Source: Leptospiraceae bacterium
GTDB taxonomy: Bacteria; Spirochaetota; Leptospiria; Leptospirales; Leptonemataceae
Reading direction: 5' to 3'
DNA: 64,000 nt
NCBI GenBank assembly: GCA_040217195.1
Contig: JAVJNR010000004.1
Coordinates: 672,001-736,000, forward strand
Below, in pieces: positions 1-64,000 of this stretch. The position numbers and the translations under genes are program-made. The notes beneath the pieces are model-generated. The model was given only the letters and a program-made list of their open reading frames with translations. It had not been told where the DNA came from and made no database searches. Within the stretch, counting starts at the first letter, position 1. Each line of letters starts with the position of its first letter.

Positions 1-539
1 CGCTCACGCTCGGCCTCGGCTTGCCTGGCAATGGCTCGAATCATACTTTCATCCAGGTCCACATGTTTGATTTCAACATTGGCAACCTTGATTCCCCAGT
101 CTTCGGTCTGGGCATCGATAATTTCCTGAACATCATCGTTTAGCTTATCTCTTTCCGAAAGCATTTCATCCAGGTCATGTTTACCCAGAACAGATCTTAA
201 AGTGGTCTGCGATAGCTGGCTTGTGGCACTATAATAGTCCTCCACCCGAATAATGGCCCGCTCAGGATCCACAACCCGGAAATAAAGCACTGCATTCACG
301 CGAACCGTTACATTGTCCTTTGAAATAACATCCTGGCTGGGCACATCCAGAGTGATAATTCGCAAATCCACTCGTACCATTTTTTGAATTCCTGGTATTA
401 CAATTACGATTCCCGGGCCCTTCACGGACTGGAACCGGCCAAGAAAGAACACCACTCCCCGCTGGTACTCAGGCAGAATTCGAATGGAAAGAACCAGGAA
501 GCCCACGATCAGAGCTACTGGCAATATTACTGAGGTCAT
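1..539 (-). CDS. SPFH/band 7 slipin (stomatin-like) protein, truncated by the window edge
   Basis: Manual translation from ATG 539 (RBS AAGGAG): [43 protein letters not shown]...[29 protein letters not shown]. Lies downstream of nfeD, the usual pairing. Confidence 0.92.
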
Positions 540-579
540 AAATCACTCCTTTCATTTCAACATGCTATTTTTGTTCAAA

Positions 580-2127
580 CTATGAATTCGCATCCAGGGG
601 CTCCACGATAAGCTCCAGCCCTTCTGCACCCTTGACTCGCACCTTCTGGCCCTTTTCCAGAGAACTGTCGCATCTGGCCCACCATATTTCGCCGCCCATC
701 CGCACTCTGCCACGACCGCGAAAATCGGAGGATACTTCAACGATTCGATCCATGAGATCCTCCCGGCCGGAAATGGACTTCTGCTTTCTCATTCGAACCA
801 ATCTTGAAAGAACCCAGGCCAGGAATGCAGCCGCCAGAAAAGCCACGCCGCCAATTAGAGAAAGGGAAACAGATAGATTGTCCTCATCCATAAGTATTAC
901 CGATCCTGCCACAAATGCAACAATGCCGCCGGTACCCAGCACTCCAAAACCAGGAACAAAGGCTTCTGCAACGATTAAGCCAAGTCCCAGTACCATCAAT
1001 CCCAGTCCTGCATAGTTGATTGGAAGCACTTGAAAGGCAAAGAGGGCCAGAAGCAGGGATATGGCTCCTATCACTCCTGGATAAATAGCACCTGGATTCG
1101 ACAGTTCAAAGATGATCCCATAAAAGCCAATGATCATCAAGAAGTAGGCAACATTTGGGTTCGCAATCACCGACAGTAAACGATGTCGCCAGTCTGGAGG
1201 AAATTCCAGATGTATTGCATCCTTTGTATTGAGTCGCAGGGACTCCTGGGCCATGCGAACTTCCCGGCCATGGGCCGCTTCCAGAAGCTGGTCCAGATCC
1301 CTGGCCACCAGGTCGATGACGTTTCTTTCCAGGGCTTCCCGTGCATTTATATTAACTGCCTTTCGCACAGCATCTTCCGCCCAGTCCGGATTTCGATTGT
1401 GGCGCTCTGCCAGGGCTCGTATATAAGCAACAGCATCTTCCAGAACCTTTCGTTCCATTGCGGTACTGCCCTTGCCGGGCTTATCACTTTCTTCTTTCTC
1501 CGGCTTTTCTGAAGGCTCCGGACTTCCAGGCATTCCACCCATTTGAACTGGCGTGGCCGAACCCAGGTGAGTGGATGGTGCCATCGCAGCCACATGACTG
1601 GCATAGAGCATATAGGTTCCAGCACTTGCGGCGCGTGCCCCTGCAGGACTTACATAGGTAATGACCGGTATCGGGGAGTTTAAGATTGCTTTAATAATGT
1701 CGCGCATTGAGGAACTGAGACCACCCGGTGTGTCCATTACGATAACGATTGCATTCACATCCTTTTCCCGGGCCTCTGCGAATCCTCTGAGCAAATAATC
1801 CGTGGTGGCTGGAGAAATAGCTCCTTCCACGTCCAGAATTAGAACACCGGGTCTCTGGTGTTCGGCTGTGGAAGGGCTGTCTTCTGTTGAATCATCGGCG
1901 GAGCCGGACCTATCCACTTCTTCGGTACAGCCCAGCGAAATTGAGCCTAGAAGAATGGAGAATATAAGGGCAGCACCGTAACCGGGCAGTCTTCGAAATG
2001 GAAGAAAATCGCAGTAGAATCCTGAATCGAACACATCCAGATCCTGAGCATATTCAGGAGCTTTGTCAACGTAGAAATTGAAAGAACGGAGAAGCCTGAA
2101 GCCACAGAACCTATTGGCGGGCAACAA
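580..2127 (-). CDS. nfeD: NfeD membrane-bound ClpP-class serine protease (start uncertain, probably downstream of 2127)
   Basis: MDTPGG, ARAASAG and AMAPSTHLGSATPV motifs, TM bundle with FELSNPG, C-terminal OB-like GEIWWAR segment. Confidence 0.9.
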   Translation of the reverse strand: MLPANRFCGFRLLRSFNFYVDKAPEYAQDLDVFDSGFYCDFLPFRRLPGYGAALIFSILLGSISLGCTEEVDRSGSADDSTEDSPSTAEHQRPGVLILDVEGAISPATTDYLLRGFAEAREKDVNAIVIVMDTPGGLSSSMRDIIKAILNSPIPVITYVSPAGARAASAGTYMLYASHVAAMAPSTHLGSATPVQMGGMPGSPEPSEKPEKEESDKPGKGSTAMERKVLEDAVAYIRALAERHNRNPDWAEDAVRKAVNINAREALERNVIDLVARDLDQLLEAAHGREVRMAQESLRLNTKDAIHLEFPPDWRHRLLSVIANPNVAYFLMIIGFYGIIFELSNPGAIYPGVIGAISLLLALFAFQVLPINYAGLGLMVLGLGLIVAEAFVPGFGVLGTGGIVAFVAGSVILMDEDNLSVSLSLIGGVAFLAAAFLAWVLSRLVRMRKQKSISGREDLMDRIVEVSSDFRGRGRVRMGGEIWWARCDSSLEKGQKVRVKGAEGLELIVEPLDANS

Positions 2128-2196
2128 GGACAGAAAGACCGAGAATACGTTTGGCCCTATAGTCTGTTTCTATCGAGAAATGGCTTCCTACAGGTG

Positions 2197-2973
2197 TCAG
2201 GGACAGAAAAGCACTTCTTTGATGAGCAGATCATCGTTATAAATAATGCCCTGGTTCATATCCTTGTGAGCATACAGACCGAAGTGCACCTGAGGTACAT
2301 CGCCGAATCCACTCACCGGTGCAGCAGAGACCAGGACGCCATCCTGATAGGCGCGTGCGAATCCATTTTCAGAATCCATGGAAAGACACAATCCAAGTTT
2401 CACCCATTGATTTTGAGGGAAAAAAAGGTCTGTACTCTGGTAGGTCCATTCCTTCTTCCCCACCGTCGGAACATGCATTAGATGAACTATACCTTCATAA
2501 CCCAGATTCACCAGGACTCCATCCCAGAAAGCGTCCTCCGTTCTGCGAGCTACCGTGATGAAGCTGAACCAGTGACCGCTGCCCGTTGGAATCACAATGT
2601 CCTGCAAATACACCTGCAATTCAATGTATACGAGACCGGTAAACGACCCACCTTCCAGTTTATGGAATTGCACAGTCGGGTAGGCTCGATGACTGTCGGC
2701 TGCTGTGGAATAGATCCAGCCTTTATGCGCACTGGTACCGGATACCAATCGTTCTGTACTTAATTCATGCGAAGCGGCGCTCTGGTAGTTCTGAGGTACT
2801 ATGTAGGAGCCATCAAACTCACTCAGCGATTCGAAACTTGTGCGAAACTCACGGCCAGAGAAGGCAAGTGCTAACAGGGCCGGGGCGTCCAGACCATCGG
2901 CACCAGATGCAGAGCAATTCACAAAAAAGAATCCAGGCCATATAATCGAAAGCGCCAAAGCGATTCGTTTCAT
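2197..2973 (-). CDS. Putative lipoprotein with a beta-sandwich (ConA/polysaccharide-lyase-like) domain
   Basis: Signal peptide ending FFVNC. C-terminal WVKLGL...YQDGVLV...HFGLY...IYNDDL pattern is typical of jelly-roll domains. Confidence 0.55.
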   Translation of the reverse strand: MKRIALALSIIWPGFFFVNCSASGADGLDAPALLALAFSGREFRTSFESLSEFDGSYIVPQNYQSAASHELSTERLVSGTSAHKGWIYSTAADSHRAYPTVQFHKLEGGSFTGLVYIELQVYLQDIVIPTGSGHWFSFITVARRTEDAFWDGVLVNLGYEGIVHLMHVPTVGKKEWTYQSTDLFFPQNQWVKLGLCLSMDSENGFARAYQDGVLVSAAPVSGFGDVPQVHFGLYAHKDMNQGIIYNDDLLIKEVLFCP

Positions 2974-3095
2974 TTAGTATATATCCCCGTACACTCAGTC
3001 AACTTCAACCGGTCAGACTTAAGATTCCGATTTCACCGGGCGAATGCATCGCATCCGTTCCATAAACAGGGCAAAGAGTTTTTTTTCTATCTTTT

Positions 3096-3566
3096 TCAGG
3101 GCAGCCGGTAGCTTGCATGGCAGGCTGTACAGCGGTTCATTAGTTCACCCAGTTCCCGGATAACCTCTCTATCGCTGGCATCGCTGCGAAGTGTGCGAGC
3201 CAGAGCATCGAATTCACGATGGGTTCCCAGCCCCAGCTCTTTCATAGGCACCGGAAGCTTGAGCAGGATGGTAGACTCTACAGCGGCCAGCTCATCTACC
3301 ATTCCCATTCCCACGCTTTCTGCGGCCACTGCAGCTTCTTCCCGATTCCCGTTTCCCAGAGCTACATGGATTTGTTGTGTAGCCTCCAGCAACTGTCGCA
3401 TCTCTTTAAGTAAGAATTGCTTTTCGCCGGCCGTAACATTGATAACCTGCCGACCGTCCGGTCCCATGCGAGCTACGCCAAATACAAAGAAGTAAGCAAA
3501 AACTCCAATAGTGACAAACCAGAGTGCTGCAAATCCAAAAGCTGCGACTTTATACTTATTTTTCAT
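3096..3566 (-). CDS. Membrane-anchored class II (c'-like) cytochrome c
   Basis: N-terminal TM helix, helical body, single CTACH motif at the extreme C-terminus. Confidence 0.75.
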   Translation of the reverse strand: MKNKYKVAAFGFAALWFVTIGVFAYFFVFGVARMGPDGRQVINVTAGEKQFLLKEMRQLLEATQQIHVALGNGNREEAAVAAESVGMGMVDELAAVESTILLKLPVPMKELGLGTHREFDALARTLRSDASDREVIRELGELMNRCTACHASYRLP

Positions 3567-3693
3567 TCTTCACATTCCTTTCGCTCTATAGCGGAGCTTT
3601 TTGGTTTATTTAGGTCTACATTTAAGCGCCTGATATATTCGAACAATGTCTCTTCGCAACACCAGCCTTCAGGCTATCGAAACTCTTCTTTCT

Positions 3694-5187
3694 CTAATCT
3701 CCATTCCAGCGGTAGGTAAGACCGAAATAGATACTCAGCACCCGGGTTTTCTTTTCAAACTGAAATAATGCCGGTCGAAGGGGCTCGGTCTGAAGCGCAT
3801 GACCCAGCCACCATTCCGAAAAAGGCACTCCATGCATTGTTCTGGGGAAGGAATACTGCAAAGCCACATCAAAACTGGAAGGCTGGTCAGCCTCGTCAAA
3901 GAACCAGCCCAATCCCAGGGATAAATGATGCTCCACTGTAGTTCCCAGTAAGGGACTCAGTCCCTGGTGGGTCTGTGGCGTGGCCCCATAGCTGTAACCT
4001 GCGCGCAATGCCAGGTCAGCCAGACGCCTTTCAATTCCAACACTGATGGCGGTTTGATCTCTCCATCGAAGATTCATTCGCAGGTATGGGCTTCTGGAGC
4101 CAATGGGCGTCATAGCCAGGGGTGCATCCAGAGTAAAGAGTAGACTGTTCATTGTGCTGGACCATAAAGTATGGCTAACGTCGGCCAATAGCCTGTAGGA
4201 GCCGGCTCGATATTCCAGACCAACAACGAAGCGGGCCGGCCATTCCATAAAGCGAGATACTCCAGCGTTTGAATCCGGGTTACTGTAAGAATCCACACGG
4301 ATGTTGCCATCCAGATTGAATCGACTGGATGAAGTAAACGAAGCGGCCAGCGTCCAATCCTGCCAATCGTAGCTCAGTCCCAGTTTCGCTCCCAGCGCCC
4401 AGGCAGAGTCAGAGCGATAATGAATACCCCCTGGAAGCAATGCATCGGTTTGCAGGTGATTGTAGGCGCGATCCATTCGCTTGGTTGCATGAACTACATC
4501 AATGCCCAGACCCAGGCTTAAAGAACCCATGCGATAGGCAATGGCAGGCGTGGCTTTAAGGATTGCAAATCGAACATTAATGTCTTCTCCTGCCAGCCCG
4601 TTCTGACTGCCAGCCACCGAATTAGCATCCACGCCATCTGAACGAGCCTCTGCCGCAGGATAGGGCCGTAACATATTTTCAAAACCGGCTCCTCCACCGC
4701 CCTGGGCATAGACTGCAAAGCCAATACTAATCTTTTCGCCCCCGAAACCATACCCAAGAGCTGGCAACGGTGCCACCGGACGAAATGTTCGATCGTTGCT
4801 ATAATAGGTGCCGGTCTGAGGATCTAGATATTTATCCCGGTAATCGATGGTTGCCTGGTTCACTGCAAGACTTGCCTGAAAGGAATGGCCCTTTATCCTG
4901 GTAAGCATGGCTGGGTTTTCCTCCACAACCAGGGGAGAGCCGTACATGCCATAAAATGCCCCGGCCACTCCCGCCTGATCCGCCCCAAAGGCCGGAAGCC
5001 AGATGCCATGAAATGCCTCCACAGACGTTGTTGAGAATAAGAAGAAAACAGAAAGGGTTATAGTCCCTGAAATCCGGATTGCCAGACCAGGAAATGAGGT
5101 GCCCGACCCAGTCTCACTCGCTAAACGACTACCGGACCCACCGCGGTGCAGTCGGGTATATCGCAATTCCCGCTCAGATTTCCTCAT
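3694..5187 (-). CDS. FadL/OmpP1/TodX family outer-membrane channel for hydrophobic compounds
   Basis: N-terminal hatch signature (GADQAGVAGA...ENPAML), LRAGYSY strand and C-terminal YFGLTYRW. Confidence 0.8.
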   Translation of the reverse strand: MRKSERELRYTRLHRGGSGSRLASETGSGTSFPGLAIRISGTITLSVFFLFSTTSVEAFHGIWLPAFGADQAGVAGAFYGMYGSPLVVEENPAMLTRIKGHSFQASLAVNQATIDYRDKYLDPQTGTYYSNDRTFRPVAPLPALGYGFGGEKISIGFAVYAQGGGGAGFENMLRPYPAAEARSDGVDANSVAGSQNGLAGEDINVRFAILKATPAIAYRMGSLSLGLGIDVVHATKRMDRAYNHLQTDALLPGGIHYRSDSAWALGAKLGLSYDWQDWTLAASFTSSSRFNLDGNIRVDSYSNPDSNAGVSRFMEWPARFVVGLEYRAGSYRLLADVSHTLWSSTMNSLLFTLDAPLAMTPIGSRSPYLRMNLRWRDQTAISVGIERRLADLALRAGYSYGATPQTHQGLSPLLGTTVEHHLSLGLGWFFDEADQPSSFDVALQYSFPRTMHGVPFSEWWLGHALQTEPLRPALFQFEKKTRVLSIYFGLTYRWNGD

Positions 5188-5335
5188 GAATGAAATCCTC
5201 CGAACGAAACTGTGACATTGTCTGGCTATTGACTTCGGGATAGTTCCATTGTTTTGCGTATGATTGCACGGATAAACCCTGGTCTGGGAAGACTGTGGCT
5301 GGAGCAGACCATTGGTGGCTCATGCCAGACCCTTC

Positions 5336-5350
5336 TGAGACTGAGTCTCA
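5336..5350. promoter_or_regulatory. Perfect 7-1-7 palindrome TGAGACTGAGTCTCA (candidate iron/Fur-type box) upstream of the FadL-like gene
   Basis: The same motif recurs four times in the haem uptake locus (41254, 44103, 44153, 47995). Confidence 0.6.
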
Positions 5351-5401
5351 GTCCAGATCTGGTCCGTGCAGGGTCAAGTCATACGGCAATTTTTTTGCGC
5401 G

Positions 5402-5436
5402 AAACATAAAGCTCCCTGTCACCGAGGCCAGGGAGC
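5402..5436 (-). terminator. Intrinsic terminator after the PLP lyase
   Basis: GCTCCCTG...CAGGGAGC stem (5411-5436) followed on the minus strand by TTTATGTTT. Confidence 0.7.
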
Positions 5437-5481
5437 ACTTGCAGTCCTTGATTCAGATTAATTGCGAAACCAGAAATTGGA

Positions 5482-6933
5482 TTATCTGGATTGCATTTCT
5501 TTCTTGCGCTGGCGATCTACAATCCACTGAACAATTTTTTCTGTGAAGCTTCGTTTCTGAGTTCCGGCCTCATCTGAAACAGTCATATCATTCTGTTCCA
5601 GATCCAGATCCTTGCCGGAAATGCAGTAGGTAGAAGCAAACATTTTACGCACTTCATTTCTGACCATTTTGCGAAAGGGTGCATGGGCCAGCATTCCATA
5701 GGTTGCCGCCTGACCGCTCCTGGAAAGCTCCGGATGCTCCTTCGCATACTCCACACTTTCCTGTAGATCCTGCAGATATTTATCCACAACGTTCAAATGC
5801 TCAGGAGTCACCATTGCATGCAGAGCATCCGGCTTTTGAAGTCGATCGATGTACCAACCTTTCTTTTCCATTAAATCGGCCACTGCGAACATATCTACGG
5901 CCGGATCCGAAGAGCGATAGGCAAAGAGAGTTGCTTTTGGGTCTGCGATGATGGTTAAACCTATTTTGCGAATTCCTTCTTTTAACGCATCCGTGGCCTG
6001 CATGGCTTTTCGCGCCAGCTCCATATACCCCTGCTCTCCCTGAGCCTGCAAAGCAGCGTAGGCTGCAGCATAGGCCCCGCCCGGACGAGTGCCCAGCAAT
6101 GCAGGGGATGCAAAAATTCCGCCCGGCCAGTTCTCATATACAAAGACCTGATGATTAAAATGCTTCTGATGACGGTAAAGTATGCTGGAAGCCCCTTTTG
6201 CTGCGAATCCGTACTTATGAATATCTGCCGAAATAGATGTAACTCCTGGAATGCGAAAATCAAACTCAGGAATATCATGACCCAGCTTTTCCATGAATGG
6301 AAGTAGAAAACCGCCCACGCAGGCATCCACATGCAATGGAATCCTCTTTTTCTCAGCCAGTTCGCCCAGTTCTTTAATTGGATCAATCATACCGTGAGGA
6401 TATTCCGGAGCACTTCCCAGAAGCATAATTGTATTTCGATTAACCTTTCTCTTCATGGCCTCCACATCGGCACCACCGCCAGGGAGCGCAGGAACACGAT
6501 GCAATTTGATCCCAAAGTACTCCGCCCCTTTTAGCCAGGCTACGTGAGCGGTATCCGGGACTACCATTTCTGGTTTGCGTATTCCTTTTTCTGCTCTGGC
6601 AAAATCCCGGTAGGTTTTAACTGCCAGCAGGCAGCTTTCGGTGCCGCCAGACGTAACCACGCCGCAAACCTGGTCATCGCCGTGTAATATTCCGGCCACC
6701 ATTGAGATGATTTTCTTCTCCAGCTGTTTGAGACTCTTGAAAGCTCCTGGATTCAGTCCATTCGCCGAAAAGAATAGATGATATGCCTCATTCAAGAAGG
6801 ACGTGTAATCTTCGCCCAGGTAATATACCAGACTCCAGAGCTTTCCATCTTTGTAGTCCGGATCCAGGCTTCGCATACCTTTTAGCTCTTCCAGTATCTC
6901 TTCAGTTGCTCTTCCAGTTTTATTTAGTTCCAT
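5482..6933 (-). CDS. Group II PLP-dependent enzyme, sphingosine-1-phosphate lyase-like
   Basis: TSGGTES, SAPEYPHGMIDPI, LHVDACVGGF, SISADIHKYG (PLP lysine) and GTRPGG motifs. Confidence 0.85.
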   Translation of the reverse strand: MELNKTGRATEEILEELKGMRSLDPDYKDGKLWSLVYYLGEDYTSFLNEAYHLFFSANGLNPGAFKSLKQLEKKIISMVAGILHGDDQVCGVVTSGGTESCLLAVKTYRDFARAEKGIRKPEMVVPDTAHVAWLKGAEYFGIKLHRVPALPGGGADVEAMKRKVNRNTIMLLGSAPEYPHGMIDPIKELGELAEKKRIPLHVDACVGGFLLPFMEKLGHDIPEFDFRIPGVTSISADIHKYGFAAKGASSILYRHQKHFNHQVFVYENWPGGIFASPALLGTRPGGAYAAAYAALQAQGEQGYMELARKAMQATDALKEGIRKIGLTIIADPKATLFAYRSSDPAVDMFAVADLMEKKGWYIDRLQKPDALHAMVTPEHLNVVDKYLQDLQESVEYAKEHPELSRSGQAATYGMLAHAPFRKMVRNEVRKMFASTYCISGKDLDLEQNDMTVSDEAGTQKRSFTEKIVQWIVDRQRKKEMQSR

Positions 6934-7234
6934 ATTTCTTCCTCAATTTTGTCTTAGATGATTCGGTATTCAGTTCTTTCTCAATTCAAAATGTTTGCTG
7001 CCCCGGGATCGTTTAGGTGTTGTCAGATTCGCAAGCGAATCGCCATGCAGCGCTCAGACCGTCCGATTAAAAACCGGTCCCTTCTTCGCGGTCAAAATGG
7101 GTTGATAGATCATGACGTGGAGGACAAAGTCATTAAATGCAGATAACCTCCTGAAAGGGTTAATTCTGTAAATGGTCCGCTACTGTTTTCGCTGCAGCCA
7201 GATTGGTCGTTCCTCCTTGCAGGTCGTTAGAGTC

Positions 7235-8542
7235 TCAGGGCCCGCTGGCTATCGCCTTGAGCAAATAGGCTATGGAGATTCCCAGATAGTTGCCGATTCC
7301 ATAGCCCAGAATTCCGGTGGTCAAACCAGGAACGATTAGCTGTCGATTCTTTAATGCTGAGGCCACTACAGGTACGAAAGGAGGAGAACAAATCGCGGAG
7401 GAGGAGATTACCAGAAATGTATCTACGTCTATCCCGGCCCAGCGGCAGAATAAGGAATGGAGCAATAGACTGCCAATCACTGCACCGGCGATAAAGATAA
7501 TTACTGCAGGATCTATATTCAGTAACCCGGCCACGTCAGTAAGCGATGCCACAGAGACGCAAAATACCAGTATAATGTACATTCCCACTGAAAATGTCTT
7601 TCGAATGTTGCGAATCGTTGGAACAAAGGAAGCGGCTATACCCAGACTGGTTATAGAAAGAATGGTTATGGCAGGAGCTGCATTCTTAGAAAACAGAGAA
7701 CCCAGAAATACGCTCAATCCAACAATGGCAACGGATAGCAATAAAGCGGCCAGTAGCGGCGGCCATACCCGAGGATATATCAAACTGCCATAGTCCTCCA
7801 CTCCCACCGGGCGATCATCGCTTTCGTATGCTTCAGCGATTTCTATAGCTTCCGTAGATTCGTTTTCTCTTTCCGGGGTTGCGACCGTTGAGTTCTTCTG
7901 TTTTGGCTGAAGCCCTCCGGATGATGCTTCTCCACCGGCAGACTGGTTCGATGACGATTGCCCGGACTCTCCATGGTTGCCCTGGATATCGAATGGTTTC
8001 AAGAATCGTCCGAAAAGAGGTCTTGCCAGAGAGAATACAAAAAGCAGATAGAAAAGACCCATCAAGGTGTCGTATGTATGGAATTTAATGTAGAGGTCGT
8101 CCGGTATGAGAAGTGCCGTTTTGACCGCAGCCAGATTAGGCGTCCCTCCGGTATATACGGCCACTGCCATGGCAGCTAATTGATCGCCCTGATCGGTAAG
8201 CCCCTGTAAACTAAAGAATAACAAGGTAGCGACCATCACCACTGATAATCCTGCCAATAGCATGGCCAGCAGGGACTTTCCGGCCAGACGAAATACGGAA
8301 GGCACATCCATGGAGAAAAGCAACATTGGAAGGGCCAGAGCTACTGTAGCTTCTGAAAGTCCTTTCTGGAGATGAAGTGTTTCGGATCCGGTGAGCCCGG
8401 AGTTACCCAGAATAGCGCCCACCAGGTAACATAGAATCACCACACCGATTTTTTTTAGAAATTCGATTCGAGAGCTGAGATAGATCAGCACAGCCGGGCA
8501 AAGAATCAATACCAGACCTATAGTCAGGACTTTTCCATCCAT
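7235..8542 (-). CDS. DUF819 family membrane protein (putative transporter)
   Basis: About 11 TM segments, YTGGTPNLAAV and LGYGIGNYLG motifs. RBS AGGAGA favours ATG 8542; GTG 8548 is the alternative. Confidence 0.8.
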   Translation of the reverse strand: MDGKVLTIGLVLILCPAVLIYLSSRIEFLKKIGVVILCYLVGAILGNSGLTGSETLHLQKGLSEATVALALPMLLFSMDVPSVFRLAGKSLLAMLLAGLSVVMVATLLFFSLQGLTDQGDQLAAMAVAVYTGGTPNLAAVKTALLIPDDLYIKFHTYDTLMGLFYLLFVFSLARPLFGRFLKPFDIQGNHGESGQSSSNQSAGGEASSGGLQPKQKNSTVATPERENESTEAIEIAEAYESDDRPVGVEDYGSLIYPRVWPPLLAALLLSVAIVGLSVFLGSLFSKNAAPAITILSITSLGIAASFVPTIRNIRKTFSVGMYIILVFCVSVASLTDVAGLLNIDPAVIIFIAGAVIGSLLLHSLFCRWAGIDVDTFLVISSSAICSPPFVPVVASALKNRQLIVPGLTTGILGYGIGNYLGISIAYLLKAIASGP

Positions 8543-8579
8543 GAACACGTATCTCCTGGCCTTTCTGATGAATGGCCGT

Positions 8580-8617
8580 TTTTCACTATGCTGAAAACTA
8601 TTTCACTACCGTGAAAT
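8580..8617. promoter_or_regulatory. Two tandem 18-bp palindromes, likely TetR operators
   Basis: TTTTCACTATGCTGAAAA (8580-8597) and ATTTCACTACCGTGAAAT (8600-8617) in the divergent DUF819/tetR gap. Confidence 0.7.
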
Positions 8618-8653
8618 TTCTTGCAAGCAGAAAAGTACACGTTTTTATGCAAT

Positions 8654-9301
8654 ATGGAAAAAACAAGGGTGGCCCGAGCCAGGCAGCAGAGACGGGAAAT
8701 GATCCTGGATGAAGCTCAGAGAATCGCCTTTGAAAGAGGCTTTGATTCGCTAACAATCGGAGATCTTGCCTCGGCAGCGGACTACACCAAGAGAGCTGTA
8801 TACTTCTATTTCAAAGATAAGGATGAGATATTCTTTGCTCTTGTTGCCCGGGGCCAGAAGCTACTCAAGGCTGCCCTGGAAGATGTGCAATCTCGCCAGT
8901 TACTGGGCCCCGCCGGAGCTCAGGCTTTCGGAGATTGTTTCTTTCAATTCTCTATCGCCCATCCAGAGTACTTTTCTCTTTTAATGGAATACGAAAGCAA
9001 AAGGCACCGCTATGAAATGGGCAGGACAGAAGAATCAAGAGCCTGGGCGAAATGTCAGAATCTCTCTCTGGACTGTGGGGACATTCTGGAAAGATGGATG
9101 GAGCAGGAGATATCCAGCGGGCGGCTAAAGACTTCCTTGTCTGCCAGACAGTTGATGCTTAGCTTCTGGGCGCAAACCTATGGAATTATGCAGATTATTC
9201 TAATGCGTCAGGATGGATTTGAAGAAGTCTACGATCTGTCCGAAAGGGCTTTCTTTGATGCGTACATGGAGGGAATTGTAAGAGCTTACTGGGATAGTTG
9301 A
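8654..9301 (+). CDS. TetR/AcrR family transcriptional regulator
   Basis: N-terminal HTH: ILDEAQRIAFERGFDSLTIGDLASAADYTKRAVYFYFKDKDEIF. Confidence 0.92.
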   Translation: MEKTRVARARQQRREMILDEAQRIAFERGFDSLTIGDLASAADYTKRAVYFYFKDKDEIFFALVARGQKLLKAALEDVQSRQLLGPAGAQAFGDCFFQFSIAHPEYFSLLMEYESKRHRYEMGRTEESRAWAKCQNLSLDCGDILERWMEQEISSGRLKTSLSARQLMLSFWAQTYGIMQIILMRQDGFEEVYDLSERAFFDAYMEGIVRAYWDS

Positions 9302-9451
9302 ACCGAAGTCGATGGATCGGAAAAAGAGAATAGCCAGTCGAAAGGATGCTATTTCCAGGAAGCCTTCCATTTCCTTTTCGAGGTTCTTACCGGTTCGAAC
9401 CAAAACCGGACTCCGGCCGCCTGCCGTCTCGGAGTCCAGCGTCAATCATAG

Positions 9452-10132
9452 TCAATTGGTCAGTTGTTGTGCCACTGCAGTGATAGCTTCAATGGAAGTG
9501 TTCAACCGGTCTTTTCTATGGACCGGCTCACCTTTCTCATTGAGCATCAGTAGAGTTGTGGAATGAGTAAAATGACCGTCCGGAGTCTGTCTAAACTGAA
9601 AACCAATGGCCGCAGCAAGCAATCGGGCCTCGGTTTCTGTACCGTTTAACAGATGCCAGTTTCCTTCCAGCTTCATTTTCTTCTGAAACTCCTTCAGGAC
9701 GTCCGGTGTATCGTTCGTCGGGTCGATGCTTACCGCAACAAGATGCAAGTTCTCTTTCTGCGAATCGCTCAAAGATTCATTGATTCTTTGCATATCAGTA
9801 GCCATCCGAGGACAGATCATCTTACATCTAGTATAGATCATAGAAAGTAGCACTGGCTTTCCTTCTAAATCTTTCAGCCGCATTTCAGAACCGTTTTGAT
9901 CAGTCCATACAGTATCTATCTGATATATGGAAGGTCCCAGAGGTTCCGGTGGCTTCTCATTGCACCCGGCGAATAGAAATAGAGAGACTATCAGAGGTAC
10001 TATCGCTGCTGCCACAGACGGTAGCATTATTCTACTCTGGCCTTCTTTTGACTGATGGACAGTCCCTGACTCCTTCCAGAAGGGGCCTTTCTCTTTAATC
10101 CGTTGTTCTGACGGTTTGCTTTCTGCTTTCAT
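9452..10132 (-). CDS. SCO1/SenC family copper chaperone
   Basis: YTRCKMICP (CxxxC), SIDPTND and FTHS histidine; lipobox-like LFAGC; RBS GGAGGA. Confidence 0.92.
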   Translation of the reverse strand: MKAESKPSEQRIKEKGPFWKESGTVHQSKEGQSRIMLPSVAAAIVPLIVSLFLFAGCNEKPPEPLGPSIYQIDTVWTDQNGSEMRLKDLEGKPVLLSMIYTRCKMICPRMATDMQRINESLSDSQKENLHLVAVSIDPTNDTPDVLKEFQKKMKLEGNWHLLNGTETEARLLAAAIGFQFRQTPDGHFTHSTTLLMLNEKGEPVHRKDRLNTSIEAITAVAQQLTN

Positions 10133-10162
10133 ATTGTCCTCCCGAACAAACTAATCATTGAG

Positions 10163-10918
10163 TTACAAATCTGCTGCGCAGCGAAACCCCAGGTTCCGGG
10201 AAGTGGACCGAGCCTTTAGTCCGGACCTGAATGCGTATCGCATAAAGTCAGCATACAGGGATGGATCGCTGGCCGCTGTGGCTGCCGAGCCGCAGAACAG
10301 GGCACTTTCTTTCGTATCTCTTGAGTCCCCTCCTACAGTGGCTGTGTTAAAATCTTCCGTCCATTCCCAGATCAATCCATGTTGATCAAAAATACCAAGA
10401 GTATTCTGGTACCCCTGACCGATGGGTCGCAGTTCGCTGGATGTCTTTCCATACCAGTTCAGAATTCGACGGGCAAACTGGGCCCTACTTTCGTAAGGAG
10501 CCTCTACACTTGGAAATGCAGCTGCATATTCCCATTCATTGGTTTCGGGTAATCGCAGACCAATCCAATGGCAATACTTTCTGGCTGCGAAATAGGAAAC
10601 GTTGGTTACCGGTTGTTTGTTTTGCATAGATTCCGGTGTCTTCTTCCAGTGATTCAAATAATTCTCATCTGCGAACAGATCTGCTTTTCGAGAGTTGCTC
10701 CACTCAGGGTTCGCCTGCACAAATATATGAAATTCGCGATTGGTCACCGGGAAAGGTTGCATTCTAAATGCCTGGATTCTCAGAGGTTGTTCATCATCCA
10801 GAAAAGGAACAAATACTCCGGCGGGTACTATAACAAGACTGTCCTTTCTGGCTATGGCCATTGCTGGAATAAGAACTAAGATTAAGAATGCAAGGGCCGT
10901 AGCCCGATTGGATTTCAT
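10163..10918 (-). CDS. FGE-sulfatase-fold (NirV-like) protein
   Basis: PVTNREF, RLPETNEWEYAA, GLIWEWT and GFRCA motifs; sits between nirK and sco. Confidence 0.88.
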   Translation of the reverse strand: MKSNRATALAFLILVLIPAMAIARKDSLVIVPAGVFVPFLDDEQPLRIQAFRMQPFPVTNREFHIFVQANPEWSNSRKADLFADENYLNHWKKTPESMQNKQPVTNVSYFAARKYCHWIGLRLPETNEWEYAAAFPSVEAPYESRAQFARRILNWYGKTSSELRPIGQGYQNTLGIFDQHGLIWEWTEDFNTATVGGDSRDTKESALFCGSAATAASDPSLYADFMRYAFRSGLKARSTSRNLGFRCAADL

Positions 10919-10961
10919 TTTCCTGCCTCCGTTTACCTGAAATTCTAACTCTCTGGATCAT

Positions 10962-11007
10962 AAAACTCCGCATCCAGGCTCTGCTTTCGCTGATCCCGGG
11001 ATGCGGA
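10962..11007 (-). terminator. Stem-loop after nirK (partial terminator or mRNA stabiliser)
   Basis: TCCGCATCC...GGATGCGGA arms, followed by TTTT on the minus strand. Confidence 0.55.
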
Positions 11008-11017
11008 ATTCCCTCTA

Positions 11018-12397
11018 TTATCGCTGCGCTTTTACCTCCGCCGGGGTAACCTCATAACCAGGGTTATTCCACTTACTATTGATATAAGTGAGAACATTGG
11101 CTATTTCCGAATCGCTGAGTCCCAGAGCAGGCATAACACCATTGTATTGTTCTCCATTTACTGTTATAGGCTCTCGCAGCCCATGAAGTACAGCTCTAAT
11201 ACTGGCACGCTTATTCTTTAGATAGTCCGAACTGGCCAGAGGTGGAAAGGATCCCTTCACTCCATTGCCGTTCATCTGGTGACAGGCAGCACAGTTATGT
11301 TCGTATACATTTTTGCCTGCCTCAATTCTCTCTGCAACAGTGGCCAGACTCGGAGCCCGGACTTCATCATCCACAGATTGAATCGCACCACCTTCCGGAT
11401 GGTAGATTTCATCGGATACCTTGCCAGAGTAGACGATTGGATCATCCTCTCCTTCCACTTTCAGCATTCCCAGAGCACCCTTGTTAAATGCTCTAAAGAT
11501 TGAGTGGTCCACGAGAATATACGTACCCGGAGCATCCGTGCGAAATTCCACAATCGTGGCTCCACCGGCCGGTATCAGAGTAGTCTGCACATTTTCCTGA
11601 TTGGCCCGGGTTCCGCCTTCCGTATATACCCGGTCAAATATCTCTCCAATGACATGGAAGGAACTCACCAGGTTGGGACCACCATTGCCTACAAACAAAC
11701 GCACTGTCTCCCCTTTGTTTGCAGTGATTGCATTTTTATCGGTGAGAGCGCCCACGGAGCCGTTAAAAACTACGTACTCAGCGTCTTCGCGTACTGCTTT
11801 CTCCATGTCAAAGGGCTGATGTCCTGGCTTTCCGAATCTCTGTTTCGTATAGAATTCAGATTGAAGAACATAGTATTCTCTGTCGACTTCTGGTAGTCCT
11901 CCGGCTGGCTCAACGAGTATAAGCCCATACATTCCGTTGGCAATGTGCATCCCCACCGGTGCGGTTGCGCAGTGATAGATATATAGCCCGGGATTTAATG
12001 CCTTGAACTTGAATGTGGATGTGTGGCCAGGGGCTGTGAAAGAGGAAACGGCTCCCCCTCCAGGTCCGGTCACCGCATGCAGATCTATGTTATGAGGCAT
12101 TTTGCTGTCAGGATGATTACTCAGTTGAAACTCTATTTCATCATCCTCTCGCACGCGAATAAAGGGCCCGGGGACTTTGCCACCAAAGGTCCAGAAGGTA
12201 TACGTCACTCCATCGGCCAGACGCATTTCCACTTCGCTGGTTTCAAGCTTGACGATCACATAAGCCGGTCCCCGATCAATGGGTGCCGGAACATTCGGAG
12301 CAAAGGTTAATTCTGCTTCAATCGTAGGCTTTTCACAGGCCAATAGCCCGGCTACGAAAAGTGGCAGAATGAACCATTTTATTTTTTTGGGATTCAT
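11018..12397 (-). CDS. nirK: Copper-containing nitrite reductase with fused C-terminal cytochrome c; predicted lipoprotein
   Basis: [24 protein letters not shown] and SSFHVIGE copper ligands; C-terminal CAACH...MP haem domain; LLAC lipobox; GGAGG before ATG 12397. Confidence 0.97.
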
Positions 12398-12444
12398 AAT
12401 CGCCTCCAATGATCATAGAGTAAACCAATCCAGCCGTTCAGGCA

Positions 12445-12458
12445 TTGATAACTATCAA
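12445..12458. promoter_or_regulatory. FNR/DNR-type box for nirK
   Basis: TTGATAACTATCAA; minus-strand -10 TACTCT begins 29.5 bp from the box centre. Confidence 0.85.
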
Positions 12459-12623
12459 GCGAAGGTAATGATTCAAAAAAATGACCCCTCGAAGGAGGGG
12501 CCCATGGGGGAAGGATTCTCGATTAACATGGCTCGAAAGAGGGTCGCAGGGAAATGGAGCTATGCCTGAACTTGATAGGCTTTTACTCATAAGCCTGTGC
12601 CTGCTCTGCCTGGCCGGTGTTTG

Positions 12624-14369
12624 CTAGAATTTTGCAGTAACCATTAGATATGCAAAATCACTCCTGGGGTCGAATGCCGGGTCTCGCAGATCCGGTTGAT
12701 TAAACGTCTCATCCACTCTGTGGCGAATAGAGCTCAGTGCATAAGCCTGACCGTAACCAATGTCCAGCTTAAGTTGATTTACCGATACGGAATAGGTGAT
12801 GTTGTATTCATGGAATAGCTGCGAGCTCAGCTGAGCCACGGAATTCTCGGATATCTTTCTGTTGGCATCCAGAACGGTTGAGTACCTGGAGTTGCTGCTG
12901 GTTTCGGTGCTCATCAGTTCCCCGTCCCCGTCTCGGGCCACTGCCCCGCCATTAGAATAGTAACTGTCCTGAGCCCGGTGTTTCTTGAAATGCCAGTACG
13001 CAATCTTCATATTTCCTGCTTTGCCCAGATCCAGGCCCAGAGTCAGAGCTCGAGCTATAAGATTGCGGGAGCCCACCAGATCCATATCGCCCATGGGACC
13101 ATGATTTGTGGGATAAAGTTGCGTGTAGGTATTGATCCTGGCATCATTTCGGTTCGCATCTCCGCTGGCCAACTCCGCCACCAATCCAATTCGGAAGGTT
13201 TCCAGAGGTTTGAACCCCAGGTCTGCATAGATCGCATACGCTTCATAACTTTGCTTTTCTGTGTACACCGGATCGCCATTTGCATCTACTTGATTCAGCC
13301 AATCCCATCCGGCCTGCACCCTTTCTCCGTTAAAGCCAGTTTGAATAGCCCCTTCCAGGGAATAATCAAACATTGGATGAGCGCTCTTGCCTTTAACAGT
13401 TTTATTGGTGATTCGCAAACCCACTGTGTGCAGATTATCTCTCTGACGATCACGAGCTCTGGGAGGCACTGGGATTCCAGGATAGGGAGATACGCTGGCA
13501 GGGATCCATTTTTTATACACACCTATGTAATATGGCTCCAGCTGAAACTGTGGATGAATGCGAAATTCATTGTAGAATACTGCCAGGTAAGCATCGTCCA
13601 GCTCACGGGCTGTGCTGGCCTGCACAGTACATAGTTTCGTAGTAGGATCGCAGCTAAACGTCAGGCCAGACGGATTAGAGCGACCCACCTGAGTACCGTT
13701 TCCTCCACCATCACTATCTTCTTCAGCAAGCACTGCGCCTGCCATGGAAGTCTTCCAGATTCCCCATTCCATGTGCATTTCCAGAGCATCAAAGCTACGC
13801 CCGACATTGCTCCAGCCTACTTTGCCGATCTGTCGTTCGCTTCCGTAGGCCAGCATCTGACGGCCGAATCGAATTCCCAATGGCCCCAGTAGGTTCTCTG
13901 ACTGGATGTAGGCTTCGCGCATATCCAGGGAATCCTCGGTGAAGTCATTTGCAGTACCAAAACCATTATCTGAACCTGGATTTCCTCCCCATACACGGGA
14001 GTCCTGAATTCGCAACACAATAGATGTATCTTCAGATAAGTTCTTTTCCAGTCCCAGCTGTGCGATACTACCTACGAACTCTCTCGTATCGTCCGTTCTT
14101 CGGTTAAAGTCCGAATTTGCATGAAATTCCGGGCGAATGCGGGCCATTCCAAAAATGGTAAGTCCATCAGTCCAGTTGATTGCCTCCGCTGACAGAGGAA
14201 CGGCGAACAATAAAACAAAGGCTGAAAGCGCCGATCGCCATTTTCCAGGATTCAGGAGCCTGGCTTGCGCCAGCCGCCATTGTTCAGTCTTCCCGGCCTC
14301 CCCGGTCGGTTCCTTCCGGTTCCTGTTTCCGGACCGGACATCACATTGGGAATCATGTTCAGGTTTCAT
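12624..14369 (-). CDS. Alginate export (AlgE-like) family outer-membrane porin
   Basis: RIRPEF, RIQDSRVWG, LDMREAY, GRQMLAYGSERQIG..GWSNVGRSFDA and ASGD...YPTNH motifs; C-terminal Phe. Confidence 0.82.
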   Translation of the reverse strand: MKPEHDSQCDVRSGNRNRKEPTGEAGKTEQWRLAQARLLNPGKWRSALSAFVLLFAVPLSAEAINWTDGLTIFGMARIRPEFHANSDFNRRTDDTREFVGSIAQLGLEKNLSEDTSIVLRIQDSRVWGGNPGSDNGFGTANDFTEDSLDMREAYIQSENLLGPLGIRFGRQMLAYGSERQIGKVGWSNVGRSFDALEMHMEWGIWKTSMAGAVLAEEDSDGGGNGTQVGRSNPSGLTFSCDPTTKLCTVQASTARELDDAYLAVFYNEFRIHPQFQLEPYYIGVYKKWIPASVSPYPGIPVPPRARDRQRDNLHTVGLRITNKTVKGKSAHPMFDYSLEGAIQTGFNGERVQAGWDWLNQVDANGDPVYTEKQSYEAYAIYADLGFKPLETFRIGLVAELASGDANRNDARINTYTQLYPTNHGPMGDMDLVGSRNLIARALTLGLDLGKAGNMKIAYWHFKKHRAQDSYYSNGGAVARDGDGELMSTETSSNSRYSTVLDANRKISENSVAQLSSQLFHEYNITYSVSVNQLKLDIGYGQAYALSSIRHRVDETFNQPDLRDPAFDPRSDFAYLMVTAKF

Positions 14370-14405
14370 AATGCCTTAGAATATTACGGCCGGAGCCGCT
14401 TTTCC

Positions 14406-14419
14406 TTGACATTTATCAA
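14406..14419. promoter_or_regulatory. FNR/DNR-type box for the AlgE-like porin
   Basis: TTGACATTTATCAA; minus-strand -10 TATTCT at 29.5 bp. Confidence 0.8.
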
Positions 14420-14626
14420 ATGATGATGTGAATACCTGGAGCAAGGTAGGCTGATGCGTATCCGACATGGAAAAAACCGCGGCCGATTCTGCGGTCCAGG
14501 ATTGTATTCTTGAACGGATCGTTAGTTCTTGCTCAGCAATGGGCCCATCGGAACGCCTATTCGAATTACTCTTCGCACTTGATACAGATCAATTACCGAT
14601 CCTTTTGGGCCGGCTAATATTTATCC

Positions 14627-15091
14627 ATGGTTTTGCGAAGCGAAGATGGTCGGGAGGATGCTTCAACGGATAGAAACCGAAACAGGCGAGTTGCCCTTGC
14701 CAGATATCAGAAGTTACCGTTAATGTATTCTTGCTCTGGATGCTCCAGTGCGGCTCAACTGGCCAATGATTTAGCTCTTCGCGCCGACCGCGAAGAGCTG
14801 GCAGAAATGTCCTGTATTGCAGGCGTTGGTGCCGGAATTAAACCCCTGGTCCATACTGCACGTTCCGGTCGACCTATAATTGCTCTAGATGGCTGTCCGC
14901 TTCACTGTGCCCGAATGGCATTGAAAAATCTAGCGATTATAGCTGATGTACATATAGACCTCTCACGTCATGGAGTGAAGAAGCGATACCATGAATCGGC
15001 CACACCGGATGAATACAAACATTCATGGGAGGCTGTTGTGCAACCGGCGGTCAGCGAACTCATGTTATTGCATCTGGGGTCTGAACAATAG
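14627..15091 (+). CDS. DGC-domain putative zinc-binding protein (start uncertain)
   Basis: LPLMYSCSGCSSAAQLAN...EMSCIAGVG...IALDGCPLHC. Confidence 0.85.
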   Translation: MVLRSEDGREDASTDRNRNRRVALARYQKLPLMYSCSGCSSAAQLANDLALRADREELAEMSCIAGVGAGIKPLVHTARSGRPIIALDGCPLHCARMALKNLAIIADVHIDLSRHGVKKRYHESATPDEYKHSWEAVVQPAVSELMLLHLGSEQ

Positions 15092-15307
15092 AATTTCAGC
15101 AATCCACTATAGCTCTAGCTTCAGAGCAATCCTGCGTTTCATACTACAGATTACAAATACCCGAAACTAGAATAGGGACTTTTTCCGGGCCGGATAACAC
15201 AGGAATCAAAAAGTCCGACTCCAGACTGGCCTTTTGCGAGTATTTCCTTTTAGCTTTCTGGATTCTGTATCCGTTTTCTATCGCAAGGAAAATTCGCTTC
15301 AGGAGCT

Positions 15308-15862
15308 CTAAGGATTCAGCTCTGCCAGGATTTCTTTCCAGTTATGTGGATTCCAGTTTCCGGTGCCTTTTATTCTAGCCCTGATCTGACGATCTACGAT
15401 AATATAACTTACAGGAATGGCATTCACCGCATAGGAGCTCCGGAGCTCCTGGGAACGATTGCGAACCACCAGCAAATTTTGGATCACCTCTCTCTGGAGA
15501 AATTGCGAAACGGCCCCATCGTGATTGTCTATAGAAATCGCAATTACTAGAAGTTCCCTTCTGCTGAATTGGCCTTGCAGTTTACTTAGCTCTTTCATCT
15601 CAGCTCTACAGGGAATGCAATACGTAGCCCAGAAATGGACGATGATCAACCTGCTTCTGATCGATAGTAGTTCAACCTTAGATCCATTTAGACTTTCTAA
15701 CCTAAAGTTCGGAGCAGACCGCACATCAACTGGCACATCAAATCCTGCCTCTGTCCAGAAGCTTGAATCTATGGTCTGGGCCCGAAGTTCCGAGCATAGC
15801 AGAAGAACCAGAACCGGGCCAATTGCCTTGAGAAACACTGCTTTTGATCCAATCCCCATCAT
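15308..15862 (-). CDS. TlpA/ResA family thiol-disulfide oxidoreductase
   Basis: Signal/TM segment, APNFRL, FWATYCIPCRAEM, cis-Pro AIP. Confidence 0.88.
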   Translation of the reverse strand: MMGIGSKAVFLKAIGPVLVLLLCSELRAQTIDSSFWTEAGFDVPVDVRSAPNFRLESLNGSKVELLSIRSRLIIVHFWATYCIPCRAEMKELSKLQGQFSRRELLVIAISIDNHDGAVSQFLQREVIQNLLVVRNRSQELRSSYAVNAIPVSYIIVDRQIRARIKGTGNWNPHNWKEILAELNP

Positions 15863-15911
15863 AAACCTGACTCCCTGGAGACAATCCTACTTTCTCAGCG
15901 TTCTTTCTGCC

Positions 15912-15925
15912 TTGATTCAGGTCAA
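15912..15925. promoter_or_regulatory. FNR/DNR-type box for the tlpA-like gene
   Basis: TTGATTCAGGTCAA; minus-strand -10 TAGGAT at 29.5 bp. Confidence 0.8.
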
Positions 15926-16008
15926 AAAGCGACGGGCTTAGCCTTTTTCTACCGGCATCACCAGATAGAATAAATGCAACCGAAGGCTGGGTTTGCGTTC
16001 CAACGTAT

Positions 16009-16665
16009 ATGCGAGTTACAGATCTATTTGGAGTTCTTCCCACAAGAAGCCAGGAAGCCTGGAATGCATTAACCCATGGTATGGGATTATTCATCAGTAT
16101 TCCTGCCGGTATTGTTTTGCTTTTCAAAGCTTCTCGATCGGACGATGGACTGACCATAATGGCAGCATTGATCTTTTCTGCAGCTCTTTTGCTACTCTAT
16201 GCCTCTTCCACTCTCTATCATACCAGCCAGAGAATTCGACTAAAGTTCGTTCTGCGAAAGATAGATCATTCAGCTATCTACATTTTCATTGCCGCAAGTT
16301 ACACACCATTCAGCCTGATACTTCTTCGAGATCATCCATACCTGGGATGGCCACTTTGCGTATTGATCTGGACTGCCGCTGCGGCCGGTATTCTTTATAA
16401 ATCATTCTTTATCCATAAGTTCGATACCGTTGCCACGCTATTGTATCTTGCCATGGGCTGGGTGGCCATTTTTGGAGTGACAGAAATCATTCAGAGGCTG
16501 GAGCCAGCAGGGCTTCTTTTACTCGTTGCAGGCGGACTCAGTTATACCCTGGGAGTGGGCTTTTACTTCTGGAGTTCCTTACGAGCTCACCATGCAATAT
16601 GGCATCTGTTTGTCCTTGCAGGTTCTCTATTTCATTACTGGACCATACATAGCTACGTACTATGA
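16009..16665 (+). CDS. Hemolysin III / PAQR (TrhA) family membrane protein
   Basis: EAWNALTHG, SSTLYH, RKIDHSAIY and HAIWHLFV motifs. Confidence 0.93.
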   Translation: MRVTDLFGVLPTRSQEAWNALTHGMGLFISIPAGIVLLFKASRSDDGLTIMAALIFSAALLLLYASSTLYHTSQRIRLKFVLRKIDHSAIYIFIAASYTPFSLILLRDHPYLGWPLCVLIWTAAAAGILYKSFFIHKFDTVATLLYLAMGWVAIFGVTEIIQRLEPAGLLLLVAGGLSYTLGVGFYFWSSLRAHHAIWHLFVLAGSLFHYWTIHSYVL

Positions 16666-16688
16666 TCATGGGCCTCCGGTTTCGCATC

Positions 16689-17060
16689 TCAGATTTCGGA
16701 CTCAAGATAGTCCCGAATCAGTCTTAGTTGAGCCCCGGACAGAGGTTGCCTACCCCGGCCACGACGGTAGTGCTCCATTCTGCGAATTGTATTTGTCCAG
16801 CCTCCCGGAACCTTCTGGGCCGGGTTGGGCAAGGCATGACATTCGCTACAAACTTCGCCAAACAGAACTCTTCCTCTGGATAGCTGGTCCCCTGGAGCTA
16901 CCGACTCTGGCGCCAAGCCAAAAACACCTGACAGACAAGAAAAAGAAGGGATAACCCAGAACATGGAAATTGCCAGTAAAGACCGGGCAAACGGCCGCAA
17001 TACCGGAGCCAGCCCGAGTCTGCTGTTCACCATCTGCCCGGTAATTCGTGGCTCCGGCAT
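16689..17060 (-). CDS. Small monohaem cytochrome c, probable lipoprotein (start 17060 or 17033)
   Basis: GRVLFGEVCSECHALP...WTNTIRRM; hydrophobic stretch ending SFSC; AGAGG before ATG 17060. Confidence 0.75.
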   Translation of the reverse strand: MPEPRITGQMVNSRLGLAPVLRPFARSLLAISMFWVIPSFSCLSGVFGLAPESVAPGDQLSRGRVLFGEVCSECHALPNPAQKVPGGWTNTIRRMEHYRRGRGRQPLSGAQLRLIRDYLESEI

Positions 17061-17118
17061 TGCCTCTACCTGGCACGATTTTATGAGGCCTGGACTGTCG
17101 CTGTCCGTCTGGCCCAGG

Positions 17119-17199
17119 ACTTTCGCTACTTTCGCTACTTTCGCTACTTTCGCTACTTTCGCTACTTTCGCTACTTTCGCTACTTTCGCTAATTTCGCC
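17119..17199. repeat. 9-bp tandem repeat (ACTTTCGCT)x8 plus one degenerate copy
   Basis: Read directly from the sequence. Confidence 0.97.
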
Positions 17200-17313
17200 T
17201 GTTCATTGCCTTTTTGCATTCAGGGCTCCACTGCCGCCGACCCAAAAATAGAAATCCACTTTCCCATACGAAAGCAGGCCCGGAATTAATCATCCGCGCC
17301 TGCCAACGGGTTT

Positions 17314-18588
17314 CTAGAACCCGAGAGAATCGGGCTGCCCGGAACTCTCGGAATGCCTTACGCTACTGGAAGTGGGAATTTCCAAATAGTAAGCCAGCTG
17401 CACTGTGTACTCCCGGGGCATTTGAATGCCTCGAAACCTCTGTTCCACCGGCACGGCCACCGATAGTTCCAGAACCTGCAATGGAACTGGCTGCCATTGA
17501 ATTCCAGCCGTAATGGAATGAATCTCCCCGCCGTAATTATCCGGGTCCCAGGCAGGACTCATGTATTCAGAGAAGATATTTCCATCCGTTGCTCGGCCCG
17601 CATCTCCGCGGTAAGCCTCTTCATGCTCGCCCTGCAAAGCCCCCTGCCATTGAGAGTTCCATTGAATGTGGGCCACTAGACTGGGCAGCAACTGATACAT
17701 GGCATAAACATCCAATCGGTAAAAGTCACCCAGAGAGTAGTTATGCTTATTTCTGTACGCTCGACCTGTGTATAGAAGAGTGGCCCCCCACCAGTAAGGA
17801 GATGCCGATCCCTGGTAGGCAAGGCCTGCCACCGGATCAAAAGTTCCTGACCCAAGCTGCATGGAATACGGCATAGGCTCGCTGCGACGATCCGGAAATG
17901 AGCTATTAAAGTCGGTCAGGTTTAGAGGAGCCGTGGGATTTCCCAGAGGATGGTTCCTGTTCTTTTCATCGATGGAGCCTGTGGGTAGACTCAGTCCTGC
18001 GATGATGGATAATTGATTGGTGGGAGCCAGAGAGTCATCTTCCAGGACTCTATATTTTCCCATTAGCATTGTATCGCTCATCCCGGATGTTTTCATTGTA
18101 TAATGCGAACGACCTAGCATATTTCGCATCATATAGTTAAACTTCATCTTCATGTACTTTTCCTGATACATGGTCATCAGCATAGCTGCGAAGCGGTCCG
18201 AGAAACTGTAAGCCGCAGAGATGTCGTACATATTCATGTACATCCTTTGCGGAGCTGCCATATATTTTCTTCCGGTAAGCTCTCCTGTAATTCGATTGTT
18301 AATGGCCATGATATTCGCATCCATGGACAGGCTCATACTTCCAGGAACGGAAAGCACAGCTTCCGTGGACAAAGATCCGGAACCTTGAAGTCCTCGCATG
18401 CTCATATGCATTGGCTTTATTTTCAGTCTAAATTCATGGGTTTCCGGTATTCCAGCGCCCAGGATGTTCAGTGGCATGTTACCTCCGCAATGGAGACAGC
18501 AAAGACCCGTGTCGGCCTGAGCCGGCGGTACATATAGTAGAGTTAGCAGGCAGAAGACCATAGCTCCGCCAGTAAGATAATGTTTCAT
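17314..18588 (-). CDS. Exported Met-rich protein, probable outer-membrane beta-barrel of the 'transporter'/MetA-pathway-like class
   Basis: Signal peptide ending AQA; CCLHC at the mature N-terminus; GLSLPTG and MQLGSGTFD motifs; MHMSM, MYMNM and MLMTM motifs. Confidence 0.7.
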   Translation of the reverse strand: MKHYLTGGAMVFCLLTLLYVPPAQADTGLCCLHCGGNMPLNILGAGIPETHEFRLKIKPMHMSMRGLQGSGSLSTEAVLSVPGSMSLSMDANIMAINNRITGELTGRKYMAAPQRMYMNMYDISAAYSFSDRFAAMLMTMYQEKYMKMKFNYMMRNMLGRSHYTMKTSGMSDTMLMGKYRVLEDDSLAPTNQLSIIAGLSLPTGSIDEKNRNHPLGNPTAPLNLTDFNSSFPDRRSEPMPYSMQLGSGTFDPVAGLAYQGSASPYWWGATLLYTGRAYRNKHNYSLGDFYRLDVYAMYQLLPSLVAHIQWNSQWQGALQGEHEEAYRGDAGRATDGNIFSEYMSPAWDPDNYGGEIHSITAGIQWQPVPLQVLELSVAVPVEQRFRGIQMPREYTVQLAYYLEIPTSSSVRHSESSGQPDSLGF

Positions 18589-18592
18589 TTTT

Positions 18593-18678
18593 TCCTCCCT
18601 GATTGGAACGGATTGAGGTCCCGAAACATTGGAGGCATCGGGACCTCCGGCGATTATGCAAATCGCCAGGAAGGAGGA
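18593..18678 (-). promoter_or_regulatory. Predicted mRNA junction sequestering the Shine-Dalgarno of the Met-rich gene
   Basis: mRNA UCCUCCUU (18678-18671, in the D-P-P-S codons) pairs with AGGGAGGA (18600-18593), enclosing a 7-bp stem (18667-18649) and a 10-bp stem (18647-18615). Confidence 0.7.
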
Positions 18679-19103
18679 TCTCGAGCTCTGGAAACTATGC
18701 TGTCTGTTGCGATCGAAATTGGAGGCGATGCAAAAGCCAGACCGCCTTTCTGAGATTGAATTTGAAGTGCGTAGAAATCTGCTTTGTTCAGATCCTGAAT
18801 GGATAGATAGCCCTGGCAGACGGGACAGACACCGTGATCATGGACCGGTTCTTCATTCGCATCTTTATCCAGGTTAGTCGACGTAGTACCCGGTTTCGCC
18901 GGCTGGACCTGGTGAGCTTCTGATCCGGTCCGGTGACAATCTCCTGGTCGATCCAGGGAACTTTGTGTATTACGGGCAACAGATCCTATTTCCGGACAAT
19001 GATGGAGGGCTGGCACCGCATTGGCCACCAGGAAGCTGGCAAGGACTAACTGCGAAGTAAACAGTCGTGCTGCGGCCTCTCCTGATCTTTTCCAGCGTTT
19101 CAT
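18654..19103 (-). CDS. DUF2946-like (CutF/CruR-type) leader protein
   Basis: Hydrophobic N-terminal segment, HHC, CH, HDHGVCPVC, C-terminal RARDPP (RAPP-like). Confidence 0.75.
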   Translation of the reverse strand: MKRWKRSGEAAARLFTSQLVLASFLVANAVPALHHCPEIGSVARNTQSSLDRPGDCHRTGSEAHQVQPAKPGTTSTNLDKDANEEPVHDHGVCPVCQGYLSIQDLNKADFYALQIQSQKGGLAFASPPISIATDSIVSRARDPPSWRFA

Positions 19104-19198
19104 ATCGGATTTGCGAATCCGGGATACCGGTGCCTGTTAAAAGGTCTATTCGGCTACCATCATCTGTTAACAGGATATCAGAAATGAAACATTGGGCC

Positions 19199-19212
19199 TT
19201 GATAGTTATCAA
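19199..19212. promoter_or_regulatory. FNR/DNR-type box for the DUF2946-like operon
   Basis: TTGATAGTTATCAA; minus-strand extended -10 TGATATCCT (hexamer at 28.5 bp). Confidence 0.82.
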
Positions 19213-19341
19213 CCGGGCTTAATTAAATCATTGGCGACATCCTTCATGAGAGTTAACAATCATACTCTCAGAGAAGGTGAATTCTATTTCGCAGCCAATT
19301 GAAACGCCGGAGCTTTCTGTCCCATTACAATAATCGGCAGC

Positions 19342-19641
19342 CTACAACTGTAGAGTTTTACGACCCTCGGGCGAAATCCGCTGCGGAGTCCAGGGAGGAT
19401 CGAATACAAGAGATAGTATGACCTCATGGTCTGGCCATTCTGCTTGAACCGTTGCTTCCACTTCCTCCAGAATGAGCGGTCCCACAGGACAACCCGGCGA
19501 AGTCAGAGTCATCTCAATTTCAATATCCCTGTCATCTATTTTGATCTGATTTAGAAGACCCAGATCTACAATGTTCAGCCCCACTTCAGGATCCAGAACC
19601 TGCCGTAGCTTTTCTTCTATTGAACTCTCTTCGACATTCAT
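19342..19641 (-). CDS. DUF59/SufT-like metal-sulfur cluster assembly factor
   Basis: LRQVLDPEVGLNIVDLGL, TLTSPGCP and FDPPWTP motifs; ATG 19641 overlaps the upstream stop. Confidence 0.92.
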   Translation of the reverse strand: MNVEESSIEEKLRQVLDPEVGLNIVDLGLLNQIKIDDRDIEIEMTLTSPGCPVGPLILEEVEATVQAEWPDHEVILSLVFDPPWTPQRISPEGRKTLQL

Positions 19642-20894
19642 ACAGATCTCCTTCGCAAAACGAATAGTACCAGATGGATAAAATATGTGAAATAAAAACC
19701 AACTGTTAGAAGCAGTGCCAATACACCGGCAATCATTGCATCGCTCCAGAAAATACCCAGAACCAGGACAAGAACGGACAGTGGATAAATCCACAGGATC
19801 ACCGATGCAATCCAGGAAATACCTATATTCTGAGGCAATGGAACCTGCTTACCTCTCGCTCCGGATTGCAAAGCCATCCAGCTCATAAAAGGAAGAATCT
19901 TAAATCCCATACCCAGAGTTGCACTTCCAATGAATCCCAGAAGCATGACCATCACGGAGGCAAATGCAAAGCGATAGGGCTGTATCGTTGCAGTTAATGA
20001 GCCGGAATCGAATATACCGACTGCAAGAAATAGGGCCGCAATCAGAGGGAAGGCAAAGGATCCCAGAAAAAGAATCATTGGAGCCTCAAGTCTTCTTCGC
20101 ATTCTCTTGCGAACGCACTGAAACAGATAAACCAGGAAGCCACCATAACCAGCCAGGATCAGAGCGAATCCCAAAGCTGCGTTTGCAGCCCGGCCAGAGA
20201 TTGCACCTGGAAGTAGTAACAGAGGCGAAACCATCAAAAGAACCCCTGAGTATCTGGCCCATCGTTCGTTCATTCCATGACTCAAAATAAACATAGGCAC
20301 CAGACGAGTTCCCAGAGCCAGAATCATTAGAGAAAACCATCCCAGGATTCCGGTCCAGGCATGCCACTGGACGAAACGGAGCGCAGGCACATGGAAGTAG
20401 TAGCCGGAGGCCATGAGCATACCGGAAAGTGCCATTAGAAGTAGCCACACAGAGCCGATGAGCACCTGAATAGCAGAACTATTCCAGTGACCTTTTCCTG
20501 TGGTCCAGATTAGTTGAGCGATAAGACCCAGTATGGCCAGAAAAAGCAACCCTGCGAACCCGGGCATTAGTCCGGGCTCTATAAGTCGACTCAGTACAAA
20601 GCCAGTAGCTCCAATCCACCATAAAATCGATGTGATCCATGCAAGTAAACGGCTACCCAGCTTGCCTTCTACGACCACCGGAAGTAGCTGGTAGAGCACA
20701 CCCAGAATACAGGGACTGATGGTCAATAGAGTAAAGGTATGTAGAACGACTATGATTCCTGGCTGGTAGTAATGACCCTTAAAGTCATCCACAAAATATA
20801 CAATGCCCGATGAAGTGGCAATCCAGCCAATGAGACCCACGGCAAAGTTGCTTAAGAGCAAATCGTAATGATTCTCTTTTGCTTCCGGAATCAT
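19638..20894 (-). CDS. Polytopic membrane protein with intramembrane His (haem-copper-oxidase-subunit-I-like / NnrS-like fold suspected)
   Basis: About 12 TMs; HTFTL...GVLYQLLPV, HAWTGILGW...RLVPMF and GMGFKILPF repeats; ATGA overlap at 20891-20894. Confidence 0.65.
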   Translation of the reverse strand: MIPEAKENHYDLLLSNFAVGLIGWIATSSGIVYFVDDFKGHYYQPGIIVVLHTFTLLTISPCILGVLYQLLPVVVEGKLGSRLLAWITSILWWIGATGFVLSRLIEPGLMPGFAGLLFLAILGLIAQLIWTTGKGHWNSSAIQVLIGSVWLLLMALSGMLMASGYYFHVPALRFVQWHAWTGILGWFSLMILALGTRLVPMFILSHGMNERWARYSGVLLMVSPLLLLPGAISGRAANAALGFALILAGYGGFLVYLFQCVRKRMRRRLEAPMILFLGSFAFPLIAALFLAVGIFDSGSLTATIQPYRFAFASVMVMLLGFIGSATLGMGFKILPFMSWMALQSGARGKQVPLPQNIGISWIASVILWIYPLSVLVLVLGIFWSDAMIAGVLALLLTVGFYFTYFIHLVLFVLRRRSV

Positions 20895-21745
20895 GGCCGC
20901 CTGCCAATAAGAAGTCGAACATCTCCTGGTCCCTTGTGCGATATGCAATACTGATAGCCCTGTTCTGCCAGATGAGGAAATAGAAATCGGGGCTCTCTTT
21001 CATGATAGACGTACAGACACTGACTGCTTCGCATCTCCTGCAATTTAGAAAGGATCTTCATCATGGGCTCCGGAGGTGCAAGACCTACGACATTGATTCT
21101 TAGCACAACAGAACGAGCGGACTCAGAACGCCCCCTCACCAGAGCTGATGGCCGGGACTGGCTTTGATTGATGCCATCTTCTGAGATCGCTCTATTGGTT
21201 TTCTTCCCTCGGATAAATCGAGCTTCGAATCCATCCTCTGTTTCAACTATGGTTCCTTCCAGCCCCTTCTTTCTCAGCAAAGGCACCAATGGTTCCGGGG
21301 CAAAAGAATTCAATACGCAGAGTCCATCCCCCGGCTCCATTTGTGCTACCAGTTCCAGAATCTTTGACAGTGGCTCCTGGCCCTTTTCCATAAAGGGACG
21401 TGCATCCAGGTAGTGAATCCGCTCCGGCTCAATGCCTGCATATTGTTCCAGGAATGCCTCATTGTCTTGCTGTCCGGCGAAATCTGATTCCTGAATCTTC
21501 CGGGGCGATCTGCGAACGGAAAGCCCAACACTCTCCAGGGAGTCCAGAATGTCATCTGTACTAACGCCGCCAATTCTAGCTGCCATTGCTATGGTTACCT
21601 GCCCGGCCATGACCTTTCGAAGTACCGGGTTCCGTAATTTCTTGAATCGACCACTTACAGAAATTAAAGCATCAATCGCTCCAGGATGTGCGATAACGCT
21701 TGCAATCCTGGAATTTTCATCAACTGTGTCTCTAAGATCTTTCAT
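20891..21745 (-). CDS. DUF1858-like plus two DUF2249 domain protein
   Basis: FKKLRNPVLRKVMAGQVTI N-terminal domain; LDAR...EPLSKI...NSFAPEPL; LAPPEPMMKIL...HEREPRFLFPHL. Confidence 0.8.
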   Translation of the reverse strand: MKDLRDTVDENSRIASVIAHPGAIDALISVSGRFKKLRNPVLRKVMAGQVTIAMAARIGGVSTDDILDSLESVGLSVRRSPRKIQESDFAGQQDNEAFLEQYAGIEPERIHYLDARPFMEKGQEPLSKILELVAQMEPGDGLCVLNSFAPEPLVPLLRKKGLEGTIVETEDGFEARFIRGKKTNRAISEDGINQSQSRPSALVRGRSESARSVVLRINVVGLAPPEPMMKILSKLQEMRSSQCLYVYHEREPRFLFPHLAEQGYQYCISHKGPGDVRLLIGRRP

Positions 21746-21804
21746 TCGATACCTCTGTATAGAATTGCCCGGACGGATTCAGACCTTGCCATTGCAGAAG
21801 CGAT

Positions 21805-22074
21805 TCAGCTACAGCAGCCTCCTCCAAAGCCCAGTTGTCCGTCCCCCAGGCGAGTGATCTTCACCTGAAAAAACTGAGGACCTTCTTCCAGATACTCCCA
21901 TCCAAAAGCGTTGGGCAATTCAGCCTGCATTTGGTAATAAAGTGGTTTTGGATCGTGATCATTGTAGATTACAAACCATTCCCCGTTTTTCAGTTCATTG
22001 AACCGGCTGAAAATGGTTGGATGCTTTTCCCGAGGCTCCAGAACTGTAACGTCCAGAATATTTTGTTCGCTCAT
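21805..22074 (-). CDS. DUF2249 domain protein
   Basis: LDVTVLEPREKHPTIF...NDHDPKPLYYQ...WEYLEEGP; C-terminal GGGCCS. Confidence 0.9.
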   Translation of the reverse strand: MSEQNILDVTVLEPREKHPTIFSRFNELKNGEWFVIYNDHDPKPLYYQMQAELPNAFGWEYLEEGPQFFQVKITRLGDGQLGFGGGCCS

Positions 22075-22206
22075 TTTTATCTCCTTGATTGAATTGAATT
22101 ATAGTTTGACATTCATTGCTGGCAGTGGTCCAGAGTTCCGAACCCTTACTCCACCAGATATGCAGTTTCCAGAGTTTAGATTAGGCAGGATTCGCACGGT
22201 TCTGCC

Positions 22207-22220
22207 TTGATCCAGATCAA
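22207..22220. promoter_or_regulatory. FNR/DNR-type box, possibly bidirectional
   Basis: TTGATCCAGATCAA; plus-strand -10 TAAGCT at 22243 (29.5 bp) and minus-strand TAATCT at 22183 (30.5 bp). Confidence 0.85.
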
Positions 22221-22283
22221 TGCGAATACAAAGTAGAAGGACTAAGCTCAGACTCTTCCCGTGAAGCTCTGGAGTAGAGAATA

Positions 22284-22796
22284 ATGAAAGATGCAGAGCC
22301 GTCGAACTCAGGAAAGCCGCCCACCGGCCAATCCCTTCAAGAACTTGTGGAGAAACTCTGCGAAGAGCATACTCGATTCTTAAAGCAAACTCTGCCAGAA
22401 CTACAAGAGCTTGCTTTCGAGATTCAGAATCCACCGTTGGTCCGATTTCTGGAAAACCTGTCCGATGAATTGCACGTTCATTTTCGAATGGAAGAGAGGC
22501 TGGTCTTCCCATTGATTCTTTCGCGTCTGGATCATCCAGGTCAGGCCATTGAACCGGCCCTGAGGCTGGCCTGTGATCATATGCGTGAAGACCATCGGAC
22601 CCATATGAAACATCTGCAGGTACTCCAGGCATTTCGCCAGCAGTTGGACGAGTCCCGGTACGATGCGCATAGAAGTGCTCTGAATGATACCCTGGAAAAG
22701 TTTTGCCTGGAGATTGAAAATCACTGCGACCTGGAGAATAAGTGGCTTTTTCATTACTGGCCCATGCTGGAAGATGAAAGTACAACTCTTCAGTGA
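22284..22796 (+). CDS. Hemerythrin-domain di-iron protein (RIC/YtfE-like, lacking the N-terminal domain)
   Basis: EEH...LPEL, HFRMEERLVFP, MREDH and HCDLENKWLF ligand motifs. Confidence 0.85.
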   Translation: MKDAEPSNSGKPPTGQSLQELVEKLCEEHTRFLKQTLPELQELAFEIQNPPLVRFLENLSDELHVHFRMEERLVFPLILSRLDHPGQAIEPALRLACDHMREDHRTHMKHLQVLQAFRQQLDESRYDAHRSALNDTLEKFCLEIENHCDLENKWLFHYWPMLEDESTTLQ

Positions 22797-22872
22797 ACCT
22801 GGAAAATCTACAGCAGGGTCGCAGCGATTGAGGCATTACCTGAGACATTGCCTTTTTGCTTGACGGCCCCAT

Positions 22873-22895
22873 AAGATGCATATTAAATACATGTT
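22873..22895. promoter_or_regulatory. NsrR-type operator (11-1-11)
   Basis: AAGATGCATAT-T-AAATACATGTT closely matches the proteobacterial NsrR consensus; TTGACG at 22860 just upstream. Confidence 0.75.
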
Positions 22896-23066
22896 ATGAG
22901 GCCCGGCCAATCAATTTTTATAGATGATGCCAGGTTTATGGCAGGGCCCGGTAATTCTCCTGAGATGACTCTTCAGGCCTCAGCCCGGAAGATGCGGACC
23001 ACATTCGTTTCCGAGCTGTTGAGGTGTATGACCTGTCATGGAGGCCAGGAGCTCAGGAGGGCTGCA

Positions 23067-23510
23067 ATGCAACTAACTACATTTACCGATTATTCATTGA
23101 GAATACTGATTCATGCATCCTTGAAGAGTCCGGATTTATCTACCGTGGCCGAGGTGTCCCGGCAATTTTCCATTTCTAAGAATCATGTGATGCGGATAGT
23201 TCAATTTCTGGGCCAACATGGTTTTCTTCGTAACATAAGGGGAAAGTCTGGAGGGTTTACACTCGGGAAAAGGGCGGAAGAAATATCCCTGGGTGAGGTG
23301 GTAAGATGCACCGAACAGAACCTGACCATAGTTCCCTGCTTTGCAGACGAGGTTCAGGGCGAACGATGCACCATTGAACCATCCTGCCGACTGGCTGGAA
23401 TCCTGAAGGAAGCCTTATCTGCTTTCCTGACGGTTATGGATGGCTATACGGTTCAGGATTTATTGACCGAAAGCCGGGGATTGAGGCAGTTACTGGGGCT
23501 TAAAGGTTAA
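23067..23510 (+). CDS. nsrR: Rrf2 family NO-sensing repressor
   Basis: MQLTTFTDYSLR, ISKNHVMRIV, RGKSGG, three Cys (CF...C...C); RBS AGGAGG. Confidence 0.88.
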   Translation: MQLTTFTDYSLRILIHASLKSPDLSTVAEVSRQFSISKNHVMRIVQFLGQHGFLRNIRGKSGGFTLGKRAEEISLGEVVRCTEQNLTIVPCFADEVQGERCTIEPSCRLAGILKEALSAFLTVMDGYTVQDLLTESRGLRQLLGLKG

Positions 23511-23585
23511 ACAGGCAACCCGCTTCTGACTGGATCCGAATGACAGACAAGGACGTAGAAAATTGATAAAATCGAGGAACGAGAT

Positions 23586-24056
23586 ATGAAACCAGGACAA
23601 AGCAAAACAATTGAAAGCGCAATGTCAGTATTCGCATACGTTGCAATGAGCATCGCTCTGATATTGGCACCGGCCTGTGGTGATGGCCATGACTCCCATC
23701 AAAAAAATGAAATACATTCCCATGCAGATGATCAAAAGCATGATGAGTCTCCGGTACAATTGAACAATGGGAAGAGATGGCAGGCTGATTCGGCTACCAA
23801 TGAATCAATCAGGAAAATGCAACAGTTGGCTTCGCAAAGGCCAGGTAATCCGTCCGTTGCTGGCCAAGAGTTACAAAAACAATTCAAGGTCCTATTGAAA
23901 GAATGCACAATGCAGGGACCCGCCCATGAGCAACTGCATGCCTATCTGCGTCCTTTACAGAGTAAAATAAAATCGCTGGAAAACTGCACCGACTGCCAGT
24001 CCAAAATGGAGGATCTCAATTCCTATCTCCATACCTATTCGGACTACTTTCAATAG
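23586..24056 (+). CDS. His-rich lipoprotein, DnrO-like
   Basis: APAC lipobox, His-rich linker, LNNGKRWQAD and CTMQGPAHEQLHAYL. Confidence 0.6.
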   Translation: MKPGQSKTIESAMSVFAYVAMSIALILAPACGDGHDSHQKNEIHSHADDQKHDESPVQLNNGKRWQADSATNESIRKMQQLASQRPGNPSVAGQELQKQFKVLLKECTMQGPAHEQLHAYLRPLQSKIKSLENCTDCQSKMEDLNSYLHTYSDYFQ

Positions 24057-24401
24057 GAATGGAAACCGGAAGCGAATCCAGATTCAAGGTAGACTTTTAA
24101 AGCCTGTCATTTACTGAGCAACCCGGAACTGATCATGATGTTCTGGTTCAAAACCAATCTGAACCAGAACGTGGGAGCTTTCCTTTTCTCGAGCCAGGGA
24201 GAAATCGGCTCTTTACGTAAATCCATAAAAAACCGGCCGGGTATGAGCCCGGCCAAATCCCCTATTCTCAAGTTTCTTTGCAGGTAGCGACTGCCTGTTT
24301 CCTGGCAGAAGGACGATTCGAAATAACCGGTTTCGCCCTTTCTGTTAGTCTCAGGCATTGCTGATGTGGACTTTCTATACCACAGAACAGCCTCCCACTC
24401 C

Positions 24402-24415
24402 TTGACATTTATCAA
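24402..24415. promoter_or_regulatory. FNR/DNR-type box overlapping the stop codon of the norF-like gene
   Basis: TTGACATTTATCAA, identical to the 14406 box including the flanking CC. Confidence 0.5.
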
Positions 24416-24657
24416 CCCATGGAAAAAAACCATAGTGCTCCGCCGGCAAAAAAGGAAAATAGAATCAGAAGCCAGATTCCATAAATTGGATGCGCGCGTC
24501 TCACTTCCATGAATTCCAGAGCAACTAGAGCAAACTTCGCAGCACTTAAAGCCAGAATCAAGATTAGAGAACCGGTGCGATATTCTGCGAATAGATACAT
24601 CCCCAGGATTAGAAGCAGAAGTACAAATAGAACGATGGTATTCAATTTTCGTATCAT
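24412..24657 (-). CDS. Cytochrome oxidase subunit IV family / NorF-like small membrane protein
   Basis: Three TMs, KFALVALEFMEVRRAH; TAATG overlap with norE. Confidence 0.8.
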   Translation of the reverse strand: MIRKLNTIVLFVLLLLILGMYLFAEYRTGSLILILALSAAKFALVALEFMEVRRAHPIYGIWLLILFSFFAGGALWFFSMG

Positions 24658-25247
24658 TACATTCCTCCACGAGCCAGTATGTAAATTGAAGGAAAGACCA
24701 GTATCCAGATCAAATCGCACATGTGCCAGAATACACCGATGGTTTCCACATCTTCATGATCGGCGGCTGAGTATCGCATCTTGCGGATTCCCAGGGCCGC
24801 CACAATCAGAAGAAAGGTGCCCACCACTACATGCAGAAAATGAAAGCCCGTAATTAGCCAGTACATGGTAAAGAATGTATCGTAATTCAGACCATAGCCG
24901 CTATCAAGCTTCTGATAGTATTCGAATCCTTTCAGGGCTAGAAAACCTGCCCCTGTGAGCACCCCCAGCCAGATAAGCAGCGAAGAGCGATTCTTCTGGT
25001 CCAGCCTTAGATTTCGAATTCCTTCGGCAACACACCAGCCTCCCACAATGAGAAGACCTGTATTCACAGTGCCCAGAGTTAGATTCAATGTTTGGGCTGA
25101 TTCCATAAAGGAATTTGCATCGCCGTATCTATAGGCGAAAAATACAATCAGTGCCGGAATAAAAGTCAGCATTTCGATTGATAGGATCATCCAAATCAGG
25201 ATCCCTCCTGGTGGATAATAAATTCTTTCACTTTGTTCGTGTTCCAT
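24657..25247 (-). CDS. norE: NorE (cytochrome c oxidase subunit III-like)
   Basis: PPGGILIW..I..E, GTVNT, LITGFHFLHV and FWHMCDLIW motifs. Confidence 0.87.
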   Translation of the reverse strand: MEHEQSERIYYPPGGILIWMILSIEMLTFIPALIVFFAYRYGDANSFMESAQTLNLTLGTVNTGLLIVGGWCVAEGIRNLRLDQKNRSSLLIWLGVLTGAGFLALKGFEYYQKLDSGYGLNYDTFFTMYWLITGFHFLHVVVGTFLLIVAALGIRKMRYSAADHEDVETIGVFWHMCDLIWILVFPSIYILARGGM

Positions 25248-25373
25248 AGCATACTCACATCAGATCCGCCAGCTCCCTGGTTAGGCATAAGGGCTAATTG
25301 TTTCAGGTAACCAATGCCTGAACTGGAGGATTCTTCATTCACTATAATATAGGGAAAATATTATGGCCGGGCA

Positions 25374-25387
25374 TTGCTACAGATCAA
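25374..25387. promoter_or_regulatory. FNR/DNR-type box for norEF (one mismatch)
   Basis: TTGCTACAGATCAA; minus-strand -10 TATTAT at 29.5 bp. Confidence 0.72.
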
Positions 25388-25504
25388 GGAAGTTCCATTT
25401 TCAGAACGAAACGTTCCTGACCCATTTGTAAGTTCATCCGCTCTTTCATTCTAAGGTCTGGCAGGTAGCCGAATCAATGGTGTCGATACAGGAATGAATT
25501 ATTG

Positions 25505-25580
25505 AAGGGATCTATCATCAGAAAGTATCTATCATTAAGAGGGATCTATCATCAGGAAGGATCTATCATTAGGAAGGATC
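25505..25580. repeat. Degenerate 17-bp tandem repeat (about GAAGGATCTATCATYAG), 4 copies plus a partial
   Basis: ATCTATCAT core at 25510, 25527, 25544 and 25561; partial at 25578. Confidence 0.9.
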
Positions 25581-25587
25581 AAGGAGC

Positions 25588-26211
25588 TTACTGTTCATCC
25601 AGCAGACGAACGTAGCCATCATTTTCAGTGATCCTACCTTGCTTTTTAAGGGCCGTGAAAGCCCGACTGAAAGCTTCAGCAGATACTCCAAGATACAGAG
25701 CCACCTGGTTTTTGGGAATATTAAGATAGACTTCCTTTTCTGCAGCTCCCAGAGCCTCCAGAAAAAAAACCACCCGCTCCTCTGTTGTATGCAGCATTAG
25801 CAAAGTAGTTTTATTTTTAAAGAACTCTGCATTGGAGACAAAGTCTTCCTGAAAGCATTGCTTTAAATCAGGATGCTTTTGCATCAGGGAAAGGCATTCA
25901 TCTACCGGGATATAGATGACTGCACCGTCGCGAACCGCCTCGCACGATGCAGGATAAACAGGCATGGTCTTCAGCATGGGAAGAGCGGCAATAATGGAAC
26001 CAGGGAAAAAAAAGTTAAGGATGGCTTCCTTTCCAGCTTCATTCAATTGATAGATCTTAAAAATTCCCTTATCTATTACGTAAGGCCCCCGAAACCCATC
26101 TCCCTGCAAAAATACGGTTTCTCCGGCTTCCAGGGTAATTCTCCTGGAAACACTCCGCAGTTTATCGCGACAGGGTTCGGGCACTCTATTCCAGAATTCG
26201 CTCTCCGGCAC
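25588..26211 (-). CDS. Crp/Fnr family regulator, DNR-like
   Basis: cNMP-binding-like domain (VFLQGD...GKEAIL); HTH LGVSAEAFSRAF with ExxSR; no FNR N-terminal Cys cluster. Confidence 0.88.
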   Translation of the reverse strand: MPESEFWNRVPEPCRDKLRSVSRRITLEAGETVFLQGDGFRGPYVIDKGIFKIYQLNEAGKEAILNFFFPGSIIAALPMLKTMPVYPASCEAVRDGAVIYIPVDECLSLMQKHPDLKQCFQEDFVSNAEFFKNKTTLLMLHTTEERVVFFLEALGAAEKEVYLNIPKNQVALYLGVSAEAFSRAFTALKKQGRITENDGYVRLLDEQ

Positions 26212-26246
26212 AAGGGCACATTGAAAGGATCGCTGCTAACTTTCAA

Positions 26247-27884
26247 TCAATTGCCGGCAATTCTGCTGTAAAAACTTATTAGTAGCTCGGGCATATGACG
26301 GAGATTCAGGGCTGACTGAGTAAAAGAGCCAAATACATCCCTGGAGCGGTCAAAGGACAACAGATGTATGCCAATTCCCTCTGCCTCCGCTTCTTGAATG
26401 GCATGTCTTACATCTTCCTGACCATAACGACCTTCGTATCTATCATAGTCATTGGGATGCCCGTCGGTAAAAAGCACGATCCATCGATGTCTGCTTCTTC
26501 TTGGTTCCAGAATCGCTGTAGCATGACGCAGAGCCGGACCGATGCGAGTATATCCCCTGGGTTCCAGACCCATTAATCGGTTTCTGGAATTGGTCCAGCT
26601 TTCTTCGAACCCATGTAGCTTATTCACCTGGCAGTTATGCCTGGTTTTTGAAAAGAAGCTGTAGCAGGCAAAAGGAAGGTTAGCATCCGCAAGAGCTTCC
26701 CCGAATAGTAGCATGGCATCCCTTTCTGCATCCAGTACACGAATGCCATTTTTGTAAGAATCTGTGGAAAGACTATTATCCAGTAGCAGGAGCAAGTCCA
26801 CGTCTCGCATATTTCGACGTCGTTTTCTGTATAATCTCTCAGAAGGAGTATGGCCGATGGAGCGATCCACCAGATATTCCACGGCCGCATCCAGATCAAT
26901 ATCGTCCCCCTGCACCTGACGGGGTTCTGGAGAAAAACGATTCAAGATCCGATCCAGATCATGCTTTAGCTTAAGCAAGGTTCCGTGATTTTTCTTGAGA
27001 ATGACTTCTGCACCCTGTTGACTCTGATTGGGCTCAGATTCGGTGACACTGCAATGATCCCTGCGAAAGGTCTTTTTCTTGAAGTCCCATTCAGGATAGA
27101 GAAATGGTCCGCGGGTATCGCCCAGAATTTCTGATGCGAAACCCGCATGATCGGATTTCAAGTAACCTTCTGAGCTTTCTTCTGTGCGAATCACCTGATT
27201 AAACTGTAGCTCCTCCAGGGCCTCCGACATTTCTTCTATCTGGTCAGCACCATCCAGTTCTCTCCAGTTTCCGTTGAATTCTTCCAGGGTTTCAATCTTT
27301 TCAAAGCTATGATTCAGGGTATAATCCTCAATCTCCTTCTTGTTCTCTTTGACCTGGTCAACAGAGGAGTCCATATGAATGCTTTTTTCCGTCTGTCGCT
27401 TCCCAACCTTGATGGGATCGTCGTTTTCAAGATTCTCCGGCTTCAGAAAGGCGCTTGCCGGCAGTCGATTCCCGGAGATAAGCGATTCCAGTCCCAATTC
27501 TTCAAGACCGGAAAAACAGGTACGCTCTTTTTCTGTATGATTTCTAATTACGAATGGATCTGGAGGAAATAGCTCTAAGTGCAGGCAGGCCTGCAGTATA
27601 CGAACATTGTATAGATCCGACAGCAGCCAGTGCACTGAATGCGATCCGGATTTGCGAATCTTTCTTTGCAATACCTTGCTTTTACCGGCCATATAGGCCA
27701 GGGAAGGCAGCCGAATCTCCCCCTCTCGAAATCCACCTTCATCGCCAGACAGTGAAATCTGAATGGAATAACCGGCAAGCAAACAGCCCAGAAGTCGAAA
27801 TCGGTCCAGGTCTAGTTCTTCAATGGATGGAGTGCGACCGAATACTCTCCAGAGCTTCTGAAATATTTTTTGATCCAGTTCCAG
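26247..27884 (-). CDS. norD: NorD VWA-domain NO reductase activation protein (proposed CTG start at 27884; first TTG at 27782)
   Basis: YPEWD, GDDIDLDA, LLDNSLST (MIDAS), YTRIGPALRH and TDGHPND motifs. Confidence 0.9.
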   Translation of the reverse strand: MELDQKIFQKLWRVFGRTPSIEELDLDRFRLLGCLLAGYSIQISLSGDEGGFREGEIRLPSLAYMAGKSKVLQRKIRKSGSHSVHWLLSDLYNVRILQACLHLELFPPDPFVIRNHTEKERTCFSGLEELGLESLISGNRLPASAFLKPENLENDDPIKVGKRQTEKSIHMDSSVDQVKENKKEIEDYTLNHSFEKIETLEEFNGNWRELDGADQIEEMSEALEELQFNQVIRTEESSEGYLKSDHAGFASEILGDTRGPFLYPEWDFKKKTFRRDHCSVTESEPNQSQQGAEVILKKNHGTLLKLKHDLDRILNRFSPEPRQVQGDDIDLDAAVEYLVDRSIGHTPSERLYRKRRRNMRDVDLLLLLDNSLSTDSYKNGIRVLDAERDAMLLFGEALADANLPFACYSFFSKTRHNCQVNKLHGFEESWTNSRNRLMGLEPRGYTRIGPALRHATAILEPRRSRHRWIVLFTDGHPNDYDRYEGRYGQEDVRHAIQEAEAEGIGIHLLSFDRSRDVFGSFTQSALNLRHMPELLISFYSRIAGN

Positions 27885-27892
27885 AGTGTTTC

Positions 27893-28684
27893 CTAAAAAT
27901 GCAATGCGATGAAATCCTGAAGTGCATTCAAGGTGTCTCGATCATCCGTCAATGGCTCGGCGATTGCAACCTGACAGGCCAGCCTGGGTGGTAACCCGGA
28001 TTGAATCAACCTGGCGGCATCTACAAGTAATCGAGTAGAAATCGTTTCCTGAATGGGCAGATCCGGAGCCTTTCGAATTCTCTGGGCCAGACGGACCAGA
28101 GCTTTAATACTGGGACCATTGAATCCGGTTTCTCCGATGACGATTTCCATTTCAGTATCTGGATCCGGGTAATCGAAGCTGATGGAAACGAACCTCTGCC
28201 TGGTGGAAGGCTTCATCTCCCTTGTGCCCTTTTGGTAGCCCGGGTTAAAGCTGGCTACAAGCATGAATTCAGGTGGCGCTACCAGCTCTTCGGTTCTACG
28301 TTCAAGAAAGAGGCAACGACGATGATCCGTCAAAGAATGGATGGCGACCAGGGTATCAGGTCTGGCCTCTGCGATTTCATCCAGGTACAGAATGGCCCCT
28401 TCGCGAACGGCACGAGTCATAGGTCCATCGTTCCAGACTGTTTCGCCTCCGGAAATGAGGTATCGACCAAGCAAGTCCACAGCCGAGGTTTCTTCATGGC
28501 ATGCCACATTGATCAGGGGGCGGCCCAGGCTGGCTGCCATAAACTCTACCAGCCTGGACTTTCCTGTACCGGTGGGCCCCTTCAATAGAAGGGGCAACCG
28601 ATTGGCATAGGCATGCTCAAACACTTCCAGCTCCCGACCCACCGGTCGGTAATAGGGAAGGCTTTCACTTGCCACCTGATTCAT
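27893..28684 (-). CDS. norQ: NorQ/NirQ MoxR-type AAA+ ATPase
   Basis: GPTGTGKS, YLDEIAEAR, NPGYQ and KPSTRQRF motifs. Confidence 0.95.
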   Translation of the reverse strand: MNQVASESLPYYRPVGRELEVFEHAYANRLPLLLKGPTGTGKSRLVEFMAASLGRPLINVACHEETSAVDLLGRYLISGGETVWNDGPMTRAVREGAILYLDEIAEARPDTLVAIHSLTDHRRCLFLERRTEELVAPPEFMLVASFNPGYQKGTREMKPSTRQRFVSISFDYPDPDTEMEIVIGETGFNGPSIKALVRLAQRIRKAPDLPIQETISTRLLVDAARLIQSGLPPRLACQVAIAEPLTDDRDTLNALQDFIALHF

Positions 28685-30051
28685 GCATTGGCTCCCAGTT
28701 CAGTGGCATCATCCTGCATATCCTGACCAACCATCTCATCGCTGGGCTGACCATAGCGAATGAATGTGTAGATAAACATCAAAATGCCAATGGCAAACAG
28801 AGAGGCCGCAAGCATTGCTCCGTAGAAATGCACCACGATTTCTTTTTGCACAGCCAGAAAATCCATACCCAGCTTTCGCTCCAGATATACCTGTGCAATG
28901 CCTGATACAGCGAAAGCTCCGGTCATTCCTACCATCCCAATGTTGGAAAACCAGAAGGCCAGATAACCCGTCATATTGTTCATCAGATTTCGACCGGTCA
29001 TATTTGGCATCACATATGAGATGATGGCAAATATCAGCATCGCATAAGCGCCCCAGAAAGCCAGGTGACCGTGCATCGCAGTAATCAATGTACCATGAGT
29101 CCATTTGTTAACTGCCGGCCAGGTGTGTGCGAATCCCAGGAATCCGGCTCCCACAAAAGACATCACTGCGCAACCCAGAGTCCAGTACAGTGCAATCTTA
29201 TTGGGATGGTTTCGTCCTTTTCGGCGATACATATTGATCGCCCAGATAGCCATTCCCAGAAAAGCCAGGGGCTCCAGAGCAGAGAAAAGTCCGCCAATCA
29301 TGAGCCAGTAACCGGGTGTTCCAATCCAGTAGTAATGGTGACCTGTTCCCAGAATGCCGGACAGAAAGGTAAGTCCTACCACAACATAGAGCCATTTTTC
29401 TACAACTTCCCGGTCCACTCCTGTTAACTTGATCAACAGAAATGCAAGCACGGATCCCATGATCAATTCCCAGACCCCTTCAACCCATAGATGGACTACC
29501 CACCAGCGATAGAATGAATCCAGCGTCTGATTATCAAACCAGATCATTCCAGGCAAATACAGCAATGCAGCCGAGAACAATCCGAAGAATAATACCATTT
29601 GAGTGGTGCTATTTTTCTCTGCTTTCCAGATGGTCATCCCAATGATGTACAGAAATAGAAGAATGTTCGCCACCACCAGATAATCCAGCGGTCTGGGAAT
29701 CTCCAGAAACTTCCTTCCTTCCCACCAACCGAAGTGAAAACCAGCCACAGCAACGACACCTACAAGCAGCCAGGAAACGAGCTGCAGTATTGCCAGACGT
29801 GGAGCATAGAGTTCCCTTCCGGATTCTTCTGGAATCACGTAATACGCGGATCCCATAAAGCCAGTTAGAAGCCAGACAACCAGAAGGTTGATATGTGTAG
29901 TTCGCGCTACATTGAATGGAATCCAATCATGCAGACCGTCCATGCCAATCCTTGCAAATAGCATGATAAAACCGTACACCATTTGCAAAGTTAGAAGCAA
30001 CATGGCTGCGGCGAAAAAATAATAAGCAATCTTTTGCGTTTTGTATTTCAT
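28681..30051 (-). CDS. norB: Cytochrome c-dependent nitric oxide reductase, large subunit
   Basis: HLWVEGVWE, GTGHHYYW and HGHLAFWGAY motifs; 456 aa, cNor length. Confidence 0.96.
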   Translation of the reverse strand: MKYKTQKIAYYFFAAAMLLLTLQMVYGFIMLFARIGMDGLHDWIPFNVARTTHINLLVVWLLTGFMGSAYYVIPEESGRELYAPRLAILQLVSWLLVGVVAVAGFHFGWWEGRKFLEIPRPLDYLVVANILLFLYIIGMTIWKAEKNSTTQMVLFFGLFSAALLYLPGMIWFDNQTLDSFYRWWVVHLWVEGVWELIMGSVLAFLLIKLTGVDREVVEKWLYVVVGLTFLSGILGTGHHYYWIGTPGYWLMIGGLFSALEPLAFLGMAIWAINMYRRKGRNHPNKIALYWTLGCAVMSFVGAGFLGFAHTWPAVNKWTHGTLITAMHGHLAFWGAYAMLIFAIISYVMPNMTGRNLMNNMTGYLAFWFSNIGMVGMTGAFAVSGIAQVYLERKLGMDFLAVQKEIVVHFYGAMLAASLFAIGILMFIYTFIRYGQPSDEMVGQDMQDDATELGANA

Positions 30052-30060
30052 GTAGCCCCC

Positions 30061-30783
30061 CTATTTTAAAGTCATCAGATAGTCCACTATGGACGTCACT
30101 TCCTGCTCATTGAGAGGAAGCTTTGGCATGGTTGTACCTTCTTTTACTGCCTGAGGATCCTTCAGCCATTTCACCAGATAGCCTCGATCAAACCGATTGG
30201 CCACACCGTCCAGGGCCGGGCCCACATTTCCGCCCTTTCCATCTACTTGATGGCAGGCTACACAGAGTGATTTGAACTTTGCCGGCGCCTGAGCCACGGC
30301 CGGAGTATCTGCTGCTTCTGGCAGGGTTGGTGCCTCCGAAGTTCGAGTACCCGGAATGGTACTGGTGGAGATATTTGGCTCCGGGGGCCATCCATTGGTA
30401 TCGATGTTTCCCACCCATTTCAGAAAGGCGATGATATCATCCATCTCCTGGTCATTGAAATCATACTGAACCATTTTCCTTTCACCGGGAAACATGGCCT
30501 CTGGATCCTTGATAAAAATCCGAATCCACTCTTCTCCTCGTTTATCCACGACTTTGGTTAAATCCGGGGCATAGTAGGCGCCTTCACCGAGGATGGTGTG
30601 ACAGCCCATACAGTTTTCTCTTTCCCAGATTTCCTTGCCGCGGATTACAGATTCGCTCAATTCATGCTCATTGGTTCTTTCAGCCATTTGCCGGTGGGTA
30701 TCCACCGTCAGGCCCAGAAAGACGGCGCTAAATAAAGCCGTCCCTCCCAGAAAGAACGCTCTGGCCTGTGATTTAGAAAGCAT
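30061..30783 (-). CDS. norC: NO reductase subunit C with an extra C-terminal cytochrome c domain (dihaem)
   Basis: CMGCHTILGEGAYYAPDLT, Pro/Thr/Ala linker, second CVACH...MP; RBS AGGAG before ATG 30783. Confidence 0.93.
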   Translation of the reverse strand: MLSKSQARAFFLGGTALFSAVFLGLTVDTHRQMAERTNEHELSESVIRGKEIWERENCMGCHTILGEGAYYAPDLTKVVDKRGEEWIRIFIKDPEAMFPGERKMVQYDFNDQEMDDIIAFLKWVGNIDTNGWPPEPNISTSTIPGTRTSEAPTLPEAADTPAVAQAPAKFKSLCVACHQVDGKGGNVGPALDGVANRFDRGYLVKWLKDPQAVKEGTTMPKLPLNEQEVTSIVDYLMTLK

Positions 30784-30839
30784 AGTTCCGCTCCTGCGCT
30801 CAATTTGGTGGAGCATAGACCGAAAAGAGTCTGAATTCC

Positions 30840-30853
30840 TTGATTCAGATCAA
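30840..30853. promoter_or_regulatory. FNR/DNR-type box for norCBQD
   Basis: TTGATTCAGATCAA; minus-strand -10 TATGCT at 29.5 bp. Confidence 0.87.
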
Positions 30854-31173
30854 TGAGGAGAAATTCATCTCTGCTCCACCGCCCTCGGTCATAAGGCCTA
30901 TATTGCTATTGTCCAATGTTTTTAATGGATTCGATGGATTTACGGTGATTAAAATTCAATGAGCATGGCAATAACGTTATAACCAGTCCTTCCTATAAGC
31001 CGTTGCAGGCGTTTAATAATTAAATAGCAATAATGATGGAACGCTAATACGCTATACCATTCTGGTGATTTAATTCGCGCATTGAGATTGGATCATGGAC
31101 CGCCGGGGGGAATGAGCCCCCTTTCGGAGGCCCAACGCCCATGGAAAGGCTTTCCGTCCCGGTAAAGGGTGGA

Positions 31174-31590
31174 TCAATTCTTCTGTTTCTGAACCAGGTT
31201 CTGGAGCCTTTTACGCAGCTCAGGGTCACTATCCAATCGCTGAATAATCTGATTGAACTGGTCAACGGAAAGGCCTGTGCTTTTGATTGCTTTACGCATA
31301 TTCAAACCAGCTTCTTTTTTAAGAGCATCTCTTTCTGATTTAGTCTTCAGACTCTTGAGCTCTGGACCAACATCCTTTCGAATCTGAGCCACTTTACTAT
31401 AGGCCATGGCAAACTTCTGCAATTGTTGATCGCTGGTTTTCTTGTCGCTGGAGGAACTCTCCCCGGCTACCGATTCAGAAGTAACATCGCCGGTAGGTTT
31501 ACCTTCTGCCTTTGCTCCTTCCTGAGCAGGTTCTGCAACGGCTACGGTTGTAACCAATAATGTTAAGAGGAATCCAATAATGTATCTCAT
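31174..31590 (-). CDS. DUF4168-like exported helical protein
   Basis: Signal peptide; SDQQLQKFAMAY...GLSVDQFNQI...DPELRKRL. Confidence 0.75.
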   Translation of the reverse strand: MRYIIGFLLTLLVTTVAVAEPAQEGAKAEGKPTGDVTSESVAGESSSSDKKTSDQQLQKFAMAYSKVAQIRKDVGPELKSLKTKSERDALKKEAGLNMRKAIKSTGLSVDQFNQIIQRLDSDPELRKRLQNLVQKQKN

Positions 31591-31876
31591 CTCTAACTCC
31601 TTGATAGTTTTGACCTACCTCGCCAGACTTCTGGCAATCCGGGGTCCCGGCAGCAAGCCACTGTGGGACGCATCGACCAGATCACTCAGAACTTTAAGAG
31701 CTGATATAGGCCATAGAGGTCACCTCATGAAAGTAGGCGACAGAATCAAGGATGGATCATAAGAATCCTGTCCGACTTTTTTGGCCTCCATTGAATTTGT
31801 CCGACAATGATCGACAATAATCTCTGTCCGACAGCCGGCCCAGAAAGTCTCTGTTCAACGCGTCCCGGCGAAGGAA

Positions 31877-33064
31877 TCAGGGGTTTCGATGACATCGAAG
31901 TGGTTTTCCTTCTGGTGTAAAGAGTGCCTGCAGAGTCAGCGCTTTATCTGGCGCTGTGTTGCGATAATCATGAACGCATTCGCCGGCCTCTGCTTTGCGA
32001 ATATCGCACCAGACTCTCTTTGTGTCTGTAGTCCAGATTTTCCAGTCCGAAGGCACCAGATTTTTTATGCCCCCTTGGATCAAAGAATTGCTCTGGCGCT
32101 TTTTCGGCAGATACGGATTACCCCCCCCATGGGTGCCAACAAACATATCGATTCTATCTTCTCGAATATAATACGGAGAACCTGTATCTGTAATACAGAA
32201 ATATCCGTCATGGACTCCGCCTCCGGGCATCTTAATTTTCTTTTCTGCGACTTCAGGAATGAATACCATCAGACCAATCAATGTTCGCTTCGCACAACCA
32301 GGAATTCGGCTACGCAAAGATCTGCATAGCCCGGAGAAATTCACAGCTATAGTACGGTATGGAAAAACCTGATAGTTGTAGCCGGCTCCATGTCCCCACC
32401 GCAGATCATAGGTATTGTACTGACCGGGCTTGCCAGCATAATGATATTTCTTCCCATCCAGGGCAACGCCGCTTCCTTCCCAGCGCACCTGCTCCAGGAA
32501 ATCCTTTGAGGCATATCCGATGGTTTTTCCGGAAGGACTGCGAACAGAAACCCTGGGACCCGGATGAAACTCTTCCATTGCAAGATGATAGAAAGTGGGC
32601 CATACCTTTCGCACTTCTATATGCTTGAAGTCCTTTCTGAGTCTATTCGCATCCACTTTGCCATCTAGATTTACCAGCAGATCCAGAGTCAAAGGAGTGT
32701 GATTGAGCTGCTGCAGTTTGGATTCCAGAACCTGGCTGTATTTCATGGGAATCAAAGAATCTGTGGGCACATAGCAGGTAGGACCAGGATCTGAGATTAC
32801 AGCGTTTCTTACTACTGGGCTATAGGATTTACCTTCGTGGCTAACCTCAGTCCCCACTTTGCGAAGAGATTCTGCATGTGGATATCGGCGAATTTCTGTG
32901 GATTTGGGGCTGGCTTCTTCTGTGCAGGCGCATCCATTTCTATCATTCAAACAGCGGCCTTTAAAGATCTCTGGAAAAGCCGACGCCTCCTCATCTGCTT
33001 GCACTCTGGGCGTAGGAGCACAATAAATTAGAATCAGTACCGTTAGCCAGATGGAATGACGCAT
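31877..33064 (-). CDS. Putative lipoprotein with a 3D-domain-like (MltA-type) C-terminus
   Basis: MRHSIWLTVLILIYC signal; EGSG, YRTIAVN and DTGS...RIDMFVG motifs. Confidence 0.6.
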   Translation of the reverse strand: MRHSIWLTVLILIYCAPTPRVQADEEASAFPEIFKGRCLNDRNGCACTEEASPKSTEIRRYPHAESLRKVGTEVSHEGKSYSPVVRNAVISDPGPTCYVPTDSLIPMKYSQVLESKLQQLNHTPLTLDLLVNLDGKVDANRLRKDFKHIEVRKVWPTFYHLAMEEFHPGPRVSVRSPSGKTIGYASKDFLEQVRWEGSGVALDGKKYHYAGKPGQYNTYDLRWGHGAGYNYQVFPYRTIAVNFSGLCRSLRSRIPGCAKRTLIGLMVFIPEVAEKKIKMPGGGVHDGYFCITDTGSPYYIREDRIDMFVGTHGGGNPYLPKKRQSNSLIQGGIKNLVPSDWKIWTTDTKRVWCDIRKAEAGECVHDYRNTAPDKALTLQALFTPEGKPLRCHRNP

Positions 33065-33269
33065 AGTTCCGATTACAACGGAAGGCCCCAGATCGCAAGT
33101 ATAAAGAAAGCCGGCGGAGTTAACCGCCAGCTTCCGAAAAAAGCCATCCACCTGTGAAGACTTCAGGTCGATAGAAATATCTGGCAATGCGATCCGAAAG
33201 GAGGCCCGCCAGTGTTCGGCATCCTCCTGGGACTTTTTATATAAGCAGGCCTGTATGCGGGCAGTATGC

Positions 33270-34271
33270 TTATCTAAATTCGAAATACTTCTCGATTCCG
33301 AAATAAATACCTTCAACGCGCTCTTTCCTTCTACCATTATAGGCTGAGGTAGCATCTAGAAGGCTTTCCGCAATATTCACCTGAAAGCTCTGGGCAGAAG
33401 GAGTGGTAACAAAGGTACCGTTTAGTCCACGATATCCTGAGTATGAAACCAGATCCACTTCAGAACGGTAGGTTAAGCGAATCATGAAGTCTTCCGTAAC
33501 ATTGTAGACCATTCCCGCTTCATACATATTGCGAATCACATTCACATCGGCCTTCATATTTTCAGCAGTTGTAGTAAGTGTTGTTCCGGATGGAGCATAG
33601 GTAGTTCGCACGTAATCCAGACTCTCGGATCCCTTCTGAGAAAAGTCCACGGCACCTACGATTGAAAATCCGCTGCGAGCCAGTGGCACTTTTACTTCCA
33701 GACCTACAGTGGGCATGAACATCTTTATGTCCCGGTCTCCAATGTAATTGGTAACTGCAGAAATGCCGGAATTATTGAAGGTAAAGATCTCTTCGCTGGC
33801 AAACTGATGATTGTACAGTACTCCGCCTCGTAGGATCAAATCGATAGGGGCCTTCTGCCTGGTATCCAGAAAGAAAATTGCCAGTCGAAAGGATGCTCTT
33901 TCTCGGAAACCTTCCAGATTGGCCTGACTCAAAGAGTTTAGTGAAAAGCCTTCGCCTCTCCAGTTACTTCGTTGTGTTCCGTAGTATTCCGCTTCGAATC
34001 GGATGCCGGCAGGCCAGCCCGCAGGACCGTAATAGAGCATTACTGGATAGGTAAAACTAGCGTCCGAGCGAAAATCTCCGAATGCAGTCCCCGGAGTGTA
34101 GGTATTACTACCGGAACCTACCAGCGCATCATCGGCAATGATTCTTTGCTGCAGATCTAGATTAAAGGAACTCTCTTGAAGATCCCAGTAACCGAACCTC
34201 AAACCAAACTCGCCAGCAAATACAGGGCTGGCAGTAAACAATGCCAGTACGGCAAATAATCTTAGTTTCAT
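33270..34271 (-). CDS. Putative outer-membrane beta-barrel protein
   Basis: Signal peptide ending VFA, amphipathic strands, C-terminal GIYFGIEKYFEFR; RBS GGAGA. Confidence 0.65.
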   Translation of the reverse strand: MKLRLFAVLALFTASPVFAGEFGLRFGYWDLQESSFNLDLQQRIIADDALVGSGSNTYTPGTAFGDFRSDASFTYPVMLYYGPAGWPAGIRFEAEYYGTQRSNWRGEGFSLNSLSQANLEGFRERASFRLAIFFLDTRQKAPIDLILRGGVLYNHQFASEEIFTFNNSGISAVTNYIGDRDIKMFMPTVGLEVKVPLARSGFSIVGAVDFSQKGSESLDYVRTTYAPSGTTLTTTAENMKADVNVIRNMYEAGMVYNVTEDFMIRLTYRSEVDLVSYSGYRGLNGTFVTTPSAQSFQVNIAESLLDATSAYNGRRKERVEGIYFGIEKYFEFR

Positions 34272-34391
34272 CTTTTCTCCTTCTGTCGCCTCTGACTTCC
34301 TGGGAAACCAGAGGGCGGGCCTGGTGCGAATCAAACCGGCACCCTACTTTTTAGACTGTAATAGAAGATCTACGGTTCAGGTTTCAATCCT

Positions 34392-35657
34392 TTATCTGGA
34401 ATGAATTCGGTCTGTTCCTACGTACGGCCGCAATGCTTCTGGAATCAGAAAGGAGCCATCCGATTGCTGAAAATTCTCCATAATAGCAATCATAGTCCGT
34501 CCGGCCGCCAGGCCGCTACCGTTGAGAGAATGGACATATCGATTCCCCTTTTCAGCCTTGTACCGTATCATACCCCTTCGGGCCTGAAATTCGCCCGTAT
34601 TGCTGATGGATGAAATCTCCAGCCAGCGATTGAGCCCGGGCATCCAGACTTCCAGGTCATATGTTTTCATTGCAGAGGCTCCCATGTCTCCGCTGGACAA
34701 TAGAATAACTCGATAGGGTAAGTCCAGAGCCTTCAAAATACCTTCCGCATGCCCCACCATCTCTTCATGGATTCGAGCTGAGTCTTCGGCAGCGCAAAGT
34801 TGCACAAGCTCCACTTTCTGAAACTGATGCACCCGCACCAGTCCTCTGGTATCCTTACCGGCCGCTCCCGCTTCCCGTCGAAAACAGCTAGTGGCAGCCG
34901 TTACAGCCACCGGCAATTCGGCTAGAATTGTGTCCCGATACAGATTTACGAGAGGAACTTCAGCTGTAGGTATGAGCGAAAGCTCATCCGCATCCATGCG
35001 ATAGTATTCGCCTTTAAATTTGGGATACTGACCGGTTGTTACCATGCAATCGTCTACAACTGTGGAGGGAACCCAGGTCTCTTCGTAACCGTTTTCTCTC
35101 TGACGATCCAGCATGAAATTCAGAATGGACCGTTCCAGGGTGGCGCCCATACCCCGGTATGTATAAAATCTAGATCCTGCAAGCTTCACTCCGCTCTCAA
35201 AGTCCAGAATCCCCAGCGATTCGCCGATTTCATAATGAGGTCTTGGTTCAAAGCTAAAGGAGGGAACTTCCCCATGTTTTCGAATTTCTCTGTTTTCCGT
35301 TTCTGGCCCAATGGGCACATCTGGATCCAGCCAGTTCGGTAAGTTCAAAATCTGATCATTAAGAGTGGCCTCTAACTGATTCAGCTCCTCCTCCAGGGTT
35401 GATAACTGAATTCCAAGTTTTCGCACTTCTTCCTTTCGTTCATCGGCCTGCTCTTTTTGTCCGGAGCCTATCAGCTTGCCAATATCCTTGCTGGAACGAT
35501 TTCGCTCATTTCTCAGCTCATCTACCTGGATTTTCTTATCTCGAGAGGTCTGAATCAAATCCTTGATTTCATCCACGGAAACCCGCTCAAACATTCGATC
35601 TTTGAGCATCTTCTCCAGCTCATCCGGATTTTCCTGTATTCTTTTTAACTCCAGCAT
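34392..35657 (-). CDS. serS: Serine--tRNA ligase
   Basis: LIPTAEVP, FRREAG...RGLVRVHQFQKVE, EISSISN and LNGSGLA motifs. Confidence 0.98.
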   Translation of the reverse strand: MLELKRIQENPDELEKMLKDRMFERVSVDEIKDLIQTSRDKKIQVDELRNERNRSSKDIGKLIGSGQKEQADERKEEVRKLGIQLSTLEEELNQLEATLNDQILNLPNWLDPDVPIGPETENREIRKHGEVPSFSFEPRPHYEIGESLGILDFESGVKLAGSRFYTYRGMGATLERSILNFMLDRQRENGYEETWVPSTVVDDCMVTTGQYPKFKGEYYRMDADELSLIPTAEVPLVNLYRDTILAELPVAVTAATSCFRREAGAAGKDTRGLVRVHQFQKVELVQLCAAEDSARIHEEMVGHAEGILKALDLPYRVILLSSGDMGASAMKTYDLEVWMPGLNRWLEISSISNTGEFQARRGMIRYKAEKGNRYVHSLNGSGLAAGRTMIAIMENFQQSDGSFLIPEALRPYVGTDRIHSR

Positions 35658-35713
35658 GGCAAACTATTGACCTCCTGAGGATACCATTCAGTTTCCGCAT
35701 CCAGACAAGTGCA

Positions 35714-37405
35714 GTGCCGGGTGCGAATCTGATGGATCTACTCAAGCGCCGGCAAGCCTGGAGTCAATCAGGATTGGTTATGCAGAACCTGCAGCAGAAT
35801 CGACTGTTTCCCGAAAAAGGGCCGGAACGATTAAGGGATTCGATCCTGGCTTTCCTTCTATCTGTTTGTGGCAGCCTGTTTATTGGTGATCAGGAAATTT
35901 TTCAGTCAGATGTTCTCTACATTTCCGCAGTTGTTCAAGATCTGTTCAGCGGTTTGAGCTTATTGACCTGGAACTTTACTCCGGCTCCCTATTTCTTTCC
36001 GGATCTAACCTTTTACTCTCTGTTTTATTCTGTACTGGATCATAGTCTGTCACTGCGACTCTATGGAATTGTTCAATCCGGATTCGTTGCTTTTTTTCTG
36101 ATGCGATTATTTTCGCCCCCGGGAAAGCGATATGGTATATTCAGGCTTCTTTTTTCTCTGCAATTTCTGGCTTTGATCTATTATCAGGATTTCTATGCAT
36201 TTCTATATCTTCCTGGAATGCATTGCTCCTCTTTTCTATTTACATTAATTCTTTTCCATCGCATTCGTCACGAGGAACTTCTTCCCTGGAAGGGACTCTA
36301 TATCATTTTGATGGCGCTGGTTCTGGTATCCGATCGGCTATTTGCAGTGCAGGCAATCTTTCCGACGTTAATTTCACTTCTGTACGCGAATCGCCTGCGA
36401 AAAAAGAATCCAGATTATGGTAGGCGAGTTCCTCGCATGCGGGTTCATTACTGGATCAAGGTCGTAGGACTTGCACTTCTGCTTGGAATAGTACTATCGC
36501 TGCTGGTCACTTTTACTCTGAACACAGGTAAGACGGTTTCTATTTCAGTCGGTAAATCCTTTCTGGCCTTTGCAGGCGATATTAAGAAAGGCTTTGGATT
36601 TCCATTACTTTTCTATTTCCAGTGCATGATGCTCATCGTTTTCTCTTCGTTTTTACTTCATAGGGTACTTCTGGCCACGGAAACGGAAATCCGCCGCTGG
36701 GATCGACCATCCCTGGTTTTCTATGGACGGATCAGTTCATCCAACCTGCTTTTCTTTATCTGGCTACCTGTAATGGCTGCTCTGATAACAGGTGCCTATG
36801 TGGATGCCTACTCCATCCGCTACTTTGCAGGCTCCTTTATCGTTAGCAATGCAGGCATTCTTTCCATTGCATGTAGTCTCGGAAATAGGCCCAGCGCTCA
36901 TCTTTCGCGCTTCATTGGACCGATTTCCATGGCTTTTCGTAGATCGGGACCCATTGTCCTGGCTGCACTGATTCTTGTATTTTTAATAAGCGACCGATTC
37001 TTTTCGAAGGAATCTAATCTCCAGGCAGAGATTCCGTCCACAACATGGCCTTACCACTACCCGGACTATGTTCAATGTCTGGACGCACTGGAACCGTCGC
37101 CAGCGGTGATCATGGCAGATTACTGGCATTCTAAATCCATATACTTATTCAGTCGAAACAAAGTGATAAGCTATCATGCAGATTATAGAACGGGCCAGCC
37201 ATCCAATGTAATCTCCAATGCTTCCTGGTGGGAGAATCGATGGCCTCCGCAGGCAGTGTATATGGCCAACCTGTCACAGGAACTGATCAAGGGCGCACTG
37301 GGCCCACCGGATCGAATTGTAAAATGTCAGAGTGTTTTAGAAACCAGTCCAGGTGCCACAACCGGGCCTTTTCAGCTGGCACCTGTTTGGATTTATTCTC
37401 ATTAG
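35714..37405 (+). CDS. Polytopic membrane protein, possibly a GT-C-fold glycosyltransferase
   Basis: More than 10 TMs, SDVLY...PAPYFFPD loop, C-terminal soluble domain with ADYWHSK. Confidence 0.5.
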   Translation: MPGANLMDLLKRRQAWSQSGLVMQNLQQNRLFPEKGPERLRDSILAFLLSVCGSLFIGDQEIFQSDVLYISAVVQDLFSGLSLLTWNFTPAPYFFPDLTFYSLFYSVLDHSLSLRLYGIVQSGFVAFFLMRLFSPPGKRYGIFRLLFSLQFLALIYYQDFYAFLYLPGMHCSSFLFTLILFHRIRHEELLPWKGLYIILMALVLVSDRLFAVQAIFPTLISLLYANRLRKKNPDYGRRVPRMRVHYWIKVVGLALLLGIVLSLLVTFTLNTGKTVSISVGKSFLAFAGDIKKGFGFPLLFYFQCMMLIVFSSFLLHRVLLATETEIRRWDRPSLVFYGRISSSNLLFFIWLPVMAALITGAYVDAYSIRYFAGSFIVSNAGILSIACSLGNRPSAHLSRFIGPISMAFRRSGPIVLAALILVFLISDRFFSKESNLQAEIPSTTWPYHYPDYVQCLDALEPSPAVIMADYWHSKSIYLFSRNKVISYHADYRTGQPSNVISNASWWENRWPPQAVYMANLSQELIKGALGPPDRIVKCQSVLETSPGATTGPFQLAPVWIYSH

Positions 37406-37739
37406 CGCCAGCGGCCGCGACGGAACTGCCTTCAACGATTGATATGCGAAACTAGAGTGCTCGGATTAAATGCGCAACAGTTGAGTTTCAATGAATGGTA
37501 TTCCACCACAGAATGTCGAATTAAAACCGAGTAAAGGCAGATCCAACGATTTCTGTAGAAGACTACCAAATAAGGCCATCCCGGCAGAACCATAGAACTC
37601 CTGCCTGGCGAATCAACGCCTGGAGTCAGAACAGAAATTACGGATGATGCAAAGCATTGCCCCGGGACAAACTCGAGCATCTCGGCTTCCAAAAGGGCCG
37701 CACAGCACCAACGTTCAAAACGGATTCAAATCTGGATGC

Positions 37740-38585
37740 TTATCCTTTGAAGCTCAGAAATTCCTGGATATTTCTTTCAATCTGGCTTTGAATCTTTTCC
37801 GGGTCTTCGCCCAGTTTTTCGGAGCGCAACTTTTTAAGAAATTCCAGGGTATGAATCACGTACGCCGGCTCATTTGTCTTACCTCGATGAGGAACCGGAG
37901 CCAAGAAAGGAGCATCGGTTTCCACCATCAGGCATTCCAGAGGCAGCTTCACCGCCGCTTCATGCAAGGTATGCGAATTCTTGAAAGTCAGGATCCCGCT
38001 GAAGCTTACTTTCCATCCCATTTCTACAAAGGGCATGGCCTCTTCGTAGCTGTAGGTAAAGCAATGCAGAACGCCTTTGATTCCACCCACTTCTTTCACT
38101 GCCTGTAAAGTGTCTGTTACGGACTGAGTTTTACCTGGCTCATACTGGCGAGTATCTCTGGTATGAATGACCACAGGCAAGTCCAGCTCCCTGGCCAGTT
38201 TAAGATGTTGATTAAGGGACTCTTTCTGTTCCTTTACAAATTCAGTGGTATGAAAATAGTCCAGTCCCGTTTCGCCAATGCCCAGAAATTCCGGCTCATC
38301 TCGATGCTTGCGAACTATATCGAAAATTCCATTTAAAGATTCCAATTCATTCGCTGCTTCTGGATGAAGCCCGGCCGTCCATCGTAGAGAAAAGGCATCG
38401 GCCATCTTGAGCCGCTCGGAGTACTTCTCTTTTAGGGAGCCATTAAACGAAGCGGAGCGCAGATCGGTAGAGATTTGAACCAGGCCGGCCAGGTTTGCCT
38501 CTATTGCATTTTGCAGGCTTTGATCCACAGGGATCCCTTGAGAAGCTACTATATCCAGGTGACAGTGAGTGTCATAAACAGCCAT
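37740..38585 (-). CDS. tatD: TatD family hydrolase
   Basis: DTHCH, GLHP, IGETGLDY, IHTRD, LHCFT and ETDAPFLAP motifs. Confidence 0.95.
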   Translation of the reverse strand: MAVYDTHCHLDIVASQGIPVDQSLQNAIEANLAGLVQISTDLRSASFNGSLKEKYSERLKMADAFSLRWTAGLHPEAANELESLNGIFDIVRKHRDEPEFLGIGETGLDYFHTTEFVKEQKESLNQHLKLARELDLPVVIHTRDTRQYEPGKTQSVTDTLQAVKEVGGIKGVLHCFTYSYEEAMPFVEMGWKVSFSGILTFKNSHTLHEAAVKLPLECLMVETDAPFLAPVPHRGKTNEPAYVIHTLEFLKKLRSEKLGEDPEKIQSQIERNIQEFLSFKG

Positions 38586-38735
38586 AGCTCCAGGTCAAAT
38601 CTAGCCCGGGGCATGTCAAGTCCCGATTACTTGACAGTTTCCACCGAAACAAGACTTATACTTCCGATTCAAAGTAAATGTATGCCTGCTTCGAATCCTG
38701 CTGGATTCTGGCGCACTGCATCCAGAGGTTTGTCT

Positions 38736-40496
38736 GTGAACGCAACTCTACCAGCTTTAGCCGTAATACTTGCCTATGTGGCCGGATACTTCTTTTACAG
38801 CCGTTACCTTGCAGTAAAGGTATTCAAACTTAGAGAACATGCAATCACTCCAGCTCACAGTGAAAACGATGGAATCGACTTTGTTCCCACCAATCGGTAT
38901 GTATTGTTTGGACACCATTATGCATCGATTGCAGGCCTGGCGCCCATGCTGGGACCCGCTGTTGCTGTAATCTGGGGATGGCTTCCTGCTCTACTCTGGG
39001 TCACTCTGGGTGCCATCTTCATTGGCTGTGTTCATGATTTTGGCTCCCTGGTCGTAAGCGTGCGAGCGAAAGGACAGTCCATTGGGGCTGTGGCTAAAGG
39101 AATCATTCATCCCAGGGCCCGATTGCTCTTCCATATTATCATCTTATTTCTTGTGGCTCTGGCCATGGGGGTATTCGTTTACGTAATTGCATTTTTGTTT
39201 TCTCCTGCCCCGGATGAGGCCAACGCAGCCATTCACTTTCCTCAGGCTGTAAGCCCTTCCTTTGGTCTGATCGTAATTGCTGCCATTATTGGTTACTTGA
39301 TCTATAAAAAGAATGCTCCGTTGAAATGGCTCACTCCAATTGGCCTGGCACTGACCATTTTACTTATCTATGTTTCCAGCTTTTCTCATTACGGTGACTG
39401 GCTGGATCTAGGTTTCGTGGGAAAGGAAGGGATGGCCAATTCCATAAAAATATGGAGCGCAGTACTTCTCATCTATGCCTTGCTTGCCTCCGTGCTTCCG
39501 GTATGGTCTTTGCTTCAGCCACGGGACTTCCTGAACAGCCTACTTCTTTATGCAGGAATGATTGGATTGTTCATTGGATTCTTCATAATTCAGCCTGAAT
39601 TTGTGGCGCCGGCCGTGCGATTGGATGTGGAAGGTTCCCCCGGCCTTTTTCCCTTTGTATTTATCATTATCGCATGCGGCGCAGCCAGTGGATTTCATAG
39701 CCTTGTGGCCAGCGGAACCACAGCAAGGCAACTAAACAAGGAATCGGATGCTCGATTCATAGGCTACGGAGGAATGATCGGAGAATCGCTACTGGGCTTT
39801 GTGGCAGTTCTGGCTACAACAGCTGGCATGACCGACCATGTTTCCTGGGAAAGTCGGTATGCGAACTGGAATGCGATTCAGGGACTGGGCGCCCAGGTAG
39901 GAGTGTTTATTCAGGGATGCAGCCGCTTTCTCGAAGGAGTGGGAATTCCGCAGTCTGTGGGTGCTTCCTTCATAAGCGTTATTGTAGTAAGCTACGCACT
40001 CACATCCCTGGATAGTGCCACAAGATTGCTGCGATACAATATAGAAGAGATTGCCAGCTTTTTAAACATATCCTGGCTTCAGAATCGCTATCCGGCCAGC
40101 CTGCTGGGTATTGCATTTATTGCATTTTTCGCATACTATGAAATCGACGGTCGTCCAGCGGGATTGGCTTTGTGGGCCCTATTTGGAACTACGAACCAGA
40201 TTCTTGCAGGACTGGCTTTGCTTGTAGTAACTCTATATTTGCTCAAGCGCGGATGGCAATGGTACATCACCGGAATACCCATGGTTCTACTTCTGGGAGT
40301 TACTATCCATGCGATGATTGAAGGTATCCACGGATTTATCTTCAGGGAAGGAGGAGTGGAATGGCCATTGACGATTATAGGAAGCTTCCTGCTTATTCTG
40401 GCCGTCTGGCTTATAGTGGAGGCCGTACTGGCCGTACTGCGTTTCAAAAAGAGAGGCGTTCTAATTGAAGATTACGAAGTGGAAGAAACCCATTAA
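38736..40496 (+). CDS. cstA: Carbon starvation protein A family transporter
   Basis: TPAH...DGIDFVP, GHHYASIAG, PVWSLLQPRD and ACGAASGFHSL motifs; GTG 38736 with AGAGG. Confidence 0.93.
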   Translation: MNATLPALAVILAYVAGYFFYSRYLAVKVFKLREHAITPAHSENDGIDFVPTNRYVLFGHHYASIAGLAPMLGPAVAVIWGWLPALLWVTLGAIFIGCVHDFGSLVVSVRAKGQSIGAVAKGIIHPRARLLFHIIILFLVALAMGVFVYVIAFLFSPAPDEANAAIHFPQAVSPSFGLIVIAAIIGYLIYKKNAPLKWLTPIGLALTILLIYVSSFSHYGDWLDLGFVGKEGMANSIKIWSAVLLIYALLASVLPVWSLLQPRDFLNSLLLYAGMIGLFIGFFIIQPEFVAPAVRLDVEGSPGLFPFVFIIIACGAASGFHSLVASGTTARQLNKESDARFIGYGGMIGESLLGFVAVLATTAGMTDHVSWESRYANWNAIQGLGAQVGVFIQGCSRFLEGVGIPQSVGASFISVIVVSYALTSLDSATRLLRYNIEEIASFLNISWLQNRYPASLLGIAFIAFFAYYEIDGRPAGLALWALFGTTNQILAGLALLVVTLYLLKRGWQWYITGIPMVLLLGVTIHAMIEGIHGFIFREGGVEWPLTIIGSFLLILAVWLIVEAVLAVLRFKKRGVLIEDYEVEETH

Positions 40497-40625
40497 TGCA
40501 TAGTTATTCATCTCATGCCTGAAATTGAAATTTCCCTGGCATTCATTTTGCCCGGGTCCGCCAGCGGAGTAAACTACCGGCTGGAATTGGCAGACGGAAG
40601 GAGCCGGCCCATCCGAGCATCTAGA

Positions 40626-41024
40626 CTATTTTCCGGCCGCATCCACCAGCCTGGCTCGAAGTTCCGAACCGATGGGACCAGTGGATTGTTTCGTATGATC
40701 CCAGTAGGCCTGCACAGTCCTGGCCGAACAATGCACAAACTGATCTTTCAAGTTTCGAACTTCGTAGAGAAAATCCCAGGAAGCACCACCAATGCGTCCT
40801 ACTCCGATTCCCACCTCAATCCCATCCAGAATGGTCACCGGCTTTTTATAGTCCAGCTCAGCATGAACCAATAGAAAGGGGAAATCCAGAGCGCTCTTTA
40901 GAGGAAATAAACTATCATAATAGCGAACTCGGGCTTGCTCACAATAGGTAAGAAAGATTGCATTATTCACATGTCCAAAGGCATCCAGGTCCTGAAACCG
41001 CACATCCACGGGATAATAGATCAT
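40626..41024 (-). CDS. Acyl-CoA thioesterase (4HBT/YbgC family)
   Basis: VRFQDLDAFGHVNNAIFLTYCEQAR. Confidence 0.92.
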   Translation of the reverse strand: MIYYPVDVRFQDLDAFGHVNNAIFLTYCEQARVRYYDSLFPLKSALDFPFLLVHAELDYKKPVTILDGIEVGIGVGRIGGASWDFLYEVRNLKDQFVHCSARTVQAYWDHTKQSTGPIGSELRARLVDAAGK

Positions 41025-41253
41025 AGCGCAAATTTTCCTGCCCCTGCCACCCCGGCAAGTGCTACAGAAATCGTATCCGACCTAGCCCGGCCAAATGCAA
41101 TGTTCGGGCCGGAAGACATTGAGCCATCCGCCGTCCGGGCTTGAAATCATCTGTAAATCAGGCTCCGAGATTCCCGGTCCGGGGTTCCTGGCTGTGGATT
41201 CCTGGCCCGGGATTCGCTTGCCATTTTTCCCAGCTCGCTCATTTGTGCCAAAA

Positions 41254-41268
41254 CGAGACTGAGTCTCA
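41254..41268. promoter_or_regulatory. Candidate iron box upstream of exbB
   Basis: CGAGACTGAGTCTCA, 28 bp before ATG 41297. Confidence 0.7.
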
Positions 41269-41296
41269 TTCTTTACGAGGCCAACCGGAGGAAGCA

Positions 41297-41944
41297 ATGA
41301 ATCCAATGCAACTATTCGAAATGGGCGGGGCTTTCATGTGGCCCATTCTAGTACTTCTGGTGCTTACAATCAGCCTGGCCCTGGAAAGAATCATCTACTA
41401 TGCCTGGACCTACAGTGCTCCCGGTGAGCCAGACGAATTTCTGCAGAAGGGTCAGATCCAGCAAGCCGAACCAGGTAGTCTGCTGGACCGACTTCTTCCA
41501 GATTTCCGTGGTCGATTCCAGAGGTTCGCTCCGGTGCGCATGGTTCATAACGTAATGGTTCGCCATGGAGGATCCGGTCAGTCCTTCGATGCAGCTTTGC
41601 AGAGGGCTGGAAATGAGATCAGTGAGGAAATGAGCCGCAGATTGTCCCTGTTTCCTCTGGTAAGCTCGGTGGCTCCCATGATTGGACTTCTGGGTACTGT
41701 GGCCGGAATGATGGAATCCTTTCAAGCCATCGCTGCCAGCGGCGGGCAGGCAAATATGGGAGAACTGGCAGATGGAATCTGGGTGGCCATGACAACCACA
41801 GCCTTTGGACTCATGACTGGAATACCTGCTTATCTATTCCATGGACTCTTCTTGAGTATAGTAAATCGGCGTCTCTCTTTGATGAATCGAACGGCCCATT
41901 ACCTGGAGGAACAGGGAGGGCATCCTATTCGGGAGGTAGCATGA
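41297..41944 (+). CDS. exbB: ExbB/MotA/TolQ proton channel
   Basis: GGAFMWPI, APMIGLLGTVAGM and AMTTTAFGL motifs; RBS GGAGG. Confidence 0.92.
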   Translation: MNPMQLFEMGGAFMWPILVLLVLTISLALERIIYYAWTYSAPGEPDEFLQKGQIQQAEPGSLLDRLLPDFRGRFQRFAPVRMVHNVMVRHGGSGQSFDAALQRAGNEISEEMSRRLSLFPLVSSVAPMIGLLGTVAGMMESFQAIAASGGQANMGELADGIWVAMTTTAFGLMTGIPAYLFHGLFLSIVNRRLSLMNRTAHYLEEQGGHPIREVA

Positions 41945-42336
41945 AATTCCCTCCTTTAAGCAAGAAAAGCAATGTAATGGACATTGCTCCTATGGTGGAT
42001 CTGGTTTTCCTTCTGCTTGTATTCTTTATGGTGGGTTCCAAATTTGCGAGCCCTTCGCTGGAGATGGAGCTACCTTCCGCTAGCTCCGGTAATAATAGCG
42101 AATCGGAAAATATCATAATTTCTGTGGACCGGCATGCAAAAATTTATCTGGCCGGGAATCCTGTTGATCAGTCTTCGCTTACCCGGAGGTTAACAGAACT
42201 GATCACCGAAAAGCCTGAAACCCAGGTCCTGCTTCGAGCCGATGGGAAAATCACTTACGACCTTTTTGTTCAAATAATGGATCGTACAAGGAAGGCAGGT
42301 GTTCAGAATCTGAGGCTGGAATATGAACCCAAATAG
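41941..42336 (+). CDS. exbD: ExbD/TolR
   Basis: DIAPMVDLVFLLLVFFM and LLRAD motifs. Confidence 0.93.
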   Translation: MKFPPLSKKSNVMDIAPMVDLVFLLLVFFMVGSKFASPSLEMELPSASSGNNSESENIIISVDRHAKIYLAGNPVDQSSLTRRLTELITEKPETQVLLRADGKITYDLFVQIMDRTRKAGVQNLRLEYEPK

Positions 42337-42853
42337 AATGGAACGTACCCTTCGCCGCGGCTCACTTTTCTGGATGTTCTCAGTTCTGGCTCTACCAATA
42401 ACTCTACTTTTGTTCGGTGAGACTTACTCATCCGGGCCCGCCGCCGATGACTCACCGGTTTCGCATGTATCCTTTCATTTTGCTCAGCCGGAAAATAAGG
42501 GAAGCGAATCTCCAGCAACCAACCAGCCAGCCCCGGGGGACAATCGCAGTACTTCAGCTAGAGAGGGTAAAAATCATTATTTATCCCAGGTACTTCGCAG
42601 AATTGAGAAAAATAAGAGATATCCGTTAAGAGAATTCAATGATCGTATTCAGGATTCGGTGCGAGTGCGGATGAGTATTTCCGCCACCGGCGAACTGGCC
42701 CATGCAAGCATCACTGCTCCCAGCAAGTATTCAGCTTTCAATAACGAAGCAGTCAACTGTATTCGGCGAAGCGCACCCTTTCCGCCGTTTCCATCCGAAA
42801 TGGAGCAGACATCGATTACTCTAAATTTGAAGATTGAATTTCGTCTGCGGTAA
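42323..42853 (+). CDS. tonB: Short TonB-family energy transducer
   Basis: TM anchor, short linker, C-terminal KRYP...SAPFPPFP domain. Confidence 0.8.
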   Translation: MNPNRMERTLRRGSLFWMFSVLALPITLLLFGETYSSGPAADDSPVSHVSFHFAQPENKGSESPATNQPAPGDNRSTSAREGKNHYLSQVLRRIEKNKRYPLREFNDRIQDSVRVRMSISATGELAHASITAPSKYSAFNNEAVNCIRRSAPFPPFPSEMEQTSITLNLKIEFRLR

Positions 42854-42879
42854 GATAATTTCGCGCCGGACTTACCGAA

Positions 42880-43245
42880 ATGAATGACCTGAGCACAATC
42901 GAAATCAAACCTTTCATTCCATCAAAAGACTTTGAAACCAGCAAAGACTTTTACTCGGCCCTCGGTTTCGAATGCAAATGGAGCGATAATTCTCTGGCTT
43001 ACTTTGCTTTCGAGAATACAACTTTTTTGCTCCAGAATTTCTATCTAGAAGCTCATGCAGAAAACTATATGATTCATTTACTTGTGAATTCTGCAGATGC
43101 ATGGTGGAAAAAGATCGTGGATGCAAAGCTTACGCAGCGATTCAAGATCAAGGTAACAAAACCCCAGGATCAGGAATGGGGCATTCGAGACTTTGTCCTC
43201 ATCGATCCCAGTGGTGTACTGTGGCGCATTGGAAATAACATCTAA
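42880..43245 (+). CDS. VOC/glyoxalase family protein
   Basis: PFIPSKDFETSKDFYSALGF...WGIRDFVLIDPSGVLW. Confidence 0.9.
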   Translation: MNDLSTIEIKPFIPSKDFETSKDFYSALGFECKWSDNSLAYFAFENTTFLLQNFYLEAHAENYMIHLLVNSADAWWKKIVDAKLTQRFKIKVTKPQDQEWGIRDFVLIDPSGVLWRIGNNI

Positions 43246-43477
43246 GGCCAATCCAGTGATACCTGGATTCGAAGCGGCCTGGACAATCCCTTCCTCTGTT
43301 CCCTGACATATGCCCGCCTGGCCTGTGTATCCATTGAGCCGCGTAACGAATTGCCATCACAGTCTTTCTGGCATGGTTTCTTTCCCGGGCGAATAGAATC
43401 ACCTGGTTTCAATCTTTAAACGGGGCCACTGAGGACCCCGTTCATAGCAAGTTGCTCAAACCCGCGACCGGGGTTGC

Positions 43478-44083
43478 TCAGTTCGTGATCTGCAGAGTGG
43501 GACGCGGATCCCCGGAATCCAGGGGCTGTGGCGCGCCCGGTGAGGCAGTACCTGTGCCAGTATAGATTTGAATCTGATATGTCCCGGCCTGAAGAAAGTC
43601 AATATAGCGAGGCGATGAACTTTCATCGGTCTGACTATAGTGGGTACCCTCCGAGGCAGCTGGTGCAGTGGTCAGATCGGTGGGACATCCGGATGCCTGT
43701 ACAGCTGCAGAAATCACCCTGGAACTGGTTCCAATTTTGGCAAAATTCTTAATCTCCAGCCTGGTCCCCACCGAAGCGCTGACCTGAATCAGGACACTGT
43801 AATCGCTGGTAGAGTTCACTCCCGAACCGTGGTCGGTGAACATTTCCTGCTCCGTTCCCGAAGCAGTGTAAAGAACTCGGGTTCCAGTCGTTGTACCACC
43901 TCCTCCACTGGAACTGGTCACCTCACAATTCTGTGGAGGCACAACGGCCGTTGCCAGAGCAACCAGAGCCATCATTTCATCGTTGCTGTCTTCCTCTTGC
44001 AGACCCAGCAGTTCGCAACCAACTGAGCTGTACAGTGCCATAACCAGTATGGCGGTAAGCTGAGATAATCTTCTTGTAGTCAT
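43478..44083 (-). CDS. Lipoprotein of unknown function, divergent from hmuT
   Basis: Signal ending SVGC; Ser/Thr/Gly-rich beta domain; two further Cys. Confidence 0.7.
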   Translation of the reverse strand: MTTRRLSQLTAILVMALYSSVGCELLGLQEEDSNDEMMALVALATAVVPPQNCEVTSSSGGGGTTTGTRVLYTASGTEQEMFTDHGSGVNSTSDYSVLIQVSASVGTRLEIKNFAKIGTSSRVISAAVQASGCPTDLTTAPAASEGTHYSQTDESSSPRYIDFLQAGTYQIQIYTGTGTASPGAPQPLDSGDPRPTLQITN

Positions 44084-44102
44084 TTTGACTCTCCTATTAT
44101 TC

Positions 44103-44167
44103 TGAGATTGCGTCTCAATATCGTACAGCATCTACGCTGTCACCAATTTTTCTGAGACTCATTCTCA
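44103..44167. promoter_or_regulatory. Two candidate iron boxes 50 bp apart in the divergent promoter
   Basis: TGAGATTGCGTCTCA (44103) and TGAGACTCATTCTCA (44153). Confidence 0.72.
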
Positions 44168-44210
44168 TTCTCGCTTGTCAAAAAAAGGCCCCTTTCATTC
44201 CGTGGGCCTC

Positions 44211-45059
44211 ATGCTACAGAAATCATTGAAACTGAACCTGGCAGTGTGCCTTTCGGCCCTGCTCTTTTTGGCCTCCCCATTATTTGCAGAAGCTCCTGCA
44301 CGGATTGTATCTCTGAACGGAAGTATGACGGAGATCTTATTTGCTATTGGTGCCGGTAACCAGGTGGTAGGTGTGGACACTTCATCTATTCATCCGCCTT
44401 CCGCTCAGAAGCTTCCCAAAGTAGGATATCAAAGAAGCATTTCAGCGGAAGGAGTCCTGTCGCTTAAGCCGGATTTGATTATTGGAACGGCGGAGGCCGG
44501 GCCACCACCTGTACTTCAGCAATTGCGCTCCAGTGGAGTGAATCTGATTCTATTTGAGGATAAGTGGACTCCAGAATCTACTTATGCGAAAATCCTGTTT
44601 GCCGGAAAGCATTCAGGACATGAAACCGAAGCAAGGGCTCTGGTTTCCAGAATGAAAGACTCCATTGCCAACCTCAAGAGACCTTCGCGCAAATGGAAGG
44701 TTCTGTTTATCTATGCACGGGGCCCGGGTATGGTTCAGGTATCCGGCACAGAAACCCAGGCTCATGGAATGATTGAACTGGCAGGCGCCACAAATGCAGT
44801 CACAGGATTCCAGGGGTTTCGCCCTCTCACTTCTGAAGCCATGGTAGGTGCCAATCCGGAAGTGATTTTAATCCCTACTCGAGCACTGGAAAGCATTGGA
44901 GGTGTAGATGGACTTCTTCGAATTCCAGGAATTGCACTAACAGATGCAGGTAAGAACCGGCGAATTATTTCCATGGATGATCTGCTACTACTGGGCTTTT
45001 CTTCCAGGCTTCATATTGCATTAGAAGAACTGGTTTCGCAGCTTGCAAATTTGAAATGA
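44211..45059 (+). CDS. hmuT: Haem ABC transporter substrate-binding protein
   Basis: RIVSLNGSMTEI, VGVDTSS and VGYQRSISAEGVLSLKP (haem-ligand Tyr). Confidence 0.9.
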   Translation: MLQKSLKLNLAVCLSALLFLASPLFAEAPARIVSLNGSMTEILFAIGAGNQVVGVDTSSIHPPSAQKLPKVGYQRSISAEGVLSLKPDLIIGTAEAGPPPVLQQLRSSGVNLILFEDKWTPESTYAKILFAGKHSGHETEARALVSRMKDSIANLKRPSRKWKVLFIYARGPGMVQVSGTETQAHGMIELAGATNAVTGFQGFRPLTSEAMVGANPEVILIPTRALESIGGVDGLLRIPGIALTDAGKNRRIISMDDLLLLGFSSRLHIALEELVSQLANLK

Positions 45060-46081
45060 GACTTCCTGGCCACATACTGATTGCGAGTCCGGGCATCCTT
45101 TTGCTCATCGCCGGTGCCATCACATCCATGTGTATGGGAGCTTTTTCCATTCCTGTGGCCTGGATACCGGGGCTGCTATTGGGCGAAGGCTCCGGCGATC
45201 AGGCCATGGCTTACCAGGTATTATGGGCCATTCGACTTCCCAGGGTAATCCTTGCAGTGTTCATGGGCGGAGCCCTGGGTTTTTCCGGAGCTCTGATGCA
45301 GGGACTGTTTCGCAATCCGATTGTGGATCCAGGTTTGATTGGTATCTCCTCTGGATCCGCATTGCTTGCAGCAATATCCATAGTGCTGGGCTCTCAATTT
45401 CCATTACTGCAGGGAAATGCTGCACTTTCCATCGCCGCATTTCTTGGCGGAGTGGGCACTTGCTTTTTAGTATACGTCATTTCCACCGGATCCGGTCGAA
45501 CCAGTGTAGCCACTCTATTGTTATCCGGTGTGGCTATTATGGCTCTGGCAGAAGCTTTCATCGGCTTTTTAACGTTTCTCGCAGACGATGATCAACTCAG
45601 GGACCTGACCTTCTGGAGAATGGGCAGTTTAAGCGGTGCTACCTGGCAGAAGCTTCCCTATGTGCTACCGGTCCTGGCTCTTCCGTTGGTAACGTTTCCA
45701 TTTCTTGGAAAAGGATTGAATGCACTTTCTCTGGGAGAACGGGAAGCGGCCCATCTGGGACTGCCTGTGGAACGATTCAAGCAGGGTCTGGTAGTGATAG
45801 CAGGCCTTTGCGTAGGAGCCGGTGTGGCTGTGGCTGGAATCATAGTATTCGTAGGCCTTGTTGTTCCCCATCTGGTTCGCCTGGCCACTGGACCGGATCA
45901 TCGCACACTATTGCCTTATAGTTTCCTACTCGGATCCATTGTACTTACTTTTGCCGATCTTCTGGCAAGGACTGTTGTTGCACCCTCTGAATTGCCCATA
46001 GGAATCATCACGGCCTTTCTGGGTGCTCCTTTTTTTCTATACCTCATTCAGCGAAGAAAAGGAGAACTATCGTGGGCCTGA
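45056..46081 (+). CDS. hmuU: Haem ABC transporter permease (FecCD)
   Basis: IRLPR, QGLFRNP, GEREAAHLG, FVGLVVPH and ELPIG motifs. Confidence 0.92.
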   Translation: MRLPGHILIASPGILLLIAGAITSMCMGAFSIPVAWIPGLLLGEGSGDQAMAYQVLWAIRLPRVILAVFMGGALGFSGALMQGLFRNPIVDPGLIGISSGSALLAAISIVLGSQFPLLQGNAALSIAAFLGGVGTCFLVYVISTGSGRTSVATLLLSGVAIMALAEAFIGFLTFLADDDQLRDLTFWRMGSLSGATWQKLPYVLPVLALPLVTFPFLGKGLNALSLGEREAAHLGLPVERFKQGLVVIAGLCVGAGVAVAGIIVFVGLVVPHLVRLATGPDHRTLLPYSFLLGSIVLTFADLLARTVVAPSELPIGIITAFLGAPFFLYLIQRRKGELSWA

Positions 46082-47955
46082 TACTGAACAAAGTAAGCTA
46101 CAGCGCCGGAAGCAGGAGCATATTAGAACAGGTTAGTCTGGAAATTCATCCCGGTGAGTTACATGTGTTGCTGGGCCCCAACGGAGCCGGAAAATCAACT
46201 CTACTGGGACTACTAACCGGTGACCTGAAGCCATCCAGCGGCACAGTACAGCTGGATGATATTTCCCTGCAGGAGTATCGTTCCAGGGAATTGGCCAGAC
46301 GTCGGGCCGTTCTGCTTCAGGCCAGTGTGGTGCCTTTCGCATACAGAGCAGAAGAGATCGTAAAACTTGGACGATTACCTCATACGGATCCAGGGCTGGA
46401 TGATTGGGCTGTGGCCAGGTCGCTGCAAAGAACAGAGTCCACTGCATTCAGCCAGCAATCCTATTTAACTTTATCCGGCGGGGAAAAGCAAAGAATCCAG
46501 CTTTCCCGGGTATTGTGTCAACTGGAAGGTCAAAACGGTACATCCTATATGCTTCTGGACGAGCCAGTCACAGGATTGGATATGAAGCATCAATTGCAGA
46601 TGTTGGAGATTGCGCGAAGAAAGGCCGAAGAAGGCACCGGGGTGTTTTTGATCCTCCACGATCCAGGGCTGGCTGCTCGGTATGCCCATCGAATCACACT
46701 TCTAAAATCGGGGCATGTTCTGTCTTCTGGTTCTCCTTGCGAAACTCTAAACGAAGAAAGTCTGAGCAATCTATACGACGTTAGAATCCAGGTCTTTCAG
46801 GATGAGCTGGGAATCCAGGCGATAATTCCTGCAGGAATGCACAACGGAAAGGAAAACTCGAACCGATTACTTCAATCGAATGAAAGAAATTCAAAATCAA
46901 AAACAGACAAGGAGACTGAGATGAATGAATTAAAACAAAAGTGGGATGCTCTCAAAGAAGAAAATCCACGTCTTCGAATTCGCGACGCGGCCACAAAACT
47001 GGGAGTAAGCGAAATGGAGCTACTGGCCACAAGAAAGGACGATGTTACCTATCTTCGACCAGAATTTGCCGAGATCATGTCAGAGGTAGGCACGCTGGGA
47101 AAAGTGATGGCACTAACCAGAAATGAAGCCTGCGTTCATGAAAGAAAAGGAGTCTATGACAATATTTCTGCCAAGGGCCCCACAGGACTGGTGGTTGGTC
47201 CGGACATCGATCTTCGAATATTCTACTCCGGATGGAAACATGCATTCGCAGTAAACGATGTGATTCGCGGCGAAGCTCGATCAAGTCTTCAATTTTTTGA
47301 CGGACATGGAAGAGCGCTTCATAAGATCTACGAAACCGAGTCATCCAATAAGGGAGCGCTTGCACGACTGGCTGAGAAATTCAAGAATGAAGACCAGACT
47401 ATGCAATTCCAGGTATCTCCGGTGCCGGCTCCCACTCCTCTAATCGAACAATATGGTAACGTGGACAAAACTGAATTTCTTTCGGATTGGGCTGCACTAA
47501 AAGATACTCATGAATTCTTCAGCATGCTCAAGAAACATGACTGCCATAGATTCCAGGCCATGGAACTGGCAGAAGGTCAGTTCACAACTCTATTGAATAA
47601 TCAAGCACCTACCAGGATGCTCGAACTGGCTGCAGAAAAAGAGCAAGAGATCATGGTATTTGTAGGAAGCCCCGGTCTGATTCAGATCCATACAGGCCCG
47701 GTAACAAACATCAAGCCTTTGAATGAATGGATTAACGTCATGGATCCGGATTTCAACCTGCATCTTCGCACCGATCTGATTCAGAAAGTCTACCTGGTAG
47801 AAAAGCCTACAGAGGATGGCACTGTAACCTCTGTGGAATGCTTCGATGAAAACGGTGACATGATCGTTCAGTTCTTTGGAAAAAGAAAACCAGGGCAGAT
47901 AGAGCAGAGCACCTGGACTGACCTGGCTCATTCACTGAAAGCTGTGGGGGTGTAA
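46072..47955 (+). CDS. Single ORF joining the haem ABC ATPase (HmuV) to a HemS/ChuS haem-degrading/trafficking protein; internal start at 46921
   Basis: GPNGAGKST, LSGGE, LLDEP and ILHD motifs, then MNELKQKW...RIRDAATKLGVSEMELL...DTHEFF...QFFGKRKPG; AAGGAG before ATG 46921. Confidence 0.9.
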   Translation: MGLILNKVSYSAGSRSILEQVSLEIHPGELHVLLGPNGAGKSTLLGLLTGDLKPSSGTVQLDDISLQEYRSRELARRRAVLLQASVVPFAYRAEEIVKLGRLPHTDPGLDDWAVARSLQRTESTAFSQQSYLTLSGGEKQRIQLSRVLCQLEGQNGTSYMLLDEPVTGLDMKHQLQMLEIARRKAEEGTGVFLILHDPGLAARYAHRITLLKSGHVLSSGSPCETLNEESLSNLYDVRIQVFQDELGIQAIIPAGMHNGKENSNRLLQSNERNSKSKTDKETEMNELKQKWDALKEENPRLRIRDAATKLGVSEMELLATRKDDVTYLRPEFAEIMSEVGTLGKVMALTRNEACVHERKGVYDNISAKGPTGLVVGPDIDLRIFYSGWKHAFAVNDVIRGEARSSLQFFDGHGRALHKIYETESSNKGALARLAEKFKNEDQTMQFQVSPVPAPTPLIEQYGNVDKTEFLSDWAALKDTHEFFSMLKKHDCHRFQAMELAEGQFTTLLNNQAPTRMLELAAEKEQEIMVFVGSPGLIQIHTGPVTNIKPLNEWINVMDPDFNLHLRTDLIQKVYLVEKPTEDGTVTSVECFDENGDMIVQFFGKRKPGQIEQSTWTDLAHSLKAVGV

Positions 47956-47959
47956 TCGG

Positions 47960-48823
47960 ATGGCCAGCCACAGCCCTTCTATCCGCTCATTCGGTGAGAA
48001 TGAGTCTCACAGTCAAAACTGGCTATCCCGGGAAATCGATCAAGGGGGGGCCTGGGCCTCCGTTGATCTAGAAAGGAAATTTGCGTCGCCTGGCCAGAAA
48101 GGCTGCAACCAAAGAAACGGTGGCTGCGGCGGGCCTTGCCGATCCAGGCATAGCTCGGCCAGTCTGGCAATGCTCATCCTTCTACTGGTAGGATCTTCAT
48201 TTCTGATCTCACAATGCAGGCATCCGGCCCATGACAACCAACTCCAGGGCCTGCTGGATTCGGTACTTGAAATCGACTCGGAGGCGGGCACCGGATCCTG
48301 TACTACCACCGTTCAGTCCGGATTTAATCGGACAATCGTCCAGGCAACGTCTCAGCTAGAATGGACACATTGCGACTTGAATATTGGAGCTACGACTCTG
48401 GCAGGCGGCCCATGGGATATGCGATTTCGCCGATTCGGCGTGGGAACCAATGGCGGAACGTCCGGTTCAGGAAGCGGAGCCAGCTGCAATACAGGACTAA
48501 CAAACCTGGCGGCGGTTAACTCATTCTCTCAATTTTCATCTGGGACTTCTGGATTTTGCCCCAACCTGGTAAGCGATACAAACCTGTCCACTTCAGGCGG
48601 CGGAGGTGGAGGGAGCGGTAGCACAAGCTTCAGCGGTTCCCCGGTCATGCTGGAATGGTACGCGTACGACAGTGAAACGCATGTACTGAGTAGCAAAGGA
48701 GAGGTATACGTTATTCGAGCATCGGATAGCGGAGATTACTACGCTGTGCAGTTCCATGATTACTACTCGGATGCAGGCACATCCGCCTACCCCACAATTG
48801 ACTGGAAAAGGATCGATCCATGA
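47960..48823 (+). CDS. hmuY: HmuY family haem-binding lipoprotein (true start probably downstream, e.g. 48170)
   Basis: WDMRFRR...TNGGTSG, WYAYD and DYYSDAGTSAYPT motifs; ISQC lipobox-like. Confidence 0.82.
   Translation: MASHSPSIRSFGENESHSQNWLSREIDQGGAWASVDLERKFASPGQKGCNQRNGGCGGPCRSRHSSASLAMLILLLVGSSFLISQCRHPAHDNQLQGLLDSVLEIDSEAGTGSCTTTVQSGFNRTIVQATSQLEWTHCDLNIGATTLAGGPWDMRFRRFGVGTNGGTSGSGSGASCNTGLTNLAAVNSFSQFSSGTSGFCPNLVSDTNLSTSGGGGGGSGSTSFSGSPVMLEWYAYDSETHVLSSKGEVYVIRASDSGDYYAVQFHDYYSDAGTSAYPTIDWKRIDP
47995..48009. promoter_or_regulatory. Candidate iron box upstream of hmuY and the receptor
   Basis: TGAGAATGAGTCTCA just after the hemS stop. Confidence 0.65.
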
Positions 48824-51132
48824 TTTCTGGAAATTCAAGATCTGTTGATCGATATTCTGCAGACTCTTCGCAGACGGCTCTCCATAGATCCAGAGCTATG
48901 TCGAAAACAATACAATGGAAAGCAAGACATTGCAAAGCAAACAGCCGCGGAGGTAAAGCTTGCCCTGCTATTTTCATTCTAGTTTCAATTCTTTGCTCTG
49001 CTTCGGTTTTAATGGCCGAGGAAACCGAGGATGCAACCATCGTGGTTACTGGAGATAAACGTCCAAGGCCTGTAAGCGAATCCATAACTCGTACAGAAGT
49101 AGTAAACCGAAAGCAAATTGAACAGCAGGGCTCCAGAAACCTCTCAGATGTTTTGAAAAGCCAGCCGGGAATCGAGGTCCGCGAAGGGATTCGAGGTCAG
49201 GAGATTCGAATGCAGGGACTGGATCCGGAATACGTGCTCATCCTAATTGACGGAAATCGGCTGACCGGGCGTATAGATGGGGCCATAGATCTGAGTCGAA
49301 TCAAAGCAGAAGAGATCGAAAGAATTGAAATCATTAAAGGACCTGCCTCAGCACTGTATGGTTCTGAAGCCATGGCCGGAGTGATCAACATAATTACTCG
49401 AAGAAGCGAAAGCCCATTCTTTGCCCAGGCAGAGATGCAGTACGGAAGCGGCCGAGACTTACATTTTGGTTCAGGAAATGAAACCCATGCAAGTGTGGCT
49501 CTGGGCACCAGTCGTGAAAACTTCTCCAACATGTTTATTGCCGGCTGGCATCGCAGCGATGGGTACGATCTAAATCCAGAGTCAGACAGGACGAAGGAAG
49601 CTAGAATTCTGGGCAGATTCATTCCTGGATTTGAGGATGAAGAAATTCCATCTACGGAAGACCAAACCGGTAGTGCCTTTCGCGATCTAAATCTTTCCGA
49701 CCGCTTCAGATATTCTATTCAGGAGAACTGGGAAGTGGATGGAAGCCTATCATACAGATACCTGGACCAAGAGATTGTGGATTTTTCTCCTCCGCGAGCT
49801 GTTTTGGATCGCAGGAATGAAACCCATGATGCCCAGGCAGCTATCTCAACCAGGTACGAATGGAGCTATCCCACGGCATTGAGTCTCCACTACTCCCATG
49901 CACGTTTCGAGGATACTCTAAACATCGATCAGCGTCGCTCCGATGATCTGGATTCAGAAGAAACCCAGGAGGATCGCACCCATGAGTTAAGAGCTCAGCT
50001 GGACTACGGACTGGGAAATCACGTATTAACGGCCGGTCTGGAAGGCCTGATCGAAGAGTATGTCTCGCCGCGAATCGAGGGTAGTGGCTATGGATACAGG
50101 CAGAGGACGGCAGGTTTTTTGCAGGATGAATGGCAACCCCTGGATGCACTGTTTTATGTAACTCCTGGAGTTCGATTCGAACATGATTCTCAGTTTGGCT
50201 CTCAGGCTCTGCCCCGTCTTTCTGCGCGATGGGATCCGGCGGACAAATGGACTTTGCGTATGGGTGCAGGCCAGGGATATAGAGCGCCCTCGTTTAAGGA
50301 TCTATACTTTGCTTTTCAGAATCCAGGGGTTGGCTATCAGGTTGTGGGGAATCCAGACCTGGAACCGGAGAAATCCAATGGATACAATGCTTCTGTAGAC
50401 TATGCTGCCACGGAATGGCTCTGGCTCTCGGTAAGCGGATTCTACAATTCGATAACAAACCTGATCGATTTTCGTCGTCTGCCAGATAGAAGCGATGATC
50501 TTACAACCTATCAAACCGTGAATATTTCAAAGGCCTTTACCCGTGGCCTGGAAACCATGGCAGAATTCCGATTCGCAAAGAACTGGGTGGCCGGACTGGG
50601 CTACACTTTCACCGATACCTACGATAAAGTGCAGGAAGTGCCCCTGGAAGGAAGGGCCCGGCACCGAGGTTTCTATTCCTTGAGCTATTCCCCGGAAACT
50701 GGATTTGGTTTTTCCCTTCGCGGACACATAGAAGGTCATCAGCCATTCTACTATGAAAAGGATGCATTGCTCACTTTTCAAAACCGACGATTCGAGCTGG
50801 ATACAAGTGTAGTGTTACCTGCACTTTATCAGAATCGAGAATTCACCCTGGTAGATCTGGATCCTGATACACCGGACTACGGATACTATATGGCAAATGC
50901 TAATCACACCCTGGACGTTCGAGTGCGATATCGCTTCTGGGATTACTACGAGGCTTTCGCAGGAGTGGACAATGTATTTGACCACTACGATGCTGTGCTG
51001 GATTCCAGAAGACCCAGGTTCATATACGCCGGAATCAAGATGACTGTAGAAACAGCACCTTCCCGTTCGCTTCCATCCGAGCCGGAACCTGTTAAGCCTG
51101 CTGGAGACATCGAATTGCTGGAAGAACCTTGA
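48820..51132 (+). CDS. TonB-dependent (haem) receptor (start probably 48898 or later)
   Basis: TIVVTG TonB box; plug motifs LILIDG and IERIEIIKGPASALYGSEAMAGVINIIT; YRAP and NPDL motifs. Confidence 0.93.
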   Translation: MISGNSRSVDRYSADSSQTALHRSRAMSKTIQWKARHCKANSRGGKACPAIFILVSILCSASVLMAEETEDATIVVTGDKRPRPVSESITRTEVVNRKQIEQQGSRNLSDVLKSQPGIEVREGIRGQEIRMQGLDPEYVLILIDGNRLTGRIDGAIDLSRIKAEEIERIEIIKGPASALYGSEAMAGVINIITRRSESPFFAQAEMQYGSGRDLHFGSGNETHASVALGTSRENFSNMFIAGWHRSDGYDLNPESDRTKEARILGRFIPGFEDEEIPSTEDQTGSAFRDLNLSDRFRYSIQENWEVDGSLSYRYLDQEIVDFSPPRAVLDRRNETHDAQAAISTRYEWSYPTALSLHYSHARFEDTLNIDQRRSDDLDSEETQEDRTHELRAQLDYGLGNHVLTAGLEGLIEEYVSPRIEGSGYGYRQRTAGFLQDEWQPLDALFYVTPGVRFEHDSQFGSQALPRLSARWDPADKWTLRMGAGQGYRAPSFKDLYFAFQNPGVGYQVVGNPDLEPEKSNGYNASVDYAATEWLWLSVSGFYNSITNLIDFRRLPDRSDDLTTYQTVNISKAFTRGLETMAEFRFAKNWVAGLGYTFTDTYDKVQEVPLEGRARHRGFYSLSYSPETGFGFSLRGHIEGHQPFYYEKDALLTFQNRRFELDTSVVLPALYQNREFTLVDLDPDTPDYGYYMANANHTLDVRVRYRFWDYYEAFAGVDNVFDHYDAVLDSRRPRFIYAGIKMTVETAPSRSLPSEPEPVKPAGDIELLEEP

Positions 51133-51217
51133 AAGGGTAATGAGCTTTTGCCCTTTTTACAGGGCATAGACTCTGCTATACGATCAGCGAATTTCCCTGG
51201 AAGCAGACGTGGGTCTG

Positions 51218-52396
51218 CTAATGTTCCACACTGTCCCGCTGCCTGGCCGCTTTCACATGATAGTCGATAACAGAGTATAACTCTTCGCGATGCACTGGCT
51301 TGGACAGATAGTCATCCATTCCGGATTGCAGACAGATCTCTCGATCTTGTTTGAGAGCATGGGCCGTAAGAGCGATAATGGGAACATGGCTACCCTGAGT
51401 ACCGCTTTCATTGGACAAGCTTCGGATGGCAGCGGTGGCTTCAAAACCATCCATTTCTGGCATCTGCACATCCATGAGTACTACATCAAAGGTTTCTTGT
51501 TTACATGCTTCCAGAGCTTCTTTGCCGTTGGAAGCCATGCGAACTTCCCAGCCCATGGCTCGAAGATGATGCTCTACCAGGTACCGGCTATCCGGATCAT
51601 CCTCCGCGCAAAGGATTCGGATTCCCTTCGCATGCTCGCCTTTTTCCCTGGAGCCGCTTAGTTGAATATCTCCGCTCATCCTCTTTTCCACGGATTGAAC
51701 TGGAAAGATCAGTTGAAACTTGCTTCCCACCGTAGGTTCGCTTTCTACAGAAATGGTGCCACCAATCATTTCGGTCATTCTAGACACCAGAAGTAGACCC
51801 AGTCCAGCCCCATCGTAGGTTGAGCGGTAATTCTTTTCCTCGGATGGACCATCAAAAAGACTACTCAATCGGTTTTGAGGGATTCCAATTCCTGTGTCCT
51901 TAACTTCAATACATAGATGCGGCTGATTGACCTGTCCAGAGGGAGGGACAGGGGCACGGGAAACATGGATGGAAATGGCCCCTTTGTCTGTGAACTTGAT
52001 AGCATTGTCCAGAAGTTGAGACAGAATCTTCTTAAGCAGGAAGGGATCCGTTAAGCATGGATTCACGAGATCGGACTCCATAAGTACTTCAATCTCCAGG
52101 CCCTTATTTCTGGCCGAGGGCTGTCGGAATTTCACAGCCTCCAGAACAAGCTCACTAATATCAAATTCCTGGTAGTCCGGCTTCACTGCGCCGGAACGAA
52201 GCTCAAATAGGTCCAGCAATGAATCGCTGGCCTCCATAAGCTGCATGGCCGAGCGCTGAATCATCTGCATATAATGATCCTGCTCTGGCGTAGTTTCAGT
52301 AGTACCGTGTAAATCTATGGTACCCAGAATTACGTTAATCGGGTTTCGAATTGCGAAGCTGAGTTGCTGAATCAGGCGGTCCGGGAGATCAGACAT
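51218..52396 (-). CDS. Cytoplasmic hybrid kinase/response regulator with a degenerate H-box
   Basis: SFAIRNP in place of SHE(I/L)RTP; NAIKFT, DTGIGI and GLGL boxes; receiver EDD, MDVQMP and SKP. Confidence 0.88.
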   Translation of the reverse strand: MSDLPDRLIQQLSFAIRNPINVILGTIDLHGTTETTPEQDHYMQMIQRSAMQLMEASDSLLDLFELRSGAVKPDYQEFDISELVLEAVKFRQPSARNKGLEIEVLMESDLVNPCLTDPFLLKKILSQLLDNAIKFTDKGAISIHVSRAPVPPSGQVNQPHLCIEVKDTGIGIPQNRLSSLFDGPSEEKNYRSTYDGAGLGLLLVSRMTEMIGGTISVESEPTVGSKFQLIFPVQSVEKRMSGDIQLSGSREKGEHAKGIRILCAEDDPDSRYLVEHHLRAMGWEVRMASNGKEALEACKQETFDVVLMDVQMPEMDGFEATAAIRSLSNESGTQGSHVPIIALTAHALKQDREICLQSGMDDYLSKPVHREELYSVIDYHVKAARQRDSVEH

Positions 52397-52405
52397 GCCT
52401 ACAGG

Positions 52406-53371
52406 CTATACAGCGCTTTCAACTTCGTCGAATGAAGTTTGTCTTACTATATCGTAGTATTGATCAATCTGTTCAGCATTCAATTGGGTCTTTTTCATCC
52501 GATCAATGGGTCTAATCTCCCTATCACAGTAAAATTTACCGGATGCCTGTAGATCCGGCTTACAGGCCAGGTAAACGATTGTATCGGCCCCCTGCTCCGG
52601 ACTGCGCAAAAAGGGAGCTGTAATGGCTCTAAAGATCGGTAATGAATCCTTCACGGACTGTGTATCCGCCCATCCTGGATGCATGCTGTTTACTTTGATA
52701 TTTGTGTCCTTCCAGAGTTCCGCCCATTTCACTGTGAGCAAGTTTTCTCCTCTTTTGGTTTCTGCGTAGGCCATTACCCCATCAAAGGGGCGCTTTTCCC
52801 AGAGCAGATCATCAAACTGAATAGGAGCCAGATACATTCCCCCGGAAGAAACATTGATAACCCGGGCATCTGCGGCCCTATTTAATAGAAGAAAAAGGGT
52901 CTCAGTGATCAGAAAGGGGGCCCGGATATTCACTGCAAAGGTCATTTCCAGGCCATCGGCACTGGTCTGACGTTGCTCCAGAAGAACGCCTGCATTATTG
53001 ACCAGGATATCGAGCACGGAGTGCTCCTGCCTGAACCAGTTCAGGAATTCCAGCAGAGGTCCGGACTCGGAAATATCCAGCACATGCAATTCAGCGCTGC
53101 CGGCCAATCCGGCGGAAAGAAGTTCATTCAGAGCTGATCGACCCCTGTTTGCGTTGCGGCAAATCATATGAACATGGGCTCCCCGATGCATTAGAGCTTC
53201 GGTGACTGCCCTGCCAATGCCCTGGTTGGCACCGGTTACCAGGGCTCTCTTTCCCTTCAGATCCACATCTGTGTCCTTTTCATCCCAGGACATTTTTCTG
53301 AGGTGGTAGCCTGTGGCATCGTAGCCAGGAAAAACCATCCAGTCCAGGGCGCGGTCGAGGAAAGAACTCAT
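52406..53371 (-). CDS. SDR family oxidoreductase (DHRS12-like)
   Basis: TGANQGIG, NNAG, VSSGGM, YAETK and MHPGWADT motifs. Confidence 0.9.
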   Translation of the reverse strand: MSSFLDRALDWMVFPGYDATGYHLRKMSWDEKDTDVDLKGKRALVTGANQGIGRAVTEALMHRGAHVHMICRNANRGRSALNELLSAGLAGSAELHVLDISESGPLLEFLNWFRQEHSVLDILVNNAGVLLEQRQTSADGLEMTFAVNIRAPFLITETLFLLLNRAADARVINVSSGGMYLAPIQFDDLLWEKRPFDGVMAYAETKRGENLLTVKWAELWKDTNIKVNSMHPGWADTQSVKDSLPIFRAITAPFLRSPEQGADTIVYLACKPDLQASGKFYCDREIRPIDRMKKTQLNAEQIDQYYDIVRQTSFDEVESAV

Positions 53372-53458
53372 GAATGAAAGATAACAAGAGATGACGCAGG
53401 CGTCAGGAAAATTGCTGGCATCCATGTACCGGATGTTGAATGTAAGGTCGGGGGAATT

Positions 53459-55126
53459 ATGAACGAGAATACATTCGACTATGATTACATTGTCATCGGC
53501 TCGGGCTTCGGAGGAAGTGTATCGGCCATGCGACTGGCCCAGAAAGGCTACAAAGTAGCGGTTCTAGAAGCCGGAAAAAGATTTCATCAAAACGATTATG
53601 CAAAGACAAACTGGCGGATAGGTAAATTCCTCTGGATGCCCAAACTCTTTTGTTACGGAATTCAGAGAATTACAATGCTTCGGGATGTTCTGGTGCTTTC
53701 CGGCGCTGGCGTCGGTGGCGGAAGCCTGGTTTATGCAAATACTCTCTATGTACCGCTTCCGCAGTTTTTTCAGCATCCCACGGTTCAGCGGATGGGTGGT
53801 GAAAACGGACTAACTCCATACTACGACGTTGCAAAAAAGATGCTTGGAGTGGAAACCAATCCAAAACTCTGGGAATCTGATCAGCTATTGAAGGATACGG
53901 CTTCTGATATGGGTTTTGGAGATTCCTTTAAGCCAACGCCGGCCGGGGTATTCTTTGGCGAGCAGGGAAAGACAGTGCCGGATCCGTATTTTGGAGGCGA
54001 AGGCCCGGATCGAACTGGCTGTAATTATTGCGGCGGGTGTATGGTAGGATGTCGATTCAATGCCAAGAACACTCTGGATAAAAACTATCTATACTTCGCA
54101 GAAAAACTGGGGGCCCAGGTAATCCCGGAAACTACGGTAACTCGCATAGTTCCTCTTTCGGAAGATGGATCGGAAGGGTATGAGATTCGCACTCGCTCCA
54201 CCACCGGATTGTTCGGAGCTCCGCACAAGAAATTCAAAACAAAAGGAATTGTCCTTTCTGCAGGTGTCCTGGGATCTCTAAAACTACTGCTGAAGCATCA
54301 TCAAAAAGGATGGCTGACCGGGCTTTCTCCACGACTGGGAGATGTAGTTCGCACAAACAGTGAAGCATTAATTGGAGTTTCCTCCCTGGACAAGTCCCAT
54401 GATTTCTCCAAAGGGATTGCGATCACTTCCAGCGTATATCCGGATGCAGATACTCACATTGAACCTGTGCGGTACCCTAAAGGGTCCGATGCAATGAATT
54501 TCCTGGCTGCTCCGGTTCTGGTCGATGGAGGCGGCAAGGTGCCCCGGCAGATTCGCTTTCTGCTGGGAATTCTCAGACATCCATTCCGTGCGATTCGAAT
54601 GCTCATTCCATTTGGATTTGCAAAGAAAAGTATTATCCTTCTGGTAATGCAATCCACTGATAACTATCTAAGAATCCTGCACAAACGTCGCTGGTTCTGG
54701 CCATTTACAAAGACTCTTACCAGTCGTCAGGATCATGACAGCAAGATTCCCACGTATATCCCTATCGCCAATGAATTTGCTCGCAGAATGGCTAAACGAA
54801 TGGGCGGTGTGGCACGATCTACAATCAATGAAGTAATGCTGGATATTCCATCCACTGCTCACGTTCTGGGCGGCGCCTGCATTTCTGAATCGAAAGAAGA
54901 TGGAGTGCTGGATCTAAAAAACCAGGTGCATGGATATAAGAACTTCATCATATGCGATGGTTCCATGATTCCTGCAAATTTAGGTGTCAATCCAAGTCTT
55001 ACGATTACTGCATTGAGCGAGCGAGCCATGAGCCTGGTGCCACCGAAGGAAAAACATCATACATTCGCATTCGAAAAAAACTGGGGTGTAGAAAAGACCC
55101 TGACCAGTGCCGGTCCTGTGAAATAA
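53459..55126 (+). CDS. GMC oxidoreductase, cholesterol oxidase (ChoD)-like
   Basis: [46 protein letters not shown] and GVNPSLTI motifs. Confidence 0.9.
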
Positions 55127-55143
55127 GAGATCTGACGATCTGC

Positions 55144-55175
55144 GCCACCGCCTGATTTTTAATGAGGGCGGTGGC
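55144..55175 (+). terminator. GC-rich hairpin after the oxidase
   Basis: GCCACCGCC...GGCGGTGGC; no clear U tract. Confidence 0.45.
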
Positions 55176-55450
55176 TCAGAGCCAAGAACGCTCCTTGCCA
55201 GAAGAATCGGCGCCTGCAACTCCAGTGAAGAATCAGGGCCGGCGTCGTCGTGCGATAGAACATTCTAGAATCTCTAAGGAAAGACCAGTTCAGAGTCTCA
55301 AGCGAAAGAACGATGGTATCCACTCCGACCCACCAGCAGAGGTTGTGCCTTCTGCAAAAGAGCAGAGCTAAACAAATACCCTAATAGACTTGTATGCAGA
55401 TTTCGACGATGAATTGACTTTCTGTTCAGGGATCGAGTAGACTGCTTTCC

Positions 55451-55981
55451 ATGAGAGGCATTTACCTGGCAGGACCGGATGTTTTTCTTCCGGAGGCCAT
55501 AGAGGAGTTTTCCAGGATCAAACGTTACGCATCGGAACTGGGATTCCAGGCGTTGAGCCCTTTCGACTCGGAAAAGAAACCCGATGGACTGAAAGGTCTG
55601 GAACTGGCCCGGCATATTTATCGCGAAAACATCAAGCTCATCGAAAAGTGTGATTTCATTCTTGCGAACTGCAATGCATTTCGCGGCCCCCTGGTAGATG
55701 ATGGTACTTCCTTTGAGATAGGATACGGCGCTGCACGAAATAAAACTATCTATGGCTATATCTCCGTAAGGCTGACTTTGCCGGAAATTGTGGCCACCAG
55801 GATTCCTCTGCGAAAGCATTCATCTGGCTTTGCTCAGGATGAAGATGGATTCCTGGTAAATGAAGATTTCGGAAACAGTATCAACTTGATGATGGAGTAT
55901 GCCATTGAGGAATCTGGCGGACAGCTAATAGAAGGGGATGTATTTCAGGCTCTGGATGAAATGGCGAAGGCGCATCGATAG
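55451..55981 (+). CDS. Nucleoside 2-deoxyribosyltransferase family protein
   Basis: IYLAGPDVF, FRGP.VDDGTSFEIGY and EDFG..INLM motifs. Confidence 0.92.
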   Translation: MRGIYLAGPDVFLPEAIEEFSRIKRYASELGFQALSPFDSEKKPDGLKGLELARHIYRENIKLIEKCDFILANCNAFRGPLVDDGTSFEIGYGAARNKTIYGYISVRLTLPEIVATRIPLRKHSSGFAQDEDGFLVNEDFGNSINLMMEYAIEESGGQLIEGDVFQALDEMAKAHR

Positions 55982-56054
55982 TAATGTGGGCTCCATGCCC
56001 GGTGAAACAATACATAGCCATAGTGAGGTTGGATGGAGGAGGCTCTTCTGCTGA

Positions 56055-56627
56055 TCAGGGCAGGTTTTCCAGAAGAGGTAGCCACTCAGGATATGGCCAC
56101 TCCACTGGACTTTCTAATTTGAGGTTATCCAAGGAATCCATATTCGGCTGATTTTGCAGGCAAGCTATAGATCCCTCCGAGCGTCTGCAAATTAGATCCA
56201 TCTGAACAGGACGAGACTTCTCTGTTTCGAGAGACCGCAAGGAGGCCCGAAATTCATGGGTTTTAATGTCGACCTTCATATTGGAGGGAACCCCATCCTC
56301 CTGGATTTCTGCCTCGAACCTTTTCTTCAGGTTTCTAAAGTCCGAGATCAACTTTTCCCAGGCCTGGTCTGTTCCCATTCTATGTTTAAATGCTTGAAAG
56401 GAATATAGGAATCCCTTCTTACCATAATCATAGTTTACCGCGCATTCTCCGTCCGCTGAATCCATATCTAAACCAATATCTTTTGCGGTACCAAATGTTT
56501 GCTTCGCCATCGCTTCCACTTTATGGAATCTGGCCTCGCAAAGACTCTCAAAATCATTCTCCTCGGACCATAAAAATGCCGGAATTAGGAGTGCAATGGA
56601 TAGAGAAATAGCCCTGGTCATGCTCAT
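56055..56627 (-). CDS. Exported hypothetical protein, paralogue of 56869-57441
   Basis: Signal peptide, four Cys, C-terminal WPYPEWLPLLENL. Confidence 0.7.
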   Translation of the reverse strand: MSMTRAISLSIALLIPAFLWSEENDFESLCEARFHKVEAMAKQTFGTAKDIGLDMDSADGECAVNYDYGKKGFLYSFQAFKHRMGTDQAWEKLISDFRNLKKRFEAEIQEDGVPSNMKVDIKTHEFRASLRSLETEKSRPVQMDLICRRSEGSIACLQNQPNMDSLDNLKLESPVEWPYPEWLPLLENLP

Positions 56628-56868
56628 ATCGTTTCAGACGAGGGGCTGTGTCAAAAGTGCGGGGTGGCGCGGTTGCCAACCTTTGCTCCCGGATAAAGCG
56701 GAAACCGGAATTCGTCCAAAAGGGACCATTTCTACTTCATAATCATTAGCATCCGGGGCATGGGGCGCACCGAATAATCCCCGAATTGCAAATGAAAACT
56801 GTAAGCTCCGCACACCGTAGTCGTTTGGCCAATTCATGACGAGGACTCGAGGGAAACCAGGGCTCAAA

Positions 56869-57441
56869 CTAAAGATTTTCAATATACTCCAGCCATTTCG
56901 GATGCGGCCAGTAGAGCTCAGGATCCTCCGTAACTTCAATACCAGATTCCGGCAGGCCCCGGGCACCAATACAGGCCACCGTTGAATCCGCCCAACGACA
57001 CTTCATATTTCCAAGGAAGCCGTCCCCATCAGAGATGGAGCCGGGGGTGATCTGGCGAATCATCAGATCATTATCATTCACTACAAAGCTAATCTTTCGC
57101 TCTGGATCTTCTTGTTTCGCTTCCTCAATTTTCTGGCGAAGGACCTTTTGAATCAGCTGCCAGTACTCCCGGGCATGTTCTGCATCTGGAAAGGAAGCGA
57201 CGAAGAATATAAGACCCTTATCTTCCAGCTGAGCTCGGACTTGACAGCCTCTCAATTCGGTGAATTGTTCCGGTTGAACCTGCTCCGAAGCTCCTTCGCC
57301 GAAGGTTTCGTCCGCCAGGGCTTTTATTTTATGGAGATGCTTGAAGCAGGCCTTGCGAGGTATCGGCACTTCGAGGGTCTGCGCCCCAACGGCCACTGTA
57401 GATAGAATAAAAAAAAGGAGAAAGAATAAACTTCGCATCAT
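56869..57441 (-). CDS. Exported hypothetical protein, paralogue of 56055-56627
   Basis: Signal peptide, four Cys, C-terminal WPHPKWLEYIENL. Confidence 0.7.
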   Translation of the reverse strand: MMRSLFFLLFFILSTVAVGAQTLEVPIPRKACFKHLHKIKALADETFGEGASEQVQPEQFTELRGCQVRAQLEDKGLIFFVASFPDAEHAREYWQLIQKVLRQKIEEAKQEDPERKISFVVNDNDLMIRQITPGSISDGDGFLGNMKCRWADSTVACIGARGLPESGIEVTEDPELYWPHPKWLEYIENL

Positions 57442-57990
57442 GAATTGCTCCAGGGCAATTGCCTCATGTAAGCGGTATCATGTAAACCAAATCAAGTTAT
57501 TGGCGTAAAAATGCAAAGTATAAAAGATAATTTCTTACTATTTATATGCATCAATGTCTTCGCAAAAAGTGAACCTGAGATCCGTTTCTTTGCTTTCGAC
57601 GAGATAGTTTTTTTAAATGCGTTCCACCTCCGCTGTATTTGAAAGATGGCCACTATCTGCCGGCAGGGTCCTACTTATTCATTATTCCGCGGTTAATGAC
57701 GGACATTCTCGCTCCCGCCCTGGAGCCAGCGAATTATTGCGGATGGTCCGGAATTCGCGTAATCGCTGCCAGAATCGGTGTAGTGCTTTTCTCCGTGGCA
57801 AATGCCTACTCTCTCTTTAGCTTCTTGGCTGGCCTGAAAAAGCGATTCGGGTATAAGAAGCTGGCCTGAGGAAACGGTGAATTTAAAAAACAAATGAAAC
57901 CTACCTGGACTCTTTGCGTTTGTGTAAGGGTTGGCCAAAAGCTCGATTCCCTTCCAGCCTCCGCCCATCGCTCACGGAAGCACTCAACTA

Positions 57991-58287
57991 TTATTCCGGG
58001 GGCCGAAATCGAGCGTCCTTGATTTTCTTCTCCCAATATTCCCCGGGAAGAGCCATCCTTACGCTATGAGCCAGGTCATCCGGAGTAATGCCTTCTATGC
58101 TTCCAACCTCAAAGCCAATGTTTACGTCGGGGATATAGACATATATATTGGGACCTCCAAAGACCAGATCAACCGGAGCACAGTCTATTTGAAGATCATA
58201 AGGATAATACTCTACCAGCTTCTGCTTTAACTGATCGACATAAATCGCGTAGCTATCGTCAAACCCATCCCATTGCGAAAGCAACAT
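57991..58287 (-). CDS. Small hypothetical protein, paralogue of 58287-58580
   Basis: TAATG coupling at 58289-58285; shared residue pattern with the upstream ORF. Confidence 0.7.
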   Translation of the reverse strand: MLLSQWDGFDDSYAIYVDQLKQKLVEYYPYDLQIDCAPVDLVFGGPNIYVYIPDVNIGFEVGSIEGITPDDLAHSVRMALPGEYWEKKIKDARFRPPE

Positions 58288-58580
58288 TACCACCAGTCGT
58301 ACCCCTTGGTCAGATGTTTTCTCTGACGCTCATCTTCCAATGCGATCAGCCTCAACCGAATCTCTTTCGCAATTTCCTCCGGCTCCTTCTTCCGATGCCC
58401 CCTGATAATAAAACTTGCATTCGCAGCCGGCACCTCAACCACCAGTGATTGAATGTCTGCACCCACGGCCGGGTGCAGCTCTGCGAAAAGCTCCAGGGGC
58501 TCCTCGCCCAGAAGACTCATCTTTACAAAATCAGTGTAACGTTCCTCCGCTGGAGAAAAGCCGGTCCATTTAGTTACCAT
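58287..58580 (-). CDS. Small hypothetical protein
   Basis: Strong RBS AAGAGGAGG before ATG 58580; shared pattern with the downstream ORF. Confidence 0.72.
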   Translation of the reverse strand: MVTKWTGFSPAEERYTDFVKMSLLGEEPLELFAELHPAVGADIQSLVVEVPAANASFIIRGHRKKEPEEIAKEIRLRLIALEDERQRKHLTKGYDWW

Positions 58581-58939
58581 TACGAACCTCCTCTTGATAA
58601 ACAATGTACCAGGGTATACTGTCGCTAATTCTTTTTAAACATATAATGCAGCCGGATTACCCTCACCGGAGGATGATCAATACTACTCAAGCAGGGAAAG
58701 ATGGAATGCTTTTGCGATAATCCTTCGCCGACTCCATCTCAATGAACTATCTGAACAGTGGGCGCTGGTATTTGGGCAAACTCTGTGAGCTACACATCAA
58801 CGGCTGCCGCGAGTCCGGCTTTATCCAGGGTTGGCAGGCATGGATTCTTAATGCAATAGACTTTCAGAAATAGGTTATCAGTTGCCTGAGTGTTAATCCA
58901 TCATTGAATGTTTGGCACGGCTGATCGCGTTCAACTCAA

Positions 58940-60202
58940 TTACTTCTTTCGAGCAAGCATGAGCATGGATTCTTTCATTCCACTGCGAAGAATCCCATAA
59001 CTGTAAGGAAACGGAAGAGCTCCTTTGCTACTTTTCGCATATTCACTGGCCAGGGCCGGTTGCCTGAGATGATCGTAAGGGTCCAGCATACCCTTCAGAG
59101 CTACCGGTCTTGTATAGTTTCCATACAAATCAAGAATCCAGCCTTCCTCGAACATGCGATAGGGTACACCGGAATCATCCTGAAGAATAAGTCCACTTCG
59201 ATCCAGAATGCTTTGAGCCAGAGGCGCATATTTCTTGTTATGAAGTAGATACACCGCCGCTTTCATAATTGTATTTACGTTTTTCATATTTCCCAGAATC
59301 GCAGATTCAGGTTTCCCGCCGGCCGGATTCACACTTCCAGGGCCCAGAAAGATTTTGAAATAATAAAGAGTTTGCACAGTAGATTCGCGGTTTTCCCCGG
59401 AGCTCTGATTGCGAAAACGTATGCGAAGGCCTGGATGAGCGCCAGCACCGGTCACAATCTCTCCCTGCTGCGAAATGGAAACGGATTGCACAGAAAGAAC
59501 CTGTTGATCCTTTCGAGCCAGCCAGACTAGAAGCACCGGTAGAACTCCAGATAATTCAGGATTGCTCATTGTCTGAGACATTTTCCGGCTCTGGAAATAG
59601 TTCTCACCGGAGATATTCGTAATCACGGCTCGCACCGATGACAGTCCCCTGTCTGCGGAACGACTCTCCATATTACGCACTTCTGAAGGATTGCCGGGAG
59701 GTTCAGTGGCTACCAGAACGTAGAACGGAGCTCGAGGAAAGAATGTATGTGCATTTATGAAATCGGCACCGCTTAAGGGATAGAATACTGGCTGAGTACT
59801 GCGTTGCAGATAATCTTTGTCTGCTATCCATTTCTGGATCGGCTCAATGTTCTGACTTCGAATTCGGTTCCAGAGTCTATCCATGGAATTTCTATGACCT
59901 GCATCGGCTCCTTCCAGGCCAGCAATCAATCTAGCTGTTCGATTCCATACCGGGTCTTCGGCCTGGGTCTTCAGAACATCTTCTGATACCGGTAGATCTT
60001 GAGATCGGGCCCCATCAATTAAACCAGGCTTCTGGCCAGCACCACTGCACTGGGCGGCAAAGAGAAATACATATATAGAAAGAAGCAGAGAGAATAGAAA
60101 AAGAACCGATTCCCCCATTGCAAAGGCGGATTGCCCGAGTTCACGGTTGCTTCTGGTCTTAAAGGGATTGGTAGCAGTGTTCTGCAGATAGGATTGCTTC
60201 AT
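58940..60202 (-). CDS. Conserved hypothetical lipoprotein
   Basis: Hydrophobic segment ending AAQC; YPLSGADF, KAAVYLLH, QDDSGVP and LPFPYSYG motifs. Confidence 0.65.
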   Translation of the reverse strand: MKQSYLQNTATNPFKTRSNRELGQSAFAMGESVLFLFSLLLSIYVFLFAAQCSGAGQKPGLIDGARSQDLPVSEDVLKTQAEDPVWNRTARLIAGLEGADAGHRNSMDRLWNRIRSQNIEPIQKWIADKDYLQRSTQPVFYPLSGADFINAHTFFPRAPFYVLVATEPPGNPSEVRNMESRSADRGLSSVRAVITNISGENYFQSRKMSQTMSNPELSGVLPVLLVWLARKDQQVLSVQSVSISQQGEIVTGAGAHPGLRIRFRNQSSGENRESTVQTLYYFKIFLGPGSVNPAGGKPESAILGNMKNVNTIMKAAVYLLHNKKYAPLAQSILDRSGLILQDDSGVPYRMFEEGWILDLYGNYTRPVALKGMLDPYDHLRQPALASEYAKSSKGALPFPYSYGILRSGMKESMLMLARKK

Positions 60203-60265
60203 CTAATTTCCAATCGGCTGTCTGTGAGGCTGCCATCAACAGAAAAACGCAGGAAGACCAATGCG

Positions 60266-60293
60266 AAAAAGAGCCCCGTCTCAATGACGGGGC
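60266..60293 (-). terminator. Intrinsic terminator after creD
   Basis: GCCCCGTC-N5-GACGGGGC followed by TCTTTTT on the minus strand. Confidence 0.8.
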
Positions 60294-60327
60294 GCAAGAA
60301 GAAATACCCAGATACTAAGCAGAACGT

Positions 60328-61674
60328 CTATTCCCGGGTGGATGGATTGGTCTCAGCGCCCTTTTCAGACAGGCTGTACCAGTCCACATTTCGTGTAAGA
60401 TACATCACCACAGCCAGTAGAACAAAAAGTGCCACGGAACCCAGAAGCAAGGCTGTATCCTCACTTGTGAGAACCATAAACAGATAACTGTAGAGACCGG
60501 TCATCAGTCCTCCAGCTACCAGCGCCCGTTTCCGGTCTCTCAGAATGGCCAGGGTGTATAGCCCGATCAAAAGCACAACGGCCACTGCAGAAATCAGATA
60601 GGACACAGCAAAAGGCATATGCTCTGAAAAAGAAGTGAAGAGCACGTAAAAGATGACCATGGCACTACCCACCATCAGATACTGCACCGGATGGATTCTT
60701 CGAGTGCCAAAAATCTCAAACAGAAAGTACCCGGCGAAGGTTACCGTCAAAAATAGTATCGCATACTTTACTGCTCTTTCTGATTTCTGATAATGATCCA
60801 CCGGCAGGATCAATTCAAGACCAAACCTGGAAGGAAAAAGAGAGGCATGACTGGCCTGCTCCGAAGCCACAAATTCCTGGCCATAGCCTCGCCCAAAGAA
60901 TGAAGTGTTCCAGTTCGCTGTAAAACCTCCATCGGTAATATTATGGGAGTCAGGCAGCAGGGAGCCGGTGAATCCTGGATCCGCCCAGTTTGATTTAAGC
61001 TCCAGAGTGGTTGATTTACCCATGGGCGTGATAAAGAACTCACTGCTTCCCTGTAATCGCACGGAAAAAGCGAATTTAGCCACACCTCCCCTGGTAGGAT
61101 CTACATTCAGCGGAATATGTAATCCCTGGGCAAACAGTTCCGAGCCTGCAGTTCCTGGAAGGAAAGTTCGCTTAACTCCATTCCAGTCCATGGTCAATTG
61201 CTCTTTAATGCCCCGAGTATCCGGAATGGAGACTATGATAACTGCCTGATCCCAGAAAATTCTTCGAATCTCTCCGCGATAGGGAATGCTTCGCGGCAAT
61301 TTAAATGTTCCCTTTACATCCAGATCCAGAGTATACAGCACAGCTTCATAGATACCCCTTTTACGAGTCTTCGCCTGTAGATCGCCATTGAAATTCAAAT
61401 CCTCCGGCAGAAAATAAGCCTGATCCATTGCAACTTCTACCTGATCTTTGGTGCGGGCGGTGACCCTTTGAAAGGGCACCATGATAATTGGCCCCTGTAC
61501 AGTCTGAGCTCCGCCCCATCTAGATGCGATTTCGCTCACTGTGTCGTTGTAGCGAAACATCCTCTCCTCTATCAGACCACGCACAAACTGCACGGGAATC
61601 AAAAGCAGAAGTATTAGAAATCCGATGATCAAAATCCGCACCATGGCGGATCTACCAATATTTGAAAGATTCAT
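60328..61674 (-). CDS. creD: Cell envelope integrity inner membrane protein CreD
   Basis: WGGAQTVQGP, RKRGIY, SNWADPGFTG, YQKSERAVKYAILF, IHPVQY and MYLTRNVDWY motifs. Confidence 0.95.
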   Translation of the reverse strand: MNLSNIGRSAMVRILIIGFLILLLLIPVQFVRGLIEERMFRYNDTVSEIASRWGGAQTVQGPIIMVPFQRVTARTKDQVEVAMDQAYFLPEDLNFNGDLQAKTRKRGIYEAVLYTLDLDVKGTFKLPRSIPYRGEIRRIFWDQAVIIVSIPDTRGIKEQLTMDWNGVKRTFLPGTAGSELFAQGLHIPLNVDPTRGGVAKFAFSVRLQGSSEFFITPMGKSTTLELKSNWADPGFTGSLLPDSHNITDGGFTANWNTSFFGRGYGQEFVASEQASHASLFPSRFGLELILPVDHYQKSERAVKYAILFLTVTFAGYFLFEIFGTRRIHPVQYLMVGSAMVIFYVLFTSFSEHMPFAVSYLISAVAVVLLIGLYTLAILRDRKRALVAGGLMTGLYSYLFMVLTSEDTALLLGSVALFVLLAVVMYLTRNVDWYSLSEKGAETNPSTRE

Positions 61675-61887
61675 TTCTCCTCCTTGAAAGGTGCCCGGGT
61701 CTATGCGAACCGGTGTTCTTTCAGTTGAGACTATAATCGTATGGAAAGGTGGGATGAATTTGAGCGAAGTATGCAGGATAGAGAAAAGTTGGTGAGCAAA
61801 TAGACAATCAGATGATCACTTCCGGGACTTTTATGAGCGAACTGTGAGCAGGCTGCGGAGGTGTGGTCAGACACAAAGGTTGATGTA

Positions 61888-63458
61888 TTAATTCTCCGCC
61901 GGCAGCGGAAATTGAAGCCTGGAAATAACGCCATGACCATCGGTTGCGTTTCGCACAGAAACCCGGCCGCCATGAAGCTCCATCACTTCCTGAACAAAAG
62001 GCAGACCCAGACCGGTGCTTTTTCGTCCAGATCCTTTTCTGGGCAATGAGTAGAATCTCTCAAAGATTCGATCCAGGGCATACTCCGGAATGGGGGGCCC
62101 CTGGTTTTCCACCTCCAGGATTCTCCAGCTCTGGTCGGATTCCAATTCATCCAGAACTCGAACCTGGATTTCGGAATCTGATTCTGCAAATTCCATGGCA
62201 TTTCGAACTATGTTAGCAATAGCAATGCTGATTAAGAATCGATCCCCCATTACCAGAGTGCCAGTTTCAGAAGCAGTGAATCGAATGGGAAGACTGGACT
62301 TCTGGCTATCCAGAATTTCGCCAAGGGATACCGGCTCCAATTCTACCGATTTTTGATTCTCTACCGTGGCCAGATCCAGCATACGTTCAATCATATCCTG
62401 AATCCGAGCGGTTTCCTGCTGAATGTTCTGGACCAGCTGCCCTCTTCTGGCTCCAGGTGCCTCCTCCAGCAATTCCACTGATCCTCGCAATGCGGTTAAA
62501 GGACTCTTGATTTCATGATTCAGGGTCTGAATATACTTCTCTATGTAATTCTTCCCTTCCAGTTCCAGGCGCAAATCATCTAATGCCTGGCCAAGTTCTC
62601 CTATCTCAGTTCTGGGCAATGAAGGAAGTTGAACCCTTCGCCCTTTGCGCAAATCGGACACATACTGCGAAAGCTTTCGCACAGGCAAACTGACCCAGAG
62701 AAAAATCAAACCTGCAAACAGAAAGATTGCGCAGGCAGTAAGTAGAGCGGCAGTAAGGGATCGTCTCTGGGCCAGCTGAATAAATGGAGTAACGCTGTCT
62801 TTGGGCTTCATCACTGTGAGCACACCTACAATGTGTTTTCCATACCGGATGGGTGCAGCCACGTATAGAGCTCCGGTTTGTGGATCGGATTCCACCATCC
62901 GCGATGATCGGGCACCGTATTTTCCTTTTAAAGTCAGATATACATCGTTCATCCTTGATAGATCTTCGCCTGTACGCAGGCCACTGGAATCATAGAGCAC
63001 AATTCCATTATGATCGGTAACATATACAAACAGGTTCATGTGAGTCTTGACTATGTCATAGATTCTAGCTTCGAACTGTCTATCCTCGGCCCTTTCCATG
63101 ATTCGTTCCAATGACTGGGTAGCATCTGTGAGCCTTCTGGATATGCTTCTTAGATCGGCTTTGCTTAGATTTGATTGGCCCTGTGTAGAATCCGTGGACT
63201 GATAATCGGGATCGGGATGCTTATGCTTATCATAGGCAGATCCATTGTTCTGCTTTGCAGTGGCAGGGATGCGATAGGAGGGAAAGGAAAGCCTGGATTC
63301 CAGATACGCAGCCAGAAGATGGGCCGTATCATTCATAGACTCTTCTACTGATTCCAGATACCTGGGTCGAATTTCAGCAAGAGTAGACTGAATGAAATAG
63401 TAGAACGCTCCGCTCAGGATAAAAAAAAACCGGCCAGTAATCGAAAGAATAGCTTCAT
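61888..63458 (-). pseudogene. creC: Sensor kinase CreC, frameshifted in a T9 tract at 63421-63429 (real or assembly error)
   Basis: NDVYLTLKGKYGARS and HEIKSP motifs, RFYSLPR...STGLGL. ATG 63458 reaches TGA after 14 codons; one extra T restores MKLFFRLLAGFFFILSGAFYYFIQSTLAEIRPRYLESVEESMNDTA. Confidence 0.85.
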
Positions 63459-64000
63459 TTTTTTTCCTCTCGAAAGAATTCCCGTGGAATGCAGTATCCC
63501 AGACCTCTTCGAGTTTCTATGGGATCCGAACCAGGGTCCACTTTCCTCAGAGCGTTTCGAATGTTCTTGATTACAGTATCTACGGCTCGGTCAAAGCTTT
63601 CTTCCGGTTCAGTCCATACATGATCCATAATCTGCTCTCTGGAAAACACCATACCCGACCTATCCAGCAAGAGTCGTAGAGTTCCATACTCATAAGGACT
63701 CAGCGGAAGCTTTTGTTCTTTAAAATAGATTAACTGCGCACTTAGATCCAGACGAAAGGGGCCATAGATTCTTTCTCCCAGCCCGTCCTCATCTGGCCTG
63801 GATTGAGTGGAGTCTGCCGAAGATGAGTCTCCGTCGGGCACGGTATTCCATCTACGAAGGATGGCCTTTACCCTGGATACCACCTCTCGGGGCGAAAATG
63901 GCTTGGTGACGTAGTCATCGGCACCCAGTTCCAGACCCAGTATTCGATCTATTTCCTCTGCACGCGCAGTGAGCATCAAAACTGGAATGGAGTGATTCTG
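63455..64000 (-). CDS. creB: OmpR family response regulator CreB, N-terminus beyond the window
   Basis: LTAR...GLELGADDYVTKPFSPRE and winged helix DRAVDTVIKNIR...TRRGLGY; upstream of creC-creD. Confidence 0.88.
   Translation of the reverse strand, partial: QNHSIPVLMLTARAEEIDRILGLELGADDYVTKPFSPREVVSRVKAILRRWNTVPDGDSSSADSTQSRPDEDGLGERIYGPFRLDLSAQLIYFKEQKLPLSPYEYGTLRLLLDRSGMVFSREQIMDHVWTEPEESFDRAVDTVIKNIRNALRKVDPGSDPIETRRGLGYCIPREFFREEKK

Follow-up and report, generated by a model that had tools for sequence, protein, structure and literature searches.

The leader and barrel genes described here lie in a 64-kb stretch of DNA (hereafter the window, i.e., the whole stretch analysed) which forms a denitrification island. 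It comprises the genes for the copper nitrite reductase NirK, an NO reductase-type cluster of the cytochrome c-dependent kind with NorQ/NorD-like genes, an NsrR-like Rrf2 protein, and a regulator of the CRP/FNR family. The nearest relatives of the window are metagenome assemblies of Leptospiraceae, Leptonemataceae or Spirochaetaceae. NosZ was searched in the genome with one family, which gave no match over the cut-off. The features relevant to this analysis are collected in Table 1.

Table 1. Features of the leader-barrel locus and its surroundings (window coordinates)
Feature	Position	Strand	Basis
NirK, copper nitrite reductase; likely copper client	11018..12409	-	TIGR02376 over cut-off
TlpA/ResA-type thioredoxin, usual partner of barrel	15308..15862	-	family match
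Small CxxCH cytochrome c-like ORF after barrel; true start uncertain	16689..17219	-	weak match
424-aa PF13557/COG4313-type outer-membrane beta-barrel; candidate copper channel	17314..18588	-	Pfam, fold, alignment
Shine-Dalgarno (SD) of barrel gene	18593..18600	-	sequence
Local back-up hairpin, can re-mask SD once footprint blocked	18593..18612	-	predicted fold
Hairpin 2, 10-bp stem (arms 18647-18638/18624-18615)	18615..18647	-	predicted fold
Hairpin 1, 7 bp, spans stop codon (arms 18667-18661/18655-18649)	18649..18667	-	predicted fold
Leader ORF, DUF2946/CruR-type, 149 aa; ATG without preceding SD	18654..19103	-	family and conservation evidence
Anti-SD strand inside D-P-P-S-W codons, two registers	18668..18678	-	predicted fold
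Putative arrest motif RDPP; two orthologues have RGPP	18672..18683	-	codon conservation
C-rich nonamer, Ser-Pro-Pro codons 126-128; candidate Rho-utilisation element	18720..18728	-	RNA-level conservation
HxHxxCxxC metal-binding motif (H88, H90, C93, C96), putative	18816..18842	-	invariant, 27-sequence alignment
Hydrophobic export-signal-like stretch, residues 14-33	19005..19064	-	12-residue hydropathy 2.3
Predicted extended -10 element, TG-A-TATCCT	19172..19180	-	spacing; same-genus comparison
FNR/Dnr-type box, perfect TTGAT-N4-ATCAA; class II-like placement	19199..19212	-	sequence match
CRP/FNR-family regulator; likely activator	25588..26211	-	without N-terminal cysteine cluster of FNR

The leader is a His-rich protein whose basic N-terminus is followed by a hydrophobic, export-signal-like stretch. 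The 149-aa ORF, its hydrophobic stretch and its HDHGVCPVC-type motif are all found where a first-pass annotation of this DNA had placed them. CPVC occupies residues 93-96, RDPP residues 141-144, and additional cysteines (C36 and C56) are located upstream. The motif RARDPPS, which had been called terminal, is indeed present; the C-terminus reads RARDPPSWRFA*, so that RDPP lies five residues before the stop. The proposed membership in DUF2946 (PF11162, cut-off 23.7 bits) finds a divided answer in the profile search itself: neither Pfam nor NCBIfam gives a match for the window protein, which is also missed by a genome-wide PF11162 search, while among its orthologues L023 scores 23.7 bits with the full model (equal to the cut-off), L022 15.5, L021 11.0, and L024 gives no score. 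A word-index search with the leader returned 3 proteins among 26 candidates, and a profile built from six leaders retrieved 27 proteins; 15 of the 25 profile relatives scanned match DUF2946, three of them attaining the cut-off. In a language-model feature search with the window protein, 22 of the 30 matches were DUF2946 clusters (best 0.96). Together with the score of L023, these relatives support the DUF2946/CruR-type identity that had been suggested.

Five of six same-genus genomes contain the barrel, and the leader is present in all four that have upstream DNA; of these four orthologous leaders, two end in RARDPP and two in RARGPP. The leader subfamily comprises 26 loci from 20 of the 156 genomes of the order. 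The distance between CxxC and RxPP, 44 residues in the window, is 44-47 residues in all 26 loci, and C93 and C96 are invariant in 27 sequences. Since the Cys, His, Arg and Pro residues of these motifs are kept despite near-saturated synonymous sites (identical codon in 33-38%), the leader is, by this comparison, under selection at the protein level. As far as sequence evidence goes, the ORF is thus a real, divergent leader of the DUF2946/CruR type. A motif scan of the genome detected only the window leader, missing a paralogue that was recovered by the profile search; this second leader stands first before an MbnP-MbnH operon. In 11 of 16 cases the gene behind a sister leader encodes a copper-binding MbnP protein, and in two a related PF13557 barrel. 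The window leader is also the first gene of its operon, with the promoter directly upstream.

The barrel matches PF13557 with 29.5 bits (cut-off 22), and 664 relatives were found among 3622 candidates. Its structural model (pLDDT 87.6) is most similar to FapF (PDB 5o65, 5o67) and to the COG4313 channel Pput2725 (PDB 4rl8), entries whose titles name no metal role, with E values of about 1e-12 to 1e-13, TM scores to the target of 0.64-0.75, and 9-11% identity. The window barrel carries an N-terminal CCxxCGGNMP motif. In 119 sequences, little or no variation is seen in CCxxCGGNM and in a set of methionines at alternate positions on neighbouring strands (37/39, 91/93/95, 113/115/121/123 and 149/151, mature numbering), and these methionines are in phase with conserved polar residues. 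From the parity of this alternation we infer that they line the lumen. In OprC of Pseudomonas, Cu(I) is conducted along methionine tracks (PMC8610252, consulted in part). The FapF/COG4313-type fold, the invariant alternating methionines and the MbnP proteins behind the sister leaders support the copper-type target that had been anticipated, and the barrel, the least described part of the locus, is a candidate copper channel on these sequence and model features.

The surroundings of the barrel were compared in 80 loci, kept from 252 barrel relatives. In 73 of them a TlpA-type gene follows, no more than 2 kb from the start of the barrel, and relatives of the small cytochrome c-like ORF occur in 18. 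By the leader criterion used (an upstream exported, Cys/His-rich ORF with a Pro-Pro ending), 26 leader loci were chosen by eye, 27 with the window. These belong to this genus, the Zetaproteobacteria, Nitrospirota, Nitrospinota and Delta/Thermodesulfobacteria, and none comes from a Gammaproteobacteria-titled record; metagenome loci contributed just near-copies of known orthologues and one further leader type. The other 54 loci are leaderless by the same criterion, seven of them having less than 500 nt of upstream sequence. Two loci with doubtful PP-ending ORFs (L052 and L099) were not counted, L137 is the second piece of L127, and L112, L113, L128 and L131 were left out because they offer no usable downstream gene.

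Regarding the arrest motif, the 26 subfamily loci contain RGPP (10), RAPP (7), RPPP (6) or RDPP (3). The literal RAPP is absent from the window leader, which has its RAPP-like motif as RDPP; this version is limited to three close species, the remaining 23 loci having one of the other three. Each of five loci encodes R141 with a different Arg codon, and the first Pro codon is CCT in five of five same-genus loci. CCT is also found at this position in 20 of the 27 leader-barrel loci, which is weak evidence because 45% of the PP pairs of the genome begin with CCT. RDPP is not significantly depleted in the proteome (1 found, 3.8 expected). The distribution of the variants marks RDPP as a local offshoot of the RGPP/RAPP motifs already known. 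It had been thought undescribed; RDPP is in fact known as a partial staller from mutants of ApdA/ApdP, according to the accessible part of PMC12992588.

The pairing between this region and the Shine-Dalgarno of the barrel gene agrees with the first-pass annotation in coordinates and in the single G-U. In the minimum-energy fold, 18678-18671 (UCCUCCUU) forms eight pairs, one of them G-U, with 18600-18593 (AGGGAGGA); an alternative register, 18675-18668, costs 0.2 kcal/mol more. Both intervening hairpins were confirmed as well. A three-way junction is predicted for the 111-nt region (-41.5 kcal/mol, z -3.4; equalled by 1 of 200 shuffles), and in it the SD is masked by the arrest region, its core bases having an unpaired probability of at most 0.11 in five choices of the folded segment. 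Hairpin 1 is uninformative for covariation (all six pairs of its 6-bp core never vary in the four sequences), and hairpin 2, as judged by eye, is retained with a different sequence in L021 and L022. The intergenic region between leader and barrel (65 nt here, range 59-65 nt) is strongly paired, with no terminator-like site listed. The window duplex ranks in the top 3% among 257 ordinary gene pairs of the genome; against synonymous resampling with the amino acids fixed it is individually not significant (p 0.14).

A ribosome stalled at RDPP was supposed to free the ribosome binding site. The predicted cost of opening the SD does fall, from 7.7-8.6 to 6.0-7.2 kcal/mol, but the switch amounts to only 1-2 kcal/mol in the window because a local back-up hairpin forms and re-masks the SD. 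Blocking the footprint changes this cost by at most 0.5 kcal/mol in L021, where the best fold is no more than 0.4 kcal/mol more stable than the three-way junction, and by about 3-7 kcal/mol in L022. A terminating ribosome is predicted to open the SD as well or better (5.8 vs 7.2 kcal/mol); therefore dwell time, and not position alone, must carry the signal.

Across the 27 loci, the duplex between the 30-nt footprint and the downstream initiation region is stronger in native combinations (-12.7 kcal/mol) than in cross-locus ones (-10.2 kcal/mol), with p 0.001 when one locus is taken from each of nine groups and p 0.0002 within the twelve Zetaproteobacteria loci. Synonymous resampling is beaten at 0.05 by 12 of the 27 loci and not by the other 15. 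When an 18-nt window is slid along the leaders, the signal is confined to positions -12 to +12 around the first Pro (p >0.09 in the other 31). In full folds, the footprint pairs with at least five SD-region bases in 17 of 27 loci; among 150 ordinary gene pairs, taken as controls from the genome of the window, 6 do so. Another 17 subfamily loci (in 14 the target is not PF13557) give a weaker peak, again at offset 0 (p 0.0045), with full-fold pairing in six only. These comparisons, whose p values are inflated by kinship among the loci, indicate selection in several groups for complementarity between a leader and the SD of its own locus. That the Pro-Pro codons are themselves the anti-SD, as had been claimed, holds in so far as complementarity peaks there; it is not confined to them, since in L023 the anti-SD is formed by the Ile-Leu-Ser codons after the prolines, still within the footprint. 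The conserved feature across these loci is SD masking by the ribosome footprint and not strictly by Pro-Pro codons. The RNA geometry is well supported across loci, but only modestly in the window.

The perfect FNR-type box that had been reported upstream of the leader is present; exactly 18 nt separate it from TGn and then TAnnnT, with identical spacing in five of five same-genus loci, so that this promoter arrangement is conserved in the genus, though specific to it. The spacing fits a class II activated promoter, whose geometry would place the transcription start near 19165. Strict FNR boxes are not enriched genome-wide (14 found vs 9.9 expected), while the window holds five vs 0.14 expected per 64 kb; with relaxed boxes, 8 of the 23 in the genome are inside the window, and the NirK gene has its own FNR-type box at 12445. 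A sigma-70 scan recovered promoters at chance level (6 vs 5.5). Two RNA runs from the same sample gave nothing on 11000-30900, a result that counts neither for nor against expression. The CRP/FNR protein of the island, one of two HTH_Crp_2 matches over the cut-off in the whole genome, contains an ExxSR recognition helix (read from the sequence). Its missing N-terminal FNR cysteines point to a Dnr-type, NO-linked activator, and it is the likely activator of the leader-barrel promoter. An FNR-type box occurs within 1 kb of the barrel in 4 of the 80 loci, all of this genus, and no barrel match was obtained in genome G004 (92% complete), which shares the island. The link between denitrification and the barrel is real, and at the same time local and accessory.

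Several known systems resemble this arrangement. CruR of Bordetella pertussis (Bp2923, DUF2946/PF11162) is likewise the first gene of its operon, has an export signal, for which the hydrophobic stretch is the candidate counterpart here, and carries CxxC 45 residues before an RxPP near the C-terminus (44 in the window leader), a spacing that matters for its function (PMC9426467, seen in part); its arrest and toeprint data are reported in the accessible part of PMC12992588. As in the window, an outer-membrane protein is encoded downstream, and C-rich Pro-Pro codons precede the stall site. The two systems differ in motif and intergenic length (RAPP and 162 nt in CruR, RDPP and 65 nt here), in output (Rho termination, shown for CruR; SD masking, predicted for the window), and in target, which is a TonB-dependent transporter for CruR and a COG4313-type barrel with an FNR-type promoter in a spirochaete lineage for the window leader. 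In Rhodobacter capsulatus, CutF-cutO also combines a Cys-motif leader, exported in that case, with a short intergenic region (PMC9973294 and PMC8456105, both in part), and there the stalled ribosome opens an SD-masking stem-loop, the equivalent of which is predicted here (bioRxiv 10.1101/2025.02.05.636593, in part). Computationally, such a stem-loop lies within reach of the stalled ribosome in the window and is conserved across loci. However, CutF has CxxxC and PPP where the window leader has CxxC and RDPP, and in the available accounts it is EF-P-dependent and induced by copper, with a stem-loop described as intergenic and a multicopper oxidase as target. An RxPP-type core is shared with SecM-secA, ApdA and ApdP, and the SecM stall also unmasks an SD (PMC7897499, PMC10987492 and PMC12992588, in their accessible parts); in these partial sources, SecM, ApdA and ApdP monitor secretion without a metal motif, and RDPP appears there as a mutant only. 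For ApcA, ApdA and ApdP, an SD-masking hairpin is not predicted in the part of PMC7897499 available.

The reading that we prefer, held at slightly under even confidence, combines a copper leader of the CruR type with a translational output of the kind seen in SecM and CutF. When conditions favour denitrification, leader and barrel would be transcribed through a Dnr/FNR-type activator. The ribosome would then pause at RDPP with Pro-Pro in the P and A sites, by analogy with CruR and ApdA/ApdP, covering the strand that otherwise pairs with the barrel SD across the three-way junction, and the barrel would be translated. Available copper would bind HxHxxCxxC, 44 residues upstream and just outside the exit tunnel; with the copper-bound leader the pause would be released, the helix would re-form and barrel synthesis would drop, which Rho may reinforce. 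The barrel may be a methionine-lined outer-membrane channel supplying copper to NirK and other cuproproteins. Stalling, copper and polarity at this locus are what we infer; taken part by part, a functional arrest-type leader is very probable, a role of the anti-SD helix in the regulatory output and copper as the ligand are each likely, and the off-in-copper polarity is favoured with somewhat less assurance. The first-pass annotation had copper releasing the stall during export and shutting off translation; for each point the accessible literature has a counter-example, as CruR works without a signal peptide and the polarity of CutF is the reverse.

Indeed, copper binding during export might cause or prolong the stall as in CutF, so that barrel, cytochrome and TlpA would be made with copper, for cuproprotein maturation or copper release. 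CutF itself is described, in the part of the source available, as acting so through an SD-masking stem-loop; leaders before the same barrel in Zetaproteobacteria end in PPP like CutF; C36 and C56 recall the extra upstream cysteines of CutF; and a weak staller such as RDPP might require a second input. This polarity is nonetheless unlikely, as CxxC and RxPP at 44-47 residues are the signature of CruR, the MbnP/MbnH genes behind sister leaders are likewise carried by CruR-type operons (in the text accessible), and the window has neither an efflux nor an oxidase gene behind the barrel.

A contribution of Rho is a live issue, either as rival or as addition to the anti-SD output. In the C-rich nonamer at codons 126-128, the codon is unchanged in 9 of 10 comparisons of the same residue vs a background of 34%, and no conserved pairing partner was found for the nonamer; C exceeds G 60-120 nt before the leader stop in five of five orthologues, and the genome has a Rho gene. 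This parallels the rut region of cruR at Pro120-Pro121 (PMC9426467, in part), and the footprint pairing is often absent in sister loci with long intergenic regions. That Rho-dependent termination is the main output, the anti-SD helix being secondary, is still rather improbable, given an intergenic region of the length and pairing described above and the selected, locus-specific SD complementarity.

It is less probable again that RDPP is a weakened arrest, with a helix that ties barrel translation to the leader ribosome as it passes or terminates, and with mostly transcriptional control through the Dnr-type box. The confinement of this partial staller to three close species, the opening of the SD by terminating ribosomes and the small predicted switch in two of three RDPP loci would fit; the strict conservation of R141, P143, P144, HxHxxCxxC and their spacing at saturated synonymous divergence would not. 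Least probable in our judgement is a leader responding to a soft metal other than copper (Zn, Ni, Co) or to the periplasmic thiol-disulfide or secretion status, as its histidines, the frequent TlpA partner, a RegB-type kinase gene divergently upstream in 21 barrel loci (all leaderless, a split confounded with taxonomy) and the further metals proposed for some CutF-like proteins (PMC9973294, in part) might suggest, since the Met-rich barrel, the CxxC and the copper-related neighbours MbnP, PCuAC and NirK indicate copper.

Under the preferred reading of a copper leader with translational output, the novelty is narrower than first claimed, and the regulatory logic itself is not new. The link to denitrification had been put forward as undescribed, while CutF-like genes before nosZ/nosR are already in print, with spirochaete CutF-like proteins scarce in the part of PMC9973294 available. 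Neither is a gate requiring both anaerobiosis and low copper new: it is known for OprC/NosA of Pseudomonas, a methionine-rich outer-membrane protein with a Cys site, which is expressed anaerobically, repressed by copper and linked to denitrification (PMC8610252, in part), and a cruR homologue has been noted upstream of oprC (PMC9426467, in part). Titles and abstract openings of the published literature, a search outside which most subscription papers fall, contain no natural RDPP leader, no case of arrest codons acting as anti-SD in DUF2946 leaders, and no copper role for PF13557/COG4313 barrels. PF13557, Leptospir- and RDPP are also absent from three supplement files of PMC9426467, and the neighbour table of PMC9973294, whose supplements were available in part, may include a PF13557 barrel.

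The locus is probably, on the sequence comparisons made, a divergent member of the CruR/CutF kind with an anti-SD encoded in the ribosome footprint. A bolder proposal can be formulated, which we regard as doubtful: that the 664 barrel proteins represent a widespread, TonB-independent copper channel with a Met lumen and a CCxxC plug, governed by RDPP, RGPP, RPP or PPP leaders with footprint anti-SD, to which this genus would have added Dnr gating for NirK and a weaker-tuned RDPP. The locus would in any case offer a compact test of natural RDPP stalling and of one codon stretch serving as both arrest motif and RNA switch. The occurrence of the same barrel behind CruR- and CutF-type leaders bears on what determines their opposite polarities. 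Few outer-membrane copper importers have been described in Gram-negative bacteria, and leaders of these types are a route to others; here, leaders in several phyla point to an uncharacterised family of Met-rich barrels, which thereby becomes a tangible copper-channel candidate. Within the locus, it is the barrel that most deserves experiment.

The footprint–SD geometry, in which the mRNA stretch under a leader ribosome stalled at Pro-Pro is predicted to pair with the SD of the next gene, recurs at a second leader of the same genome (L138). This leader ends in LPRPPPFRQG and precedes the genes for MbnP, MbnH, a lipoprotein-like ORF and a LIC11086-like outer-membrane protein, and the predicted pairing comprises 6.6 of 6.9 paired bases. 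The cleanest case is provided by two barrel loci (L094 and L100), where, 5′ of the start of the barrel (the candidate copper channel), the SD region is predicted to pair with the R-P-P-Q-T codons in a perfect 14-bp helix; as a test system these loci are superior to the window.

The same barrel is also preceded by leaders in Zetaproteobacteria (L053, L058, L064, L070, L072-L075, L078, L080, L086, and L087), with a conserved CxCxC..LPHQLAPH-type core and a terminal PPP. Since a DUF2946 match is absent from those checked (the four scanned and L073), these CxCxC/PPP leaders may represent an unnamed leader family.

In the window, the eight FNR-type boxes, among which TTGACATTTATCAA is found twice, mark a putative compact regulon comprising nirK, a porin, a haemolysin-III-family gene, DUF2249 genes, a hemerythrin, and norC. 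The NirK protein has a cytochrome c domain at its C-terminus, and FGE-sulfatase-like and SCO genes lie downstream of its gene. This arrangement is kept in a same-genus genome with the same denitrification island (G004), from which the leader-barrel module is absent.

Coordinates of the features, by window position or by locus (G000, genome of the window)
Feature	Location	Strand	Context
Second leader, same subfamily as window leader, with the genes behind it	G000:C5:165999+ = L138:5489-10427	- in L138	
Cys-rich four-helix-type protein, Tat-like signal	L082:27-512		Directly upstream of barrel
FNR-type boxes	12445, 14406, 14579, 15912, 19199, 22207, 24402, 30840		
NirK	11018-12409		
9-bp tandem repeat, 8.9 copies, nearly perfect	17119-17198		Start of cytochrome c-like ORF behind barrel
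17-bp tandem repeat, 4.3 copies	25506-25580		Just downstream of CRP/FNR regulator gene

The Cys-rich protein of L082, for which no family match was found, resembles copper storage proteins. At 21 of the 80 barrel loci (e.g., L041 and L056), a divergent RegB/RegA-type two-component pair lies upstream of the leaderless barrel gene, which suggests that the leader has been replaced there by redox control.
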